Positions 1 through 64,000 of a DNA stretch of 64,000 bases are shown one piece after another. The stretch's first letter is position 1, and each line of letters begins with the position of its first letter. This stretch comes from Acidobacteriota bacterium (lineage in GTDB: Bacteria; Acidobacteriota; Thermoanaerobaculia; Multivoradales; UBA5704). A program made the position numbers and the translations under genes. Below the pieces are notes generated by a model, which saw only the letters and a list, made by a program, of their open reading frames with translations, searched no databases and was not told where the DNA came from. The stretch covers positions 63,524 to 127,523 of the forward strand of contig JBKPTH010000003.1 in NCBI GenBank assembly GCA_046765915.1, in the 5' to 3' direction.

Positions 1-277
1 CGGGCAGCCCGGCGCCCTCCGGCCACGGCAGGATGCGCACTCTCGCCTCGGCGTGCGCATAGAGCTGGATGCAGCAGGTGTCCTCGTCATGGCCGGCGAG
101 CACCTGGCCGGGGCCGAACAGCCCGAGGAGGACCTCGCCCCCGTCGTCGTGGACCACCGTCAGCGCGACGATCCCCTCCTGCACCTCCAGCATGCTTTCC
201 GCGTCGAGGAGGATCCGCTCGCCGGCCCGGTATTGCTGCTGTGGCCTTCCACTGTATGTCCGATTCTGAGCCTTCAT
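1..277 (-). CDS. Partial (N-terminal) cyclic-nucleotide-binding domain protein, Crp/Fnr-like. The gene runs off the window start.
   Basis: Minus-strand frame reads MKAQNRTYSGRPQQQYRAGERILLDAESMLEVQEGIVALTVVHDDGGEVLLGLFGPGQVLAGHDEDTCCIQLYAHAEARVRILPW... The pattern matches a cNMP-binding beta-roll (G-E x I, FGpGqv.GE). AAGGAGG lies ~12 nt upstream of the ATG. This ORF is not in the ORF track because it is truncated by the window edge. Confidence 0.55.
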   Translation of the reverse strand, partial: MKAQNRTYSGRPQQQYRAGERILLDAESMLEVQEGIVALTVVHDDGGEVLLGLFGPGQVLAGHDEDTCCIQLYAHAEARVRILPWPEGAGLP

Positions 278-912
278 GTCCCTGAACGCCTCCTTCGCCG
301 GACGATGGCGTCCGGCGACTCCAGGTCCGAAGATCGCGCCGCGGCGGCCGGGATGGCCGGCGGCAGGTTCAGGACTCTCGCGAGGGATTCAGGCGAGGGG
401 AGGCGCCCGCGAGCCGGAGCTGCCGAGCGTCTCGCGGCCCGGCAGGGACGCGGCGGAGACGCCGGCGGTCCGGATGCGGACCGGCGGGGCGAGCCGCGGC
501 GCCGAGGGCCGATGGGCGCCGGCCGAGCGCGCCAGGTGCAGGCAGAGCATGCAAGGATCGGCGGCGTGCCCCGGTCCCGCGGCCTCGAGGTGCGAGTCCT
601 CCTGCGGATGGCACGCCTGCGGAAAGACGAGCTTGCCGGCGGACCGCCGAAGCGCGGGCTCCAGCCCGTGATGCCCATGGCCGCCGGCGAGGGTGGCGAG
701 CTGGGCCAGCAGGAGCAGCCCGAGGACGAGCCAGGATCTCGGCCCTTGCCTGGAAGCGTAGGAAGAGGGGACAGGCATGGAACTTTCCGTCGAGCGGTGC
801 GCCATTGATAGCCGACTCTCAGGCCCGAGTCAACCGAAAAAAGAGAACCCCGGGGACCACGCGTCCCCGGGGCATGGGAGGACTCGCCGGAGGACCGGCG
901 ACTGAGAGCGGT

Positions 913-1536
913 CTAATACAGGTCGTTGATGCCGTTGCGGTCGTCGGTCTCGATGGTGGCCGGGCCGTTGTTGCAGGCCGAGACCGACGGATACATGGTG
1001 GCGCCGCTGACGCTGCTGTGGCCGAGGCCCAGCAGGTGGCCGACCTCGTGCACCATGACGCCCTCGATGTAGAACTCCGTGCCGGAGCAGGTCTCGCCGA
1101 GCGAGGCCCAGTTCCAGGCGGTGTTGGTGACGATGTCGGCGTCGGTGATGCGGTAGGTGCCGTTGCCGCGGTTCTGGTAATAGCCGGTGAAGGTGGCCGC
1201 CAGGCAGTTGCCCGTGCAGGCGCCCACGGGATCGCGGAAGTTGAGCATCGGCCGGCCGTCGCCGAGGGTGAAGCCCGAGATCGAGCCCACCGAGGCGTTG
1301 AGGCGGGTGCCGGTGCCGGCGCCGTTCCAGGCGGAGCTGGAGGTGATGGCGTTGCGCGTGCGCGTGCGGCCGAAGTCGCCGTCGGCGATGCTGGACTGGC
1401 CGCGGTTGTCGACGATGACGGTCGGCGGGCTGTCCCAGGTGCGCCGCGGGCTGAGGAGGACGTAGGCCGAGAGGCTGCCCGCGAGCAGGCAGGCGAGGAC
1501 GATGATGACGGTCGCGAACGAAGCGATTCTCTTCAT
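913..1536 (-). CDS. Secreted zinc metalloprotease, metzincin/matrixin-like (HEVGHLLGLGHS).
   Basis: 207 aa with an N-terminal signal peptide (MKRIASFATVIIVLACLLAGSLSA). It carries the HExxHxxGxxH zincin motif plus a downstream Met-turn (ATMYP). RBS GGAGAGGAGACC. Paralog of 7686..8312. Confidence 0.85.
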   Translation of the reverse strand: MKRIASFATVIIVLACLLAGSLSAYVLLSPRRTWDSPPTVIVDNRGQSSIADGDFGRTRTRNAITSSSAWNGAGTGTRLNASVGSISGFTLGDGRPMLNFRDPVGACTGNCLAATFTGYYQNRGNGTYRITDADIVTNTAWNWASLGETCSGTEFYIEGVMVHEVGHLLGLGHSSVSGATMYPSVSACNNGPATIETDDRNGINDLY

Positions 1537-1559
1537 GGTCTCTGGTCTCCTCTCCTAGC

Positions 1560-2126
1560 CTAGTTCTCGAGCACGGCGCGGCCGGCGCGGCGGGCCTCGT
1601 TGCGGATGGACGCCTTGAGCAGGTCGAGACGCATAGCCTTGACCGCAGCCATCGGCCGGCCGTCGCGCGTGATGACGCCGGCCCCCTCGTCGAGCGTCGG
1701 CACGGCGAGCTCGACGCCCGCCTTGTCACGGACGATCCGGTAGTGCCCCTGCTGATAGCCGGTGACCCGCGAGACGCCGTCCTTCTCCGGCTCGAGGTAG
1801 AGCAGGACGCGCTCGTTGGCGCGGAACTTCGGGAAGCCGTGGGCCTCCACCGTGAAGCCGTTGACCGTGCCGCCGAAGGTGCGCACGACGACGACCGACG
1901 GCGCCTCGCCGAGGATCTTCTCCTGCACCTGGACCATGGCCTCCGTGACGATGATCCGGCCGCTGGGCTCCCAGAAGGAGCTGACCTTGAGGATCTCCCC
2001 CTGCACCACGGCCGCCGAGCCGCGGATCAGCTCGCCCGGGGTCATTCTGAGGAACGTAGAGGCTCCCCCTGGAGTGGCCGCCGCCACGACGAGCAGCAGG
2101 ATGCCGATCGACACCAGACGCTTCAT
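1560..2126 (-). CDS. Secreted hypothetical protein, metzincin-associated partner (copy 1). Paralog of 7099..7659.
   Basis: Internal start MKRLVSIGILLLVVAAATPGGAST (signal peptide), preceded by GACAAGGAGGTCCGC-ATG. 188 aa. Shared motifs with 7099..7659: VQG..LKVSSFWE, VRTFGGTVNGFTVEAHGFPKF, VTGYQQG.YRI.RDKAG. It lies immediately upstream of the metzincin in an operon-like arrangement. No known domain recognised. Confidence 0.7.
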   Translation of the reverse strand: MKRLVSIGILLLVVAAATPGGASTFLRMTPGELIRGSAAVVQGEILKVSSFWEPSGRIIVTEAMVQVQEKILGEAPSVVVVRTFGGTVNGFTVEAHGFPKFRANERVLLYLEPEKDGVSRVTGYQQGHYRIVRDKAGVELAVPTLDEGAGVITRDGRPMAAVKAMRLDLLKASIRNEARRAGRAVLEN

Positions 2127-2327
2127 GCGGACCTCCTTGTCTTCCAGACGACCGCCACCAGCGGCGGTCGGATTGAACACCAGGACGTTGTGCCCCAGGA
2201 CACTGCGCGTGGGCCTCACTAGTATCGGTACTCGAACCCCTGCGAAAGGAGACAAAAGTCGATGAAGCGGAGCGGAGGAAACGAGGAGCGGGGCGGCCGT
2301 GGTGGCCGCCCCGGGTTCTGGGCCTGA

Positions 2328-3956
2328 CTAGATGCAGCCCGGCTGCTTGAAGCTGCCGATGCGGGTCTTGAAGTCGAAGCTGCCGTTGTTGGCGTAATAC
2401 TCGGTGGTGTACCAGAAGGTGCAGCCGTCCGACGGATCGACGCTCATCGACGAGTAGTCGCCCCAGCGGTTGCTCGAGCTCTGCTGCACGCCGGCGCCGG
2501 CCTGCAGGGTCACCTCGGAGCCCACGGTGCCGAGCGGATCGCCAGCCGCCCGCGTGACGTAGCGGATCGAGGGTTTGACCTGCCGGCTCGACACGCTGTA
2601 GCCGACGGCGATGTTGCCCTGCTTGTCCTGGGCGATGCTGCCCGTCCAGCGGCTGTCGCCGGTCGGAGAAATGGTGCCGCTCTGCTGAAGGGTCCAGCCG
2701 CTGCCGCTGTTGCGCAGCTCGGCCCAGCGGACGCCGGCGACGTTGTGGCCGTTGACGTCGACCGTGTGATTGATCAGCAGGCTCTGGTAGCTGGGGAAGT
2801 TGCGGTACATGGCGCGGTACATGGTGAACTGGCCGATGGGATCCAACCGCTCGCCGGGCGAGGGCTGGACGATGCAGCCGCGGCTGAAGTTGCACAGGTT
2901 GGCGTCGAACTCAGCCGTGTTGACCTGCGGCAGCGCGGTGAACGTCGAGCTGCTCGGGGTCGTCCAATTGACGGCGAAGTTGAACATCCGGTAGCCGTCC
3001 GGTCCGGCGCCGGTGCCCCAGGTCTCGTCGTCCCAGGACTGGATGAACGGATTGGGCGCGCCCGCGGGCGGCGCCGTGCCGCCGTCGAAGTGCGCCGGCT
3101 GCATGCTGAAGTAGCACTCGGTGCCGCAGGTCAGGGGGCCGAACTTGACCATCTGCGCCGAGAGGCCGCTGAGCATCCGGCTGCGCTCGAAGGCCACGGC
3201 GATGACGCCCTCGAAGCTGCTGGCGAACTGGTTGGCGGTGATGTAATAGCCGTCCGGCCAGACGCCCATCTTCGGGTAATCGTTGAATTTGCCCGGGCTG
3301 ACCACGAAGTCGTAGCGGTAGAACGAGCCGGCCGGATTGCCGCTGGTCGACACCGCGACGCACTGGTGGCCGTCGGGGCCGCTGACGGCGAACTGGCTGA
3401 TCACCCAGCGGTCCGCCGCGTCGTCGTAGAGCACCGTGGGATCACCGTTGTTGAAGGTCTCGCAATCGCCGCCGAAGCCGGCCCACAGGTTGTTGATCTT
3501 CACCGGCCCGAAGGTCCGGACGCCTGCCTTGTTGTAGACCGCGTAGATGAGGTTGATCGTCTGCACGATGTCGCTCGGGCCGACGTCGAGGTTGGTATCG
3601 GGGGGCACGACCCGGCCGCCGACGACGACCGCGTTGTCGTCGTCGCTCAGCCCTTCGAAGCTGGCGCTCGGCGTGGGCGTAGCGCCGATGATGGGACCGT
3701 TGGCCAGCGGATCCGGAAGAGCGTCGTTGCCATGGTGCCGCTGCGCGAGGTCCGGCACCCGGTTGACGATCTCCCGGTTGGGTTGCGTCGCCGCGGCCTT
3801 GAGCGGCAGGAGCGCCAGCTCGGTGAACGGCGGCGAAACGTCGTGCCGGATGGCCTTGGACACCTGAGGCCGCAGGTCCGGGAAGTCCCCGGCTCGCAGC
3901 ACGCAGGGCGCGAACAGGACCACCAGACACAGGATGGCGGGAAGCGTTCTTCTCAT
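2328..3956 (-). CDS. Large secreted hypothetical protein (542 aa), possibly beta-propeller-like.
   Basis: Start MRRTLPAILCLVVLFAPCVLRAG (signal peptide) with RBS AGGAGAAAA. The ORF-track entry 2328..4100 has a longer, implausible N-terminus. No confident family assignment. Confidence 0.7.
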   Translation of the reverse strand: MRRTLPAILCLVVLFAPCVLRAGDFPDLRPQVSKAIRHDVSPPFTELALLPLKAAATQPNREIVNRVPDLAQRHHGNDALPDPLANGPIIGATPTPSASFEGLSDDDNAVVVGGRVVPPDTNLDVGPSDIVQTINLIYAVYNKAGVRTFGPVKINNLWAGFGGDCETFNNGDPTVLYDDAADRWVISQFAVSGPDGHQCVAVSTSGNPAGSFYRYDFVVSPGKFNDYPKMGVWPDGYYITANQFASSFEGVIAVAFERSRMLSGLSAQMVKFGPLTCGTECYFSMQPAHFDGGTAPPAGAPNPFIQSWDDETWGTGAGPDGYRMFNFAVNWTTPSSSTFTALPQVNTAEFDANLCNFSRGCIVQPSPGERLDPIGQFTMYRAMYRNFPSYQSLLINHTVDVNGHNVAGVRWAELRNSGSGWTLQQSGTISPTGDSRWTGSIAQDKQGNIAVGYSVSSRQVKPSIRYVTRAAGDPLGTVGSEVTLQAGAGVQQSSSNRWGDYSSMSVDPSDGCTFWYTTEYYANNGSFDFKTRIGSFKQPGCI

Positions 3957-4108
3957 CAATTTTTCTCCTTGCCTCCGGGGGCGGTATGGCGAGAAACGCG
4001 GCACGGTCGTACCTCTGCCGTCCCGCAGAATCGCAGATGTGCGCTGCTCTCCCTCAGCCCACCATCCCCTGATCTGGCTCTCTTTTTCTTGGGGGCTCAA
4101 CTAGTAAG

Positions 4109-5131
4109 GTGCTCAAGGCTCGACATTGCGAGACAGATTTTGCGAGCTACAATGCCGCTATGACCGTGCCTGCCCTTCGGGGGCCGCTTCTGACGATTCT
4201 GCTGTCGCTGTTTCTCGCCGCGGCGCCCGCCGCCGGCTGCTCGATCTGCCGCTGCGGCGATCCCACCTTCAACGCCCTCGGCACGGACGTCTACAAGGAC
4301 GGCGCCTTCCGCGTCTTCCTCGACTGGGAGCGCTTCGACAAGGAGCAGGGGAGCGCCGGCGAGGAGATCCTCGAGATCGCCAAGCACGAAGGGCACGAGC
4401 ATGGCGCGGCGCGCGAAGCCGTGGTCGAGAATCGCTTCACGACGTCGCTCTCCTACAGCTTCGGCGAGCGGGCGATCGGCGTCGCCCGTCTGCCGTGGAG
4501 CTCCCGCCGCCTCAGCGAGGAAGGGGAAGGCGGCGCCAGCGAGACCACCCGGGACCTCGCCGATCCGGAGATCTATGCCCTGGTGCGGCTATGGTCCTCG
4601 AAGTTCGCGCCGGACCTCGGCCGGCGCGCCTGGCTCTCCGCCCTCGGCGGCGTCAAGACGGACTGGGGGAAGAACGATCTCGAGCAAGGCGGGGAGAGGC
4701 TCGACGAGCACCTGCAGGCCGGCACCGGCTCGACCGACTGGTTCGGCGGCCTCTCCGGGCTCTACCTGCTCGACGCGCGCTCGGCGCTGTTCTCGTCCGT
4801 GCAAGTCCGCAAGACAGGCGCGAACGACTTCGGTTACGAGTACGGCGACCTGACGCTGGCCAACCTCGGCTACGAGCACAAGTTCTCCCAGCTCGCCGAC
4901 GGCGCGCTGGAGCTCAACTATCGCGACGCCGGAAGGGACCGCATCGACGCCGCCGGCACCCTGGACCCGAACACCGGCGGCGCCGTGCTCTACGTGACGC
5001 CGCGCCTGATCTTCGATCTCGGCCGCGGGCTCGTCGGCCGGCTGGCGGTGCAGGTCCCCGTCTACCGCGACCTCAACGGCGAGCAGACCGAGAAGGCGGT
5101 GGCGAACGTGGGCCTGACGTATCTGTTCTGA
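4109..5131 (+). CDS. Outer-membrane beta-barrel protein (C-terminal ...GLTYLF); alternative start at 4160.
   Basis: The signal peptide begins at MTVPALRGPLLTILLSLFLAAAPAAG (ATG 4160). The mature N-terminus has CSICRCGDP. Alternating amphipathic strands and a terminal aromatic F are typical of OM beta-barrels. A 64-nt copy of the 3' end is present at 45964..46027. Confidence 0.7.
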   Translation: MLKARHCETDFASYNAAMTVPALRGPLLTILLSLFLAAAPAAGCSICRCGDPTFNALGTDVYKDGAFRVFLDWERFDKEQGSAGEEILEIAKHEGHEHGAAREAVVENRFTTSLSYSFGERAIGVARLPWSSRRLSEEGEGGASETTRDLADPEIYALVRLWSSKFAPDLGRRAWLSALGGVKTDWGKNDLEQGGERLDEHLQAGTGSTDWFGGLSGLYLLDARSALFSSVQVRKTGANDFGYEYGDLTLANLGYEHKFSQLADGALELNYRDAGRDRIDAAGTLDPNTGGAVLYVTPRLIFDLGRGLVGRLAVQVPVYRDLNGEQTEKAVANVGLTYLF

Positions 5132-5238
5132 GCTCGCTTGACTCGCGGGGAGTGACTGTTTACCATGCCCGCGGTTCGAAGCATCCTGGCGCGATGAAAA
5201 AGCTTTCACTACGCTCGTCTCTGATCTGACCGCTGACA

Positions 5239-5308
5239 CCCTCTCCCGCCCGGCGTTTCGGGCGGGATTTAACCATGGATCCTCGACTCGGGGAGACAAG
5301 GAGGTTGC
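5239..5308 (+). promoter_or_regulatory. Conserved 5' leader module with a GC hairpin (CCCGCCCG-gcgttt-CGGGCGGG, 5245..5266) followed by the GACAAGGAGGT RBS. Shared with 7025..7098.
   Basis: ~85% nucleotide identity with 7025..7150, extending into the first ~50 nt of both CDSs (MKRLICFGVIALVLSA vs MKRIVWLGVIALLLAA). The hairpin is retained via a compensatory wobble in copy B. Confidence 0.6.
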
Positions 5309-6901
5309 ATGAAGCGTCTCATCTGCTTCGGTGTGATCGCGTTGGTCCTGTCGGCGGTTCCGGGCTTCGCCGCCCCGGTAGCTCTCGAAGACATCTTCGC
5401 GGCGGCGCCGCAGGCCATGCCGGAGACCGTCGGCACGCCGCGGGATTCGGGCGCCCACGCCGCTGAGATGCGGGAGCTGCAGAAGCGGCTGGCCGCGAGC
5501 CAGGTCGGCCAGGCGTTGCGCCAGGAGATCGTCGTCTCGCTGAGCGGCGCCGAGCGCAAGCAGGTCGACGAGCCCAGCGACCGCAACGGCAAGTACCTGG
5601 TGGGCGTGGCCAAGTCGGCCGGCGTGACGGTCGACTTCTCGCCCGTGCGCGGTGACCGCGAGGTCAACCTGGCGGCCGGCGCCGCCCGCAGCAGCGCCAA
5701 GGGCGGCTTCGTGTGGACGGCCTCGGTGCACTCGCCGGGCGCCACGGCGTTGCGCGTGCATCTCACCGGCCTCGATCTGCCGGAGGGCAGCGAGCTCTAC
5801 GTCTACAACCGCGACGGCCAGGCCTTCGGCCCCTATACCAAGCGCGGTCCCCTTGGCGACGGCGACCTCTACACCAATACCGTCTTCGGCGACACGCTGA
5901 TGCTGCAGCTCCATCATCCCGAGGGCGCCGAGCGGGCTCCGTCGCCGCTGCGCATCGAGAGCGTCGGCGTCATGGGCAAGCGCTTCCTGGCGCCGCGCTA
6001 CGGCCCGAACGGCGCTTTCGACATCAACAACCTCGAAGCGCTCTCCAAGGCCAGCAACCTCTGCGCGACCAACGCCAACTGCGTGGTCAACGCGGCGTGC
6101 ACGTCGAGCGCCGCCGTCAACACGGCCAAGGACGCGGTGGCCAGCATCCTGTTCCAATCGGGAGCCAACTTCTACATCTGCACCGGCGGCCTGATCGCGG
6201 ACAACGTAACCACCTCGGTGATCCCCCTCTTCCTTACCGCCCATCACTGCATCAGCAGCAGCGGCGAGGCCTCCAGCCTGGAGACCTACTTCGACTACCA
6301 GACCACGTGCAGCAACCCCAACTGCACGCAGCCCTACAACAACACGGGCGAGACGGTGGGCGCCACCATCAAGGCCACCAACTCTTCCAGCGATTACTCG
6401 CTGGTGCAGCTCTCGTCGACGCCGGTGACGCCCGACGGCGTCGCCGCCTACCTCGGCTGGCTGAGCACGGCGGTGGCCAACACCAACAACTACGCGCTCT
6501 ACCGCATCAGCCATCCCAAGGGCTCGCCCCAGGCCTACACCGAGGGCGTGGTCGACACCAACAAGCCCACCTGCCGCTCCTTGCCGCGCGGCAGCTTCAT
6601 CTACAGCCGGGACACCCTGGGTGCGACGGAAGGCGGCAGCAGCGGCTCGCCGGTGGTCAACAGCTCCGGCCAGATCGTCGGCCAGCTCTACGGCGCCTGC
6701 GGCACCAACCTCAACGACGTCTGCGACGCGGCGAACAACGCCACGGTCGACGGCGCCTTCGCGGCCAGCTATCCCGCCCTGGCGCCCTTCCTGAGCCCGG
6801 GCGGCGGCGGCTGCGGCGCGGCGGGCTCGAGCTGCACCAGCAACAGCCAGTGCTGCTCCAACAGTTGCAAGGGCAAGCCGGGATCGCAGACCTGCAAGTG
6901 A
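5309..6901 (+). CDS. Secreted S1-family (trypsin/lysyl-endopeptidase-like) serine protease with a C-terminal Cys-rich tail.
   Basis: 530 aa with a signal peptide. Catalytic His context LTAHHC and Ser context GGSSGSPVV. C-terminal CGAAGSSCTSNSQCCSNSCKGKPGSQTCK (6 Cys in 30 aa). Strong RBS GACAAGGAGGT. Confidence 0.85.
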   Translation: MKRLICFGVIALVLSAVPGFAAPVALEDIFAAAPQAMPETVGTPRDSGAHAAEMRELQKRLAASQVGQALRQEIVVSLSGAERKQVDEPSDRNGKYLVGVAKSAGVTVDFSPVRGDREVNLAAGAARSSAKGGFVWTASVHSPGATALRVHLTGLDLPEGSELYVYNRDGQAFGPYTKRGPLGDGDLYTNTVFGDTLMLQLHHPEGAERAPSPLRIESVGVMGKRFLAPRYGPNGAFDINNLEALSKASNLCATNANCVVNAACTSSAAVNTAKDAVASILFQSGANFYICTGGLIADNVTTSVIPLFLTAHHCISSSGEASSLETYFDYQTTCSNPNCTQPYNNTGETVGATIKATNSSSDYSLVQLSSTPVTPDGVAAYLGWLSTAVANTNNYALYRISHPKGSPQAYTEGVVDTNKPTCRSLPRGSFIYSRDTLGATEGGSSGSPVVNSSGQIVGQLYGACGTNLNDVCDAANNATVDGAFAASYPALAPFLSPGGGGCGAAGSSCTSNSQCCSNSCKGKPGSQTCK

Positions 6902-6929
6902 GCTGAGCATTTCCTTGCTGCAAGAGAAA

Positions 6930-6956
6930 GGGGCCTGCGGGCCCCTTTTCCTTTTT
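6930..6956 (+). terminator. Rho-independent terminator (GGGGCC-tgcg-GGCCCC + TTTTCCTTTTT).
   Basis: Perfect 6-bp GC stem followed by a T-tract, 30 nt after the protease stop. Confidence 0.8.
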
Positions 6957-7024
6957 CGCGTTTCCCAGTGACACGGATGAGCACTTCCGCGCACCTTTAA
7001 GATTGGTGCTCCTTGAACAGGCCT

Positions 7025-7098
7025 ACCCTCTCCCGTCCGGCCGTTCGGGCGGGATGAACCCATGAATCCCCGCTAGCGGGGAGACAAGGAGGTTTTTC
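7025..7098 (+). promoter_or_regulatory. Second copy of the conserved leader module (hairpin 7031..7052, CCCGTCCG-gccgtt-CGGGCGGG) plus the GACAAGGAGGT RBS.
   Basis: See 5239..5308. The identity continues into the signal-peptide coding region of 7099..7659. Confidence 0.6.
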
Positions 7099-7659
7099 AT
7101 GAAGCGTATCGTCTGGTTGGGTGTGATCGCGTTGCTGCTGGCGGCGATCCCGGCGGCGGCTTCGACCTTCATCGCGCTGAGCCACGCCGAGCTCGTGGCC
7201 GGGTCGGACGCGATCGTCCAGGGGAGGGTGCTGAAGGTGAGCTCGTTCTGGGAGAAGACCGGCCGCGTCATCGTCAGCGAGGCGATGGTGCAGGTCGAGG
7301 AGGTGGTCAAGGGCGCGGCACCGAGCGTGGTGATCGTGCGCACCTTCGGCGGCACCGTCAACGGCTTCACGGTGGAGGCCCACGGCTTTCCGAAGTTCGC
7401 CGTCAACGATCACGTCCTGCTCTATCTGCACGGCGCCGAGGGCACGGCCGAGGTGACCGGCTATCAGCAGGGCCAGTACCGCATCGCCCGCGACAAGGCG
7501 GGCAACGCGATGGCGGTGCCGTCCGTGGACGGCGGCGCCTTCCTGGTCGGCCGCGACGGCCGGCCGGCTCCCGGGGCCAAGGCCATGCGGCTCGAAACCC
7601 TCAAGAACTTGATCCGCGCCGAGGCCGCGAAGCCTGAAACCGGCCGCATCGCCAACTAG
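7099..7659 (+). CDS. Secreted hypothetical protein, metzincin-associated partner (copy 2).
   Basis: 186 aa with a signal peptide. Paralog of 1560..2126 (~60% identity by eye). Located directly upstream of metzincin 7686..8312. Confidence 0.75.
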   Translation: MKRIVWLGVIALLLAAIPAAASTFIALSHAELVAGSDAIVQGRVLKVSSFWEKTGRVIVSEAMVQVEEVVKGAAPSVVIVRTFGGTVNGFTVEAHGFPKFAVNDHVLLYLHGAEGTAEVTGYQQGQYRIARDKAGNAMAVPSVDGGAFLVGRDGRPAPGAKAMRLETLKNLIRAEAAKPETGRIAN

Positions 7660-7685
7660 CTCTTCCGGAGAGGTGAGATAAAACC

Positions 7686-8312
7686 ATGATGAATCGCAAG
7701 TCTTCCGTCACGGTCTTCATCCTTCTCGCCGTGCTCCTGGTGAGCTCGGCTTCGGCCTACGTGCTGCTCAGCCCGCGGCGCACCTGGGACGGCGTCGTCA
7801 ACATCACCGTCGACAACCGCGGCAACTCCAGCATCACCGACGTCGACGGCGGTGCCACCGCGGTGGTCACCGCCATCACCGCCAACGCCGCCTGGAACGG
7901 CGCCGGCACCGGCACTCGCGTCTCCGCCCAGAAGGGGTCGGTCGCGGGCTTCCAACTCGGCGACCGCATCGTCATGCTCAACTTCCAGGATCCCGTCCAT
8001 GCCTGCAACGGCTCCTGCCTGGCGGCCACCTTCACCGGCTACTACGAGCCGCGTGGCGACGGCACGAACCGCATCTACGACGCCGACATCGTGACCAACA
8101 AGAGGAATCCCCTCACGTCGACGCTCGAGCCGGACGGCTGCTCCGGCGAGTACTATGTCGAGGGCATCATGGTGCACGAGGTGGGGCACGTGCTGGGCCT
8201 CGCCCACACCACCGTCACCGGCGCCACGATGTACCCCTCGGTCTCGGCCTGCAACAACAATCCCGCCAGCACCGAGGCGGACGACCGCGCCGGCATCAAC
8301 GACCTGTACTAG
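7686..8312 (+). CDS. Secreted zinc metalloprotease, metzincin-like (HEVGHVLGLAHT). Paralog of 913..1536.
   Basis: 208 aa with a signal peptide, the HExxHxxGxxH motif and a conserved ATMYPSVSACNN...DDRAGINDLY C-terminus. RBS GGAGAGGTGAGA. Confidence 0.85.
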   Translation: MMNRKSSVTVFILLAVLLVSSASAYVLLSPRRTWDGVVNITVDNRGNSSITDVDGGATAVVTAITANAAWNGAGTGTRVSAQKGSVAGFQLGDRIVMLNFQDPVHACNGSCLAATFTGYYEPRGDGTNRIYDADIVTNKRNPLTSTLEPDGCSGEYYVEGIMVHEVGHVLGLAHTTVTGATMYPSVSACNNNPASTEADDRAGINDLY

Positions 8313-8337
8313 CCGCAAGCCGTATCGCGAAGATCGG

Positions 8338-8369
8338 GACCCTCCTGGCGAGGGTCCCTTTTCTTTTCT
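8338..8369 (+). terminator. Rho-independent terminator (GGGACCCTC-ctggc-GAGGGTCCC + TTTTCTTTTCT).
   Basis: 9-bp stem followed by a T-tract, downstream of metzincin copy 2. Confidence 0.8.
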
Positions 8370-8463
8370 GCGGTCGGACCTGTCTCGTTCCATGGGCCAG
8401 CCACACTAGAGGAATTGAGCCTGGAGTGATGCAGCGCCAGGAGATCATGGAAAGGAGTCGCTG

Positions 8464-8703
8464 ATGAAGAGACTCAAAATTCTCGCGCTCGCCGCGGCCG
8501 TCATGCTGAGCATCGTCGCCGTCGAGGCCTCGAACTGGACCTTCCAGGGTTGCTGGTCACCGTTCCCCTCCGGCACCTGCTACGACGTGTACACGGATTC
8601 CGCTGGAAACTACTGGCGGTGCAAGGCCTGCGGCACGACCAAGAACCCCAGCCCCAACACCTGCTTCCAGATCAATCCCTCGATCGGTTACTGGTGCTCC
8701 TGA
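8464..8703 (+). CDS. Small secreted Cys/Trp-rich peptide (79 aa, 6 Cys).
   Basis: MKRLKILALAAAVMLSIVAVEAS signal peptide with RBS GGAAAGGAG. Mature region WTFQGCWSPFPSGTCYDVYTDSAGNYWRCKACGTTKNPSPNTCFQINPSIGYWCS. Followed by a 10-bp GC hairpin at 8719..8750. Confidence 0.65.
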   Translation: MKRLKILALAAAVMLSIVAVEASNWTFQGCWSPFPSGTCYDVYTDSAGNYWRCKACGTTKNPSPNTCFQINPSIGYWCS

Positions 8704-8807
8704 AGCATCCCTGATCGGCGCGGCCCGCCTCCGCCGGTGGCGAGGCGGGCCGGCCGCCGGCCGAGTATGAAAAGATCCGAGCCCTCTCGTTCCTCGATGG
8801 AGGCTCC

Positions 8808-9605
8808 ATGATCTCGAAGCGAGCCGTTTTCTGGATGATCCTGGCGCTGGCGTCGCTGCCGGCCTTGGCGCACGACACCTGGCTGCTGGCCCGGAGCGGC
8901 GCCGTGGTGCCCGGCACCGCGGTCATCCTGGACCTGACGAGCGGCATGGCGTTCCCGGCCAACGAGACGGCGATCAAGCCCGAGCGTATCTCCCGGGCGG
9001 CCGGCCGGCTGGCGGGAGAGACTTCAGATCTCAAGGATCGGCAGACCGCCGCCAAATCCCTCGAGCTCACCGCGCGGTTGTCCAAGCCGGGCGTGGCGTC
9101 CTTGTGGGTCGAGCTGGCGCCGAAGTCGATCGACCTCACGCCGGAGCAGGTGAAGGAGTACCTCGACGAGATCGGCGCGCCCGAGGCGGTGCGGCGGGCG
9201 TGGGCCGCGATGCCGGCGCCGCGGCGCTGGCGCGAGCTGTACTCCAAGCACGCGAAAGCCTACGTGCGCGTCGGCGAGCCCGCGGACGACCGCTCCTGGG
9301 CCGAGCCCGTGGGCATGGGGCTGGAGATCGTGCCGGAGAAGGACCCGACGGCGCTGCGCCCCGGCGACGAGCTGCCTGTCCGCGTGCTGCGGAACGGCCA
9401 GCCCTTCGCCTCGTTCGCGGTCGGCCTCGTCGGCCCAGGAAACGCGCAGGGTGTTCTCAAAACGACGGACGATCAAGGGCGCGCGATCTTCCCCATTGGC
9501 AAAGCCGGCCGCTGGCTGCTGCGCGCCACCGACGTGCGGCGCTCCGCGAAGCCCGAAGCGGACTGGGAGAGCGACTTCACGACGGTGACGTTCGAGGTGC
9601 GGTGA
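8808..9605 (+). CDS. Periplasmic protein with signal peptide, DUF4198-like (family assignment tentative).
   Basis: 265 aa. Signal peptide followed by AHDTWLL... The HD-TW start of the mature protein is reminiscent of DUF4198 metal-uptake-associated proteins. Confidence 0.55.
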   Translation: MISKRAVFWMILALASLPALAHDTWLLARSGAVVPGTAVILDLTSGMAFPANETAIKPERISRAAGRLAGETSDLKDRQTAAKSLELTARLSKPGVASLWVELAPKSIDLTPEQVKEYLDEIGAPEAVRRAWAAMPAPRRWRELYSKHAKAYVRVGEPADDRSWAEPVGMGLEIVPEKDPTALRPGDELPVRVLRNGQPFASFAVGLVGPGNAQGVLKTTDDQGRAIFPIGKAGRWLLRATDVRRSAKPEADWESDFTTVTFEVR

Positions 9606-9626
9606 GGCGGCTATGATGCGTCCGGC

Positions 9627-10427
9627 ATGAATCCGCGTTTCCTCCTCTTGATCCTGGGCGGTGCCTTCGTCGGTCTCTTCCTGCTCGAGCGCCTTTTCCC
9701 GTTGCGCCGGCGGACCTGCTCGATCCTGCGTCGCCTCGTCGCCAACTTGTTCGTCGCGGCCCTGGCCTTCGGCACCGCGGCGGTCATGGTGCGGCCGGTC
9801 GTCCTCTCGCTGCTCGGCTGGACGGCGGCACGCGACTTCGGTCTCGTTTACCTGCTGCCGTTCCCGGCCGGCCGCGTCATCCTCGGTTTCCTGCTCATGG
9901 ATCTCGCCTTCTATTACTGGCATCGCGTCAACCATCGCTGGCCGTTCCTGTGGCGCTTCCACAACGTCCACCACATCGACCCGGACCTCGACGTCTCGAC
10001 CAGCTTCCGTTTCCATTTCGGCGAAGTGGCGTTCTCCGTCGCCTTCCGCGTGGTCCAGGTGACGCTCTCCGGAGTCTCCGTCTGGACCTACGGCGTCTAC
10101 GAGCTGGCCTTTCAGCTCAACACCCTGTTTCAGCACAGCAATCTGCGCCTGCCGATCGCCCTCGAGCGACCGCTCAACCGGCTGCTGGTGACGCCGCGGA
10201 TGCACGGCATCCACCATTCGCAGGTGCGGAGCGAGACCGATTCCAACTTCTCGGTCGTGCTCTCCTGGTGGGACCGCCTGCACGGTACGCTGCGGCTCAA
10301 CGTGCCGCAGGACGCGATCGCCATCGGCGTGCCCGCCTACACGCTCCCCGGCGACCGCACGCTCTGGCATGGATTGACGCTGCCGTTCCGCCGCCAGCGC
10401 GACTACTGGCGCCTCCCGGACGGCTGA
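9627..10427 (+). CDS. Fatty-acid hydroxylase / sterol-desaturase superfamily membrane protein.
   Basis: Histidine boxes HRVNH, HNVHH and HGIHH are present, with multiple TM segments. 266 aa. Confidence 0.85.
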   Translation: MNPRFLLLILGGAFVGLFLLERLFPLRRRTCSILRRLVANLFVAALAFGTAAVMVRPVVLSLLGWTAARDFGLVYLLPFPAGRVILGFLLMDLAFYYWHRVNHRWPFLWRFHNVHHIDPDLDVSTSFRFHFGEVAFSVAFRVVQVTLSGVSVWTYGVYELAFQLNTLFQHSNLRLPIALERPLNRLLVTPRMHGIHHSQVRSETDSNFSVVLSWWDRLHGTLRLNVPQDAIAIGVPAYTLPGDRTLWHGLTLPFRRQRDYWRLPDG

Positions 10428-10824
10428 GCGGTCGAACGCGATCCGGCCCAGTTGGGGCAGGACCTCTACAGGCTGGAGGAGTGACAACGGCCGAAAGACA
10501 TGGAGGTGACGGACATCACACTGGCCGGTTCGTCTTCCGGCCGCGAAGCGACAAGCCGACGGGCGGCTGCGCGTTCCGGAAAGCGGCCAGGTATTCCGTC
10601 TGGATGGAGAGCGGCGGCTCGGCGAGCTGCGCAGCAAGGCCTGAGAAATGTTTTTCGGCTACCGTAGTCGGTGGCGCCTTCCCGCCGCATCAGCTTCAGC
10701 TTGAGCGCCATTCCAGACGCAGGGCGCGTCTCAGAAGTTGCTCTCTGGTTGCCGCGCTTTCGGCCAGGGCCGCCATCACAACTGATAGTACGCCGGCTTG
10801 GGAGGGTGAGCCGGTAAGAGGCTT

Positions 10825-11070
10825 CAACCCGTCAGTTGGACTCTCCAACCCGCCGGTTGCGCTCTCCAACTCGCCAGTTGAGATCTCCAACCCGTCGGTT
10901 GCGCTCTCCAACCGGCCAGTTGGACTCTCCAACCCGCCGGTTGGGCTCTCCAACTCGGCGGTTGCGCTCTCCAACCCGCCGGTTGGGCTCTCCAATCCGC
11001 CGGTTGGACGGCTCAACTCGCCGGTTGGAAGCCCCAACTACTCAGTTGAAGAGTCCAACTCGCGAGTTGC
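10825..11070. repeat. 21-bp tandem repeat array, ~11.5 copies (consensus CCGCCGGTTG[CG]GCTCTCCAAC).
   Basis: Direct reading: ccgtcagttggactctccaac / ccgccggttgcgctctccaac / tcgccagttgagatctccaac ... with progressive degeneration toward the 3' end. Period 21 = 7 codons. It encodes SPTRRLR heptads on the + strand and LESPTGG heptads on the - strand. Confidence 0.9.
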
Positions 11071-12004
11071 CCGGCCTCATGATTCCCGCCTTGTACTGAA
11101 TCGCCTCCGCGAGATGCGCGGCGCGGATGGCATCGCTCCCTGCGAGGTCGGCGACGGTCCGGGCGACTTTGAGGGCGCCCGTCACCGCACGGACCGAAAG
11201 TCCGAGCTTCTCGACGGCCTGGTCGCGGAGGACGCTACCGGCAGGGTCGAGGCGGCAATAGTGTTGGCTCGCGGCTGAGGCGAGGGAGGCATTGAGCCGG
11301 CCGCAACGCTCCTGCTGGATCCTCCGGGCAGCGGCCACCCGGCGGGCCACGGTCTCGGAACACTCTCCGGCGCTGGATCTCAACTCCTTGAGGCTGACGT
11401 GCGGCACCGGCACGACGAGGTCGAGCCGGTCGAGCATCGCTCCGGAGATCGGGCTGAGGTAACGGGCGACCGCGCGCGGCGAGCATCGGCACGGTTCCTC
11501 ATGACGCCAGCCGCAAGGGCAGGCGTTCATCGCGGCGATCAGGAGGAACCGCGCCGGCAAGGTTCGGCTCCGCCGCAGCAAGGGCACCGTCACGGTCCCG
11601 CGCTCCAGCGGCCCGCGCAGCCCGTCGAGCACCTTCCGCCGGAAAAGCGGCAGCTCGTCGAGAAAGAGCGTCCCGTAATGGGCGAGACTGACCTCGCCCG
11701 GCTTCCCTCTGCCGCCGATCATGCCGGTCGGAGTCGTGGCCGGCGGCGGCCTGCGGAACGGCCGGCGGGGATTCGGCGGCGCGCCGTTCCGGCTCAGGGC
11801 GTAGATCCCGGCCACCTCGGCGGCCTCTTCGTCCGTCAACGGCGGCAGCAAGGAGGGCACCCTCTCCGCCAGCATGGTCTTGCCGGCGCCGGGCGGCCCC
11901 ACCATCAACAGGTGATGACCCCCTGCCGCCGCCACCTCCAACGCCCGCTTGGCGGTTTCCTGTCCGCGCACCTCGGCAAGATCCGGTAGCAGGCTCCGCT
12001 CCAC
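11042..12004 (-). CDS. YifB/ComM-family Mg-chelatase-like AAA+ ATPase lacking the N-terminal Lon-like domain (GTG start).
   Basis: Collinear with the E. coli YifB AAA+ region onward: VRGQETAKRALEVAAAGGHHLLMVGPPGAGKTMLAERVPSLLPPL, SLAHYGTLFLDELPLF, ARFLLIAAMN, LSVRAVTGALKVARTVADL, AIQYKA. The ~180-aa N-terminal domain is absent. The tail overlaps the first units of the 21-bp repeat. Confidence 0.8.
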   Translation of the reverse strand: MERSLLPDLAEVRGQETAKRALEVAAAGGHHLLMVGPPGAGKTMLAERVPSLLPPLTDEEAAEVAGIYALSRNGAPPNPRRPFRRPPPATTPTGMIGGRGKPGEVSLAHYGTLFLDELPLFRRKVLDGLRGPLERGTVTVPLLRRSRTLPARFLLIAAMNACPCGWRHEEPCRCSPRAVARYLSPISGAMLDRLDLVVPVPHVSLKELRSSAGECSETVARRVAAARRIQQERCGRLNASLASAASQHYCRLDPAGSVLRDQAVEKLGLSVRAVTGALKVARTVADLAGSDAIRAAHLAEAIQYKAGIMRPGNSRVGLFN

Positions 12005-12005
12005 T

Positions 12006-12248
12006 TCAGGAGTGAATCCTCTGGAGGAGGCCGTCCAGCTCGTCGAGCTTCCGGAGGGCGGGCTCGAGGTCGTCCGTGAGCAGACACTCCATGGTGCCCA
12101 GCAGATCCGTCTCAGGATCTTCCATCTCGTCCTCGGGGACTTCGGGCTGCTGCCGCCGCAGGAAGTCCCGCGCCTCGCGGCCGAAGTCGCTCATCTCCTG
12201 CTTCAGCCTGCGCGCTCTCTCTCGAAGCTCTTCCGCTCGTGTCTCCAT
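12006..12248 (-). CDS. Small acidic coiled-coil hypothetical protein (80 aa). Its stop abuts the GTG start of the YifB-like gene.
   Basis: GGAGGAGGAC-ATG start. TGA-a-GTG coupling to the downstream gene. Highly charged sequence METRAEELRERARRLKQEMSDF... Confidence 0.5.
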   Translation of the reverse strand: METRAEELRERARRLKQEMSDFGREARDFLRRQQPEVPEDEMEDPETDLLGTMECLLTDDLEPALRKLDELDGLLQRIHS

Positions 12249-12375
12249 GTCCTCCTCCAAGGCGGCGGCTCGGCTGGGCGCGACAAGTTGCGTCTCGGCG
12301 CGACCGACGCATCTTGCTCGTTTATACTGTCGCTTGCTATTTATGTCAATAGAAGACGAGTTGGGAGGTTCTCGA

Positions 12376-12404
12376 TTTGACAGTCAGGGGTCTGTGGGAT
12401 AGAC
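12376..12404 (+). promoter_or_regulatory. Sigma-70-like promoter TTGACA-17 nt-TAGACT; would give a near-leaderless transcript for 12414..12875.
   Basis: TTGACA (12376..12381), a 17-nt spacer, and TAGACT (12399..12404) 10 nt upstream of the ATG. Low-GC divergent intergenic region. Confidence 0.45.
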
Positions 12405-12413
12405 TTTCTGGCG

Positions 12414-12875
12414 ATGATGGAGGAGACGGAGCAGCTACTGAAGGTATTGCGCACCGCCGTGCGCGTCCTCGGCCACACAAATCAGGAGATCGAGGACAAG
12501 CTCGGCGTCTACCACGGTTACCTGGGCCGGCTGTTCAAGGGCGCCATCCAGCTCCAGTTCGAGGACATCGTCAAGATCGCGCATGCCCTCGACATGGAAA
12601 CGGGCGAGCTCCTCCAGTTCGTCTACCCGCAGACGTCCAAGCCCGCCACCGAAGGCGCCAAGCGGCTGCGCGAGACGCTGCAGCAACTGCAACCGGCGAT
12701 GGCCGTGCCCGAAGTGCCTGCCCCCACTATCCCCGAACCCGTTGCGCCTCCCGCTCCCGCCGCTGCTGCCGCTTCAGACCTGAGCGCCAGGCTCGCGCAG
12801 GACCTCGATCAGTTGGTGCAGCAGAAGCTCGAGCAGCTCGTGGCCGGGTTGTTCCGGGGAGCCGGGCGGGAGTAG
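12414..12875 (+). CDS. HTH (XRE/Cro-like) DNA-binding protein with a Pro/Ala-rich C-terminal region.
   Basis: GHTNQEIEDKLGVYHGYLGRLFKGAIQLQFEDIVKIAHALDMETGELL resembles an HTH_XRE helix-turn-helix. 153 aa. Confidence 0.55.
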   Translation: MMEETEQLLKVLRTAVRVLGHTNQEIEDKLGVYHGYLGRLFKGAIQLQFEDIVKIAHALDMETGELLQFVYPQTSKPATEGAKRLRETLQQLQPAMAVPEVPAPTIPEPVAPPAPAAAAASDLSARLAQDLDQLVQQKLEQLVAGLFRGAGRE

Positions 12876-12896
12876 CAGAGGCGAGCAGGCCTGCCT

Positions 12897-13892
12897 CTAC
12901 GGTTCGGCGAAGATCACGTCGTAGGTAGGCCAGGGCCTTAAATCGCCGGTTCCTGAGCGCATCTCGACACGGGCTACATAGCGAAAGAGATTGCCGTATT
13001 GATCTCGGACCCGAGTTTGCTTGTAGGCATATTCGAGAGCCGCGACCCGCACACTGTCTAGCGACTGGATCTCCTCTGCTTGGCTCACGCCATCCCGGTT
13101 CGTATCGTTCCATACGCAAAGCTCGCGAAACTTCGAATCACGCGCGTCAACCTTGCCGTCCTCGTTGCCACCAAGCTCAGGCCCGTCCAGTTCTTCGAGC
13201 GCTCTGTACCCGACCTTCGCCGGCTTTCCGGACGCGAGAGGAGTTGCATAGCCGAAGAGCTCGCGGCCGTCGTCAATGGCGCCGTTGTGGTTCCTGTCCC
13301 AGCAAAGAAACGCGTCGTTCCCGCCTGCTTCCGTCCAGGCAATTTCTTCCGCAGCTCCATCGGCGTCGATGTCGAAGCGGACAGGCGGATTGGAGCCTGA
13401 TAGATGAAAGCCATCCAGCCGCAAATCGAGGAGGATCGGGCAGTTCTCTTTCGGAGGCGGAGGAGGTGGCTCTCCTAGATGAATGTAGTCGGTGCAAGCC
13501 GGCCCTCTTATCTCGTTGCTGTGCAGATTGTATGCGTTAGCGTGAGCAACTGCCGTGGAAGTATAACATCCAAATTCGACATCCATAATGCCGGTCACGC
13601 TGTTGGCGTAGCCAATTGGCGACACGAACTGTTCTTGATAGCGGATCCTGTGGTTGTTGGAATTCTCGACTTTGTGGTTCAGATTGATCTCTTCATATAA
13701 CCTTCCATTCGGGCCATAGAGAGTCGCCCTGGCAAAGGAAGAGACGAATGCGGACGCCGAGTACTGATACGCCCATGCTGTAATCTCGCTGTCTATTAAT
13801 GCTTGGTATCCTGGCTCTTGTGCCGAAAGAGCGCGAGCCACCAGAAGACCCGGGATAAGCCATGCGGCTGGACTACGGAGCCCAGGAGTCAT
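12897..13892 (-). CDS. Secreted protein with dockerin/EF-hand-like Ca-binding repeats; markedly lower GC (~50%) than its surroundings.
   Basis: Start MTPGLRSPAAWLIPGLLVARALSAQEP (signal peptide) with RBS GGAGG. Repeats DIDADGAAEEIAWTEAGGNDAFLCWDRNHNGAIDDGRELFG and NEDGKVDARDSKFRELCVWNDTNRDGVSQAEEI (DxDxDG-like loops). GC drops visibly across 13000..13880. Confidence 0.7.
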   Translation of the reverse strand: MTPGLRSPAAWLIPGLLVARALSAQEPGYQALIDSEITAWAYQYSASAFVSSFARATLYGPNGRLYEEINLNHKVENSNNHRIRYQEQFVSPIGYANSVTGIMDVEFGCYTSTAVAHANAYNLHSNEIRGPACTDYIHLGEPPPPPPKENCPILLDLRLDGFHLSGSNPPVRFDIDADGAAEEIAWTEAGGNDAFLCWDRNHNGAIDDGRELFGYATPLASGKPAKVGYRALEELDGPELGGNEDGKVDARDSKFRELCVWNDTNRDGVSQAEEIQSLDSVRVAALEYAYKQTRVRDQYGNLFRYVARVEMRSGTGDLRPWPTYDVIFAEP

Positions 13893-14689
13893 TGGCAACC
13901 TCCTTCCCAGAAACGAGCTTGCACGGCGAGCTCGGCGGGTTCCGAGTCCGAGAACGAATACATGGTTCCGATAGTGGGAGCCACAGCTTCGTATAGCAGG
14001 CGGAGGAAGGGTTCTTCGCCGAATTCTTCCATCGCGGCAGCGAACGCCTGGGCTCGCGCTCGGCACTTGCGCATTGCCGCACGGTCTTTTTTGAAGTCGG
14101 CAAAGGATTTGGGCTGAGGGAGGCGCAGCCGCTCCGACTCGCGCTCTAACTCGAGGAAAGGAGCCGCCGCCTTCTCCAGCCGCGGCCAGAGATCCTCGCC
14201 AAAGCCGAGGGCGGCGGCCCGGGCCTCGATCGGTTCTCTTAACTCGCGATCGCCCGGCCTGTCAGCAGGAAAACCGCGATCTAGGAGAATGTTGAACAGC
14301 TGAGCGGGCATGAGAATCTCCGGTACCCTCTTCCCATCGATGACGTCTATGGGTGGCCTGGCCTGAGGGTCCACCTTAAAGAGAGGGTCGTCCTCCTCAG
14401 GGAGCAGGAGACGATCGCGAATGGCCTTCTGCTCGGCTTCCTTCTCCCGTACCCGCGTTGCCATCGCTTCGGGATCGAACCTTTTCGCCAGCCGTTCATC
14501 GAGCGTCCATTTCCAAGCAGGTTTCTGGATAGGTACCTCCGGCCGATTCGCGGCTCCAGGATCACGCGCAGTGTCCGGCTGCTCGCCGGCAGATTGGGCG
14601 TCTCCGGCGGGAGCCCGCATAGCCAGAAGCAGAAAGGTGAGAACCGGCCACAAGAGCAGGCCACTGCTACGACTGCCAAGACGGGTCAT
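13889..14689 (-). CDS. Secreted hypothetical protein (266 aa), translationally coupled (ATGA overlap) to 12897..13892.
   Basis: Start MTRLGSRSSGLLLWPVLTFLLLAMRAPAGDAQS with AAGGAGG 5 nt upstream. Its stop overlaps the downstream start. Confidence 0.65.
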   Translation of the reverse strand: MTRLGSRSSGLLLWPVLTFLLLAMRAPAGDAQSAGEQPDTARDPGAANRPEVPIQKPAWKWTLDERLAKRFDPEAMATRVREKEAEQKAIRDRLLLPEEDDPLFKVDPQARPPIDVIDGKRVPEILMPAQLFNILLDRGFPADRPGDRELREPIEARAAALGFGEDLWPRLEKAAAPFLELERESERLRLPQPKSFADFKKDRAAMRKCRARAQAFAAAMEEFGEEPFLRLLYEAVAPTIGTMYSFSDSEPAELAVQARFWEGGCQ

Positions 14690-14883
14690 GCATGCCTCCT
14701 TGCCTGAGCAGCGTGGCACCCTGCAGCGGACGGCGAAATCACAACGGAATCTCAGCCGGCCGTCTTTTACTTCAGGCCCTTCTTGTCTACCATGGTTCTG
14801 AGAGACAGGTCAAGGCTCGGCGCCAGAGAGAGTTGTCGTTCGAGCTTGAAAGGAACAGCTCAGGAGGGAGACACGCCCTACCC

Positions 14884-16164
14884 CTAGCGCTTCGCCTCCG
14901 GATCGCTCTCCAGCTTGCGCAGCTCGGCCGCCACCCTCTCGACCATCAGCCGCGTCGCCAGGCCGGCCTTGAGGCAATAGTGCAGGATGGCGATGCTGAC
15001 CAGCGCCTCGCGGTTCACCCCCAGCGCCAGGAAGACCTCGTAGGCGGTCGTCATCACCTCGCGCGCCTGACGGGTGTTTCCCCGGCCCAGGAGCACCCCC
15101 GCGAGGTCCAGCGAGGCGAGCGCGGCGTCGTAGGCGCGGCCGGCGGCTGTCATCCCGTCGCGCACTTCGAGGAAGGTCCGCTCCGCGCGCTCCAGCCTCT
15201 CGAGCCCGGCGTCGACGCGGCCCTCCAGCCAGCGCAGCTTGAGCTGGTTGATGCGGCCGCCCTGGTGAGTCTGCAAGGGCCGGAGCTCGAAGAGCTGCCG
15301 CTCCGCCTCGCGGAAGCGGCCACAGTCGCAGAGGATCCAGACCTGAGTCTGCATCGCGGCAAAGGCCAGGTCCGGGTCGCGCGAGTCCTCGATGAGGGCG
15401 AGGCTCCGCCGCAGGATGGCCAGGGCTTCCTCGGGATGGCCGGCGTAGGTCGCGCAGATGCCCAACTGGACGAGCGCTTTCCCGGCGAGGTGCTTGTCGC
15501 CGAGGGAGCGGTAGCCGCGGTAGACCTTCTTGAGCCTCGCGGCGGCCTCGTGGAACCGCCGCCGAGCAACGTCGAGGGGAGCCTCTCGTTCGAGGAGGAA
15601 GATCTCAAGCGAGAGATCCCGCGTGCCCAGCTCGAAGAGCTCGCGGGCGCGGCCCATGGCGGCGGCCGCCTCGTCGAGCCGCTGCGCCACCCGCAGGGCG
15701 TTGGCCACCGCGGCCTGGGCCCGGCACTGGAAGTCGAACGTCTGCTTGCAGCCATACCGGCGCGCCTTCAGGCGGATGGAAACCCGGTACGCCAGCCCGG
15801 CGAGCAGGAGCATGCGCTGCGGATTGTCGTGGCGGATTGCCCAGCTCCTCTCCAGGAGGGCCAGGAACCGCGCGTACATCCCGAAGTGGGAGGGGAGCTC
15901 CGCGGCGACCTTGACCTCGTCTTCGCTCTCGAACCAGGCGAGGATCTTCCTCGCCTGCGCCTCCTGGACGCGCAGGTGGCGCTCGAGCCCCGGGAGGCCG
16001 CCGAAGACCTTGTCGAGAACGTCGTCGTAATCGCGGTCCCGCGGCGCAATGGAGAGCGCGGCCGGCGGGCCGGCGCGGCGGCGGAGCGCGGCGAGCAGCC
16101 GGCCGCGGCAGCTCTCCCAGAGCCGCGCGAAACGGCCCCGCATCGTGTTGCCGCGGCGGGTCAC
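14884..16164 (-). CDS. TPR-like helical-repeat protein (paralog of 17355..18805).
   Basis: 426 aa. Shares the ...YDAALASLDL... block and overall helical-repeat character with the downstream + strand paralog. Confidence 0.65.
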   Translation of the reverse strand: MTRRGNTMRGRFARLWESCRGRLLAALRRRAGPPAALSIAPRDRDYDDVLDKVFGGLPGLERHLRVQEAQARKILAWFESEDEVKVAAELPSHFGMYARFLALLERSWAIRHDNPQRMLLLAGLAYRVSIRLKARRYGCKQTFDFQCRAQAAVANALRVAQRLDEAAAAMGRARELFELGTRDLSLEIFLLEREAPLDVARRRFHEAAARLKKVYRGYRSLGDKHLAGKALVQLGICATYAGHPEEALAILRRSLALIEDSRDPDLAFAAMQTQVWILCDCGRFREAERQLFELRPLQTHQGGRINQLKLRWLEGRVDAGLERLERAERTFLEVRDGMTAAGRAYDAALASLDLAGVLLGRGNTRQAREVMTTAYEVFLALGVNREALVSIAILHYCLKAGLATRLMVERVAAELRKLESDPEAKR

Positions 16165-16270
16165 GAGCTGATTCCCATGCGAGGCACTATTCTCTCATAA
16201 GCGGAAATCCAGGGCCAGCTCCGCAAAGGAAGGGCGGCCGCGCGGGGGCCGCCCCTACGGGAGATAGGCC

Positions 16271-16615
16271 CTAGTGGTCCGGGTCGGCTCCGCTTCCGGC
16301 ATTGCTCTGAGGCCGGCAGAGGGTGGAACCGCCCATCGGATCGATGCAGCCGCCTTCCTTTTGCCACGCCGGCGCGGGAGTCTCGGGCGGTCTCGTAATC
16401 CTCAAGGACGGGCAGGGGGTGGAACCGCCATCCGGATCGATGCAGCCCCCTGCCTTCTCCGCCCACAGCTCCGCGAGCCAGCTCCACGCGGCGTGAGCGA
16501 GGCCGGAGCCCGGCGCCCACTCCGGCCAGCCGAGCGCTCGGGCCGGAGCCGCCACGGCGAGCGCCGCCGCCAGGAGGGTGGCGGCGGCGGTAGATCGCAT
16601 CCATGTCCTCTTCAT
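16271..16615 (-). CDS. Small secreted protein with duplicated GGCIDPxGGSTxC motif (114 aa).
   Basis: MKRTWMRSTAAATLLAAALAVAAPARA signal peptide, RBS GAGGAGAGAC. Internal repeat AEKAGGCIDPDGGSTPC / QKEGGCIDPMGGSTLC. Other ORF-track entries over 16161..17227 were judged artefacts. Confidence 0.55.
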   Translation of the reverse strand: MKRTWMRSTAAATLLAAALAVAAPARALGWPEWAPGSGLAHAAWSWLAELWAEKAGGCIDPDGGSTPCPSLRITRPPETPAPAWQKEGGCIDPMGGSTLCRPQSNAGSGADPDH

Positions 16616-16952
16616 AGGTCTCTCCTCGGACCACGGGCCGGCCGGGCGCCGCCATGGCGCCAGCGCCCGCGGTCGCAACGTCCTGCCGTTGCCTGAAGCC
16701 CAAGTTTGGCACGCGGCGGGAAGAATTTTCCCGCCGGCGCACGCGCCGTTCCCGCCCGCCCAGGATTCCGCAAGCGACAGGCTAAGAACGTCATCGATTC
16801 CAGCTACTAGTTCTCTCAACAGACAACATCCTACGATACTAGACAAGGAATGCAAGTTTATGTCTGATAGAGTTGAAGATCGAGAGGCGCAATATGATAG
16901 ACTGGAATAACAGGCTGCAAGAAGCTGTTCGGCGGAGAAAGGAGCTTGCTGT

Positions 16953-17357
16953 ATGAGACAGACGAGCCATGATTCTGCGGCAAAGCTTGAGATTGTGCTG
17001 ACCCCTACCGAGCTGGAAGACCTGTCCGCGCGGATCGGGGAGCGGATCGTCCGCCTGCGCCAGCGGCGGGGATGGGACCGCGTGGAGCTGGCGCGGCGCC
17101 TCGGGGTGCGGCGCGAGAGGCTGGCGAAGTGGGAGCAGGGGAAGTGCGCGCCGCCCCTGGAGATGCTGATCCGCCTGGCCCGCACACTCGGTGTGTCCGT
17201 GGACGAGCTGATCACCGGCGAGCCCACGGTTCAGGGGTGTCTGACTCCGCGGCAGTACGAAGACCTGGAGCTCCTTCTCGAAGCCGTGCGGAAGGTGCTC
17301 CACGAGCCGGGGCCGGTTTCTTTGCTGGGCAAGGACGCCCAAGGAGGCAGGCGATGA
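16953..17357 (+). CDS. XRE-family HTH transcriptional regulator.
   Basis: LRQRRGWDRVELARRLGVRRERLAKWEQGKCAPPLEMLIRLARTLGVSVDELI is a canonical HTH_XRE. RBS AGGAG. The stop overlaps the ATG of the next gene (ATGA). The AT-rich upstream region carries direct repeats TGATAGAG/TGATAGAC (16865..16902). Confidence 0.85.
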   Translation: MRQTSHDSAAKLEIVLTPTELEDLSARIGERIVRLRQRRGWDRVELARRLGVRRERLAKWEQGKCAPPLEMLIRLARTLGVSVDELITGEPTVQGCLTPRQYEDLELLLEAVRKVLHEPGPVSLLGKDAQGGRR

Positions 17358-18805
17358 CATCCCTGACGGACCGGGTTGGAAAGGCTTTGAACCGCAAGAC
17401 CTACAGCGAGAGGCTGCAAGGCGTCCTGGCGGAGCTTTCGGAAGAGCGGAAAACGGACCTCCTGCACCTGCTGAGCTGCCCCGTCTGCCTGCCGGGTGCC
17501 CGCGAAAGCCTGCAACTCGCGCCCGGCCCTGACCTGCCCGAGCAGGCGCCGCCGGTGTACTCGGCGGAGTCCGGGGCTCTCCTCGCCGCGATGGAGGCCC
17601 GCGTGCCGGTCCTGGTGAAGCAGATGGAGGAGCAGAGGGCCGCGGCCCGGCGGCTTCTCGACGAGCTGCTGGCGCATCCGGCCGAGCGGCAGCTTGCGCT
17701 CGCCCGCAGCCCCGAGTTCGGCAGCCTCGATCTCGCCGACCTGCTTCTCGAGGAGAGCGCCGGAGCGCAGACAGACGATCCCGCGCGGGCCGAGGGCCTG
17801 GCCCGGCTGGCGCTGCCGATCCTCTATCAGCGCCATGCGGGAAAGGGTGCGGATCGGATCGCGGATCTGAAGGCCCGCGCCCTCGTTCTCCTGGGAAATG
17901 CCCGGCGCCTGCAAGGAGATCTCGAGGAAGCGGAGGCGCGGTTCCGGGAGGCGGCGTTTCACCTCACCGGTCCGCCCGACGGCATCGCGCGCGCCCTCTA
18001 CTGCCAGATGCTGGCCGCCTTGCGCCGGGACCAGCACCGGGAGGACGAGGCGATCGGATTGCTGTGGCGGGCGGCGCGGCTCTACGAGACGAACGGCGCC
18101 ATTCTCGATGCGGCGGCCTGCGCCGCCGAGCTGGGATTCCTCTATCTCGGGCAGGATCAGGTCCACGAAGCCTTCTGTCTCGCGGCAGCCGTCCCGTATC
18201 TGGATCTCTACCGCGACCTCCGGCTGGCCCTGCGGGCCCGGCTGGCGTTCGCCGTCGTCCAGGCGCGCCTCGGCTACAAATCGGCGGCGCGGAAATCAGT
18301 GGAGGAGGCGTGCCCGCTGTACTGCCACATCACCAGCTCGGCACAGATGGCGGAAGTGGCCTGGATGGAAGGCAAGGTGGCCCTGCTCACCGGTGACCGC
18401 GAAGACGCCGCGGCCCTGCTGGACACGGCGCGGCAGAGCTTCCTCTTGGTGGGGAACCTCTACGACGCGGCCCTCGCTTCGCTGGATCTCGTCCTGGCGT
18501 TTCCCAAGGCCCGCCGCCGTGCCGTGGAGGTGCACGCCCTGGTTCACGAGATCGTCGAGCGGTTCCCGGCGGGCCTGGACAGAGCCGAGGCCGTGAAGGC
18601 GTTGGCGGCCGTGGAGATGGCGGCCGCCGGCGTGGTGAAAGGAGGGTTCGAGGACGTGGTGGCCATGGCCGCCGAGCGGTTGCGCCGTGTCCGCCGCTAT
18701 CCGCAACTGCGCCTGCCGAGCCCGTTCCCGCCCTTCCACCCGCCGGCCCATGGAGCTGACGGTGAGAATCGCTCCGACTCAACGCTTGATCTCCGGAGGC
18801 CATGA
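17355..18805 (+). CDS. TPR-like helical-repeat protein co-transcribed with the XRE regulator.
   Basis: The start MTSLTDRVGK is preceded by AAGGAGG. 483 aa. Paralogous to 14884..16164. The long ORF-track entry 17072..18805 has an implausible upstream extension. Confidence 0.7.
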
Positions 18806-18836
18806 AGGCTTCCGGTGTTCCGAAAGGAGAAGCAGC

Positions 18837-19277
18837 ATGAACACGCAGACCGCAGTCGAACAGAAGACGCAGTACCCCGCCACGAAGCCCGGCACCGGCG
18901 ATCCCGCGGGCAGTGGCAGCGGGACCGGCGCCGGCGGCAACGGCACCGGTGGCCCCGGCACGCTGCCGGTGCCGGAGCAGCCGGGCGACGGCGAGCAGAA
19001 GCTCAAGTCCGAGCGGGTGCAGGAGGAGCTGAAGGCGATGGCCGGCTGGGCGCTGGCGCATGAGGAGCAGGCGGTCGAGAACGTGAAGACGTTCGCGACG
19101 CCGGGGCACGCCGGCCTCTACGGCGCCTTCGCGATCCAGTCCGCCGCCGCCAGCGGCTACCCGGTGACGGTGGGCCTCTCGGGCAACCAGGTGTGCGTCA
19201 CCGTTTTCGCGCCGGAGATCGACGGCTGCCTGGGCGAGGTGAGCTTGCCGGTGCTCGCCTTCGCGCGGCAGCTCTAG
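18837..19277 (+). CDS. Hypothetical protein (146 aa), Gly/Pro-rich N-terminal half.
   Basis: RBS AAAGGAGAAG then ATG. MNTQTAVEQKTQYPATKPGTGDPAGSGSGTGAGGNGTGGPGT... No signal peptide. Confidence 0.55.
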   Translation: MNTQTAVEQKTQYPATKPGTGDPAGSGSGTGAGGNGTGGPGTLPVPEQPGDGEQKLKSERVQEELKAMAGWALAHEEQAVENVKTFATPGHAGLYGAFAIQSAAASGYPVTVGLSGNQVCVTVFAPEIDGCLGEVSLPVLAFARQL

Positions 19278-19310
19278 AGAGGGTGAAAGCCCTCGGAAAG
19301 GAGAAGAACA

Positions 19311-19718
19311 GTGCCTAGCGTCAGCGCGTATGGCAAGGTCTTCCGCAAGTGGGAGAGAGTGGTCGGAGCCTGCAACGAGAACCTCAGCAAGCTGCCCGGT
19401 GTGGAGCCGATGAGGGACGAGGCCCTGGCCGTTCTCGAGGAGGCGAGAGCCCTCAAGATCCAGCAGGAGCAGCTCGAGGGCACCCGGAAAGCTGTGACGC
19501 AGCGGCTCAAAGGGCTCGTCGACGAAGGGTCGGTCAAGGTCCGCAAGCTCCAGTCCTTCGTCAAAGCCCATCTCGGTCCGCGCAACGAGCAGCTCCCGCA
19601 GTTCGGGGTTACTCCGGACCGGAAGCGGAGCGATCAGCCCAAGCGCAGCAAGAAGCCGGAAACCCCGGCTCCCGCACCAACCAACGATTCACCCGAAGCC
19701 GTCAAGGCGGCCGAATGA
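19311..19718 (+). CDS. Small basic hypothetical protein (135 aa); paralog of 19747..20106.
   Basis: GTG start with AGGAG 9 nt upstream. Shared block VKVRKLQSFVKAHLGPRNEQLPQFGVTP vs AIRLKCLVRAGFGRRDERLADFGMKP. Confidence 0.55.
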   Translation: MPSVSAYGKVFRKWERVVGACNENLSKLPGVEPMRDEALAVLEEARALKIQQEQLEGTRKAVTQRLKGLVDEGSVKVRKLQSFVKAHLGPRNEQLPQFGVTPDRKRSDQPKRSKKPETPAPAPTNDSPEAVKAAE

Positions 19719-19746
19719 GCCGGCTGCAGAAAGGAGGAAAGCTGTA

Positions 19747-20106
19747 ATGCCAAGGATAGGCATCAAACGCCGCGCCGAGCAGTGGAAAAGGCTGCTCGCC
19801 GCGGCCCGTGTCCATGAGATAGAGCTTCCCGTGATCGGTCCCTTCGCGGACGCGCTGGAAGAGTCTCTCGATGACGTGACCGCCACCCGGAAGCGGCAGG
19901 CGACCCTCAAGCGTCAGCAACAGGAGATCAGTCGGGAGCTCAGGGCCCACGTTTCTTCGGGCTCGGAAATGGCGATCCGGCTGAAGTGCCTGGTGCGGGC
20001 CGGTTTCGGCCGCAGGGACGAGCGGCTGGCCGACTTCGGAATGAAGCCCTTCGGCCTCTTCGCTCAGCCGGAAAGGAGGCAAAACGGCTCCCCCGGTTAC
20101 CACTAA
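19747..20106 (+). CDS. Small basic hypothetical protein (119 aa); paralog of 19311..19718.
   Basis: RBS AAAGGAGGAAAG then ATG. Confidence 0.55.
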   Translation: MPRIGIKRRAEQWKRLLAAARVHEIELPVIGPFADALEESLDDVTATRKRQATLKRQQQEISRELRAHVSSGSEMAIRLKCLVRAGFGRRDERLADFGMKPFGLFAQPERRQNGSPGYH

Positions 20107-20128
20107 GCGGCGAGCCTAGGCAGTAAGA

Positions 20129-20164
20129 GCCGGGGGCGTGTTGGAAGCACGCCCCCGGCGTTTT
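20129..20164 (+). terminator. Rho-independent terminator (GCCGGGGGCGTG-ttggaag-CACGCCCCCGGC + GTTTT).
   Basis: 12-bp perfect stem plus a T-run. A second palindrome GTTACC-tagaaa-GGTAAC at 20204..20221 probably serves the convergent minus-strand operon. Confidence 0.8.
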
Positions 20165-20423
20165 CCAGAGGAGCCTACACACATTATACCCCCAATAAAC
20201 TCAGTTACCTAGAAAGGTAACCGGGAGTTGATCATGCAAACCAACCGAGCTGCAGCGGGGCCGTGGCCACATGCTCGGCGAGGTCTGGACGGATTCTCAC
20301 TCGCCGATCTGGCTCCGGGCGATGATTTCCCTGATGCTCTGGGTACGCCGCATGGAGAAGGCAAGAAAGCTCGGGCAGCCGGTGGCCGGTCCGTTATGCG
20401 TTCTGACCGGGAGTCGCCGCGAG

Positions 20424-21428
20424 TCAGCCTGCTCCGCGCCGAACCGCGGCCCAGACCGCCCCCGCCAGTCCCGCTCCCGCCAGCGCCAGCAGGCCGCGGT
20501 GCGTCGTGGCCCAGAGCTGCGGGCTGTGGTCCGTGGCCCGGTCGTCGAAGCTGCCGTGGGCGCCGTGATCCCCCGGCACCGGCTCCCAGAGATTGTCGAG
20601 GCGGTGGGGGTCGGCGAGGCCGTCGTACTGCTGGGATTCGTAGCCGTGGCGCGCCAGGTAACGGTCGGCGAAGCCGGGAACGAGCTTGTTGCCGGCGATC
20701 GCCTTGACGGTAGGCCAGCCGACGTAGACCTCGCGGCGGCCGTGTCGCGCCGCCCACAGGATGGCGCGCGCCGCCACCTCCGGCTGGTAGATCGGCGGCA
20801 CCGGCTGCGGCTTCCTCGGCAGCCGGCTCTTCACCCAACCGAACTGCGGCGTGTTGAGCGCCGGCAACTGCACCATCGAGAGCCGCACGCGGCTGCCGTC
20901 GTGCAGCAGCTCGCTGCGCAGCGACTCGCAGAACCCCTGGATGGCGTGCTTGGCCGCGCAGTAGGCCGATTGCAGCGGGATGCCGCGGTAGGCGAGCGCC
21001 GAGCCCACCTGCACGATCGTGCCGCGATCGCGCGGCAGCATGCGGCGCAGCGCCGCGAGGGTGCCATAGACGGCGCCGAGATAGGTGACCTCGGTGACGC
21101 GCCGGTACTCTTCGGCCGTCATCTCCCGCACAGGGGAGAAGACGGAGGCCATGGCGTTGTTGATCCAGACGTCGATCGGTCCCAGCTCCTCCTCCACCTG
21201 CGCGGCGCCGAGCTCGACGAGGTCCGCCTGGGCCACGTCGAGCGGCAGCACGAGCGCGCGGCCGCCGAGCTCCTCGACCTCGCGGCGCGCCGCCTCCAGG
21301 CCGTCGCGGCCACGGGCGATCAAACCGATGTGAGCGCCGCGTTCGGCGAAGGCGCGGACCGTGGCGCGGCCGACGCCGGCGGAGGCGCCGGTGATAACAA
21401 CGACCTCGGGTTGTCTCGGTCTGGCCAT
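20424..21428 (-). CDS. Short-chain dehydrogenase/reductase (SDR) family oxidoreductase.
   Basis: [10 protein letters not shown] (cofactor-binding motif TGxxxGxG) and YCAAKHA (YxxxK). Start [16 protein letters not shown] with GGAGGTGA upstream. Confidence 0.85.
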
Positions 21429-21432
21429 GCGT

Positions 21433-22383
21433 TCACCTCCGCCGTTCATCCTGGCTCCGCTGGTTTCTCGACGACCTCGATCCCGCGAGGTTGGCCTGCA
21501 CCAGGAAAGAGAGGATCTGCCGCGTCGTCTCGAGGGAGAACCCGCGGTGCGGTAGGGCGCGCTCCGCGAGGGCGGTGCCGGTCAACAGTCGCCGCGCCCG
21601 CGGCATCAGCATTACAGCCGCATCCTCCGGGATGTTCTCTAAAGCATCGTAGCCGAGGGTCAGGGTCCGCAGTTTCTCCGCCCCCGGCTCTCCGGCCCAG
21701 ATGACGCGCGCCTTGGCTGCCCAGCGCGGATCGGTGCCGATGAAACAGACCGGCCGTTCGCTGAGCAGCTTCGTCACCTCGGCGCGGCGGCGCGGGTCGA
21801 GAGTGACGATGATGCAGGCCTTGCCGAGCCGGGCCGCGTATCGCCGGACCTCGCCGGCATGGAAGGAGGTCGAGACGAGCACGTCCGCTTGGCGCACGGG
21901 CAAGGGCGGCCCGGGCCGCAAGCGGTCGATCTCGACCGCCGCGCTCTCCAGGCCGAAGCCGATCTGGAGCTCCTGGCAGAGATAGTCGAGCTGATCCTGG
22001 TTGCACTCGATGCACGCGGCGCGCAGCCTGGCGGTGTCGAGGCAACGTCGCAGGCGCTCGGCGACTGCGGCCATCGGCAGCCCGCCGGCGAGCTCATTGA
22101 GGATGAATTCCGCGAGGCGATCGCCGAATCCCCGTAGCTGGTGACTTCGTGCCCGTGGCGACCGGCGGCCGGCGTAGAGACCGCCCCGCGGCCGGATCTC
22201 GAGCAGGCCATCCCATTCGAGCCCGCGCAGCGCGGCGACGACCGTCCGATAATCGGCCCCCATCTCGCGGGCGGTCTGGCGGGCGCTCCCGAGCCGGTCG
22301 CCGGGACGAAGCTGGCCCAGGTGCAGCCCGTTGGTCACGCGCTGGCGTAGACCCTCGCGAACCACTTCACGTCGGCTAGCCAT
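21433..22383 (-). CDS. GntR-family transcriptional regulator.
   Basis: The N-terminal winged HTH ([64 protein letters not shown]) is typical of GntR. The start MASRREV was chosen. The 475-aa ORF-track version has an implausible Arg-rich extension. Confidence 0.7.
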
Positions 22384-22541
22384 GGTCCTCTGTCCTCGCA
22401 GGGGTGTCAGAGCGCCCGCGAAGCCCCTGCTGATGCATGCCGCTACCACGTCTCTTGCATATCGTGCACCAGCGTTGAACGGGGTGACCGGGCGAGGGCT
22501 TTCGCTTTCGTAGTGTAGCCGCCCCGAGGAGGTCGACTTCC

Positions 22542-23912
22542 ATGTCCAGCGCGCGGCCACGTCTCCTGCTCCCCTCCCTGCTGGTCGGCGGCAGCTTGCT
22601 CGCCTTCGCCAATCTCCAACGCCCGGAGAAAGCGGGGGCGCAAATCTCCCCCGCGGACGCCGTGCAGCCGGTGAGCGCCCATGCCAGGCAGCCGGAGCAG
22701 GACGCCCTGCAAGCGATCGCCAGGGGGCGCCAGACCTTCCGCCACGACACCTTCGGCGACGAGGCCTTCTGGGGCGGCACCCTACATCTCGACGAGGCGA
22801 TCGCGGGTGCTGCCAACGGCGGGGTCGGTCCGGGTCTCTCGCCGCGCAACGCCCTCGCACTCGGCCTGAAGGTGGACATCGCGGCGTTGCCGAGGAGCGT
22901 CCGTCGCCAGCTCGCGGCGGGGACCGTGAACCTCGACGATCCCGCGGTCACGCTCGTGCTCCTGCAGAGCAACGCGGTGGTCGGCGTCAGGGGGTTCTTC
23001 TCCGGCGGCACGCTCGCCTCGGTCGGTATCCAGTGCGCGCTGTGCCACTCGACCGTGGACGATTCCTTCGCGCCGGGGATCGGCGAACGGCGCGACGGCT
23101 GGGCGAACCGCGATCTCAATGTTGGAGCCATCGTGGCGTTGGCGCCGGACCTCTCCGTCCTCGCCTCCCTGCTCGGTGTGTCCCAGGATACCGTCCGGCA
23201 GGTTCTACGCTCGTGGGGCCCCGGCAAGTTCGACGCCGAGCTCATCCTCGACGGCAAGGCCTTCCAGGACCCGCCCGCGAACACCAAGTCCGCGGCCACG
23301 CTCATCCCGCCCGCCTTCGGGTTGGCGGGGGTCAACCTCCACACTTGGACGGGTTGGGGCTCGGTGACGCACTGGAATGCCTTCGTGTCGAACTTAGAGA
23401 TGCACGGCAAGGGAACGTTCTTCGACCCGCGGCTGGAGGACGCCGCGCAGTTCCCGATCGCGGCGGCCAACGACTTCGGCAACGTTCGCAATACGCCCGA
23501 CCTCATCACCGGCAAGCTTGCGGACCTGCACTTCTATCAGCTCGCCATCCGGGCGCCTGCGCCGCCGGCAAGCAGCTTCGATGCCGCGGCGGCGGCGCGG
23601 GGTCGCGCCCTGTTCACCGGCAAGGCGATGTGCGCGACCTGCCACGTTCCGCCACTGTTCACCGAGCCCGGCTGGAACATGCACCTGCCCTCGGAGATCG
23701 GGATCGACAGTTTCCAGGCCGATCGGGCGCCGGACCACCGCTACCGGACATCACCGCTGAAGGGCCTATGGACGCATACCAAGGGCGGCTTCTACCACGA
23801 CGGCAGGTTCGCCACCCTGCTCGACGTCGTCAATCACTACAACAGCTTCAAGGGTCTCGGTCTGACGGCACAGGAGAAGTCGGACCTCGTCGAGTACCTG
23901 AGGTCCTTATGA
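22542..23912 (+). CDS. Secreted di-haem c-type cytochrome (two CxxCH motifs), possibly di-haem oxidoreductase (DUF1111-like).
   Basis: Signal peptide. Haem-binding motifs CALCHS and CATCHV ~215 aa apart. 456 aa. Tandem paralog of the next gene. Confidence 0.7.
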   Translation: MSSARPRLLLPSLLVGGSLLAFANLQRPEKAGAQISPADAVQPVSAHARQPEQDALQAIARGRQTFRHDTFGDEAFWGGTLHLDEAIAGAANGGVGPGLSPRNALALGLKVDIAALPRSVRRQLAAGTVNLDDPAVTLVLLQSNAVVGVRGFFSGGTLASVGIQCALCHSTVDDSFAPGIGERRDGWANRDLNVGAIVALAPDLSVLASLLGVSQDTVRQVLRSWGPGKFDAELILDGKAFQDPPANTKSAATLIPPAFGLAGVNLHTWTGWGSVTHWNAFVSNLEMHGKGTFFDPRLEDAAQFPIAAANDFGNVRNTPDLITGKLADLHFYQLAIRAPAPPASSFDAAAAARGRALFTGKAMCATCHVPPLFTEPGWNMHLPSEIGIDSFQADRAPDHRYRTSPLKGLWTHTKGGFYHDGRFATLLDVVNHYNSFKGLGLTAQEKSDLVEYLRSL

Positions 23913-23926
23913 GGCGAGGAGGGAAG

Positions 23927-25273
23927 ATGATGCGATGGAAATTGTTTGGGACGTTGCTCGCCGCCGCCCTTCTGGTCATCGCCTGTTTGCCGGCCATGAA
24001 GGGGGTCCCGAAGAACCCGGCCGTGGAAGCTGAAAAGACGCGGGCCGGGCACGATGCCAGGATCGACGCCTACGCCGCCAAGCTGCTGCGTGAGGGGCGC
24101 GAGATCTTCCGCTACGACAGCTTCGGCAGCGAGGACTTCTGGGGCGGGCAGCTACGCCTGCACGAGGCGATCCTCGGTGAAAAGCAAGGCGGCGTCGGGC
24201 CTGGCCTGACCCCCAAGCAGGCGCTGAAGCTCGGCCTCAAGGTCGACGCCGGCCAGCTTCCCGAGATCCTCGCCAGGGCGATCTCCGAGGGCTCGGTGAG
24301 CCTCGACAATCCCGAGACCACGGTGGCGCTGTTGCGGGCTCACTCGGTCGTCGGCGTCAAGGCGATCCTGCGTGACGAGAAGGTGGTCAGCATCGGCATC
24401 ACCTGCGCCATCTGTCACTCGACGGTCGATGACTCGATCACGGCCGGCATCGGGGCCCGCCTCGACGGCTGGCCGAATCGCGACCTCGACATCGGGCAGG
24501 TGGCGGCGCTGGCGCCGAACCTGAAGCCCTTCGCCGATCTCCTCGGCATCAGCGAGGACAAGGTACGGCAGGTGTTTCGCAGTTGGGGGCCGGGCAAGTA
24601 CGACGCCGAGCTCAACCAGGACGGCAAGGCGATGCGGCCGGACGGCAAGTCGGCGGCGACCGTGCTGCCGGCCGCCTTCGGTCTTGCCGGCGTCAACCTG
24701 CACACCTACACCGGCTGGGGCTCGGTGACGCACTGGAACGCCTATGTCGCCAACACCCAGATGCACGGCAAGGGCACGTTCTTCGATCCTCGGCTGAACG
24801 ACCGCCGGCAGTTCCCGGTGGCGGCCAAGGCCGGTCACGGCAACATACGCAGCAACCCCGACATGATCACGTCGAAGCTCGCGGCGCTGCACTACTACCA
24901 GCTTTCGATCCCGGCACCGGAGCCGCCCAAGGATTCGTTCGACGCGGCAGCGGCAGCGCGGGGCAAGCTCGTCTTCGAGGGCAAGGGGCAGTGCGCCACC
25001 TGCCACGTGCCGCCGCTCTTCGTCGAGCCTGGCTGGCCCATGCACACTCCCGAGGAGCTGGGAATCGACGATTTCCAGGCGAGCCGCTCGCCCGACCGCC
25101 GCTATCGCACGACGCCGCTCCGCGGTCTCTTCGTCCGGGCCAAAGGCGGCTTCTACCACGACGGCAGGTTCGCGACGCTGGACGACGTCGTGAACCATTA
25201 CGACCGTCACCGCAAGCTGCGGCTTGCACCGGAGGAGAAGAAGGATCTGGTAGAGTACCTCAAGTCGCTGTGA
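23927..25273 (+). CDS. Secreted di-haem c-type cytochrome, tandem paralog.
   Basis: RBS GAGGAGGGAAG. Motifs CAICHS and CATCHV. ~60% identity to the upstream copy. Confidence 0.7.
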   Translation: MMRWKLFGTLLAAALLVIACLPAMKGVPKNPAVEAEKTRAGHDARIDAYAAKLLREGREIFRYDSFGSEDFWGGQLRLHEAILGEKQGGVGPGLTPKQALKLGLKVDAGQLPEILARAISEGSVSLDNPETTVALLRAHSVVGVKAILRDEKVVSIGITCAICHSTVDDSITAGIGARLDGWPNRDLDIGQVAALAPNLKPFADLLGISEDKVRQVFRSWGPGKYDAELNQDGKAMRPDGKSAATVLPAAFGLAGVNLHTYTGWGSVTHWNAYVANTQMHGKGTFFDPRLNDRRQFPVAAKAGHGNIRSNPDMITSKLAALHYYQLSIPAPEPPKDSFDAAAAARGKLVFEGKGQCATCHVPPLFVEPGWPMHTPEELGIDDFQASRSPDRRYRTTPLRGLFVRAKGGFYHDGRFATLDDVVNHYDRHRKLRLAPEEKKDLVEYLKSL

Positions 25274-25311
25274 GTTCTTTTTAGATGGTCAATGCACGAA
25301 AGGAGATCTAC

Positions 25312-25680
25312 ATGGCGAGCAAGGATGAGCAGGCCTATCAGATTCTCCGCATTGGCTTCACCGTCGCCCCGATCCTCGCCGGCCTGGACAAGTTCTTCAA
25401 CCTGCTTACCAACTGGGAGCAGTACCTCGCGCCCTTCATCCCGCGGATGCTGGGTATGAGCGCCAGCACCTTCATGATGATCGTCGGCGTGATCGAGATC
25501 GTGGCGGGTCTCGTGGTGTGGTTCAAGCCGCGCTTCGGCGGCTATCTGGTCATGGCGTGGCTGTGGGGCATCATCATCAACCTGCTGCTGATCCCCGGCT
25601 ACTACGATATCGCCCTGCGTGACTTCGGCCTGTCGCTCGGCGCCCTGGCCCTCGCCCGGCTCGCCGAGTCGAGGAGCTAG
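25312..25680 (+). CDS. Small polytopic membrane protein, DoxX-like (tentative).
   Basis: RBS AAAGGAG. 122 aa with 3-4 hydrophobic helices (ILRIGFTVAPILAGLDKFF..., IVGVIEIVAGLVVWF..., AWLWGIIINLLLIP). Confidence 0.5.
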   Translation: MASKDEQAYQILRIGFTVAPILAGLDKFFNLLTNWEQYLAPFIPRMLGMSASTFMMIVGVIEIVAGLVVWFKPRFGGYLVMAWLWGIIINLLLIPGYYDIALRDFGLSLGALALARLAESRS

Positions 25681-25702
25681 CCTTCGCGCCCTCGCGCCCG
25701 CT

Positions 25703-27919
25703 TCACTTGGGCGGCAGCAACGCGCGCAGCCGCCGCCCGAATCCCACGTCGATCGCTTCCGGCGGCGGCTGCCGGATGAGGTGGAGGGGCCCGTCCTTTT
25801 CGAGGATGCGGGCATGCGTGCGGTCGTGCTCGTCGCGCCAGAAGCGCAATGACGCGGTGGTGCCGCCGACCCGGAGCCCGTGCAGCTCGACCGCCGGCAG
25901 CCAGGGCGGCAGGAGCGGATCGACGAGAAGGACGTGGCGGGCGGCGTAAGGCATGAGCCCGAGGAGCGTCTGCAGGACCAGCGACATGGCGCTGGCGTTC
26001 CACATCTGCGGGCTGTTCGACCGCGGGTAGGCCCCGGGGGTCGGGTGCTCGTCGGGCGCATAGCCGCCCACGGTCTCGGGCAGCCGGTCGCCGGCATAGA
26101 TCTCCGACAGCCGGAAGAGCGCCTCGGCCAGGCGCAGCGCTTCGACATCGAAACCCATCCGCCGCAGGCCGAAGCAGATGGTGGCGTTCTCGACCGGCCA
26201 CACCGTGCCGAGGTGGTAGCTCAGGGGGTTGTAGGACGGATGCCGAGTGGTCAGCGTGCGGATGCCCCAACCGCTGAACAGGTCGGGAGCGAGGAGGCGG
26301 TCGGCGACGTCGCGCAGATGCTCGCGGGCGATGATGCCGGTCGCCAGGCAGTGGCCGACGTTGGAGGTCGCGCTGCGCACGAGCCGCTTGTCGGGATCGA
26401 GCGCGAGGCCGTAGAAGCGCTCCTCCGGGTCCCAGAAGTCGCGGTTGAACCGCCGCTTGAGCGCGCGGGCGGCGCGCCAGAGCTCGCGGGCGCGGCGGCG
26501 CTCGCCGAGCACCCAGGCGAGCACCGCCATGAGCTGCTGGGCCGCATACCAGTACCCCTGCAGCTCGCAGGTAGCGATCGGCGCCGGCACCGGCCGTCCG
26601 TCCTCGTAGACGATGGCGTCGCCGCTGTCCTTCCAGCCCTGGTTCTTGGTGCCGGCGGGGGAGCGGGTCAGGTACTCCAGATAGCCGTCGCCGTCGCGGT
26701 CGCCATAGGTGCCGGCCCACTCCAGGATGCGGCAAGCGGTCCCCCAGTGCCGTTCGACGTCGGCGCGCTCTCCCGTCCAGGCGTAGAGATTGGCGAGCGA
26801 GATGACGTACATCAACGGGCTGGCGAAGTCGGCGTAATAAGCCGAGTAGGGATTGATCTCGAGCCGGGCGAGCGGACCCGCACGCACCTGGTACGGGATC
26901 CTGCCCGGCGCCTCGTCGCGCCAGGCGAAGTCTCTATCCGACTGCAATCTGCCCAGCCGGGTGAGGGCCGCGTCGAGCATCGCGCCGCGGTCGAGCAGCG
27001 CTCCCTGCCAGCCGGCGGTGAGGGCGTCACGGCCGAAGAAGGCGGGGTAGAGCGGCATGCCCGCCTGCAGCGCCAGCCACTCGTCGGGCTGTCCTTCGAG
27101 GCTCGGGAACGAGGCGAGGTCGTCGCCGGTGCGGCGAAGGATCCTCTCGGCGAGGGGATTGCCAGGCACCGTCACGCGGGTGAGGCCCTCCTGCCACCGG
27201 CGTAGGTGGTGGAGACGGGCCGCGCGGGCGGTCTCGTCCATCTCCTGGTCGGGATCGCAGGCGTCGACCTGTAGCTCGAACGTCGCCGCTGCCTGCGACG
27301 ACAGCTCGACACGGCTCGCCCAACGGTGGGGCTCCACGGTGATCCGGCCGCCGCCCGAGCCTTGGATCGTCGTGGCGAAGGCGAGCCGCGGATGCTCGTA
27401 GCGCAGGCGGATGACGCCCCCGGTGACGGTGGCGGCGACCGGGGCCTTCTGCTGGCGCCGGTCCTCGTGGGCCTCGAGCAGGTCCGCATAGTCGGCGGCG
27501 ACGACGAAGGCCACCTCGGGAGCCACGGGAACGCGCGAGCGGTTGTGGAGCCGCAAAGTGGCGCGCAGGCGGTGGGGCTCGAGCCGATAGATCAGGCGCA
27601 GGTCGAGCGAGCGGTGAGGGATGCCGTGCTCGTCCGTGGTCACCTCGTCGCCGGCGGCGCCGCTGCCGCCGCCGCCGAAACGGGCGAGCTCGGGGTGGAC
27701 GAAGACGAAGGCCAACTGCGTGGGGTCGGGACGCGCCCGCTCGCAGCACCAGGGCGCCACGCCGTCGATCTCGAGACGCAGGGTGGCGAGGTGGCGGGTC
27801 TCGCGCACGTAGAACCCGGTGAGCGGCTGGGCGTGCCCGCACTCCCCCTCGTGGTTGGTGATGAGCAGCGAGGGACCGAGCCAGGCGGCCGGCAGGTCCA
27901 TGCGAAGGGTCGCTGTCAT
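25703..27919 (-). CDS. Glycogen-debranching-enzyme-like protein (amylo-alpha-1,6-glucosidase, GDE_C family).
   Basis: 738 aa. The LFSGWGIRTLTTRHPSYNPLSYHLGTVWPVENA block is typical of bacterial GDE_C domains. Confidence 0.75.
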   Translation of the reverse strand: MTATLRMDLPAAWLGPSLLITNHEGECGHAQPLTGFYVRETRHLATLRLEIDGVAPWCCERARPDPTQLAFVFVHPELARFGGGGSGAAGDEVTTDEHGIPHRSLDLRLIYRLEPHRLRATLRLHNRSRVPVAPEVAFVVAADYADLLEAHEDRRQQKAPVAATVTGGVIRLRYEHPRLAFATTIQGSGGGRITVEPHRWASRVELSSQAAATFELQVDACDPDQEMDETARAARLHHLRRWQEGLTRVTVPGNPLAERILRRTGDDLASFPSLEGQPDEWLALQAGMPLYPAFFGRDALTAGWQGALLDRGAMLDAALTRLGRLQSDRDFAWRDEAPGRIPYQVRAGPLARLEINPYSAYYADFASPLMYVISLANLYAWTGERADVERHWGTACRILEWAGTYGDRDGDGYLEYLTRSPAGTKNQGWKDSGDAIVYEDGRPVPAPIATCELQGYWYAAQQLMAVLAWVLGERRRARELWRAARALKRRFNRDFWDPEERFYGLALDPDKRLVRSATSNVGHCLATGIIAREHLRDVADRLLAPDLFSGWGIRTLTTRHPSYNPLSYHLGTVWPVENATICFGLRRMGFDVEALRLAEALFRLSEIYAGDRLPETVGGYAPDEHPTPGAYPRSNSPQMWNASAMSLVLQTLLGLMPYAARHVLLVDPLLPPWLPAVELHGLRVGGTTASLRFWRDEHDRTHARILEKDGPLHLIRQPPPEAIDVGFGRRLRALLPPK

Positions 27920-27980
27920 GACCTCACCCTGGCGATGCGCCGCGGCCCGGCTGCGGTCAGCACGCCGGCGCTCGGGCGGA

Positions 27981-28598
27981 TCACGCCTTGTCGAACTTCG
28001 CCGGAAACTGGGCGATGATTCCGCTGCTCAGGGTATCGGCCATGTGCAAGATGTGATCGACGATGGCGTCGTAGTCCTTGATGTCCTGGTCGAACTTCCC
28101 TCCCAGCCGGTGGGTGGCCTCGTCGAGCGTCTGATCGAGGTGCGTCTTCATGGCCGACTGCAGTGCGGCCAGCGGCCAGTGGTCGGGGTTCGCCTTGTGC
28201 AGGAAGCCGGCGATGTCGTCGGCGTTGGCGTACCAGCGCTTCTTGGCGTCGGCGACCTTGGCCTGGTCTCCCGCCTTGGCCGCTCCCACCAGATCGGCGG
28301 CGATCAGGATGTGGTCCTTGAGCAGCGCCGTGAGCTGGTCGGCCGCCGGACGGCCGTAGAAGTCGGCGACGGCGTTGCCGATGTCGGTCTGATTGCGCAG
28401 CAGCCGGTCCGCGTTGAGCTTGGCGTCCGGAAGATTGCCCGCGACGCTGATGATGTAGAGCCGGGTCCACGCCACGTGGTCTTCCCAGAGCTTGCGCATG
28501 TCGTCTTGAAAGGTGCTCTTCGAATGCGCCCAGGCGGCGCTCGCCCCGGTGAGCCAGACAGCGAGCAGGGCGAGGATGAGTTTGGAAGGGCGATACAT
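27981..28598 (-). CDS. Secreted helical hypothetical protein (205 aa).
   Basis: Start MYRPSKLILALLAVWLTGASAAWAHS (signal peptide) with RBS GGAGGCTTCT. The ORF-track 246-aa version includes a non-coding extension. Confidence 0.65.
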   Translation of the reverse strand: MYRPSKLILALLAVWLTGASAAWAHSKSTFQDDMRKLWEDHVAWTRLYIISVAGNLPDAKLNADRLLRNQTDIGNAVADFYGRPAADQLTALLKDHILIAADLVGAAKAGDQAKVADAKKRWYANADDIAGFLHKANPDHWPLAALQSAMKTHLDQTLDEATHRLGGKFDQDIKDYDAIVDHILHMADTLSSGIIAQFPAKFDKA

Positions 28599-28730
28599 AG
28601 AAGCCTCCGGATGAGTGGTGAAGGCGGCAGCTTTATCGTGCCCCGATCTGTTAATTTCCTGCAAAAAACGCACCTGTCGCCTGGACGAGGCGAGGAGTTG
28701 AGCGGGATCGGCGCCGTACAACGGGGCTGC

Positions 28731-29288
28731 CTACACGCGGATGAACTCGTAGCCGCTGCGGTCGGCGGCCACCGGCGGCCGGCGCCCGTTGCCGTTGCCG
28801 GCGGGCGCGGCGCCGTTCTCCTGGGCGGCGACGGTGGGCCGGCGGAGCTGCTCCTGGCCGAACAGGCGCCGCAGGAACTTCATCGCCTCCTCCTCCACCA
28901 TCTCGGCGTCGAGCCGCTCGACGGACACCTTGGTGGAGAGCAGGCTGAAGCCGATGCCCTCGTGCATGATCTTCACCATCTGCGTCGCGTCGTCGCCGAA
29001 GAAGAGGAGCGAGCGCTCGTAGTCCTCCCAGCGGTCGAGCTTCACCTTGAGGCCCGCCGCGGTCGAGCGGTGGAAGATGGAAGCGGACTCGACCTTGCCC
29101 ACCATCACGTCCTTGATCTCCTCCAGGATGGGCATGATGACGGAGCGCGCGACGCGGCTGAACTGCTCGCGGAAGGGATCGTTCTGGCGCAGGATCTCCT
29201 CGGGACGGGTGCGCTTCTCCTCGATGATCTCCTCGTGACCCTTGAGCAGGATCTGCAGCCGCTCGAGATTGGATTTGGTCAGGTGCAC
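28731..29288 (-). CDS. Hypothetical cytoplasmic protein (185 aa, GTG start).
   Basis: AAAGGAACCACCC-GTG. No recognised domain. Confidence 0.5.
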   Translation of the reverse strand: MHLTKSNLERLQILLKGHEEIIEEKRTRPEEILRQNDPFREQFSRVARSVIMPILEEIKDVMVGKVESASIFHRSTAAGLKVKLDRWEDYERSLLFFGDDATQMVKIMHEGIGFSLLSTKVSVERLDAEMVEEEAMKFLRRLFGQEQLRRPTVAAQENGAAPAGNGNGRRPPVAADRSGYEFIRV

Positions 29289-29419
29289 GGGTGGTTCCTT
29301 TCTCGTCCGCCGGAGTGGTGGTGTTCCGGTGACGATCGGGTGTGCGAAGAGCGTGCCAGAGGGCGGGCAGAATCCGATCCCATCAGCTTCATGAATCCGG
29401 CCGGTGTCCGCGCCGCCGG

Positions 29420-29574
29420 CCCCTCACCTCCCCGGCCCTCCTCTCCCGCCTCACGCCCACCCTCCCGGGCGAGGAGGGAGACTGAAAAAGAAGAATTTCT
29501 TTGCTTTTTCCAACCCCCTCTCTCCCGGGGGAGGGCGTGCGGTGGGAGAGAGGGGGCAGGGGGGAGTGAGGGGC
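29420..29574. repeat. 155-bp MITE-like palindromic repeat element, copy 1.
   Basis: Near-identical to 35185..35339. Its two ~60-bp arms are imperfect reverse complements around an A/T-rich core (gagggagactgaaaaagaagaatttctttgctttttccaacccc). The 66-aa ORFs across both copies are not considered coding. Confidence 0.8.
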
Positions 29575-29616
29575 CTCGGCGGCGCGGAGAACCCTGAGGT
29601 TTAGTATTGCGGCGCC

Positions 29617-30108
29617 CTAGTCGTCCACCTCGGCCTTGATCGTCTGGGCCAGGAGGGAGCCGTCGGCCTGGCGGGCGCCGCGGCCTTCGACCCGGGTCGG
29701 ATCGCCGCCGGCCACGGAGGCGGCGACTTGCGCCAGGGAGGTGAGATCTCCGCGGGCGCTCCACTGGGTCTGGCCGTTGACGGCGATGCGGGTGCCGCCG
29801 GCGAGGACGATCGTGCCGCCGTTGACCGACGCCACGGTACCCTCGAACTCGGCGCCGGCCTGCGGAGGCTTCTGCCGGCCGTTGCCGCGGCCGCGGCGGT
29901 TGTTGTTGTCGGCCTGGCCGCCGCGATCGTCGCCGGCCGGATCGTCGGCGCCGTGCCGCTTCTCGCCCACGGTGGAGGCGGAGCTGGCGGCGGCGAGGGG
30001 CTCGTCGAAGGCGGGCTCGGTGGGGCTGTGGGCGTTCGAGCAGCCGACGGCGCCCACGGCGAGGGTGGAGAGGGAGGCGAGGAGGACGAAAGCGCGATGG
30101 CGGTTCAT
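29617..30108 (-). CDS. Lipoprotein (163 aa), DUF5666-like C-terminal region (tentative).
   Basis: MNRHRAFVLLASLSTLAVGAVGC fits a lipobox. RBS AAAGGAGCC. Confidence 0.6.
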   Translation of the reverse strand: MNRHRAFVLLASLSTLAVGAVGCSNAHSPTEPAFDEPLAAASSASTVGEKRHGADDPAGDDRGGQADNNNRRGRGNGRQKPPQAGAEFEGTVASVNGGTIVLAGGTRIAVNGQTQWSARGDLTSLAQVAASVAGGDPTRVEGRGARQADGSLLAQTIKAEVDD

Positions 30109-30167
30109 GAAAAGGCTCCTTTCATCGGTTTGAGGGGCGGCGAGCATCTCGGCCGCGGCCCGATTTC

Positions 30168-32660
30168 ATGCTCACTCCGATGAGACAGGCGCAGACGCCG
30201 GCGGGAACAGCGAAGTCGAGACTTTTTTCGGCCGCCCTGCTGAGCGCCGTCCTCCTCGCCGGCGCGCCGGCCGCGGCGCAGTCCATCGACGAGGCGATCT
30301 CCCTGCACGCCGCGGGACGGCTGCGCGAGGCGTTGCGCGCGTACCGGTCGGTGGCCGCGGCCACCGCCGGCTCGGATCCCGCCGCGGCGGCCACGGCGCT
30401 CAACAACGCCTGCGTCCTCCTCGGCGATCTGGGAGATTTCCGCGCCGCGCTCCCCGACTGCCGGGAGGCCTTGCGCCTGCGCCGCGTTCTCGGCGATCCG
30501 GCGGCCGTCGCCGAGACGCTCAACAACTTGGGGCTGACGCTCGAAGCGCTGGGCCGGCCGGACGAGGCGGAGCCGCCGTTCCGCGCCGCCCTGGCGCTCA
30601 ACCGCAAGCTCGGCGACGCCGAGGCGCAGGCCATCAACCTGGGGAACCTCGCGGCCCTCGCCCTCACCCGCGGCCGCTACTCCGCGGCGATGCGGCTCTA
30701 CGTCGAAGCCGGGGATCTCGCGGCGCGGCACCGCGGCGAGCCCTGGGCGGCCGGGCAGCGGGCCATCGCGCGCATCAACCAGGGCGTGGTCTTCGAGAAG
30801 ATGGGAGCATTCCGCGAGGCGCTCGGCCTCTACAAGGAGCTGCTCGCCGGCAGCGAGGCCCTGGAGCCGCGGCGGCGCGCCGCCCTGCTCGTCAACGCGG
30901 GGGTGATCCAGCGCAACCTGGGAGATCCGGTGAGCGCCGTGGCCGCCTTCCAGGAGGCCGTCGCCGTCTTTCGCCGCGGCGGGGATCTGGCGGGGCTCTC
31001 GAACGCGTTCCTCAACCTCGGCCTCGCGCTGCATCTCAACCTCGAGCGGCCGGCGGAAGCCGAGGCGGCGTACCGCGAAGCGCTCGCGCTGGCCCGGCAA
31101 AGCGGCGACCGCACGGAGGAGATCCAGGACCTCTTCTATCTGGGCCGCCTCCTCGTGGCGCGCCGGCGGCTCGCGGAGGCGGAGGAGGTCTACCGCCATT
31201 GTTTGGCGGCGGCGCAAGAGAGCGGCTCGGCGGAGGGCCTGTGGTCGGCCCGCGAAGGGCTGGGCCGGACGGCCGCGGCGCGCGGGGATCTCGCCGGCGC
31301 CCTGGCGCATTTCGAGCAGGCGCTGCGCGAGATCGAGCGGGTGCGGCAGGGCCTGACGCGCGAGTCGTGGCGCGCCGGCTACTTCGGCGACAAGCGCGCG
31401 GTGTACGCGGCCACGGTGGATGTTCTATGGCGCATGGAACGCCGGAGCCGGGGACGCGGCGCCGCCCGCGCTCTGGAAGTGGTGCAGCGGGCCAAGGCGC
31501 GGGATCTTCTCGACGCCTTGGGACCCGGTAAGGCGCCGGCGGCGCCGCTGCGCGCGGCCGAGATCCAGGAGCGGGCCGGGGAGGGGACGGTGCTCGAATA
31601 CTTCTTCGGCGAGGACCATCTCTATCGCTGGGAGATCCGCCGGAACGGCCTGCGGATGGCGGATCTCGGTCCCAAGCGGTCGGTGCTGGAGGCCGTCCTC
31701 CGGGTCCACGGCAGCCTGGCCCGCGGCGCCGAGCCTCCGCCGGGAGACGTGGCCCGGCTGTCGCGATCTCTCCTCGCGGCAAAAGAACCGGGAGGTCTCC
31801 TCCGCATCGCGCCGGACGGCCTTCTCCATTACCTGCCGTTCGAAATCCTCGAACGCTCGGGGGTTCCCCTGGTCGAGAGAGCGGCCGTGGTGTACCTGCC
31901 CAGCGCCTCGGTGCTCGGATCGCGGCGGACGGGAGGAGGCGGAACATCTCTCCGCTTGATCGGATTTGGAGCTCCGCGCCAACCGCGATCCGTGCCCCTG
32001 CCGGCCGCAACGCGGGAGCTGGCGGCGATCGGCCGCCTGCTCGGCGGGCGCAGCGCCCTGCTGCTGGGCGAGCGGGCGACGGAGGAGGCCTTTCGCCGCG
32101 CCGTGACCGGCGGCGCGCGGGTGGTACACCTCGCGACGCACACCGTGGTCGCCGAGGGCCCGGGCGGCGGCGCCGCGATCCTTCTCAGCCCCGGCGGCAA
32201 GGACGACGGCCTGCTGCATCCGGCGGAGATCGCCGGCCTCCGCGGCCGCTGCGATCTCGCGGTGCTCGCGGCCTGTCGCACGGCCCTGGGCTCCGGCGAG
32301 GAGGGGCGGGCCCTGGCCTCCCTCACCGGCTCGTTCCTCGCCGCGGGCTCGCGGTCCGTGGTGGCGACGCTGTGGGACGTCGGAGACGCTGCGACCGCCG
32401 TCTTCATGGAGCAGCTCTACGCGCAGCTCGGAGGCGGGCAGACTCCGGCCGAAGCCCTGCGCCAGGCCAAGCTGCGGCTGCGCGCCGATCCGCGGTGGAA
32501 CCGGTCCGCCCTCTGGGCCGGTTACGTCCTGGTGGGGGAGGGTCCGCGCGTGGCGCCGCGGCGCTGGCCGTGGGAAGCGGCCATGGGGGTCCTCTTAACG
32601 CTGGGCGGGCTCGCGGCCCTCCTCCTCAGCGGAAGGCGAGGGCGCCGTTCTCGATCTTGA
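30168..32660 (+). CDS. TPR-repeat + CHAT (caspase-like) domain protein with signal peptide and C-terminal hydrophobic anchor.
   Basis: N-terminal TPR repeats (LNNLG..., LGNLA...). The C-terminal CHAT domain carries a His/Cys dyad context HLATHTVVAEG ... CDLAVLAACRTALG. The tail WEAAMGVLLTLGGLAALLLSGRRGRRSRS is a TM helix plus basic residues, resembling a C-terminal sorting signal. Confidence 0.75.
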   Translation: MLTPMRQAQTPAGTAKSRLFSAALLSAVLLAGAPAAAQSIDEAISLHAAGRLREALRAYRSVAAATAGSDPAAAATALNNACVLLGDLGDFRAALPDCREALRLRRVLGDPAAVAETLNNLGLTLEALGRPDEAEPPFRAALALNRKLGDAEAQAINLGNLAALALTRGRYSAAMRLYVEAGDLAARHRGEPWAAGQRAIARINQGVVFEKMGAFREALGLYKELLAGSEALEPRRRAALLVNAGVIQRNLGDPVSAVAAFQEAVAVFRRGGDLAGLSNAFLNLGLALHLNLERPAEAEAAYREALALARQSGDRTEEIQDLFYLGRLLVARRRLAEAEEVYRHCLAAAQESGSAEGLWSAREGLGRTAAARGDLAGALAHFEQALREIERVRQGLTRESWRAGYFGDKRAVYAATVDVLWRMERRSRGRGAARALEVVQRAKARDLLDALGPGKAPAAPLRAAEIQERAGEGTVLEYFFGEDHLYRWEIRRNGLRMADLGPKRSVLEAVLRVHGSLARGAEPPPGDVARLSRSLLAAKEPGGLLRIAPDGLLHYLPFEILERSGVPLVERAAVVYLPSASVLGSRRTGGGGTSLRLIGFGAPRQPRSVPLPAATRELAAIGRLLGGRSALLLGERATEEAFRRAVTGGARVVHLATHTVVAEGPGGGAAILLSPGGKDDGLLHPAEIAGLRGRCDLAVLAACRTALGSGEEGRALASLTGSFLAAGSRSVVATLWDVGDAATAVFMEQLYAQLGGGQTPAEALRQAKLRLRADPRWNRSALWAGYVLVGEGPRVAPRRWPWEAAMGVLLTLGGLAALLLSGRRGRRSRS

Positions 32661-33615
32661 GCCGCAGCTTGCGGCCCCGCACGCTCAGCAGGTACGTGCC
32701 GGCGGGATCGAGCGTCACCGGCGACGAGGTGCCGACCGCGGCCGAGGCGCGCGTCGGCAGGCTGATGCCGAGGAAGGTTCCGGGCACGGTGTTGAGCGTC
32801 TTGTCCGGCGACTGGAAGTTGACGACGAGGACGCCCGGCGTCGAGCGGTCCACCTGGAACGTCGCCTTGCCGTAGCGGGGGTCGATGCGCACCGCCGCCG
32901 GGCCGGCGGCCACGGCGGGATTGAAGCGCAGGGTCACCCGGCCGCCGGAGACCGCGAACGGCTCGAAGGTCGAGACCCCCAACTCCGCCGTCTCGCCCGG
33001 CGCGAGCTCGTCCCCTTCGGCCTCGACGGCCAGCGGATCGGTGGCGGCGCGGATGGTGAGCTCGGCGTTGAGAGGCTCGATGGCGATCGCGCGGCCGGAG
33101 TCGTCCGTCAGCGAGGTGAGCCCCGGGTCCACCTCCAGGAGATAGGTCTCGCCGGGAGTCAGGGACGGGTCGAGGCGCAGGAAGAAGACCGCCAGCGGGC
33201 CGTCCGCGGCGTTGACCGTGGCGGACGGCGAGGCGAACTGCACCTTGATCGCCTGGCTCTCCGCAGCGCCGGAGAGGGAGGCCTGGTTGGTGGCGTCGAC
33301 GCGCGTGCTGTAGACGACGGCGCTCACCAGCGTGGCGATCGGCCGCAGCGGCTGGGTGAGCTCGGCGACGGTGAGCGCCGCCTTGGACGCCGGGCGCCGG
33401 CGGACGCGCAGCGAGATCTGCCCCTGGCGGATGGGGCGCGCCGCATAGGTGCGCAGCACGACGGCCGTGGTGCCGCCCGGCTTGCCGATCGCCGGATTGA
33501 CGCGCAGCTTCAACGTCCGCTCGCCGCGCCGGGCCGCCGCCTCCGGCACGCCGGAGAGCAGGACCGCCAGGGCGATCAGGGCGGAGCACAGGGGAAAACG
33601 CAGGGTTCGGATCAT
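32626..33615 (-). CDS. Secreted hypothetical protein (329 aa), last gene of the ECF sigma/anti-sigma operon.
   Basis: Start MIRTLRFPLCSALIALAVLLSGVPEAAA (signal peptide). The ORF-track 416-aa version is over-extended. Confidence 0.6.
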   Translation of the reverse strand: MIRTLRFPLCSALIALAVLLSGVPEAAARRGERTLKLRVNPAIGKPGGTTAVVLRTYAARPIRQGQISLRVRRRPASKAALTVAELTQPLRPIATLVSAVVYSTRVDATNQASLSGAAESQAIKVQFASPSATVNAADGPLAVFFLRLDPSLTPGETYLLEVDPGLTSLTDDSGRAIAIEPLNAELTIRAATDPLAVEAEGDELAPGETAELGVSTFEPFAVSGGRVTLRFNPAVAAGPAAVRIDPRYGKATFQVDRSTPGVLVVNFQSPDKTLNTVPGTFLGISLPTRASAAVGTSSPVTLDPAGTYLLSVRGRKLRLKIENGALAFR

Positions 33616-33632
33616 GATGCCAGCTCCCAGGA

Positions 33633-34421
33633 TTACAGCGGCCCTTCCGGTCGGGGTTTCGTCCTGAAGGAGATCGGTTCCGAGGCCGCGAGCACGGAAC
33701 CGTCCGCTCCCAAAGCCTCTACGTTCCAGGTATAGGTGACCGCCCGGTGCAGGCGGCCGGCCGCTTCGTCCGGCAGGCGGGCCGGCGGCGCGGGGACCAC
33801 GGACTCCCAGAGGACCGTACCGTCCACCGCGGTCAGCCGCACGCGGTAAGAAAGAGCACCTTGCCAAGGATTCCAACGCAACTCGCGGGGAATCTCTTCC
33901 AGCTCGCCGCGCGGCGCCAGCGCCTCGATCTCGGCGCTGCGCATCACGCCGCCCGTCTGCGGAGCGGGGAGCGGCGGCTGCGGCCGGTAGAGAGCCCGGA
34001 AGCCCAGCCCCGCGGCGAGGATGAGCACGGCCGCGGCGGCGAGGCGGGTGAAGGTGAAGGAGCGCGAGCGCGCGGGGGGCGCCTGAGGGCGCGGGCCGCG
34101 GAACGGCACGACCTTGGCTGCCGGCTTGGCAACCGGCGAGCTTTCCTCGAGCCTCGAGACGACGAACGCCACGTCCTCGGGGCGTGCGCCGGCCGCTTCC
34201 GGAGCGGCGTCCCAGAGGCGGGCGAGATCCCGCTCGGCGGCGCAGGCCGGGCAGCGGTCGGCGTGCTCGTCGAGGGCCCGCCGGGCGTCCGACGGCAGGG
34301 CGCCGGATTCCGCCTCCAGGTAGGCCTCGGGCGGCGGGCAGCCGGCGTCCGCGGACGCCTCTGGGGATGAATACGCGGCGCGCAGCCAGTCCTGCAGATC
34401 TCGGGGTGCGTCGGTCGTCAT
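33633..34421 (-). CDS. Anti-sigma factor (zinc-finger HxxxCxxC plus a single TM helix).
   Basis: LDEHADRCPACAAERD motif and TM FTFTRLAAAAVLILAAGLGF. Overlaps the stop of the upstream ECF sigma gene. Confidence 0.75.
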   Translation of the reverse strand: MTTDAPRDLQDWLRAAYSSPEASADAGCPPPEAYLEAESGALPSDARRALDEHADRCPACAAERDLARLWDAAPEAAGARPEDVAFVVSRLEESSPVAKPAAKVVPFRGPRPQAPPARSRSFTFTRLAAAAVLILAAGLGFRALYRPQPPLPAPQTGGVMRSAEIEALAPRGELEEIPRELRWNPWQGALSYRVRLTAVDGTVLWESVVPAPPARLPDEAAGRLHRAVTYTWNVEALGADGSVLAASEPISFRTKPRPEGPL

Positions 34422-35023
34422 GGCACGATCCCTTCAGCGGACTGGCGGGCGAGCCACCGTCCGAAGCGGCGCTTGAGCTTCCGCCCGCCGCTCACGATGT
34501 AGGCCTTGGCGCCCGATTTGTTGGCGAGCTGCAGCAGGTCCGTGATGCCGGCGAGCGGCATGCCGTCGACGTAGTGGAGGTAGAGGACCCTGGCTTCCAG
34601 CGGCTCCAGGTCCCGCGCCATGGCCTCGCGCAGCGCCGCCGCGATCTGGCCGCGTCCGAGCTCCTCGTCCGCTCCCGGAGAAGGCTCCACGGGCTCGGGC
34701 ACCGCTTCGTCGTCCAGGTCCTGGGTCTCCCGCCGCCGCGCCGCGATGCCGCGGTTGATGGCGACGCTCCGCGTCACCGTGTAGAGCCAGGTCGAGAACC
34801 GGCTCTCGCCGCGGAAGGAGCCGAGCCGCTCGTGCACCCGCAGGAACACCTCCTGCGCCAGGTCGGCCGCCTCCTGCCGGTCGCCCGAGATGCGCAGGCA
34901 CCAGGCGGTCACCTTGGCGTAGTAGCGCCGGTAGAGAAGGGCCAGCGCCGCGTCGGCCGCGGAGCCGGGCTGCCGCCGCGCCGTCTCGATCAGCTCTTTG
35001 TCGGTGAGGGTGTCGAAATCCAT
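34418..35023 (-). CDS. ECF (sigma-70 family, RpoE-like) sigma factor.
   Basis: Region 2 (LAQEVFLRVHERLGSF, FSTWLYTVTRSVAINR) and region 4 (ARVLYLHYVDGMPLAGITDLLQLANKSGAKAYIVSGGRKLKRRF). Confidence 0.85.
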   Translation of the reverse strand: MDFDTLTDKELIETARRQPGSAADAALALLYRRYYAKVTAWCLRISGDRQEAADLAQEVFLRVHERLGSFRGESRFSTWLYTVTRSVAINRGIAARRRETQDLDDEAVPEPVEPSPGADEELGRGQIAAALREAMARDLEPLEARVLYLHYVDGMPLAGITDLLQLANKSGAKAYIVSGGRKLKRRFGRWLARQSAEGIVP

Positions 35024-35184
35024 GCCGGAGGGTGTGGAGAGGGGCCGGCCTAGGATAACCGACGCAAGGCGCTGGGGAGAGGGCGAGGGCGTGCATCATG
35101 GGGTGAGACAGCGCCGGAGGTGCGGGGGAACAACTATCCGATCCGATTCTTCTCGATCATCGGAGCGTCTCCGTGCCGCCGAAG

Positions 35185-35339
35185 CCCCTCACCTCCCCGG
35201 CCCTCCTCTCCCGCCTCACGCCCACCCTCCCGGGCGAGGAGGGAGACTGCAAAAGAAGAACTTTCTTTGCTTTTTCCAACCCCCTCTCTCCCGGGGGTCG
35301 GGTGTGTGGTGGGAGAGAGGGGGCAGGGGGAGTGAGGGG
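35185..35339. repeat. 155-bp MITE-like palindromic repeat element, copy 2.
   Basis: See 29420..29574. ~93% identity. Lies in the intergenic region upstream of carB. Confidence 0.8.
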
Positions 35340-35421
35340 CCCGCCGGCGCCGACGACGCTGCAACCATCGTGAACGGCCGGATCGGAGCAACCCAGGCCC
35401 CTGCGATACACTCCCCTCCCA

Positions 35422-38648
<3,227 letters not shown>

Positions 38649-38652
<4 letters not shown>

Positions 38653-38828
38653 CTCGTACTTTGAAGCTGTTCCAAGCGCGTGCGCTGAAACGGCCCGCCG
38701 TTCGCAAAGCCTATGACGAGCTTGAAGAGGAATTTGCCATTCTCGACGAAGTGCTCAGAACTCGCGCCGAGGCGGGCCTTACACAAGCGGAGGTCGCGCG
38801 TGCTACGCAACCCGGCGGCGCGGAGTGA
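38649..38828 (+). pseudogene. Truncated remnant (59 aa) of an XRE-type antitoxin-like gene; its ATG overlaps the carB stop.
   Basis: [59 protein letters not shown] matches the N-terminal part of a common ~95-aa HTH antitoxin family, but ends inside the HTH. Not in the ORF track (<60 aa). Confidence 0.5.
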
Positions 38829-39102
38829 CCACCACGGAGACGGAAGCCCCTGCGTGACCTAGCATCTCGATCAGGCTATCGACGCTAAATCGATCAATCT
38901 TGCCGCGTGTGAGATCGCTGATCCTCGGCTGAGTTACTCCGAGAAGCTTGGCCGCTGCCGCCTGCGTGAGCTCCTGGGTCTCGATCAACTGCGTCAGCTC
39001 AATCATCAAGTCGGCTCGAATCTTGAGGTTCTCCGCCTCCTCTTTGCTGAATCCGAGATCCCTGAACACGTTGCCGCTGGAGCGGCGAACTCGGACTGCC
39101 AT
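38803..39102 (-). CDS. HigA-like XRE-family HTH protein (99 aa); orphan antitoxin-like regulator.
   Basis: MAVRVRRSSGNVFRDLGFSKEEAENLKIRADLMIELTQLIETQELTQAAAAKLLGVTQPRISDLTRGKIDRFSVDSLIEMLGHAG. RBS AAGGAGAAG. No cognate toxin ORF adjacent. Confidence 0.75.
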   Translation of the reverse strand: MAVRVRRSSGNVFRDLGFSKEEAENLKIRADLMIELTQLIETQELTQAAAAKLLGVTQPRISDLTRGKIDRFSVDSLIEMLGHAGASVSVVVTPRRRVA

Positions 39103-39175
39103 CGACTTCTCCTTTTTTCGCGCCGCATCGCTTCCACCTGCTGCAGGCGCCTGCGCCCTATCAGCCACCGGGCCA

Positions 39176-39195
39176 TTATACAACTGGGTGTATAA
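39176..39195. promoter_or_regulatory. Perfect palindrome TTATACA-actggg-TGTATAA in the AT-rich divergent intergenic region (candidate operator).
   Basis: 7-bp inverted repeat, 74 nt upstream of the HigA-like start and 73 nt upstream of the ATPase gene start. Confidence 0.5.
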
Positions 39196-39267
39196 ATCCC
39201 AGGCGCGCGGCAACACCTTGAAAATCGGGAGCCGGACTCCAGGATTTCAGGGTAAACTCGTCTCGTC

Positions 39268-40371
39268 ATGATCGGAGCCCGGCAGGTCGGCAAGACGACT
39301 CTCGCCATGGCTTTCGCCGCTGGCTTCGAGGGCGAGGTGACGCGGTTCGACCTGGAGAATCCCCGCGACCTGCATCGCCTCGACGATCCGATGTTTGCCT
39401 TGGAGAGCTTGCGCGGGCTGGTGGTTCTGGACGAGATCCAGCTCCGGCCGGAGCTTTTTCCGGTCCTGCGGGTGCTGGCCGATCGAGAGGCACGGCCTGC
39501 GAGCTTCTTGGTGCTGGGGAGCGCGTCTCCGAACCTGCTGCGGCAGACCTCGGAATCCCTCGCTGGTCGCATCGCCTATCACGAGCTCGGCGGGCTGAGC
39601 CTGGAGGAGGTGGGGAAGGAGAATGCCGATAAGCTGTGGCTCCGCGGCGGCTTGCCGCTGTCCTATCTCGCCGCTTCCGAAGCCGCCAGCAATCTGTGGC
39701 GCCAGCAGTTCATCCGCACCTACCTCGAGCGCGATCTCTCGGAGTTGGGGATCCGGCTCCCCGCCACCACGATGCGCCGGTTCTGGACCATGCTCGCCCA
39801 CTACCACGGCGAGATCTGGAACGGCGCGGAGCTGGCGCGCGCCTTTGGTGTCTCCGAGAAGACCGTCCGCAGCTATCTCGACACTCTCTGCTCCACTTTT
39901 ATGGCCAAGCGGTTGGAGCCCTGGTACGAGAACGTCGCGAAGCGCCAGGTGAAGTCCCCGAAGATCTATCTCGCCGACAGCGGCATTCTCCATCCCTTAC
40001 TGGCGTTGCAGTCTCGCGAAGATCTGCTCGGGCATCCCAAGGTAGGGGCTTCCTGGGAAGGTTTCGCCATCGGCGAAGTGGTGGCGCGCCTCGATGCCCG
40101 ACCTGAGGACTGTTTTTTCTGGAAGTTGCACAGCGGCGCCGAGCTGGATCTGCTGATCCGGCGCGGCAGCGTTCGCCGCGGTTTCGAGCTCAAGCTCACC
40201 AGTAGCCCACGAGTCACGCCCTCCATGCATTCGGCTCTGGACAACCTCGGCCTGGAAGAGCTGGTGGTCATCCATGCCGGCGCCGAGTCCTACCCTCTGG
40301 CTCCTCGCATCCGTGCGGTAGCCTTGAGACGGCTGTGGGAGGATCTGACGCCTCTGGATTCTGGGATCTGA
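39268..40371 (+). CDS. AAA+ ATPase of the COG1373 type (AAA_14 + DUF4143); N-terminus appears truncated (starts at the P-loop).
   Basis: MIGARQVGKTTL... with no upstream in-frame extension (stop 9 codons upstream). The remainder is collinear with DUF4143 ATPases (...KIYLADSGILHPLL...). Confidence 0.7.
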   Translation: MIGARQVGKTTLAMAFAAGFEGEVTRFDLENPRDLHRLDDPMFALESLRGLVVLDEIQLRPELFPVLRVLADREARPASFLVLGSASPNLLRQTSESLAGRIAYHELGGLSLEEVGKENADKLWLRGGLPLSYLAASEAASNLWRQQFIRTYLERDLSELGIRLPATTMRRFWTMLAHYHGEIWNGAELARAFGVSEKTVRSYLDTLCSTFMAKRLEPWYENVAKRQVKSPKIYLADSGILHPLLALQSREDLLGHPKVGASWEGFAIGEVVARLDARPEDCFFWKLHSGAELDLLIRRGSVRRGFELKLTSSPRVTPSMHSALDNLGLEELVVIHAGAESYPLAPRIRAVALRRLWEDLTPLDSGI

Positions 40372-40604
40372 CCGCTTGGTACAGCGGCGTCAGGTAGGCG
40401 CGCGTCCGCCGGCCTGTTAGACAGGCAGAATTGAGAGTCTCCGCGCCCCGTCCGATGCTGGTGGCCGCTTTTGCAGTGGACCTGCGTTTATCCAGGTAAG
40501 ACCGAACGGCCGTCCATTCCGGCCCAGAAGTCCGAGAGATCCATGAGGCCAATGAAATAGCGAGTCCCTATTAAACCGTGAGCCGGAGAGAGGAGGAATT
40601 TTCA

Positions 40605-41030
40605 ATGGACCACATCATCAACGTGAGTCTGATTGACGGACGAGTGCATGCCGATCCTAACCCCTTGCCGAGGAGACCACTACCCGTGGTTCTTGTGAAG
40701 TCAGGAGAGGCCGTAGCCTGGCTCTTTGACCGTGAGACTGTGGGAGACAGGGTGCTCACGGTGAAGTTTCAGGCAGTCGTTGACTTGGACCCAGAAACTG
40801 GGAAACCCAAAGGCTCGCCCACGTCTACCGATCGCTTTGACCCGTTCATTAGTTTTGAGCGCAGCCTCGGCATCGTCGGCCCGGACGTTCCTCAGGACAT
40901 CAGACAAGCCAAACGCTACCTCTACAGGATTCTCGACGAAGACGGTAACCCGCTCCTTTGGGACAACCCGGTGCCTGGGCAACCAGCGGACTTCGGCGGC
41001 GGCATCGATATCCCCGCGACACCTCCTTGA
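40605..41030 (+). CDS. Small hypothetical protein (141 aa), family A copy 1 (ends GGGIDIPATPP).
   Basis: RBS GAGAGGAGGAATTTTCA then ATG. Paralog of 41292..41702. Confidence 0.6.
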   Translation: MDHIINVSLIDGRVHADPNPLPRRPLPVVLVKSGEAVAWLFDRETVGDRVLTVKFQAVVDLDPETGKPKGSPTSTDRFDPFISFERSLGIVGPDVPQDIRQAKRYLYRILDEDGNPLLWDNPVPGQPADFGGGIDIPATPP

Positions 41031-41039
41031 TACTGCTGG

Positions 41040-41249
41040 CTAACTCGCGTCCTTGCCAGACCTGCGGGAGTCGAGGAGGGCTCGGAATTCCGGGTCCTCC
41101 TTGAAGGAGCGGAACTCGGGAATCGTGAACCCTCCCGCCGCAAGCTTTCTTGAGGTCGAGTAAAGCGTAGTTGTACGCGTCCGGCGCGATTGGCCGCCTT
41201 TCCCGTAGAGAAAAGTCGAGCATCGCGTCAATTCAGAAGAGAAAGCCAC
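41040..41249 (-). pseudogene. Decayed duplicate of the 3' end of the Ser/Thr kinase gene.
   Basis: ...GGFTIPEFRSFKEDPEFRALLDSRRSGKDAS* matches ...REWFTIPEFRSFKEDPEFRALLDSRRSAKGAS* of 41716..44463. Nucleotide identity ~85% over ~110 bp, then divergence. Confidence 0.7.
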
Positions 41250-41291
41250 TCGTGCCGAGCGGCTTCGATTTCAGAGAGGAGGAGCAATCCG

Positions 41292-41702
41292 ATGAACCAC
41301 AAGATCGATGTGTCGTTTATCGGCTCACAGGTGAGTGCAACACCGAACCCCTCGCCGGGGAGCGGAAACTTCGTGAAGCCCGGAGAAACGGTGACTTGGC
41401 GTTTTGACGAGGCGAAGGATCTGCAAGTGGTATTTCGGGAATTCGTTGACCTAGCTGCCGATGGAAGCGTTATTGAAACTACCCGCAAGCCTTCCAACCC
41501 TTTAGGTCCCCTCAGCGGTCTCTCGCTCGGTGCGGGCCTGCTCATCGGCACGATCCGCTCGGACGTTCCTCAGGGCACGCCGAGCAGGCGCTTCATCTAC
41601 AAGCTCGTCCAAGACGGGATCGATCTTCAGTGGGCGGCTCCGGTGCCCGGGGGCAGCGCGACCAATGGCGGCGGCATCGATATCCCTAGTACACCCCCGT
41701 AG
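41292..41702 (+). CDS. Small hypothetical protein (136 aa), family A copy 2 (ends GGGIDIPSTPP).
   Basis: RBS GAGAGGAGGAGCAATCCG then ATG. Shares N-terminal I.VS.I...V.A.PNP.P and C-terminal DVPQG...RYLYR/RFIYK...L.W..PVPG...GGGIDIP.TPP with copy 1. Confidence 0.6.
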   Translation: MNHKIDVSFIGSQVSATPNPSPGSGNFVKPGETVTWRFDEAKDLQVVFREFVDLAADGSVIETTRKPSNPLGPLSGLSLGAGLLIGTIRSDVPQGTPSRRFIYKLVQDGIDLQWAAPVPGGSATNGGGIDIPSTPP

Positions 41703-41715
41703 GGCATGCTGCCGG

Positions 41716-44463
41716 CTAGCTCGCGCCTTTGGCAGATCTGCGGGAGTCGAGGAGGGCCCGGAACTCCGGGTCCTCCTTGAAGGAGCGGAACTCGGGGATC
41801 GTGAACCACTCCCTCCGCAGACCTTTTTTGAGGGCGAGCAAAGCGTAGTAGCGGGCCGACACGCGGTCTCCGAGGAGCGCATAGAGCTGGGCCGCTTGGT
41901 TGAGGACTTGGACGTCCTCTGGTCTTTGTTTAAGCACTTCGTCGGCGATCTGTTCTGCGTCGGCCCCGTTGCCCGTCCGCGCGAGGCACTGCGCGTACAG
42001 CATGCGAGTGCGCGCATCTAGGAAAGGTGGTCCGGCGGCTAGTTCCTTCGCTAGGGTCCCATATAGGCGCCGCGCTTCGACAAGGTCTCCCTGGGCTTCG
42101 AGCGCAGTGGCCAGATTGAAGCGGGTCAGGAGGTGGCTAGGCTTCAAGGCGAGAGCCCGGCGGTATGCCTCGGCGGCCCCTGCATAGTCGCCGAGGAGGA
42201 AGCGGACGAAACCGAGATTCGTAAAGTAAGGGCGCGTTGGCCGGACGCGGATCAGCCTTTCGTACAGCGTCATGGCGCGCTTCAGGTCTCCGAAGCCTAC
42301 CTCCAGCGCCGCTATGTTCTCCAGTACGAACTGGTTGTCTGGTTGCGCCGCCAAGAGACCTTTAAGGCGAAGTTGGGCGCTGTCGCTCGCACCCAAGCGG
42401 AATTCAAGCGTTGCTACTTCCAGGATGTTGCGCCAGGTGGGCCGTCGGTGGGCGACTTCCTCTCTTAGATGGAAAGCCTGTTCCAACTCTCCCTGGGCCT
42501 CCAGGAGGTCGGCCCTGGCGCTCTGCACACGCGCGTCGCCGGGAGCCAGCTTCTCCAGCCGAGCTAGCGTAGTACTCGCCGCGTCGAGCTGCGCTGCCTC
42601 CAATTCGATTCGGATACGGGTGAAGAGGACCCCTGGATCATAAGGGGCGGTTTTCTCAGCTCGAGCCACATAGCCGAACGCTCGACCAAGGGTTCCTTGG
42701 TTGCGCGCGATGCCTGCAGCAAGCAAATAAGCGCCGACCAGGCCAGGTGAGGCCCGCAGTAGAGAATCCAACCGGGCAAGCTCGTCGTTTCCGAGACGTT
42801 CTCCGCGGTCAACCCGGTGCTCTAGCTGAATGTAAGCGGAATAGTCCTGGGGTCTAACTTTTCCGCTTGGCGATCCCGACCGGAGAGGATGGTCGGAGTA
42901 GATCTGCTGTACGTTGGCTCGCACTCCCTCAGCGAGCTGATGGGCGTTCTCGATACCCATCTGGACTTCGAATGGCCCGACCGTGGCCAGAACCTCACCT
43001 CCGAGCTTGCGGAGACGGCGGAAGACGACATGACACCAATCTCCCTGGCAGTTGAGGCGGGGGAGGAGCACCTCGTCCGCTTCCGCGGCGCGCAGTCTCT
43101 CGATTTCAGCGCCGCTCTTCTCATTCCGCTCGGGTGGATCAAGGGGCTGCAGACTCTTGAGGGAGACGAGCGTGGCGAGGGTTGCTTCCATCACGTCAGA
43201 GGCAACGAAGGAAAGCTCCGCATCTTTCCCGACTGACTTCACAACCGGGCGCAAGACCGCCACCCGCACTGGTGGCTTCGATGCGAGGCGCCAGGGTCGC
43301 CACAAGAGGACAATGATGAGTGCGCTGATTGCCAGCGCCGCAGTGACGAGGCCCTTCCACAGCCCTTTCCTGCTGGGGCGACGGAGAGTCGCCGACCCTT
43401 TCGGCAACTCCTCCGATTCGAGATCGGCCAGGAGCTCCGCGGCGTTTGCATAGCGCTCGGCCCGGTCTTTGGCCAATGCTCGGTCGACCACGCGGGCCAG
43501 ATCCGGCGGGCGGCCGCGCTTCAGCGGTTCAGGCTCATGGGTCAGGATCGCTGAGACCACCGCTTCCATGCTCTCGCCGTTAAAGGGTCGCTGGCCGGCG
43601 ACCATCTCATACAGCAGCACCCCCAGCGACCAGACATCAGTGCGGCTGTCCACCGGCTCGCCACGGATCTGCTCGGGAGACATGTAGGCGGGCGTTCCCC
43701 AACTTGCGCCGGTGCGGGTGAGGGAGACTTCGTCGCCCTTCAGGCGTGCGATGCCGAAGTCGAGGATCTTCGCCTCGCCGCGACGAGTCAGCATCACGTT
43801 GGCCGGCTTGATGTCGCGGTGGACGATCCCGGCTTCGTGAGCGCGCGCCAGGCCTCGCGCTATCTGGATCGCCACCTCCCGGGCCTCCGCGAGCGGCAGC
43901 GGCCCGCGCCGGATCCTCTCCCGCAGCGTCTCTCCCTCGTAGTAGGACAGGACGATGTACAGGCGGCTATCGCTTTCGCCGACATCGTGGATAGTGCAGA
44001 GGTTGGGATGGTCGACGGCCGCCGCGGCCCTCGCCTCACGAAGGAACCGCTCTTTCGCCTTGCGATCTCGGCTGAATTCCGGCGGCAGGACCTTGACCGC
44101 CACACGGCGTCCGAGCCGCGTGTCCTCCGCCTCGTAGACTGTTCCCATGCCGCCACCGCCGATCTCGCGGAGGAGCCGGTACGGTCCCACCTGGCGGCCT
44201 ACGAGATCCGTCACGACCTCGTCCTCGTCGGCCTCGTCACCGAACAGATCCGCGGCGTAGTCGCCAGCCGGCACACCGAGAAAGCTGCCGGCCTTCGCGT
44301 CTGCTACTAGGAGGGCTTCGACCTCTGCACGTAGGTCCGAATCGCCGGCGCAAGCTTGGTCGAGAAGAGCGCTGTGCTCCTCAGGGGGAAGATCCAAGAC
44401 AAGGTCGAGAATCGCTTCGATCCGCCGCCAGTGGGCGACATCCGTCGGCGAGTCTGTCCTCAT
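41716..44463 (-). CDS. Ser/Thr protein kinase with TM segment and C-terminal TPR repeats.
   Basis: Hanks kinase motifs GGGGMGTVYEA, VAVKVL, HRDIKPANVML, DFGIA, GTPAYMSPE. TM ALAISALIIVLLW. TPR-like C-terminal half. The start overlaps the upstream sigma stop (ATGA). Confidence 0.9.
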   Translation of the reverse strand: MRTDSPTDVAHWRRIEAILDLVLDLPPEEHSALLDQACAGDSDLRAEVEALLVADAKAGSFLGVPAGDYAADLFGDEADEDEVVTDLVGRQVGPYRLLREIGGGGMGTVYEAEDTRLGRRVAVKVLPPEFSRDRKAKERFLREARAAAAVDHPNLCTIHDVGESDSRLYIVLSYYEGETLRERIRRGPLPLAEAREVAIQIARGLARAHEAGIVHRDIKPANVMLTRRGEAKILDFGIARLKGDEVSLTRTGASWGTPAYMSPEQIRGEPVDSRTDVWSLGVLLYEMVAGQRPFNGESMEAVVSAILTHEPEPLKRGRPPDLARVVDRALAKDRAERYANAAELLADLESEELPKGSATLRRPSRKGLWKGLVTAALAISALIIVLLWRPWRLASKPPVRVAVLRPVVKSVGKDAELSFVASDVMEATLATLVSLKSLQPLDPPERNEKSGAEIERLRAAEADEVLLPRLNCQGDWCHVVFRRLRKLGGEVLATVGPFEVQMGIENAHQLAEGVRANVQQIYSDHPLRSGSPSGKVRPQDYSAYIQLEHRVDRGERLGNDELARLDSLLRASPGLVGAYLLAAGIARNQGTLGRAFGYVARAEKTAPYDPGVLFTRIRIELEAAQLDAASTTLARLEKLAPGDARVQSARADLLEAQGELEQAFHLREEVAHRRPTWRNILEVATLEFRLGASDSAQLRLKGLLAAQPDNQFVLENIAALEVGFGDLKRAMTLYERLIRVRPTRPYFTNLGFVRFLLGDYAGAAEAYRRALALKPSHLLTRFNLATALEAQGDLVEARRLYGTLAKELAAGPPFLDARTRMLYAQCLARTGNGADAEQIADEVLKQRPEDVQVLNQAAQLYALLGDRVSARYYALLALKKGLRREWFTIPEFRSFKEDPEFRALLDSRRSAKGAS

Positions 44464-45062
44464 CCCGCGGCCTGGCCGCCGAGGGCCTGAAAGAGAAAGG
44501 CTTTGGCCTTGCGCCAGTCGCGGCGCACCGTCCGTTCCGAGGTCCCCATCACCTGTGCCGTCTCCTCCTCGGTCAGACCGGCGAAGAACCGCAGCTCCAC
44601 GAGCCGGCTCAGCCGCTCGTTGAGAGCCGCGAGCGACGTCAGGGCGCGATCCACGGCGAGGACCTCGACGGCGCGCGCCTCGGCGTCCGGATCCGCTCCG
44701 TCCATGTGCAGCTCGTCGAAGGCGATCCGCACCTCCTCGCCGCCGCGTTTCTTCGCCACGCGACGGCGGGCGGAATCCACGAGGATCTGGCGCATCGCGA
44801 GGGCCGCCACGGAGTAGAAGTGGTAGCGGTCCTGCCAGGTGATGCCCTCGTGGTCCACCAGTTTCAGGTAGGCCTCATGCACGAGAGCGGTGGTGGTAAG
44901 CGTCTGTCCGGACCGGCGACGGCGAATCTCCCGGCGCGCCATGACGCGCAACTCGTCATACACCAGGGTCATCAGCCGGTGCGCGGCGCCGCCGTCCCCC
45001 TGGCGAGCTGCGGCGAGGAGGCCGGTGATCTCTCCCGTCGAGCCGAGGTTCTGCCGGTCCAT
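44460..45062 (-). CDS. ECF-type sigma factor of the kinase-associated class (TIGR02999-like).
   Basis: 200 aa. ...ALVHEAYLKLVD... and region 4 LVELRFFAGLTEEETAQVMGTSERTVRRDWRKAKAFL. Immediately upstream of, and overlapping, the STK gene. Confidence 0.8.
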   Translation of the reverse strand: MDRQNLGSTGEITGLLAAARQGDGGAAHRLMTLVYDELRVMARREIRRRRSGQTLTTTALVHEAYLKLVDHEGITWQDRYHFYSVAALAMRQILVDSARRRVAKKRGGEEVRIAFDELHMDGADPDAEARAVEVLAVDRALTSLAALNERLSRLVELRFFAGLTEEETAQVMGTSERTVRRDWRKAKAFLFQALGGQAAG

Positions 45063-45163
45063 GGGCTCCAGAGCTTTCGAGGACTCTGGAGAGAATAGCC
45101 GCGGCCCGGCGGGATTTCAAGCCGGACAGCGGCGCGCAAGGAAGTCGGCAGGCCCAGGGCAGT

Positions 45164-45850
45164 CTAGAAGGTGAACGAAGTCATCAGAGCCCAGCCGAAC
45201 CGTCCCTCCTTCTTGAACCTCACCGCCTCCTCGGAAGTTTCCTGGTCTTCCTTCAGCCCTCCGCCGAGAACCTGGACACTTGGATCGAACGACAGTCCAA
45301 TCCCAATGTTTGCACTGTTCGATTCCTTGACGTTTGTTCGGAATCCCCACATGACTCCCAGTGCCAGGGCATCAATGGCGCTGTCGTCGCTGCTTTGCAC
45401 AGCGATGAAGGGACCGAAACCCATGTGTGGAGGATCGGGCATAGTGGGCCGTTTTCCCTCAGCGTTCGCCATCCATCTCGCCTTTTTCTGCTGATATTCG
45501 CGCCAGCCTTTCACCTTGCCACCGTCTTTGGGGCCTGTAAGGAACATGTGCATCTCCAGGAACAGCTGTGGACGTAGATCGCCCTCTTCATCAACTCGCA
45601 CGATTTTATGGGCGTCGATCGAGGCCTTCTCGACAGCACGATCCCCTCCGAAGCGTCCCATCACGCCGATCCCGGTACCCCACTTCAATCCCAGGAAGTC
45701 CGTAGTGGCCACCTCTATCGTGGCCTCTTCCGCTTGGAGGCCCGCTGTGTTCCGGGCGGCCGCGTCGGCCTGAGCATCGGCCTGAGCATGTGCCGCCGCC
45801 TCGTAGCCGCCAATCAGCATTATCAGAGCAATCAACGCGATTCTTTTCAT
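45164..45850 (-). CDS. Small outer-membrane beta-barrel protein (228 aa; C-terminal ...MTSFTF).
   Basis: Start MKRIALIALIMLIGGYEAAAHA (signal peptide) with RBS AAGGAGG. Terminal F. Confidence 0.65.
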   Translation of the reverse strand: MKRIALIALIMLIGGYEAAAHAQADAQADAAARNTAGLQAEEATIEVATTDFLGLKWGTGIGVMGRFGGDRAVEKASIDAHKIVRVDEEGDLRPQLFLEMHMFLTGPKDGGKVKGWREYQQKKARWMANAEGKRPTMPDPPHMGFGPFIAVQSSDDSAIDALALGVMWGFRTNVKESNSANIGIGLSFDPSVQVLGGGLKEDQETSEEAVRFKKEGRFGWALMTSFTF

Positions 45851-45963
45851 GGCGCTCCTCCTTGCCTCGAAGAGCCAGCCCAGCATGGGTGGTCTCCTCT
45901 TCTGCAAACGCAGAAAGCCACCAAAGGCGGCCATCGCCGTTTTCCATCTAGATTCCGGTGGCC

Positions 45964-46027
45964 GACGACCTCAACGGAGACCAGGAGGAGCGGCCGATGG
46001 CCGACGTGGGCCTGACCTATCTGTTCT
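45964..46027 (+). pseudogene. Orphan 64-nt fragment matching the 3' end of OMP gene 4109..5131 (..DLNG..VGLTYLF*).
   Basis: cgacctcaacggagaccaggaggagcggccgatggccgacgtgggcctgacctatctgttctga vs cgacctcaacggcgagcagaccgagaaggcggtggcgaacgtgggcctgacgtatctgttctga (~80% identity). Confidence 0.6.
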
Positions 46028-46204
46028 GATCCCTGTCAACTACGGGCCAAACAGGTCAACCAGGTTCAATACGCAGGCTGTCCGATGCCCTACCTTGGCT
46101 CGGAAGGGAGAAAATGTTGCATTCCAACTGCTATGACAGATTGAAACCTTCAATCCACGAGGGCGTAACTAGAGTCCTGATGACTCAGTTGGAAGGGGTG
46201 CTTC

Positions 46205-47029
46205 ATGATCCCGGCCTGCCAGCCCTCACCCGCGCATCCCGTGCGCGTCCTGCGCGCGGTCGCCGTTCCCGGGTTTCGTTTCGCCCGCTGTGTCCATGAG
46301 GCGGACCTCGGTGAGCATTATCATGAAGTGGCGACTATAAGCATCCTGATCGCCGGCTCCTTCGAGGAACGTTACGCCAGACCGCGCTCGCCCGAGACGT
46401 GCGACCGCTTCGCCGTCCTGTATCGCGCGCCGGGCGAGGTCCACGCCGATCATTATTGCGAGGATGGATGTGACAACGTCAACATCGTCGTGACGGCGTC
46501 CGGTTGGGAGAGCTTCGAAGCCGTCCGGCCCCATCCCGTGCCCGTCGTGTGCCTGCGGCAGGCCGAGCTCGTCACACTCAGCCAACGCATCGTACGGGAG
46601 CTGGACGTCAACGACGCTGCGACTTCCTTGGGCCTCCAGGGATTAGGGTTAGAGCTGCTGGCAAGCCTCTGCAGGAGCGGGACGTTCGGCGCCAGCATGG
46701 TGCAGCCGCGCTGGCTGCGCCGCGTGCGCGACCTGTTGCACGAGCGCTTTCGGGACCAGGAGCTCGAGCTTCGGGCCCTCGCGCGGGAGACGCGGGTGCA
46801 TCCGGCGTCGCTGACGCGCGCCTTCCGGCACGCGTACGGCGTCACGCCCAGCGAGTACCTGCGGACGCTGCGTCTCCAGTGGTCCATGCAGGAGCTGCGG
46901 GAGGGAGAACGGTCCCTGTCAGACATTGCCTTCGAAGCAGGGTTCGCCGATCAGAGCCATTTTTCGCGCGCTTTTCGCCGGCAGTTCGGCACCACGCCGG
47001 GGGCGGTCCGGCGCGGAGCTTCGCGCTGA
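46205..47029 (+). CDS. AraC/XylS-family transcriptional regulator.
   Basis: C-terminal dual HTH: LARETRVHPASLTRAFRHAYGVTPSEYLRTLRLQWSMQEL...IAFEAGFADQSHFSRAFRRQFGTTPGAVRR. Confidence 0.85.
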   Translation: MIPACQPSPAHPVRVLRAVAVPGFRFARCVHEADLGEHYHEVATISILIAGSFEERYARPRSPETCDRFAVLYRAPGEVHADHYCEDGCDNVNIVVTASGWESFEAVRPHPVPVVCLRQAELVTLSQRIVRELDVNDAATSLGLQGLGLELLASLCRSGTFGASMVQPRWLRRVRDLLHERFRDQELELRALARETRVHPASLTRAFRHAYGVTPSEYLRTLRLQWSMQELREGERSLSDIAFEAGFADQSHFSRAFRRQFGTTPGAVRRGASR

Positions 47030-47153
47030 CGGCGCCGCGGGTCTTTCATGCCCGTTGCGGGCAAGACCCATCAAATCGATGCAATACATGTGTTTGTTCG
47101 CCGCCCTACGCTAGGAGCATGACACACGGGCTCAAGCCCAGAAAGGAAATGTC

Positions 47154-47465
47154 ATGAAAAAGTTCCGTTTTCTCCTGGTGATCGGCGGCTGTTGCGGGTT
47201 GTTCCTGGGTCTGTTCCCGTCGGGAGCGCAGGCGCTGGGACGCTGTTCCGTCGTGTGCACGCCTACCGCATCCTGCGATCTCCAGTGCGCGGCGATCGGG
47301 GGCGGCTCGCCGGAAATCACCACCTGCGGCGACTGGGGGCGCTGCGCCGGTTACGCCGCCAGCGATCTCTTCGCCCGCGAGGATTCCACCACTCCGTCCT
47401 TCGACGACGGTCTCACCTGCAGCGCCGTCGGAACCAACGCCGCGGCTCCCGTCGCGGTTCGCTGA
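47154..47465 (+). CDS. Small secreted Cys-rich protein (103 aa).
   Basis: RBS GAAAGGAAATGTC then ATG. Signal peptide MKKFRFLLVIGGCCGLFLGLFPSGAQA. Mature region LGRCSVVCTPTASCDLQCAAIGGGSPEITTCGDWGRCAGY... Terminator hairpin at 47480..47511. Confidence 0.6.
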   Translation: MKKFRFLLVIGGCCGLFLGLFPSGAQALGRCSVVCTPTASCDLQCAAIGGGSPEITTCGDWGRCAGYAASDLFAREDSTTPSFDDGLTCSAVGTNAAAPVAVR

Positions 47466-47479
47466 ACCGCGGCATCGCC

Positions 47480-47511
47480 GGGGCAGGCCGTCGACGGCCT
47501 GCCCCTTCGTT
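47480..47511 (+). terminator. Terminator hairpin (GGGGCAGGCCG-tcga-CGGCCTGCCCC + ttcgtt).
   Basis: Perfect 11-bp stem with a weak U-tract. Confidence 0.6.
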
Positions 47512-47538
47512 ACGGATCTCGCGATAGGATTCCTCGGC

Positions 47539-48042
47539 ATGAGGATCCGATCGCGCACCCCCGCTGGAATCATCGTTGCTGTTTGCCTGTCCCTGGGCGG
47601 CGGCTTCGTGGTGGAGGCGCAGGTCCAGAAGGAGGCTGCCGTGACTCATGCGAGCGGGACTTTCGACGTCAAGGTGACCCCGCAGGCGAACGACGAAGTC
47701 GCCGGCAGCGCGACCCTTGGCCGGATGTCCATCGACAAGCAGTTCCACGGCGATCTCGAAGGGACGAGCAAGGGCGAGATGCTCACCGCCATGACGAGCG
47801 TCCAGGGCTCGGCCGGTTACGTCGCGATCGAGCGGGTGAGCGGTACGCTGCACGGCCGCAGCGGCACCTTCGTGCTCCAGCACAACGCCACCATGACGCG
47901 CGGCGCGCCGCAACTGGCGATCATCGTGGTGCCCGACTCCGGCACCGGCCAGCTCGCGGGCCTCGCCGGCAAGATGACGATCAACATCGCGGACGGCAAG
48001 CACTCCTACGAATTCGAGTACACGCTTGCCGCCGCACCTTGA
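47539..48042 (+). CDS. DUF3224-family secreted protein.
   Basis: GTFDVKVTP...GRMSIDKQFHGDLEGTSKGEMLTAMTSVQGSAGYVAIERVSGTLHGRSGTFVLQHNATMTRGAPQLAIIVVPDSGTGQLAGLAGKMTINIADGKHSYEFEYTL matches the DUF3224 consensus as I remember it. Confidence 0.65.
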   Translation: MRIRSRTPAGIIVAVCLSLGGGFVVEAQVQKEAAVTHASGTFDVKVTPQANDEVAGSATLGRMSIDKQFHGDLEGTSKGEMLTAMTSVQGSAGYVAIERVSGTLHGRSGTFVLQHNATMTRGAPQLAIIVVPDSGTGQLAGLAGKMTINIADGKHSYEFEYTLAAAP

Positions 48043-48055
48043 GGAGGTCACGATC

Positions 48056-48709
48056 ATGAAGGGCCAGCTTCGAACCCTCTCGCGATGGGCCGCCGCGGCG
48101 GGGGCCGTCCTCATCCTTGGCTCCCAGTCCTCGGCATGGGCCATGAAGGGACCCAAGATTCCGGTCGGCGACGATCCGTCGATGAAGGAGGGCTCGCCCA
48201 AGCTCGTCCTGATCGAGGTCTCGGACTTCCAGTGACCTTACTGCGGCAAGGGCGCCCGTGAGGTGCTCCCGCAGGTCTACGAGAAGTTCGTGCGCCCCGG
48301 CAAGGTCGAGCTCATCTTTCTCGATCTGCCGCTGCAGATGCACCCCTACGCCTTCCAGGCGGCCGAGGCGGCGGCCTGCGCCGGCGACCAGAAGATGTTC
48401 TGGGACATGCATCACCTCCTGTTCAACAACCAGAACGCGCTCGCTCCCGAGAAGCTCCCGGGCTATGCCGAGGAGCTCGGCCTGGACGTCGCCGCCTTCA
48501 AGACTTGTCTCTCCAGCCGGCGGCACATGCCCGACATCCAGGAGGACATGAGGTTGGCCGAGATGCTCGGCATCACCGGCACGCCGGCGTACCTCTTCGG
48601 CCGCCGGGTGCCGGGCGGCGACAAGGTCGAGATCCTCGACAGCGTCCGCGGCCTGCCGCCTTACGAGGTGATCGAGCAGAAGCTCAACGCCCTGCTGGCC
48701 GCGAAGTAG
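48056..48709 (+). CDS. DsbA-like thioredoxin-fold oxidoreductase with in-frame TGA (48233..48235) at the first active-site Cys position; candidate selenoprotein (U-P-Y-C). The alternative is a nonsense-disrupted pseudogene.
   Basis: ATG at 48056 after GAGGAGGT. Signal peptide MKGQLRTLSRWAAAAGAVLILGSQSSAWA. The N-terminal ORF (track 48026..48235) ends ...KLVLIEVSDFQ-TGA, then in the same frame PYCGKGAREVLPQVYEKFV... (track 48263..48709, GTG-initiated in the track). DsbA-family consensus is [FY]xDFxCP[HFY]C; here F-Q-[TGA]-P-Y-C. See the SECIS-like hairpin 48241..48274. Confidence 0.6.
48241..48274 (+). promoter_or_regulatory. SECIS-like stem-loop beginning 6 nt after the in-frame UGA.
   Basis: Lower stem CUGCGG / CCGCAG (48241..48246 with 48269..48274). 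Asymmetric bulge. Upper stem GCGCC / GGUGC (one G-U pair). Apical loop CGUGA (48257..48261) with G and U about 23-24 nt past the UGA. This spacing is comparable to characterised bacterial SECIS elements. Confidence 0.5.
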
Positions 48710-48713
48710 CGGC

Positions 48714-51110
48714 TCAGCGCGTCTTCTGCAGGCGCATCCTCCAGCTTAGGGAGGCGCCCGGCTTGTTGAGGCGAAAGAGATTGCGCGCCGAGTGGAACTC
48801 GAGCACCGGCCGATCATCCACATTGCGATCGCGGGCCGTGGCGCGGAGCCTCCGGATCGCCGCCTCGTCGAGGTCGGGCTGCGAAAGAAAGGCGTCGACC
48901 TGCCAGGACATGACGCCGGCGTTCTGGAGGTCGGTGGCCACGGCGGGAGGCAGCCGGCGAGGCGTCGTCGCGGGCCTGCCGAACGGCAGCGGCGCGGACG
49001 AGGCCACGATGAGCGCCACCGAGCCGTTCGTCCAGCCCGCGAAATGGTCGAACTGCGTGCTCATGGTGGCCAGGGCCGTGGCGAAATCCTCTTCGCTGAA
49101 CTCGTAGAGCGGCAGCCATTGGCAGAGCAGGCCGCCGGGACGCAGGCGCGCGCGGGCGGCGCGATAGAACTCCTCGGTGAACAGTCCTGAGACGCCGGAC
49201 ACCCAGATGTTCGGCGGCTCGCTGACGATGACGTCGAAGCGGTCCTGCCCCCGCTCGATGAAGCTCCGTCCGTCGTCGATCACCAGACGCACGCGGGGGT
49301 CGTCGAGGGCGCGGCGGTTGGCGTTGGCGAACCAGGTGTGCGTCGCCTCGACCACCAGCGGATCGAGCTCCACCAGCACGATCTCGCGGGGCTCCGGATG
49401 GGCGGTGATGCCGCTGAGCGTCGTGCCGCCCCCCAGGCCGATGTTCACCACGCGCTCCGGCCGCGGATGGAGCAGCAGAGGCAGGTGCGCCAGGAGGTAT
49501 TGCGCGAAGTTGTCCTGCACGTTGGTGGAGGCGTCGGTCTTGCCGTTGTGCTTGAGGTAGAGGTCCTGCTGGGTGCGGCTGACCGTGACCTGGCCGTAGA
49601 AACCCTGGCGCCGGAAGACGACGGTGTGAGCGGCGTTGAGCTCGCGGTACTTCGCGTAGCTGCCCTGGCGCACGCCGCTGTAGTAGAGGGCGTTCCAGGG
49701 CGGCTCGAAGCGGCGCAGCGGGGGCGTGAGCAGGAGCGCCGCCGCGGCGAGGACGCCGACCGGGAGGGCCGCGCGCCGGCGGGCCCGCGCCGGCGCCAGG
49801 CTCCAGAAGAGAACGGCGCTGCCCAGGTAGATGAGCGTCACGGCGGCGAGCAGGCCGTCGAAGCCGAGGCGCGGCAGGATCAGGAACTCTCCCGCCAGCG
49901 CTCCCGCCACCGCGCCCGCCGTATTGACGAAGTAGACGCCGCCGAGCGTGCGCGCCTCCGCGTCCCGGCGCGGCGTGAGCAGGCGGACGACGGCGGGGAA
50001 GTTCGCGCCCATCGCCAGGGTCGCCAGCGCCACCAGGGCGAAGACGGTGAGGTAGACGCCGAGTTGGAAGCCCGCATAGCTCCTGGCGCTCTCGAAAAGC
50101 GTGAGGTAGATGCGCTCGAAGATCTCGCGGGTGCGGAAGACGAGCACGCCGCCGAGGGCCACCGCCGTCTGCAGAAAGGCGATCAGAACGGTCGTGTCGC
50201 CGCCGCGCTCGAGCCGCCGGCGCACGGCGGCGCTGCCGAGCCCGATGCCGGTGAGGAAGCCGGCGAGGACGGTGCTGAGCGAGAAGATGCTCGTGCCGTT
50301 GAGCAGGTAGAAGAAGCGGTTCCAGCCGGTCTCGAGCAGGAGCGCGGCGCCGCCGGTCAAAAAGAAGGACGCGAGAACGGCTCGCCGTGCGCCGGCGCTC
50401 AACTCGGGCGCCGGTCTGGCGCTCGCCGCCGCTTTCCCGCGCGCGCCTTTTTTCTTGCGTTGCCCGGCGGGCGGCTCTGTCTTCCCCGTCGCCGCCAGCG
50501 GGCCGCTGCGCAGGACGAGCGCGGCCATCCCGAGCGCGCCGGCGCCCAGCACCCAGGTCGAGGCCGTGAGGCCGAGCCGCGGCACCAGCACGAAGCCGCC
50601 GAGCAGGGCGCCGCCCGCCGCGCCCAGGGTGTCCGCGGCATAGAGCGCCGCCACGGCGCCGGCCGAGACGCGGCTGTAGAGCTGGGTGGCCAGCGGCAGG
50701 ATGGCGCCGATGGCGAAGGTCGGCGGCAGCAGGACCAGGACGAGGAGAGGCAGCCGCGCCGCCGCCCGTGCGGCCTCTGCCAGGCCGCCGGGCGCCAGGG
50801 CGAGGAAGAGCGAGCGCGCCGCGCCGAGCAGCGGCAGGCTCAGGGCGCACAGCACGCCGAGCGCTGCCAGCAAGATAGCCAGCCAGCGTTCCGGACGTTC
50901 GGCCCTGGCCGCCCGCCGGCCGCCCCATGCGGCGCCGCAGGCGAGGCCGGCGAGCACCACCGCCAGCACGCTGGCGAACACTCCGGCGGTGGCGCCGAAG
51001 AGCAGGTTGACCTTGCGCACCCAGACCACCTGGGCGGCGAGCGATACGAGGTTGGCGTAGAAGACCGCGGCGATGAGAGTGCCGCGGTTGGAAATCCGGA
51101 AGGTCGGCAT
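48714..51110 (-). CDS. Fusion protein: N-terminal polytopic membrane domain + C-terminal spermidine-synthase-like (aminopropyltransferase fold) domain.
   Basis: 798 aa with ~12 predicted TM helices. C-terminal VNIGLGGGTTLSGI...REIVLVELDPLVVEA...DDPRVRLVIDDGRSFI...RFDVIVSEPPNIW matches the SpeE signature layout. Confidence 0.75.
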   Translation of the reverse strand: MPTFRISNRGTLIAAVFYANLVSLAAQVVWVRKVNLLFGATAGVFASVLAVVLAGLACGAAWGGRRAARAERPERWLAILLAALGVLCALSLPLLGAARSLFLALAPGGLAEAARAAARLPLLVLVLLPPTFAIGAILPLATQLYSRVSAGAVAALYAADTLGAAGGALLGGFVLVPRLGLTASTWVLGAGALGMAALVLRSGPLAATGKTEPPAGQRKKKGARGKAAASARPAPELSAGARRAVLASFFLTGGAALLLETGWNRFFYLLNGTSIFSLSTVLAGFLTGIGLGSAAVRRRLERGGDTTVLIAFLQTAVALGGVLVFRTREIFERIYLTLFESARSYAGFQLGVYLTVFALVALATLAMGANFPAVVRLLTPRRDAEARTLGGVYFVNTAGAVAGALAGEFLILPRLGFDGLLAAVTLIYLGSAVLFWSLAPARARRRAALPVGVLAAAALLLTPPLRRFEPPWNALYYSGVRQGSYAKYRELNAAHTVVFRRQGFYGQVTVSRTQQDLYLKHNGKTDASTNVQDNFAQYLLAHLPLLLHPRPERVVNIGLGGGTTLSGITAHPEPREIVLVELDPLVVEATHTWFANANRRALDDPRVRLVIDDGRSFIERGQDRFDVIVSEPPNIWVSGVSGLFTEEFYRAARARLRPGGLLCQWLPLYEFSEEDFATALATMSTQFDHFAGWTNGSVALIVASSAPLPFGRPATTPRRLPPAVATDLQNAGVMSWQVDAFLSQPDLDEAAIRRLRATARDRNVDDRPVLEFHSARNLFRLNKPGASLSWRMRLQKTR

Positions 51111-51119
51111 CGGTAAATC

Positions 51120-51527
51120 CTAGATGACGCGGATCTCGATAAGGCTCTGCAGCCCCTCGAAATCTTCCATGTTCCGGGTATACAGCGGGAGGTGATTGGC
51201 CAGCGCGGCGGCCGCAATCCAGAGATCCATGACGCGAGCCCGCGGCTGGCGACCGGCGGTCTTGACCGCATGGGCGATGGTCGCGAAGGCTCGGGCTACT
51301 CCGGCATCAATGGAAATCGGTTGAAAGGTCGCCTCGATCACGCCCAGGCGGCGAAGCCGATGTTGCCGCGTCTCGTCATCTTTGGCGGCGAGGACGCCGT
51401 AATGCAACTCCGCCAGAGTTACAACGGAAATCGCGACCTCCTGGGGTAGAGACGCCTCGATGCCGGAGTCCTCCTCGCGCGCGATCAGCACGGAGGTGTC
51501 GAGAAGACCCCGGCTCAACGCTTCCAC
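51120..51527 (-). CDS. vapC: PIN-domain toxin (VapC-like).
   Basis: GTG start. LLDTSVLI (Asp1), TLAELHYG, DLWIAAAALANHLPLYTRNMEDF (conserved acidic residues of the PIN fold). Confidence 0.8.
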   Translation of the reverse strand: MEALSRGLLDTSVLIAREEDSGIEASLPQEVAISVVTLAELHYGVLAAKDDETRQHRLRRLGVIEATFQPISIDAGVARAFATIAHAVKTAGRQPRARVMDLWIAAAALANHLPLYTRNMEDFEGLQSLIEIRVI

Positions 51528-51772
51528 GGGTCTCCAAGGTCCTTCAACAGACCGCCCATATCTCCGAGATCCTCGAAGAAGGTCGGATCAGGACCTTGGG
51601 AGCGAAGGACGCGCAGGACCTCCGTTCTCGGCACCCACTGGCGCTTCTGGTAAGGGCTGAGCACGGCGACGGGACGGCCATCCACGGTGATCGCGAATTG
51701 CTGTCCAGCTTCAGCCTGCCGCAGGATTTCGCCGCTGTGGTTCCTCAGCTCGCGCTGTGCAATCGTCTTCAT
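51515..51772 (-). CDS. Antitoxin (Phd/YefM- or VapB-like, 85 aa).
   Basis: MKTIAQRELRNHSGEILRQAEAGQQFAITVDGRPVAVLSPY... overlaps the vapC start by 13 nt. The long ORF-track entry 51515..53269 is otherwise antisense to the lyase gene. Confidence 0.7.
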   Translation of the reverse strand: MKTIAQRELRNHSGEILRQAEAGQQFAITVDGRPVAVLSPYQKRQWVPRTEVLRVLRSQGPDPTFFEDLGDMGGLLKDLGDPWKR

Positions 51773-51874
51773 GAGGGGGAGTGTAGCATAAGCGCTACAG
51801 AGGGGATTTTCCGGAAGTTCGATACGATAGCCGCCGCTGTTGTGGGGTTTTTCACCCTTCGACTCAGGAGAGCC

Positions 51875-53293
<1,419 letters not shown>

Positions 53294-53710
53294 TCAGCGG
53301 GAGGTCGTATCCCGCCGCCGGCCGATCTCGATGAGCACCAGCAGGGCGAGGCCGGCGAGGAAGACGGCCGAGCCCAGCAGGCGGTCGGAGCGCGAGAGCG
53401 AGGCGTTGGGCAGCACGGACGAAGCGTTCAGCGCCAGACCGAGCAGGAGAACGGCCATCAGCAGCCACTCGCCGGGCGACCGGGAGGGGAAGGCGAAGCG
53501 CCAGATCCTGCCGCTGCGCCGCGTCCAGAGGGACCAGGCCGTCTCGGGCTCAGCCGCCGGCGGTGGCTCCGCGGGTTGCGGTGCGCGAGCCGGGGGGCCC
53601 AGATCCAGGGTGGCGTCGAGGCGTTGGGATGGAGCGGAGGACGGGCGCCGCGCGCGGCGGCGCCGGGTGACCGAGTCGGGGAGAGACGAGGCGCGATGGG
53701 GTTCGGCCAT
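53294..53710 (-). CDS. Hypothetical membrane protein (2 C-terminal TM helices).
   Basis: Start MAEPHRASS... with GGAG upstream. Pro/Arg-rich N-terminus. LLMAVLLLGLALNASSVL / AVFLAGLALLVLIEIG. Confidence 0.45.
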   Translation of the reverse strand: MAEPHRASSLPDSVTRRRRARRPSSAPSQRLDATLDLGPPARAPQPAEPPPAAEPETAWSLWTRRSGRIWRFAFPSRSPGEWLLMAVLLLGLALNASSVLPNASLSRSDRLLGSAVFLAGLALLVLIEIGRRRDTTSR

Positions 53711-53838
53711 GTTCGGGGCCTCCACTCTCCTAGTGACGGCCCGGCCGAGAACATTTCACGACTCCAGGTAAGCAAGAAAAAAGGAGGACGCCCGGGAGGA
53801 GGCGCCCGGTTGAGGTATGAGCCTGAGGGAGATCCGTC

Positions 53839-54081
53839 CTACTTGTGCCTCTCGGTTTTGATCACGCAGCCGGTGCCATCCATTCCCAGGCTCAAGTTCA
53901 GGCCTAGACCCTTGCCAACGGAGATAACCAAGGATTGTCCAGGCGCGAGGGTCCACTGGACCGGTCTTATCATTCCCTTGGTGTCGCGAGGCGGGGGGCC
54001 CCCGGGCGAGATCTTGACCGTCGTGTCGTCGTCGGCGGCGTCCTTGGTCGCATCATTGGCGGCGCTCTTTTCGGGGTACAT
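53839..54081 (-). CDS. Small hypothetical protein (80 aa) downstream of the anti-sigma gene.
   Basis: Strong RBS GGGAGGAAACTGTC then ATG. MYPEKSAANDATKDAADDDTTVKISPGGPPPRDTKGMIRPVQWTLAPGQSLVISVGKGLGLNLSLGMDGTGCVIKTERHK. Confidence 0.5.
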   Translation of the reverse strand: MYPEKSAANDATKDAADDDTTVKISPGGPPPRDTKGMIRPVQWTLAPGQSLVISVGKGLGLNLSLGMDGTGCVIKTERHK

Positions 54082-54141
54082 GACAGTTTCCTCCCAATGA
54101 AAATCCGCCGGCTAGGCGGGCAAGATGAGCTGATGGGCAGA

Positions 54142-55047
54142 TCACTGATTCTCCCGAAGGACTTCGAACTTCGTGGTGAGCGTTTCGGTTCCAGCCGTGA
54201 CCGCCAGGTCGTAGAGTCCCGTGGTAAGGCGCTGCGCCGGGATCTTCAGGACGAGGGCCGTGCCCCAATCCAGCCGTTTCGGCGTCAGGCCTTTCTTTTC
54301 CCATACGGTCCCCTCGGTCTCGCTCTTCACGGCCGCGTCGAACGATCTATAATCCTCCAATCCTTCTAGATCGACTTGGATCTCGACGAGTTCCGCGTTC
54401 GCCGGAATGGCGGATTTCTGGACGTCTTCGGCTCCGCGCAGGGTAGCCAGGGAGAGCACGAAGACGGTCTTGACGGGCTCGTGCCGAGAAGCCTGCTCCT
54501 CCTGTTGGGGCGTCGTCGGCTCGGGTGGCGGCTGCGGAACTGTCGGCTCAGGTGGCGGCTGCGGAACCGGCTGCTTGGGCGGCGGCTGCAGAACCGGCTG
54601 CTTGGGTGGCGGCTGCGGAGGGGGATTCGGCTGGAGGTTGTCTCGCCTCGGCAGGCCGAGTACCAACAGGAGAACTGCGGCGGCGGCCAGAGCGGCCCAA
54701 CGACTCGTCGTGAGCCGCGGAAACAGGGCGGTACGGCGGCGGAAAGGCACCACGGAAACCGCCGTCCGCTGGGCTTCCCGGGCGGCCGTGTTGAGGGAGC
54801 GCGCAAGGGCAAGGCGTCCCTCCCCTGCGGGAGATGAGGCGAGACGGCGGCGCACCTGCTCCTTCTCCGCTGCGGTAAGCTCGCCCCGATCGTAGGCGGC
54901 CAGGAGGTCAGCCTCCAGCGCCTCGCAGAGGTCGAAGAGCTCGTCGTCCTCGATCAGCCCCTGTTCGAGGCGGTCCATTTCTTCTTCCGGGAGCTCGCCG
55001 AGGAGATAGCTCCTCAGAAGCTCGGTGTTTTGTAGGTCTCCATCCAT
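54142..55047 (-). CDS. Anti-sigma factor (N-terminal anti-sigma domain, TM helix, Pro-rich linker, C-terminal periplasmic domain).
   Basis: MDGDLQNTELLRSYLLGELPEEEMDRLEQ... (anti-sigma N-terminal motif). TM WAALAAAAVLLLVLGL. PPQPPPKQPVLQPPPKQPVPQPPPEP linker. RBS GGAGGAGG. Confidence 0.75.
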   Translation of the reverse strand: MDGDLQNTELLRSYLLGELPEEEMDRLEQGLIEDDELFDLCEALEADLLAAYDRGELTAAEKEQVRRRLASSPAGEGRLALARSLNTAAREAQRTAVSVVPFRRRTALFPRLTTSRWAALAAAAVLLLVLGLPRRDNLQPNPPPQPPPKQPVLQPPPKQPVPQPPPEPTVPQPPPEPTTPQQEEQASRHEPVKTVFVLSLATLRGAEDVQKSAIPANAELVEIQVDLEGLEDYRSFDAAVKSETEGTVWEKKGLTPKRLDWGTALVLKIPAQRLTTGLYDLAVTAGTETLTTKFEVLRENQ

Positions 55048-55126
55048 AAGATCCAGGCCTCCTCCTCTCCAATCTCAATGACGAGTGCTCGCCAACACGA
55101 AAACATTTCGCGGGAGAAGGATCCCG

Positions 55127-55738
55127 TCAGTGTTCGAGATACTTGTGGACACAGCCCTCCAGCTTGCGGCGAACGCGGTGAACCCGGATGCGCAGCGCGT
55201 TGAGCTCGATTCCCATCTCCTGGGCGAGAGTCTGCCGGTTCCGGATGTTGTCCTCCCCTTGGTGGTAGCGGAGCATCAGGTCCCTCTCGTTCTCGGCCAG
55301 TTTGGCGAGGCACCGGCGAAGGCATTCGAGGAGGGGATCGTCGGCCTCGGGCACAGGCGGAGGTGGAGGCCATCCGCCGCTCTCCAAAGCTCGGCGTTGT
55401 CGTGAAGATTGCCGCAGAACCTCCTTGTAGACGAGATGGGCAACGCCACAGAAATACCCATAGGGATCGCTCGACCGGAGCTTGACCCCTTCCGCTATAC
55501 GGCGCGAGACGCGGTTGATGGTCTCGTCCGCCAGGTCTTCGGGAGCCTCGCACCCACGCCACTCGAAGAGCCGGATGAGCCTGCGACGGATCTCCTCGTA
55601 GAGTCTGGCCGCCCGGTCGCGGTCGTCCGGATCGAGCTGCGCGAGGAGCGCCTCGAAACCTTCCTTGGTCAAGCCTCGCGGCTGGCGCGGGGGCTTGCCA
55701 TTCTTCCCATTCTCGCCATTCCCTCTCGTCACCTCCAT
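55127..55738 (-). CDS. ECF sigma factor.
   Basis: Start MEVTRGNG... Region 2 (ARLYEEIRRRLIRLFEWRG..., DPYGYFCGVAHLVYKEV) and region 4 (ENERDLMLRYHQGEDNIRNRQTLAQEMGIELNALRIRVHRVRRKL). Overlaps the 3' end of the TPR-CHAT gene by ~10 nt. Confidence 0.8.
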   Translation of the reverse strand: MEVTRGNGENGKNGKPPRQPRGLTKEGFEALLAQLDPDDRDRAARLYEEIRRRLIRLFEWRGCEAPEDLADETINRVSRRIAEGVKLRSSDPYGYFCGVAHLVYKEVLRQSSRQRRALESGGWPPPPPVPEADDPLLECLRRCLAKLAENERDLMLRYHQGEDNIRNRQTLAQEMGIELNALRIRVHRVRRKLEGCVHKYLEH

Positions 55739-58700
55739 TCTCCCTGCAGTGAGAACCCGGCCCAATAGAAGGGCGATCTCCAACTCGGCTTGCGCGCCAC
55801 TTCGAGCTGTGCCTGACGCAGGGCGGCAGCGGGCGAGAGTCCGTCGCGGAGCATGCCGCGATAGAAGGTCGTCATCAGCTCGGCGGTGGCCCGGTCCTCG
55901 ACGCTCCACAGGCTGGCGAGCACGCGCGCGGCGCCGGCGTACATGAAGCCGCGCGTCAGTCCCACCAGCCCCTCGCCGCGGATCTCTTTGCCGAGGGCTG
56001 TCTGGCAGGCCGAGAGCACGACCAGGTCGGCCCGAAGGCGGAGGCTGTAGATGTCGCTGAGCCGCAAGTATCCATCCTGGTGTTGGCCGTTCTCATCGTA
56101 GAGGGACATCACCAGACGCGAGAGCTCCGGACGCTCGGTTTCGATGACACCGTGGGTGGCGAAGTGAACGGTGCGGAAGAGATTCAATCTGCCGTCCGTC
56201 ACGGCGGACCGCGAGGCGGCACAGCCTACCGCCTTGAAAACCTCTTCCGGAGGAAGGAGCGCCGCGATCGCGTCCGCCTCTTTCCCCGAAGCACGCAGAC
56301 GGCGAAGATCGGGTTCCACGGTCGATTCCGGAGCCTGGCCTCCCCGCGTTTGTTCCACGGATGTGGATGGCAGCGCGGACGGCCCTTCCGTGCTTGGGCT
56401 GTGCGAAATCCGCTTGTCGTCCGGCTCGAAGACCGGATCCGCGAAGATGGCCAGCCTCCGGGGTGCCGGCTGCCGGTCGCGAAGCTCGCGCCGCAGCACG
56501 GCCAACACGGAGGCGGAAGGCAGATTCACGATCTCGTGGCCGCTGACGAGAGGTTCTCCAGTCGAGGGGAGAGGCAACGCCGCGAACGGCACGTACTGCA
56601 GCGCGCCGTCAGCCACGATCAGCAGCGGACGATCGCCGAGGAGCGGCTCGGCCGGTTGGAGGATCAGCCGGGATAGGTCGCGGGCCACTTCCTCGACTTT
56701 GAGGTCGGCGGCGCGCCGCTCCTGCGCCGGAGGGCGCCCGCTGCGTACGGTGAGGAGCTGGTAATAGTCGCGGGCCGCCGCTTCGATCCGCGCACGCCCC
56801 GGCAGCTCGAAGCTGGCAAAGGAGTCGGCGGTGACAGCCCAGAGGAAGCTCTTCTCGACACCGAGGGAGTACTCGAGCAGCAGAGCCCCGCCATCCAGCA
56901 CCTGGCGCTGGATCTCCTCCAGGCTGAGGGGCTGCGCCTGGGTGAGCGCGGCATAGCGAGGGCTGCTCTGGCGCAGCTCCACCTGGGCTCGCCGATACGC
57001 ATCGAGGGCCTCTTGGAGCCTCCGCCGGGCTTCCGCCAGCTTCTCGGAGTCCGAGTTTTCCTGCTTCAGCAGCTCACGCAGATGGTAGTCGCGGGCGCTG
57101 AGGTCCTGCCGGGTTTGCCGCTCTCTTTCGAGGACGGCGGGCTCCGCTCCCAGATCGATCTGGGCTTGCGCTTCGTTCAGGATCTCGAGCAGGCTGCGCG
57201 CGCGGGCCCGCTCGCTCGCTCGCAGGGCCTCCGCCGCAAACCCCTCCATCGGCCTTTGTACATGGAGAGCCATCAGGGTGTTCATCTGGAGCTCGTAGAT
57301 CTCCTGCGTGGAGGCCAGGAAAGAGGTCTTCGTATCCGGGTCGACCAGTCGACCACGCCACAACTCGATCAAGTCGAGGATGGGACGGAGCCGCGAGAGG
57401 GTGCCATCCAGGTCGCCGCCTTCCCGGGCCAACCGCGCCAGGTCAAGGTTGATCTCGGCCTCGCGGCCGCGATCTCCCCGCCGGCCGGCGAAGGATAGCG
57501 CCTGCAAGAGCTCGGCTTCGGCGGCGGCTTTGTCGCCCAGATCCCGCAGGACGCTTCCCAGCGCGTAATGCGACATGGCCTGCTCTTCCCGCGTTCCGTC
57601 CAGGCTGACCGCTTCGCGAGCCCAAGCCGCCGCCTGCGTCGGCTGCTCCCCCCGCAGGAGGAGCGCGAGCCTCGCGAGCGCGAAGACTTGGATTTTCCGA
57701 TTCCCGATCTGGCGTCCCAAGGCCAAAGCCCGGCTGAGAGAGTCCCGCGCTTCTGCGAGCTCCCGGCGATGGCTGTAGACGTCCGCCAGATTGATCAGGA
57801 TCGTAGCGGTCATCCCGCGATCACCGGTCGAGACGGTCATGTCCAGGGCGGCCTTGTAACGATCGAAAGCCTTCTCCCATTCACCGAGAACGCGGTGGGT
57901 GCCGCCCAGGTTGGTCAGGATTCTGATCTCTGCCGAGCGGTTGGAGGATTGGCGGGCCAGGGTCAGAGCTTGTGTGTAGAGCCCGAGGGCAGTCTGCATC
58001 TCACCGAGATGGTCATAACCGATCGCCAGATTGTTCAGCACGTTGAACTCTGTCGTAAGATTTCCGGACTGCTGCGCCTTCTCGAGAGCCTGGCGCTGCA
58101 GGTCCACCCCTTGCCGACTCTCGCCCGCTTCGTCGGCGAGCCGGCCGAGGAGGTACAGGTTATCCGCCTGCAGCCCGGCTTCTCCCAACTCGCGGGCCAG
58201 GTCGAGCGCCTGATCGTGCGCTGCTCGGGCCTCCTCGGGACGATTGAGATTCCACAAACAGCGTCCGACCCAGGTGAGCGCTTCGGCCTGGAAAACCCTG
58301 CTCCGGCGGCTGGTCTGACCGCCCCAGTCCACCGCGGCCTGACGGAAGTCCGCTAATGCCTGGTCGGTTGCCGATTTGTAGCGGAGACGGCCAAGGCGGT
58401 AGAGGATCTCCGCGCCCTTTTCCCGGTCGCCCACTTGACGCCAGAGGGTAAGAGCGTGCTCGAAAGATCCGATCCGATCATCCGAGGAGAGGGCGTCCCA
58501 GGTAGCCCGGACCGCTGTGGCCCTCACCTGGTCCGCCTCGGTCGGTTTTCTTGGACCCTCGACTCTCAGGAAGTAACGGCCGGAGCCCTCGCCCGAAGCG
58601 TTCACCTCGAGCCGGTAGGACCCTGGGTTCGCTGCCACGACAGCGAGCTCCTGAGCGTCATCCGCATAGTCGTCGGGTCCTGGGGAATCCGCCCCGGTCA

Positions 58701-58980
58701 CCAAAGTCCCCGCAGGATCGACAAGTCGAAGCGCGAGCTTGACGCCGTTCTCTTCGGCCACGACCCGCAGGAACTGCCCCGTCCGGAGCTCGAAAGGGTA
58801 GACGTGCATCTCGCCGCCGTGGATCTCGCGTTCGATCGGTCGCTGCTGCGCGGTGGAGGCGGCGGTGGGAGAGGGACCTTCCGCGCAGCAGAGCACGGCC
58901 GCGAGGAGTCCGAAGAGGAGCCAGAGCGCGCCGCGGCTGAAGAGCGATGCAGATCGGCGAAAAACGGGTGAAGGCGTCAT
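55729..58980 (-). CDS. TPR-repeat + CHAT (caspase-like) domain protein with signal peptide; first gene of the CHAT / ECF sigma / anti-sigma operon (alternative start 59034).
   Basis: MTPSPVFRRSASLFSRGALWLLFGLLAAVLCCAEG signal peptide. Many TPR repeats (LNNLA/LTNLG...). C-terminal CHAT: HFATHGVIE..., LVVLSACQTALG. Confidence 0.75.
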   Translation of the reverse strand: MTPSPVFRRSASLFSRGALWLLFGLLAAVLCCAEGPSPTAASTAQQRPIEREIHGGEMHVYPFELRTGQFLRVVAEENGVKLALRLVDPAGTLVTGADSPGPDDYADDAQELAVVAANPGSYRLEVNASGEGSGRYFLRVEGPRKPTEADQVRATAVRATWDALSSDDRIGSFEHALTLWRQVGDREKGAEILYRLGRLRYKSATDQALADFRQAAVDWGGQTSRRSRVFQAEALTWVGRCLWNLNRPEEARAAHDQALDLARELGEAGLQADNLYLLGRLADEAGESRQGVDLQRQALEKAQQSGNLTTEFNVLNNLAIGYDHLGEMQTALGLYTQALTLARQSSNRSAEIRILTNLGGTHRVLGEWEKAFDRYKAALDMTVSTGDRGMTATILINLADVYSHRRELAEARDSLSRALALGRQIGNRKIQVFALARLALLLRGEQPTQAAAWAREAVSLDGTREEQAMSHYALGSVLRDLGDKAAAEAELLQALSFAGRRGDRGREAEINLDLARLAREGGDLDGTLSRLRPILDLIELWRGRLVDPDTKTSFLASTQEIYELQMNTLMALHVQRPMEGFAAEALRASERARARSLLEILNEAQAQIDLGAEPAVLERERQTRQDLSARDYHLRELLKQENSDSEKLAEARRRLQEALDAYRRAQVELRQSSPRYAALTQAQPLSLEEIQRQVLDGGALLLEYSLGVEKSFLWAVTADSFASFELPGRARIEAAARDYYQLLTVRSGRPPAQERRAADLKVEEVARDLSRLILQPAEPLLGDRPLLIVADGALQYVPFAALPLPSTGEPLVSGHEIVNLPSASVLAVLRRELRDRQPAPRRLAIFADPVFEPDDKRISHSPSTEGPSALPSTSVEQTRGGQAPESTVEPDLRRLRASGKEADAIAALLPPEEVFKAVGCAASRSAVTDGRLNLFRTVHFATHGVIETERPELSRLVMSLYDENGQHQDGYLRLSDIYSLRLRADLVVLSACQTALGKEIRGEGLVGLTRGFMYAGAARVLASLWSVEDRATAELMTTFYRGMLRDGLSPAAALRQAQLEVARKPSWRSPFYWAGFSLQGEWR

Positions 58981-59119
58981 CCTGTCTTCGATACCTGCAA
59001 CTTCCCCCGAGCGCATCAGAATTAGCGAAGGCACAACCTATTTTATCGCCTCCCGATCATGTCGCGGGACAGAACGGAAAAAGGGCGGAAATGCGGCGAA
59101 TTCGCGCTAAGCTAGCCCT

Positions 59120-60205
59120 GTGGAACCGGAGCCGGAGGAGGCGCGGAGCCGCCGCGTCCTGCACTGCGACATGGACTGCTTCTATGCCGCCGTGCATCAG
59201 CGGGACGATCCCTCTCTGCGCGGCAAGCCGGTGGTGATCGGCGGCCGGCCGGAGAGCCGCGGCGTGGTGGCCGCCGCGAGCTACGAGGTCCGCCGCTTCG
59301 GCGTCCACTCGGCGATGCCTTCCTCGCAAGCCAGGCGGCTCTGCCCGGAGGCGATCTTCATCCCTCCCGACTTCCGCCGCTACTCCCGGGAGTCGGAGAA
59401 GATCTTCGCCATCTACCGGGAGATCACCCCGCTGGTGCAGGCGGTGTCGATCGACGAGGCCTATCTCGACGTCACCGACCATCTCGGCGAAGCCGGCAGC
59501 GCCACCGCAGTGGCCAAGGAGATCCGGCGGCGGGTGCGCGAGGAGCGTGGGCTCACGGTGAGCGTCGGCGTGGGACCCAACCGTCTCGTCGCCAAGATCG
59601 CCTCCGACTTCCACAAGCCCGACGGCTTGACCGTGGTGCGGCCGGAGAAGGTGCAGGCCTTTCTCGATCCGCTGCCGGTGCGCCGGCTCCACGGCGTGGG
59701 CCCGGCGACGGAGAAGGCGCTGGCCGAGCTGGAGGTGCGCACGGTCGCCGAGCTGCGCGCCGTGCCGCTGGAAACCCTCTCCGTCCGTTTCGGCAAGCAC
59801 GGCCGTCTCCTCTTCGAGTTCTCCCGCGGCATCGACGACCGGCCGGTCGAGGTCCATAGCGAGCGCAAGAGCCTGGGGGTGGAGAACACCTATGCCGAGG
59901 ACCTCACCGATCTCGCCCGCATGGAGGCGGAGGTCGAGCGCATGGCGACGTCGGTGGCCGAGGCCTTGGCGCGCTCCGGCTTCGCGAGCTGCACCGTCAC
60001 CCTCAAGCTGCGCTATTCCGACTTCACCACCCTCACCCGTTCCCGCACCTTCCCCGTGCCGGTCTACGACGGCGCGGTGATCGCCGAAGTGGCGAAAGAC
60101 CTGCTGCGCCGCACCGAGGCCTCCTCGCGGCCGGTGCGCCTGCTCGGAGTCACCGCCTCGAACCTGGTGCGCGAGAGGATCGCGCAGTTGACGTTGTTCG
60201 CGTGA
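59120..60205 (+). CDS. dinB: DNA polymerase IV (Y-family translesion polymerase).
   Basis: [17 protein letters not shown]...[10 protein letters not shown]...[24 protein letters not shown] start at 59120. A TGTC-gcgg-GACA palindrome sits at 59060..59071 upstream. Confidence 0.9.
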
Positions 60206-60342
60206 TCCACTTCCTGGCACAAGCCTTGCTCAGGAATCAAACCGCCAGAGGCGATGACAACAAAGAATCGCCTACCGTGTGTGCCTCTGGCCTTTTCTCG
60301 ACTTCAACCGGCAAGACCGGTTTCAGCATAGGAGGAACGGTC

Positions 60343-60507
60343 ATGTTGCGATGGGCCCTGATCTTCCTGGTGGTGGCGCTGGTCGCGGCCCTCTTCGGCT
60401 TCGGCGGCATCGCTTCCGGCGTGGCGGGCATCGCGAAGCTCCTGTTCGTCCTCTTCCTGGTGGTCTTCGTCATCTCGCTGGTGATGGGTCTGGTGCGGCG
60501 GGCCTGA
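60343..60507 (+). CDS. DUF1328-family small membrane protein (54 aa).
   Basis: [64 protein letters not shown]. Confidence 0.75.
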
Positions 60508-60540
60508 ACGGCGGGGCGCCGGCGGCCGTAGAATGACCCG

Positions 60541-61665
60541 ATGTTGGAAGCCATCCGGAAGGAGCCTCCCGAGGAGGAGTACCCGCGCCCCGACCTCAGC
60601 AAGCTTCGCGAGGTTCTCCAGGGTCCCTTCGGCGTCCGCTCGCTGTCGCTGACCGGCCTGTTCCTGCTGGCCGCTTTTTACACTCTCTACCTCGGCCGGT
60701 CTTTCTTCCTTCCCATCACCCTGGCCATCCTGCTCAGTTTCCTGCTCAGCCCCGTCGTGCGCGGCATGAAGAAGCTCCACATCCCGGAAGGGCTGGGCGC
60801 CGCGCTGGTGGTCCTGGGACTGCTGGGGATCCTCGGTCTGGGCGTCGTCGAGCTCGCCACCCCCGCCTACGACTGGATGGAGCAGGCGCCGCAGAGCCTG
60901 CGCAAGGTGGAGAGGAAGCTCCGCGAGCTCAAGAAGCCCGTGCAGACGATGAGCAAGGCGACCGAGCAGGTGGAGAAGATGACCAAGGTGGCGGCAGGAC
61001 GGGAGCCGGCCAAGGTGACGGTGACCACCGAGACGCTTGGGCAGAGGGTCTTCAGCCGCGCGACCAACCTCGTCCTCAGCAGCGTGGTGATGTTCATCCT
61101 CCTCTACTTCCTGCTCGCCTCGGGGGATCTGTTTCTGCGCAAGCTGATCAAGGTGCTGCCCAGCCTCGCCGACAAGAAGCGGGCCGTCGACATCGCGCGG
61201 CAGATCGAGACGGAGGTCTCCACTTATCTCGCCACCATCACGTTGATCAATGGGGTCGTAGGGGTGGCGGTAGGGACGGCCATGTGGCTGATCGGCCTTC
61301 CCAACCCGCTGCTGTGGGGGGTGCTGGCGGCGGTCGCCAACTTCATTCCCTATTTGGGCGCCATCACCATGATGTCGGTGCTGGCGATGGTCGGCTTCCT
61401 CTCGTTTGACGATCTCGGCCAGGCGTTGCTGGCGCCGGGAGCCTTCATCGTCCTGCACCTGCTCGAGACCTACCTGCTCACCCCTCTGATCCTGGGGCGC
61501 CGGTTGACGCTGAACCCGGTGGTGATCTTCCTCGGCTTCACCTTCTGGGGTTGGATCTGGGGGATCACCGGCGCCGTGCTCGCGGTGCCGATCATGGTGG
61601 TGATCAAGATCGTCTGCGACCACAGCGAGCCGCTGGCGCCGATCGGGGAGTTTCTGGGGACCTAG
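60541..61665 (+). CDS. AI-2E family (PerM/UPF0118) transporter.
   Basis: 374 aa polytopic. The ...LWGVLAAVANFIPYLGAI... and ...VIFLGFTFWGWIWGITGAVLAVPI... blocks are typical. Confidence 0.85.
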   Translation: MLEAIRKEPPEEEYPRPDLSKLREVLQGPFGVRSLSLTGLFLLAAFYTLYLGRSFFLPITLAILLSFLLSPVVRGMKKLHIPEGLGAALVVLGLLGILGLGVVELATPAYDWMEQAPQSLRKVERKLRELKKPVQTMSKATEQVEKMTKVAAGREPAKVTVTTETLGQRVFSRATNLVLSSVVMFILLYFLLASGDLFLRKLIKVLPSLADKKRAVDIARQIETEVSTYLATITLINGVVGVAVGTAMWLIGLPNPLLWGVLAAVANFIPYLGAITMMSVLAMVGFLSFDDLGQALLAPGAFIVLHLLETYLLTPLILGRRLTLNPVVIFLGFTFWGWIWGITGAVLAVPIMVVIKIVCDHSEPLAPIGEFLGT

Positions 61666-62045
61666 ACCTCCTCCCCCTCCTCCCAGCGCTCCATGTCGCG
61701 CCGCTCCTTCTTGGTGGGACGGCCGGCTCCTCTCTCGCGCAGCGCGGGCGGACGGCGGAGCAGCCGCTGGAAGGGATCGGATTCCGGCCGCGGCGGGCTC
61801 TGGTCCTCGTAGAGGGTGCGCGCCTCTTCCTTCGACACCGGCTTGTCGCGCAGCTCCTTGACGATCAGCACGCGGTTCCACTCGCCGAGCTCCACCTCGA
61901 TGCGGTCGCCGGGGACGAGATTGCGGTGCGGCTTGACGGACTGGCCGTTGACGCGCACGCGGTTGAGATCGACGGCGTGCGTCGCCTGGGTGCGGGTCTT
62001 GAACACGCGGGCGACGTGCAGCCATTTGTCGAGGCGGACGGACAT
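61662..62045 (-). CDS. S4-domain RNA-binding protein (Hsp15-like).
   Basis: MSVRLDKWLHVARVFKTRTQATHAVDLNRVRVNGQSVKPHRNLVPGDRIEV. A longer N-terminal extension from the ORF track was rejected (Ser-rich, no RBS). Confidence 0.7.
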   Translation of the reverse strand: MSVRLDKWLHVARVFKTRTQATHAVDLNRVRVNGQSVKPHRNLVPGDRIEVELGEWNRVLIVKELRDKPVSKEEARTLYEDQSPPRPESDPFQRLLRRPPALRERGAGRPTKKERRDMERWEEGEEV

Positions 62046-62079
62046 GGCGGCAGTGTAGCGGACTGGTACTCTATGGGCC

Positions 62080-62442
62080 ATGCGGATCCCGCCCGAGGAG
62101 TTCGAGTCCCTGGTCGAGCAGGCCCTGGACGGGCTGCCCGAGGAGTTCGCCGAGCTGCTGGAGAACGTGGCCGTGATGGTCGAGGACGAGCCCGATCCGG
62201 AGGATCTCGAGGCGCTGGGCATGGAGCCGGACGAGGAGCTCCTCGGCCTGTATCAGGGCGTGCCCCTGGCGGAGCGCGATACCTTCTACCAGGCCGCCAT
62301 GCCCGACCGGGTGATCCTCTACCGCGGTCCGATCGTGCGCAGTTGCGAGAACCGCCGGCAGGTCATCCGCGAGATCCGCGACACGGTGGTGCATGAGCTG
62401 GGTCACCACTTCGGCCTCGAGGAAGACGACATGCCGTATTGA
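62080..62442 (+). CDS. Zinc-metallopeptidase-like small protein (HExxH; DUF1025/COG3824-like).
   Basis: ...VVHELGHHFGLEEDDM... 120 aa, acidic. Confidence 0.7.
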   Translation: MRIPPEEFESLVEQALDGLPEEFAELLENVAVMVEDEPDPEDLEALGMEPDEELLGLYQGVPLAERDTFYQAAMPDRVILYRGPIVRSCENRRQVIREIRDTVVHELGHHFGLEEDDMPY

Positions 62443-62546
62443 GGGCCTTCTAGAACCCCCCCCAATGCGGCGCTCCCGCCGAAGGCTCGCGATCCTGATC
62501 CTCGGCCCGCATGCAGGCCTCAGCCTTTGCGCTATCGTACCCTCCC

Positions 62547-64000
62547 ATGAGCGAGCCGCTCGGCCAGCACGAGGAGGAAGTCCTCGGTAAAGCCTACGAC
62601 GCCCGCCTGATGCGGCGGCTGCTGGGCTACGTGCGCCCCTACCGGCGCATGGCCTTCGGCGCGCTGGCGCTCATCCTCGTCTCCTCGCTCCTGCAGCTCG
62701 CCGGGCCGCTGCTGACGGCGGTGGCGATCGACCTGTTCATCCGCCCGCCGGGGCCGCGCTCCCAGCTCGCCACGCCGAGCCAATGGGTGCAGGGCCTGCT
62801 GCTGGCGCGCGGCATCGATCCCGGCCAGGTGGCCGCGCAGGGGGTGGCGGTGACCGCCGTCGTCTACGTGGTGGTGCTCGGGTTCGTCTTCGCCGCTCTC
62901 TACGCGCAAGGCTACGTGCTGCAGGTGATGGGGCAGTACATCATGTACGACCTGCGCCGGCAGATCTTCGGCCATCTGCAGCGCCTCTCCCTCTCCTTCT
63001 ACGACCGCAACCCGCTCGGGCGTCTGGTCACCCGCGTCACCACCGACGTGGACGCCTTGAACGAGCTGTTCACCGCCGGCATCGTGTCGATCTTCGGCGA
63101 CCTGATGCTGCTCGCCGGCATCGTCGCCGTGCTCTTCTGGCTCGACTGGCGGCTGGCCCTGGTGGCGTTCTCGATCGTGCCGCTGCTCCTCCTGCTCACC
63201 TCCTGGTTCAAGAGCCGGGTGCGCCAGAGCTTCCGCGAGGTGCGGGTGCGCATCGCCCGCATCAACGCCTTCCTCCAGGAGCACATCGGCGGCATGGCGG
63301 TGGTGCAGCTCTTCAACCGCGAGGAGCGCGCCTACCGGGAGTTCTCCGCCGTCAACGAGGCCCACCGCGACGCCAACGTGCGGTCGATCCTCTACTACGC
63401 CGTCTTCTTCCCGGGCGTCGAGCTGATCACCGCCATCGGCGTCGCGCTGCTCATCATGGTGGGCGGCGGCCGGGTGATCGCCGGCTTCATCTCGATCGGC
63501 GCCCTGATCGCCTTCCTGCAGTACGCCCAGCGCTTCTACCAGCCGCTCTCCGACCTCTCCGAGAAGTACAACATCCTGCAGGGCGCCATGGCCAGCTCCG
63601 AGCGCATCTTCCAGCTCCTCGACACGCCGGTGACCATCGCCTCGCCGCCGCGGGCGTACCGGCCCGACGTCGTCCGCGGCGAGATCGAGTTCGACGACGT
63701 CTGGTTCTCCTACAAGGAGGGCGAGCCGGTGCTGCGCGGGATCTCTTTTCGGGTGCGCCCCGGCGAGACGCTGGCCGTGGTCGGCCATACCGGCGCCGGC
63801 AAGAGCACCCTCGCCAACCTGCTGCTGCGCTTCTACGACGTCGACAAGGGAGCCGTGCGGGTGGACGGCGTGGACGTGCGCGAGTGGGACCTCGCCCGGC
63901 TGCGCCGCAGCGTCGCCATGGTGCTGCAGGACGTCTTCCTCTTCGCCGGCTCGGTGGCCGCCAACATCCGGCTGGGGGAGGAGTCGATCGACGACGAGCG
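62547..64000 (+). CDS. ABC transporter, fused permease/ATPase (type I exporter, MsbA-like); 3'-partial at the window end.
   Basis: Hand translation: six TM helices, then Walker A GHTGAGKST. Not listed in the ORF track because it runs off the window. Confidence 0.85.
   Translation, partial: MSEPLGQHEEEVLGKAYDARLMRRLLGYVRPYRRMAFGALALILVSSLLQLAGPLLTAVAIDLFIRPPGPRSQLATPSQWVQGLLLARGIDPGQVAAQGVAVTAVVYVVVLGFVFAALYAQGYVLQVMGQYIMYDLRRQIFGHLQRLSLSFYDRNPLGRLVTRVTTDVDALNELFTAGIVSIFGDLMLLAGIVAVLFWLDWRLALVAFSIVPLLLLLTSWFKSRVRQSFREVRVRIARINAFLQEHIGGMAVVQLFNREERAYREFSAVNEAHRDANVRSILYYAVFFPGVELITAIGVALLIMVGGGRVIAGFISIGALIAFLQYAQRFYQPLSDLSEKYNILQGAMASSERIFQLLDTPVTIASPPRAYRPDVVRGEIEFDDVWFSYKEGEPVLRGISFRVRPGETLAVVGHTGAGKSTLANLLLRFYDVDKGAVRVDGVDVREWDLARLRRSVAMVLQDVFLFAGSVAANIRLGEESIDDE

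Follow-up and report, generated by a model that had tools for sequence, protein, structure and literature searches.

Selenoproteins of the DsbA-like and DsbG-like types, which carry selenocysteine (Sec) in a UxxC motif, have been predicted computationally since 2004-2005 (PMC1088965, PMC1794560, PMC5029168, PMC13188914), and 41 organisms with such proteins have been reported (PMC5029168). The DsbG-like type (COG1651, UxxC) is listed among the Kryukov and Gladyshev candidates (PMC1088965) and has been linked to the NCBIfam family NF041057, the 'Rcas_1661 family thioredoxin-like (seleno)lipoprotein' (PMC13188914). DsbA-like 'form 1' (PF01323, UxxC) has been described from the Sargasso Sea, Anaeromyxobacter dehalogenans, Desulfovibrio desulfuricans and Desulfotomaculum reducens (PMC1088965, PMC1794560, PMC13188914), with NIP15863.1 and AACY01178397 as published representatives (PMC13188914). 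Acidobacteria are also listed with selenoproteins (PMC1794560, Table 2).

Here we describe a gene in a 64-kb window (the whole stretch of acidobacterial DNA that was analysed) which, judged from its own sequence and those of its relatives, very probably encodes a secreted DsbA-type oxidoreductase with its N-terminal active-site Cys replaced by Sec (U-P-Y-C). The gene is a further member of the known UxxC selenoprotein class, in a Thermoanaerobaculia-like acidobacterial subfamily, and it leaves unchanged both the known recoding mechanism and the existence of DsbA-type selenoproteins. The features referred to below are as follows.

47539-48042, plus strand: DUF3224 gene, 167 aa (Pfam PF11528, E 3.9e-47)
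48041-48047, plus strand: ribosome-binding site GAGGAGG, 8 nt before the ATG, read off the sequence
48056-48709, plus strand: coding sequence of the proposed DsbA-like Sec gene, 217 codons plus TAG with the UGA (Sec) at codon 60, from translation
48056-48142, plus strand: predicted Sec-type signal peptide, residues 1-29, MKGQLRTLSRWAAAAGAVLILGSQSSAWA, with an A-W-A cleavage motif and no lipobox Cys
48233-48235, plus strand: in-frame UGA, the proposed Sec codon (U60), in place of the N-terminal nucleophilic Cys of CPYC
48233-48244, plus strand: proposed redox motif U-P-Y-C, U60 to C63; C63 is invariant in the aligned homologues
48234-48277, plus strand: SECIS-like stem-loop within the coding sequence, with lower, middle and upper helices, from RNA folding
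48250-48268, plus strand: upper helix of the SECIS-like element, GGGCGCC/GGUGCUC, with the apical loop CGUGA at 48257-48261
48377-48379, plus strand: Cys108, invariant in alignment A3
48506-48508, plus strand: Cys151, invariant in alignment A3
48581-48586, plus strand: Thr176-Pro177, the conserved (cis-)Pro loop, invariant in A3; C. diphtheriae DsbA has GTP at the aligned position

Reading frame and DsbA-type product

Between the ATG at 48056 and the TAG at 48707-48709 the frame contains a lone in-frame TGA, at codon 60, in the context ...EVSDFQ-[TGA]-PYCGKG..., which splits it into 59 and 157 codons that both align to DsbA-like homologues. The preliminary description rested on two same-frame ORFs parted by one TGA, and these are indeed present, but the 48026 start listed for the first of them is an upstream TTG, and the true start is most likely the ATG at 48056, in front of which the good ribosome-binding site reported earlier is found. 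This site overlaps the TGA stop of the DUF3224 gene (48040-48042), so co-transcription of the two genes is probable, and a DUF3224 neighbour also adjoins the closest Sec forms (loci L001 and L002) and a Cys form (L003).

With Cys at codon 60, the 217-aa product matches the Pfam families Thioredoxin_4 (PF13462; E 5.5e-21, 75.9 bits against a cutoff of 23.2) and DSBA (PF01323; E 2.2e-17, 63.9 bits against a cutoff of 25.6), in agreement with the earlier proposal that reading through the TGA yields a whole DsbA-type protein. There are ~650 homologues, of which the full-length members have ~217 aa. Among the 46 that were aligned, 45 have Cys at position 60, and the remaining 'W' is really a TGA. 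The TGA thus falls, as had been noted, on the first Cys of the active-site motif, the column in which the Cys-form homologues have Cys. Relatives in the PDB, whether found by sequence or by fold, are all of the DsbA type. An AlphaFold model of a Cys orthologue that is 90% identical to the window protein (P0001; pLDDT 89) places the CPYC motif at the head of a helix spanning residues 61-69, and a Foldseek search with this model returned Wolbachia alpha-DsbA1 (E 1e-12) as well as C. diphtheriae DsbA/TsdA and BdbD.

Comparison with the Cys-type structures, namely Wolbachia alpha-DsbA1 (3f4r), C. diphtheriae DsbA/TsdA (4pwp, 7unn), B. subtilis BdbD (3eu3) and ScsC (4gxz), gave Foldseek E values of 1e-12 to 1e-8 and TM scores of 0.6-0.8 at a sequence identity of 20-25%. 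They share with the window protein the CPxC motif at the start of helix 1 and the T/V-cisPro loop, and all use Cys, unlike the window protein; the cis conformation of Pro177 we assume from what is known of thioredoxin-fold oxidoreductases as a family. The helical domain has two further invariant Cys, a feature shared with alpha-DsbA1, for which a second disulfide is indicated by the title of PDB entry 3f4t (C97A/C146A), and by analogy Cys108 and Cys151 may possibly form a second, structural disulfide. No partner oxidase or reductase of the DsbB, VKOR or BdbC type was identified near the gene.

The N terminus has, by eye, the basic n-region, Ala/Leu-rich core and A-W-A motif of a signal peptide, and in the orthologue model residues 1-29 have pLDDT values below 50 with the rest above 90. 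Residues 1-59 of the window protein contain no Cys; with an SPase-I-type signal peptide and no lipobox Cys, it is predicted to be no lipoprotein. This separates it from NF041057, a lipoprotein family, with which it has in common the Thioredoxin_4/COG1651-type DsbA fold, a UxxC motif with Sec first and a SECIS hairpin directly downstream. NF041057 is its only NCBIfam match, and the score of 101.9 bits (E 4e-29) is under the curated cutoff of 190, which puts the window protein, of the acidobacterial (Thermoanaerobaculia-like) subfamily, outside that equivalog. The orthologue L091 scores 99.2 bits and other subfamilies with a DFQ-U-PYCG motif 161-174 bits. Form 1 resembles the window protein in its PF01323 match over threshold, its UxxC motif with N-terminal Sec and a predicted SECIS with G in a small loop. 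It is, however, defined on COG2761 (FrnE-like), and when FrnE structures are used to represent that group, their similarity to the window protein is weak (E 4e-5), the latter being much nearer to BdbD, MdbA, alpha-DsbA1 and ScsC.

Downstream hairpin and decoding of the UGA

In the minimum free energy (MFE) fold of the RNA following the UGA, a lower helix pairs 48234-48238 with 48273-48277, a middle helix pairs 48243-48246 with 48269-48272 and, after a CAA bulge, 48250-48256 and 48262-48268 form a 7-bp upper helix, two of whose pairs are G-U. The lower part may equally well form a 6-bp CUGCGG/CCGCAG stem (48241-48246 with 48269-48274), which is the version found in orthologues. The preliminary description had a stem-loop with this 6-bp lower stem, which is therefore valid as an alternative, but the element is larger than was claimed, the upper helix having 7 bp. 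Counting the U of the UGA as nucleotide 1, the CGUGA loop occupies +25 to +29 and its G and U (48258-48259), presumed to be the SelB contact, are nucleotides 26-27, not 23-24 as first given.

The SECIS of E. coli fdhF has its G and U at +23/+24 in a GGUC loop. The two elements are alike in being hairpins within a coding sequence, right after the UGA, whose small apical loop has a G next to a U; below the upper helix there is a break in each, a bulged U in fdhF and the CAA bulge here. They differ in the +26/+27 position of the G and U, the CGUGA loop and the 7-bp upper helix of the window hairpin, and have no sequence similarity. A stem-loop directly 3' of the UGA with a small G-containing apical loop agrees with the bacterial SECIS consensus (PMC1088965).

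The hairpin has an MFE of -24.9 kcal/mol over 60 nt (z = -2.13), and 5 of 200 shuffled sequences fold as well, so that the fold energy is by itself modestly unusual. The earlier argument that the hairpin speaks against chance does not stand on this z score alone; it is the comparative data given below, and not the fold energy, that raise the hairpin above chance. A covariance-model search, which had been proposed as a check, gave no SECIS family match in Rfam, either for the whole window at the gathering threshold or for 48200-48330 at E <= 10, a negative result that weighs little because Rfam is without a general bacterial SECIS model. The sole Rfam matches, a minus-strand c-di-GMP-II match (16 bits) and a HOTAIR fragment, were rejected as noise.

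No selA, selB, selD or tRNA-Sec gene lies within the 64-kb window. ARAGORN found no tRNA of any kind in it and no tRNA-Sec in 204 loci (1.8 Mb), Pfam searches of ~50 window ORFs revealed neither sel genes nor another known selenoprotein family, and tblastn with E. coli SelA, SelB and SelD (from NC_000913) gave no match in the window; among all loci the only tblastn matches were two archaeal GTPases matching the EF-like domain of SelB, which were discarded. TGA terminates 24 of 39 confident window ORFs, including that of the gene just upstream, and as it is the commonest ordinary stop, any recoding must be local and site-specific. When the window was searched for in-frame TGAs flanked on either side by coding signal, only the TGA at 9603 came up besides codon 60; it is the ordinary stop of a DUF4198 gene, and the fatty-acid hydroxylase gene that comes next in the same frame starts at an ATG of its own.

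We considered whether the UGA might be read without Sec, a leaky UGA-C context and the hairpin together stimulating near-cognate decoding that inserts Trp or Cys. UGA followed by C is a weak terminator in bacteria, and C is the base that follows here; the lack of sel genes and tRNA-Sec within the window and of an Rfam SECIS match would also agree with such decoding. Against this, Trp at the position of the catalytic nucleophile would inactivate the enzyme, and low-level misincorporation of Cys would bring no gain over TGC, yet the TGA persists across lineages beside Cys forms. In addition, the hairpin geometry and its G/U apical loop fit the description of bacterial SECIS elements (PMC1088965), and accepted selenoprotein families are defined by the same Sec/Cys pattern. 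We regard Sec-independent read-through as very unlikely, although it is the best placed of the alternatives.

Under Sec decoding, the gene would be transcribed, probably jointly with the DUF3224 gene, and at codon 60 the ribosome would meet a hairpin just downstream that recruits SelB-GTP-Sec-tRNA(Sec), the G and U of the CGUGA loop being presented on the upper helix at +26/+27. Sec would be inserted in place of termination, and the 217-aa precursor would be exported by its signal peptide and cut after A-W-A at residue 29, giving a mature protein of ~188 aa with a thioredoxin domain and a helical insertion. Such an enzyme would be expected to alternate between selenolate/thiol and selenenylsulfide (U60-C63) states as it exchanges disulfides with envelope proteins, whether as an oxidase, an isomerase or a reductase.

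Conservation of the UGA and the hairpin among orthologues

At least 11 further orthologues from metagenomes have TGA at this codon; they come from different JGI, ENA and Logan samples and show 65-94% amino acid identity to the window protein downstream of it. Those with TGA in this column include L001, L002, L091, L097, L120, L141, L167, L180, L196 and L213, and those with TGC or TGT are L003, L004 and L205-L209; L204, whose sequence matches the window at 100% identity, provides no independent evidence. The PYCG that comes right after the TGA is kept across the orthologues. In eight complete Sec forms the ORF past the TGA is open for 155-166 codons, and these codons appear to be under purifying selection, with pairwise dN/dS values downstream of the TGA of 0.14-0.53 (0.14 for the window against L001 and 0.165 against L002).

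At the RNA level, a 16-nt core (GC GCC CGU GAG GUG CU) is invariant in 12 of 12 TGA forms and altered synonymously in 6 of 7 Cys forms, the seven Cys orthologues having ~8 synonymous changes at the third positions of A-R-E-V. Three of the four changes in the hairpin of L003 disrupt stem pairs. Over 48 nt, the MFE in the subfamily is -20.8 kcal/mol for Sec forms against -15.2 kcal/mol for Cys forms (p = 0.004, a value that overstates independence, as do the other p values here, because the sequences are phylogenetically related). On the subfamily tree, the Cys forms are scattered among the Sec forms, the two types alternating repeatedly. The upper stem is without any variation among the TGA forms of the subfamily, so what is seen there is conservation and not covariation. 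From these alignments there appears to be an RNA-level constraint tied to the TGA, with the hairpin kept at the nucleotide level only in TGA forms.

These comparisons bear directly on whether the gene is a recent pseudogene, in which a nonsense mutation has turned TGC or TGT into TGA and the hairpin is a coincidence. A single substitution is enough to turn TGC into TGA, and at exactly this base the window differs from its closest Cys form, L003 (94% identity downstream); gene callers also break the gene into two ORFs, and sel genes were not seen within the window. A pseudogene is, however, hard to reconcile with a TGA kept down to 65% identity in orthologues whose ORFs are intact and free of frame disruptions, with dN/dS values of 0.14-0.53 past the TGA, with a nucleotide invariance of the hairpin restricted to TGA forms, or with at least 120 more DsbA-like genes that have TGA at the same codon. 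The orthologue alignment that had been suggested as a check, like the dN/dS values, thus upholds the earlier argument against a pseudogene, and on these sequence comparisons we consider that reading largely refuted and its remaining probability very small.

An equally slight chance attaches to the locus making two products, a secreted 59-residue peptide that ends at the TGA and a cytoplasmic protein of 148 aa whose translation restarts at GTG 48263. This GTG exists and is the start chosen by gene callers, and public gene calls are annotated accordingly. The 148-aa fragment, on the other hand, would be without a signal peptide, the first beta-strand and the entire CxxC motif of the DsbA fold; the codons from the TGA to the GTG (P-Y-C-G-x-x-A-R-E) are conserved as protein, and the start called in P0041 is not in a conserved Met-coding context. 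A sequencing or assembly error, or a code variant with TGA as a sense codon, is already refuted by the conserved TGA of the orthologues and the TGA stops of the window and may be dismissed with near certainty, since the W given for this codon in the public gene call P0010 is a TGA translated under another code table, the TGA recurs in independent assemblies from different studies, and TGA ends the 24 window ORFs mentioned above.

Sec and Cys forms in metagenomes

Metagenome contigs were scanned for further TGA forms with the DNA pattern GAYTTYCARTGACCNTAYTGYGG. At least 120 contigs match the DFQ-U-PYCG pattern, all reading through the TGA into a DsbA-like ORF. The hairpin differs from one subfamily to the next and in every case has a G in its apical loop, which starts ~22-38 nt from the UGA. 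Among the matches listed, DFQ[U/C]PYCG genes have an MFE of -16.5 for Sec against -11.7 for Cys forms (118 Sec, 83 Cys; p = 4e-14). Compensatory changes occur in the stems across Sec subfamilies, a covariation that is partly circular because the set was selected for pairing. Two other Sec subfamilies likewise have the CGUGA loop, there on unrelated stems and in another codon phase, and as a loop common to three subfamilies it may mark a lineage-spanning SelB recognition motif. A protein search of genome contigs with the main pattern DFQCPYCG, which needs a Cys codon, returned Cys forms only, the best genome match having 64% identity (Acidobacteria gp7, Holophagales).

The gene places the Sec-decoding trait, together with a predicted exported selenoenzyme, in a Thermoanaerobaculia-like acidobacterium; no mention of selenocysteine in Thermoanaerobaculia was found in the literature searched. 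Closely related Sec forms, in which the SECIS is intact, and Cys forms, in which it is mostly decaying, offer a clean natural comparison that bears on what makes selenocysteine worth its cost to cells in thiol-disulfide exchange. Within one protein cluster at 90% identity or above there are six 148-aa members (shortened calls of the TGA type, with UGA and an intact SECIS) and four 217-aa Cys members (UGC), and the sole Cys form of that cluster examined, L003, has a decaying SECIS. This might reflect a live Sec/Cys polymorphism of an exported DsbA-type enzyme in a soil or forest Thermoanaerobaculia-like population, a suggestion that we make tentatively and hold to be somewhat less probable than its converse. 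Were it true, the polymorphism would be a natural system for measuring how fitness and redox properties change when an envelope disulfide catalyst has Sec instead of Cys, the speed of SECIS erosion after Sec-to-Cys conversion could be followed, and the Sec/Cys state might track the selenium availability of the habitat.

Public annotations of the window gene and of at least 120 others like it are wrong because standard gene callers either render the UGA as Trp or report two pieces, a stub of 59-71 aa and a 'protein-disulfide isomerase' fragment of 148 aa.

The interrupted reading frame and its protein family

The DsbA-like gene is preceded by three genes on the same strand, and its coding sequence is broken only by the TGA at codon 60.

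Features of the DsbA-like gene and the genes ahead of it (window coordinates)
46205-47029, + strand: AraC-family regulator, first of the three genes ahead of the DsbA-like gene
47154-47465, + strand: small Cys-rich secreted ORF of 103 aa, called on L204 (a Logan contig 100% identical to the window), same strand as the selenoprotein gene
47539-48042, + strand: DUF3224 gene, directly ahead of the selenoprotein gene
48056..48709, + strand: DsbA-like CDS, 217 codons and TAG in one frame
48056, + strand: start ATG, with GAGGAGG (48041-48047) ahead of it
48233-48235, + strand: in-frame TGA (codon 60), sole interruption of the frame, context EVSDFQ-TGA-PYCGKG
48250-48256 paired with 48262-48268, + strand: upper helix (RNA fold)
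48257-48261, + strand: apical loop CGUGA (RNA fold)

The preliminary description of a UGA-interrupted DsbA-like frame proved real, given the single 217-codon frame and, with Cys set at codon 60, matches to Pfam Thioredoxin_4 (E 5.5e-21) and DSBA (E 2.2e-17), both far over the curated cutoffs. Sequence matches in the PDB are DsbA-type chains, the top one being Corynebacterium diphtheriae DsbA (4pwp), whose FSDFECPFC aligns with VSDFQCPYC of the window protein. An AlphaFold model of a 90%-identical Cys orthologue, rather than of the window protein, has a mean pLDDT of 89 (>95 outside residues 1-29) and places active-site residue 60 immediately ahead of helix 61-69; Foldseek ranked Wolbachia alpha-DsbA1, C. 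diphtheriae TsdA/DsbA, BdbD, alpha-DsbA2 and ScsC highest (E 1e-12 to 1e-8). Profile and model thus show a DsbA-type fold with a predicted U-P-Y-C centre. T176-P177 of the cis-Pro loop is invariant in the alignment, as are Cys108 and Cys151, and because alpha-DsbA1 carries a second disulfide in its helical domain, a structural C108-C151 disulfide is plausible in the window protein. The N-terminus (residues 1-29) resembles a signal peptide of the SPase-I type that ends in A-W-A, and no lipobox was found in it.

Conservation of the TGA and of the hairpin that follows it

A search of a 5.8-billion-protein collection gave ~650 homologues, the majority full-length (~217 aa), and those with named sources came from Thermoanaerobaculia or Acidobacteria MAGs. 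Among the closest, P0041 (94% identical) and P0090 (89%) are annotated as fragments of 148 aa. The contigs that encode them, L001 (JGI) and L002 (ENA, forest soil), share the TGA, and the region after it is identical. The full-length P0001 (90% identical; locus L003) has TGC at the site, and of its four synonymous substitutions within the hairpin region three disrupt stem pairs. The ≥90%-identity cluster of the window's 148-aa ORF (P0152-P0160 and P0001) holds six 148-aa TGA-type and four 217-aa Cys members, the codon being checked at the DNA level in L001, L002 and L003; this mixture suggests a Sec/Cys polymorphism between very closely related forms. Scanning metagenome contigs for the DNA pattern GAYTTYCARTGACCNTAYTGYGG found at least 120 that carry it. 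In every match listed, the frame continues past the TGA into a DsbA-like ORF, of 140-320 codons where not interrupted by the contig end, and 7 of the matches listed fall in the orthologous subfamily of the window gene (AREVLPQV). Since its main pattern demanded a Cys codon, a scan of a genome collection yielded Cys forms alone, all in other species. A further subfamily member, P0010 (L213:377-1024), has 'W' at the active site in the JGI gene call although its DNA reads TGA, so the call evidently used a table in which TGA means Trp. Selenoproteins can therefore go unnoticed in metagenome protein sets where a 'W' stands in a conserved Cys column.

Comparison of the orthologous codon, as the preliminary description had proposed, found TGA with an intact downstream frame in at least 12 forms including the window (65-94% amino acid identity downstream of the codon). 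In eight complete TGA forms, 155-166 codons are open after the TGA, with pairwise dN/dS of 0.14-0.53, which argues that this region is translated and constrained. Sec and Cys forms were intermingled in a rough, unbootstrapped neighbour-joining tree. Reassignment of TGA is excluded, since it stops 24 of 39 confident window ORFs, including the gene directly upstream.

Starting at the UGA, 60 nt of RNA form a hairpin in three parts (MFE -24.9 kcal/mol, z = -2.13; 5 of 200 shuffles as stable). Its previously proposed extent (48241..48274) was essentially correct, but the upper helix has 7 bp rather than 5, and the loop G and U, placed earlier at +23/+24, lie at +26/+27. The 16-nt core formed by upper helix and loop (GC-GCC-CGU-GAG-GUG-CU) does not vary among the 12 TGA forms compared, and its Arg codon is CGU, otherwise unfavoured; the flanking codons vary (K/Q/E/R/H and G/S). 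Seven Cys orthologues carry eight synonymous changes over the four third positions of A-R-E-V, the core being intact in L206 alone. For the 48 nt following the codon, fold energies inside the subfamily are -20.8 kcal/mol in Sec and -15.2 in Cys forms (11 versus 7; one-sided Mann-Whitney p = 0.004), and across all DFQ[U/C]PYCG genes compared the means are -16.5 and -11.7 at equal G+C (118 versus 83; p = 4e-14), both p-values being inflated by relatedness of the sequences. No Rfam model matched the hairpin, a result of little weight since a general model of bacterial SECIS elements is lacking from Rfam.

The hairpins of other Sec subfamilies are distinct, their G-containing loops beginning ~22-38 nt from the UGA and their stems showing compensatory changes (for example CUGGCGC/GCGCCAG, CUGACGU/ACGUCAG and CUGAGAU/AUCUCAG). 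The CGUGA loop is common to three Sec-DsbA subfamilies with unrelated stems (GCGCC/GGUGC, CCGGCU/AGCCGG and GAGGGUC/GACCCUC) and two codon phases (A-R-E versus L-V-K); besides the window it occurs at loci L086, L108, L109, L127, L132, L170, L173 and L179 and at a second site in L145. In this set 90% of cells are paired versus 65% in shuffles, with double changes in 6 of 7 pairs, figures that illustrate rather than prove pairing because the set was selected for it. SelB may recognise a CGUGA loop preferentially.

The proposed selenoprotein interpretation is supported by the TGA kept in orthologues, selection downstream and the TGA-linked RNA constraint, and we consider it very likely that 48056..48709 is a genuine selenoprotein gene. 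The 13-nt gap suggests co-transcription with the DUF3224 gene, whose TGA stop overlaps the GAGGAGG. UGA60 would be recoded by SelB-Sec-tRNA(Sec) on the CGUGA hairpin, as the RNA constraint supports, and the product would be exported and its signal peptide cleaved. From family knowledge, selenenylsulfide/selenolate cycling would then serve thiol-disulfide exchange with envelope proteins.

Sec machinery and known selenoproteins

Within the 64-kb window, which belongs to a 133-kb NCBI contig, there was no tRNA whatever, and selA, selB and selD were not found. We infer Sec machinery in the organism from the conserved TGA/SECIS pair, consistent with selenoproteins in some Acidobacteria (PMC1794560, Table 2). 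UxxC selenoproteins of DsbA-like (COG2761) and DsbG-like (COG1651) type were predicted in 2004-2005 (PMC1088965) and occur in Anaeromyxobacter, Desulfovibrio and Desulfotomaculum (PMC1794560). A 2016 count put them in 41 organisms (PMC5029168), and a 2026 review lists them with NCBIfam model NF041057 (PMC13188914). That model is the sole NCBIfam match of the window protein (101.9 bits versus a cutoff of 190; other DFQ-U-PYCG subfamilies, 161-174 bits). Given this score, and since NF041057 describes a lipoprotein whereas the window protein has no lipoprotein signal, it is a relative rather than a member of the equivalog, nearer BdbD/MdbA/alpha-DsbA1-type proteins than FrnE. Our literature search found no paper linking Thermoanaerobaculia with selenocysteine; the subfamily is an acidobacterial, non-lipoprotein and previously undescribed one of an already known kind of selenoprotein. 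The gene matters chiefly for correcting annotation and for the tidy natural comparison of Sec with Cys that it offers.

Possible fusions and the window neighbourhood

In contigs L092, L121, L134, L143, L152, L160, L184, L188, L192 and L197, ~320 codons follow the Sec-containing DsbA-like domain. In L092, the one scanned, the C-terminal part is similar to peptidyl-prolyl isomerases of the cyclophilin type (NCBIfam PRK10791/PRK10903, E ~4e-12), which looks like a selenoprotein fusion of a disulfide catalyst and a prolyl isomerase.

DUF3224 neighbours the DsbA-like gene in L001-L003, the closest relatives, and in these alone; less closely related orthologues have DinB-family or other genes beside them. 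Apart from codon 60, the window has a single in-frame TGA flanked on either side by coding signal (9603-9605). It marks no selenoprotein but is the normal stop of a DUF4198 gene spanning 8715-9605; a fatty-acid hydroxylase gene in the same frame has its own ATG a few codons past it. L204 gene calls mapped onto the window place a PIN-domain toxin and PhdYeFM antitoxin at 51120-51772 (- strand), flanked by a spermidine-synthase-like membrane protein gene and a fumarase-like gene. Two large TPR-CHAT domain proteins (30168-32660, + strand; 55729-59034, - strand) and an ECF sigma factor adjoining a Ser/Thr kinase with C-terminal TPR repeats (41716-45116, - strand) make the neighbourhood rich in signalling genes, with no obvious tie to the DsbA-like gene. 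A short Mg-chelatase/ComM-like ORF (11042-12190, - strand; 383 codons stop to stop, Pfam domain from residue 70) adjoins a stretch at 12.9-14.9 kb that lacks Pfam matches and has a weak G+C bias at third positions, and the two may represent a comM disrupted by an inserted element.
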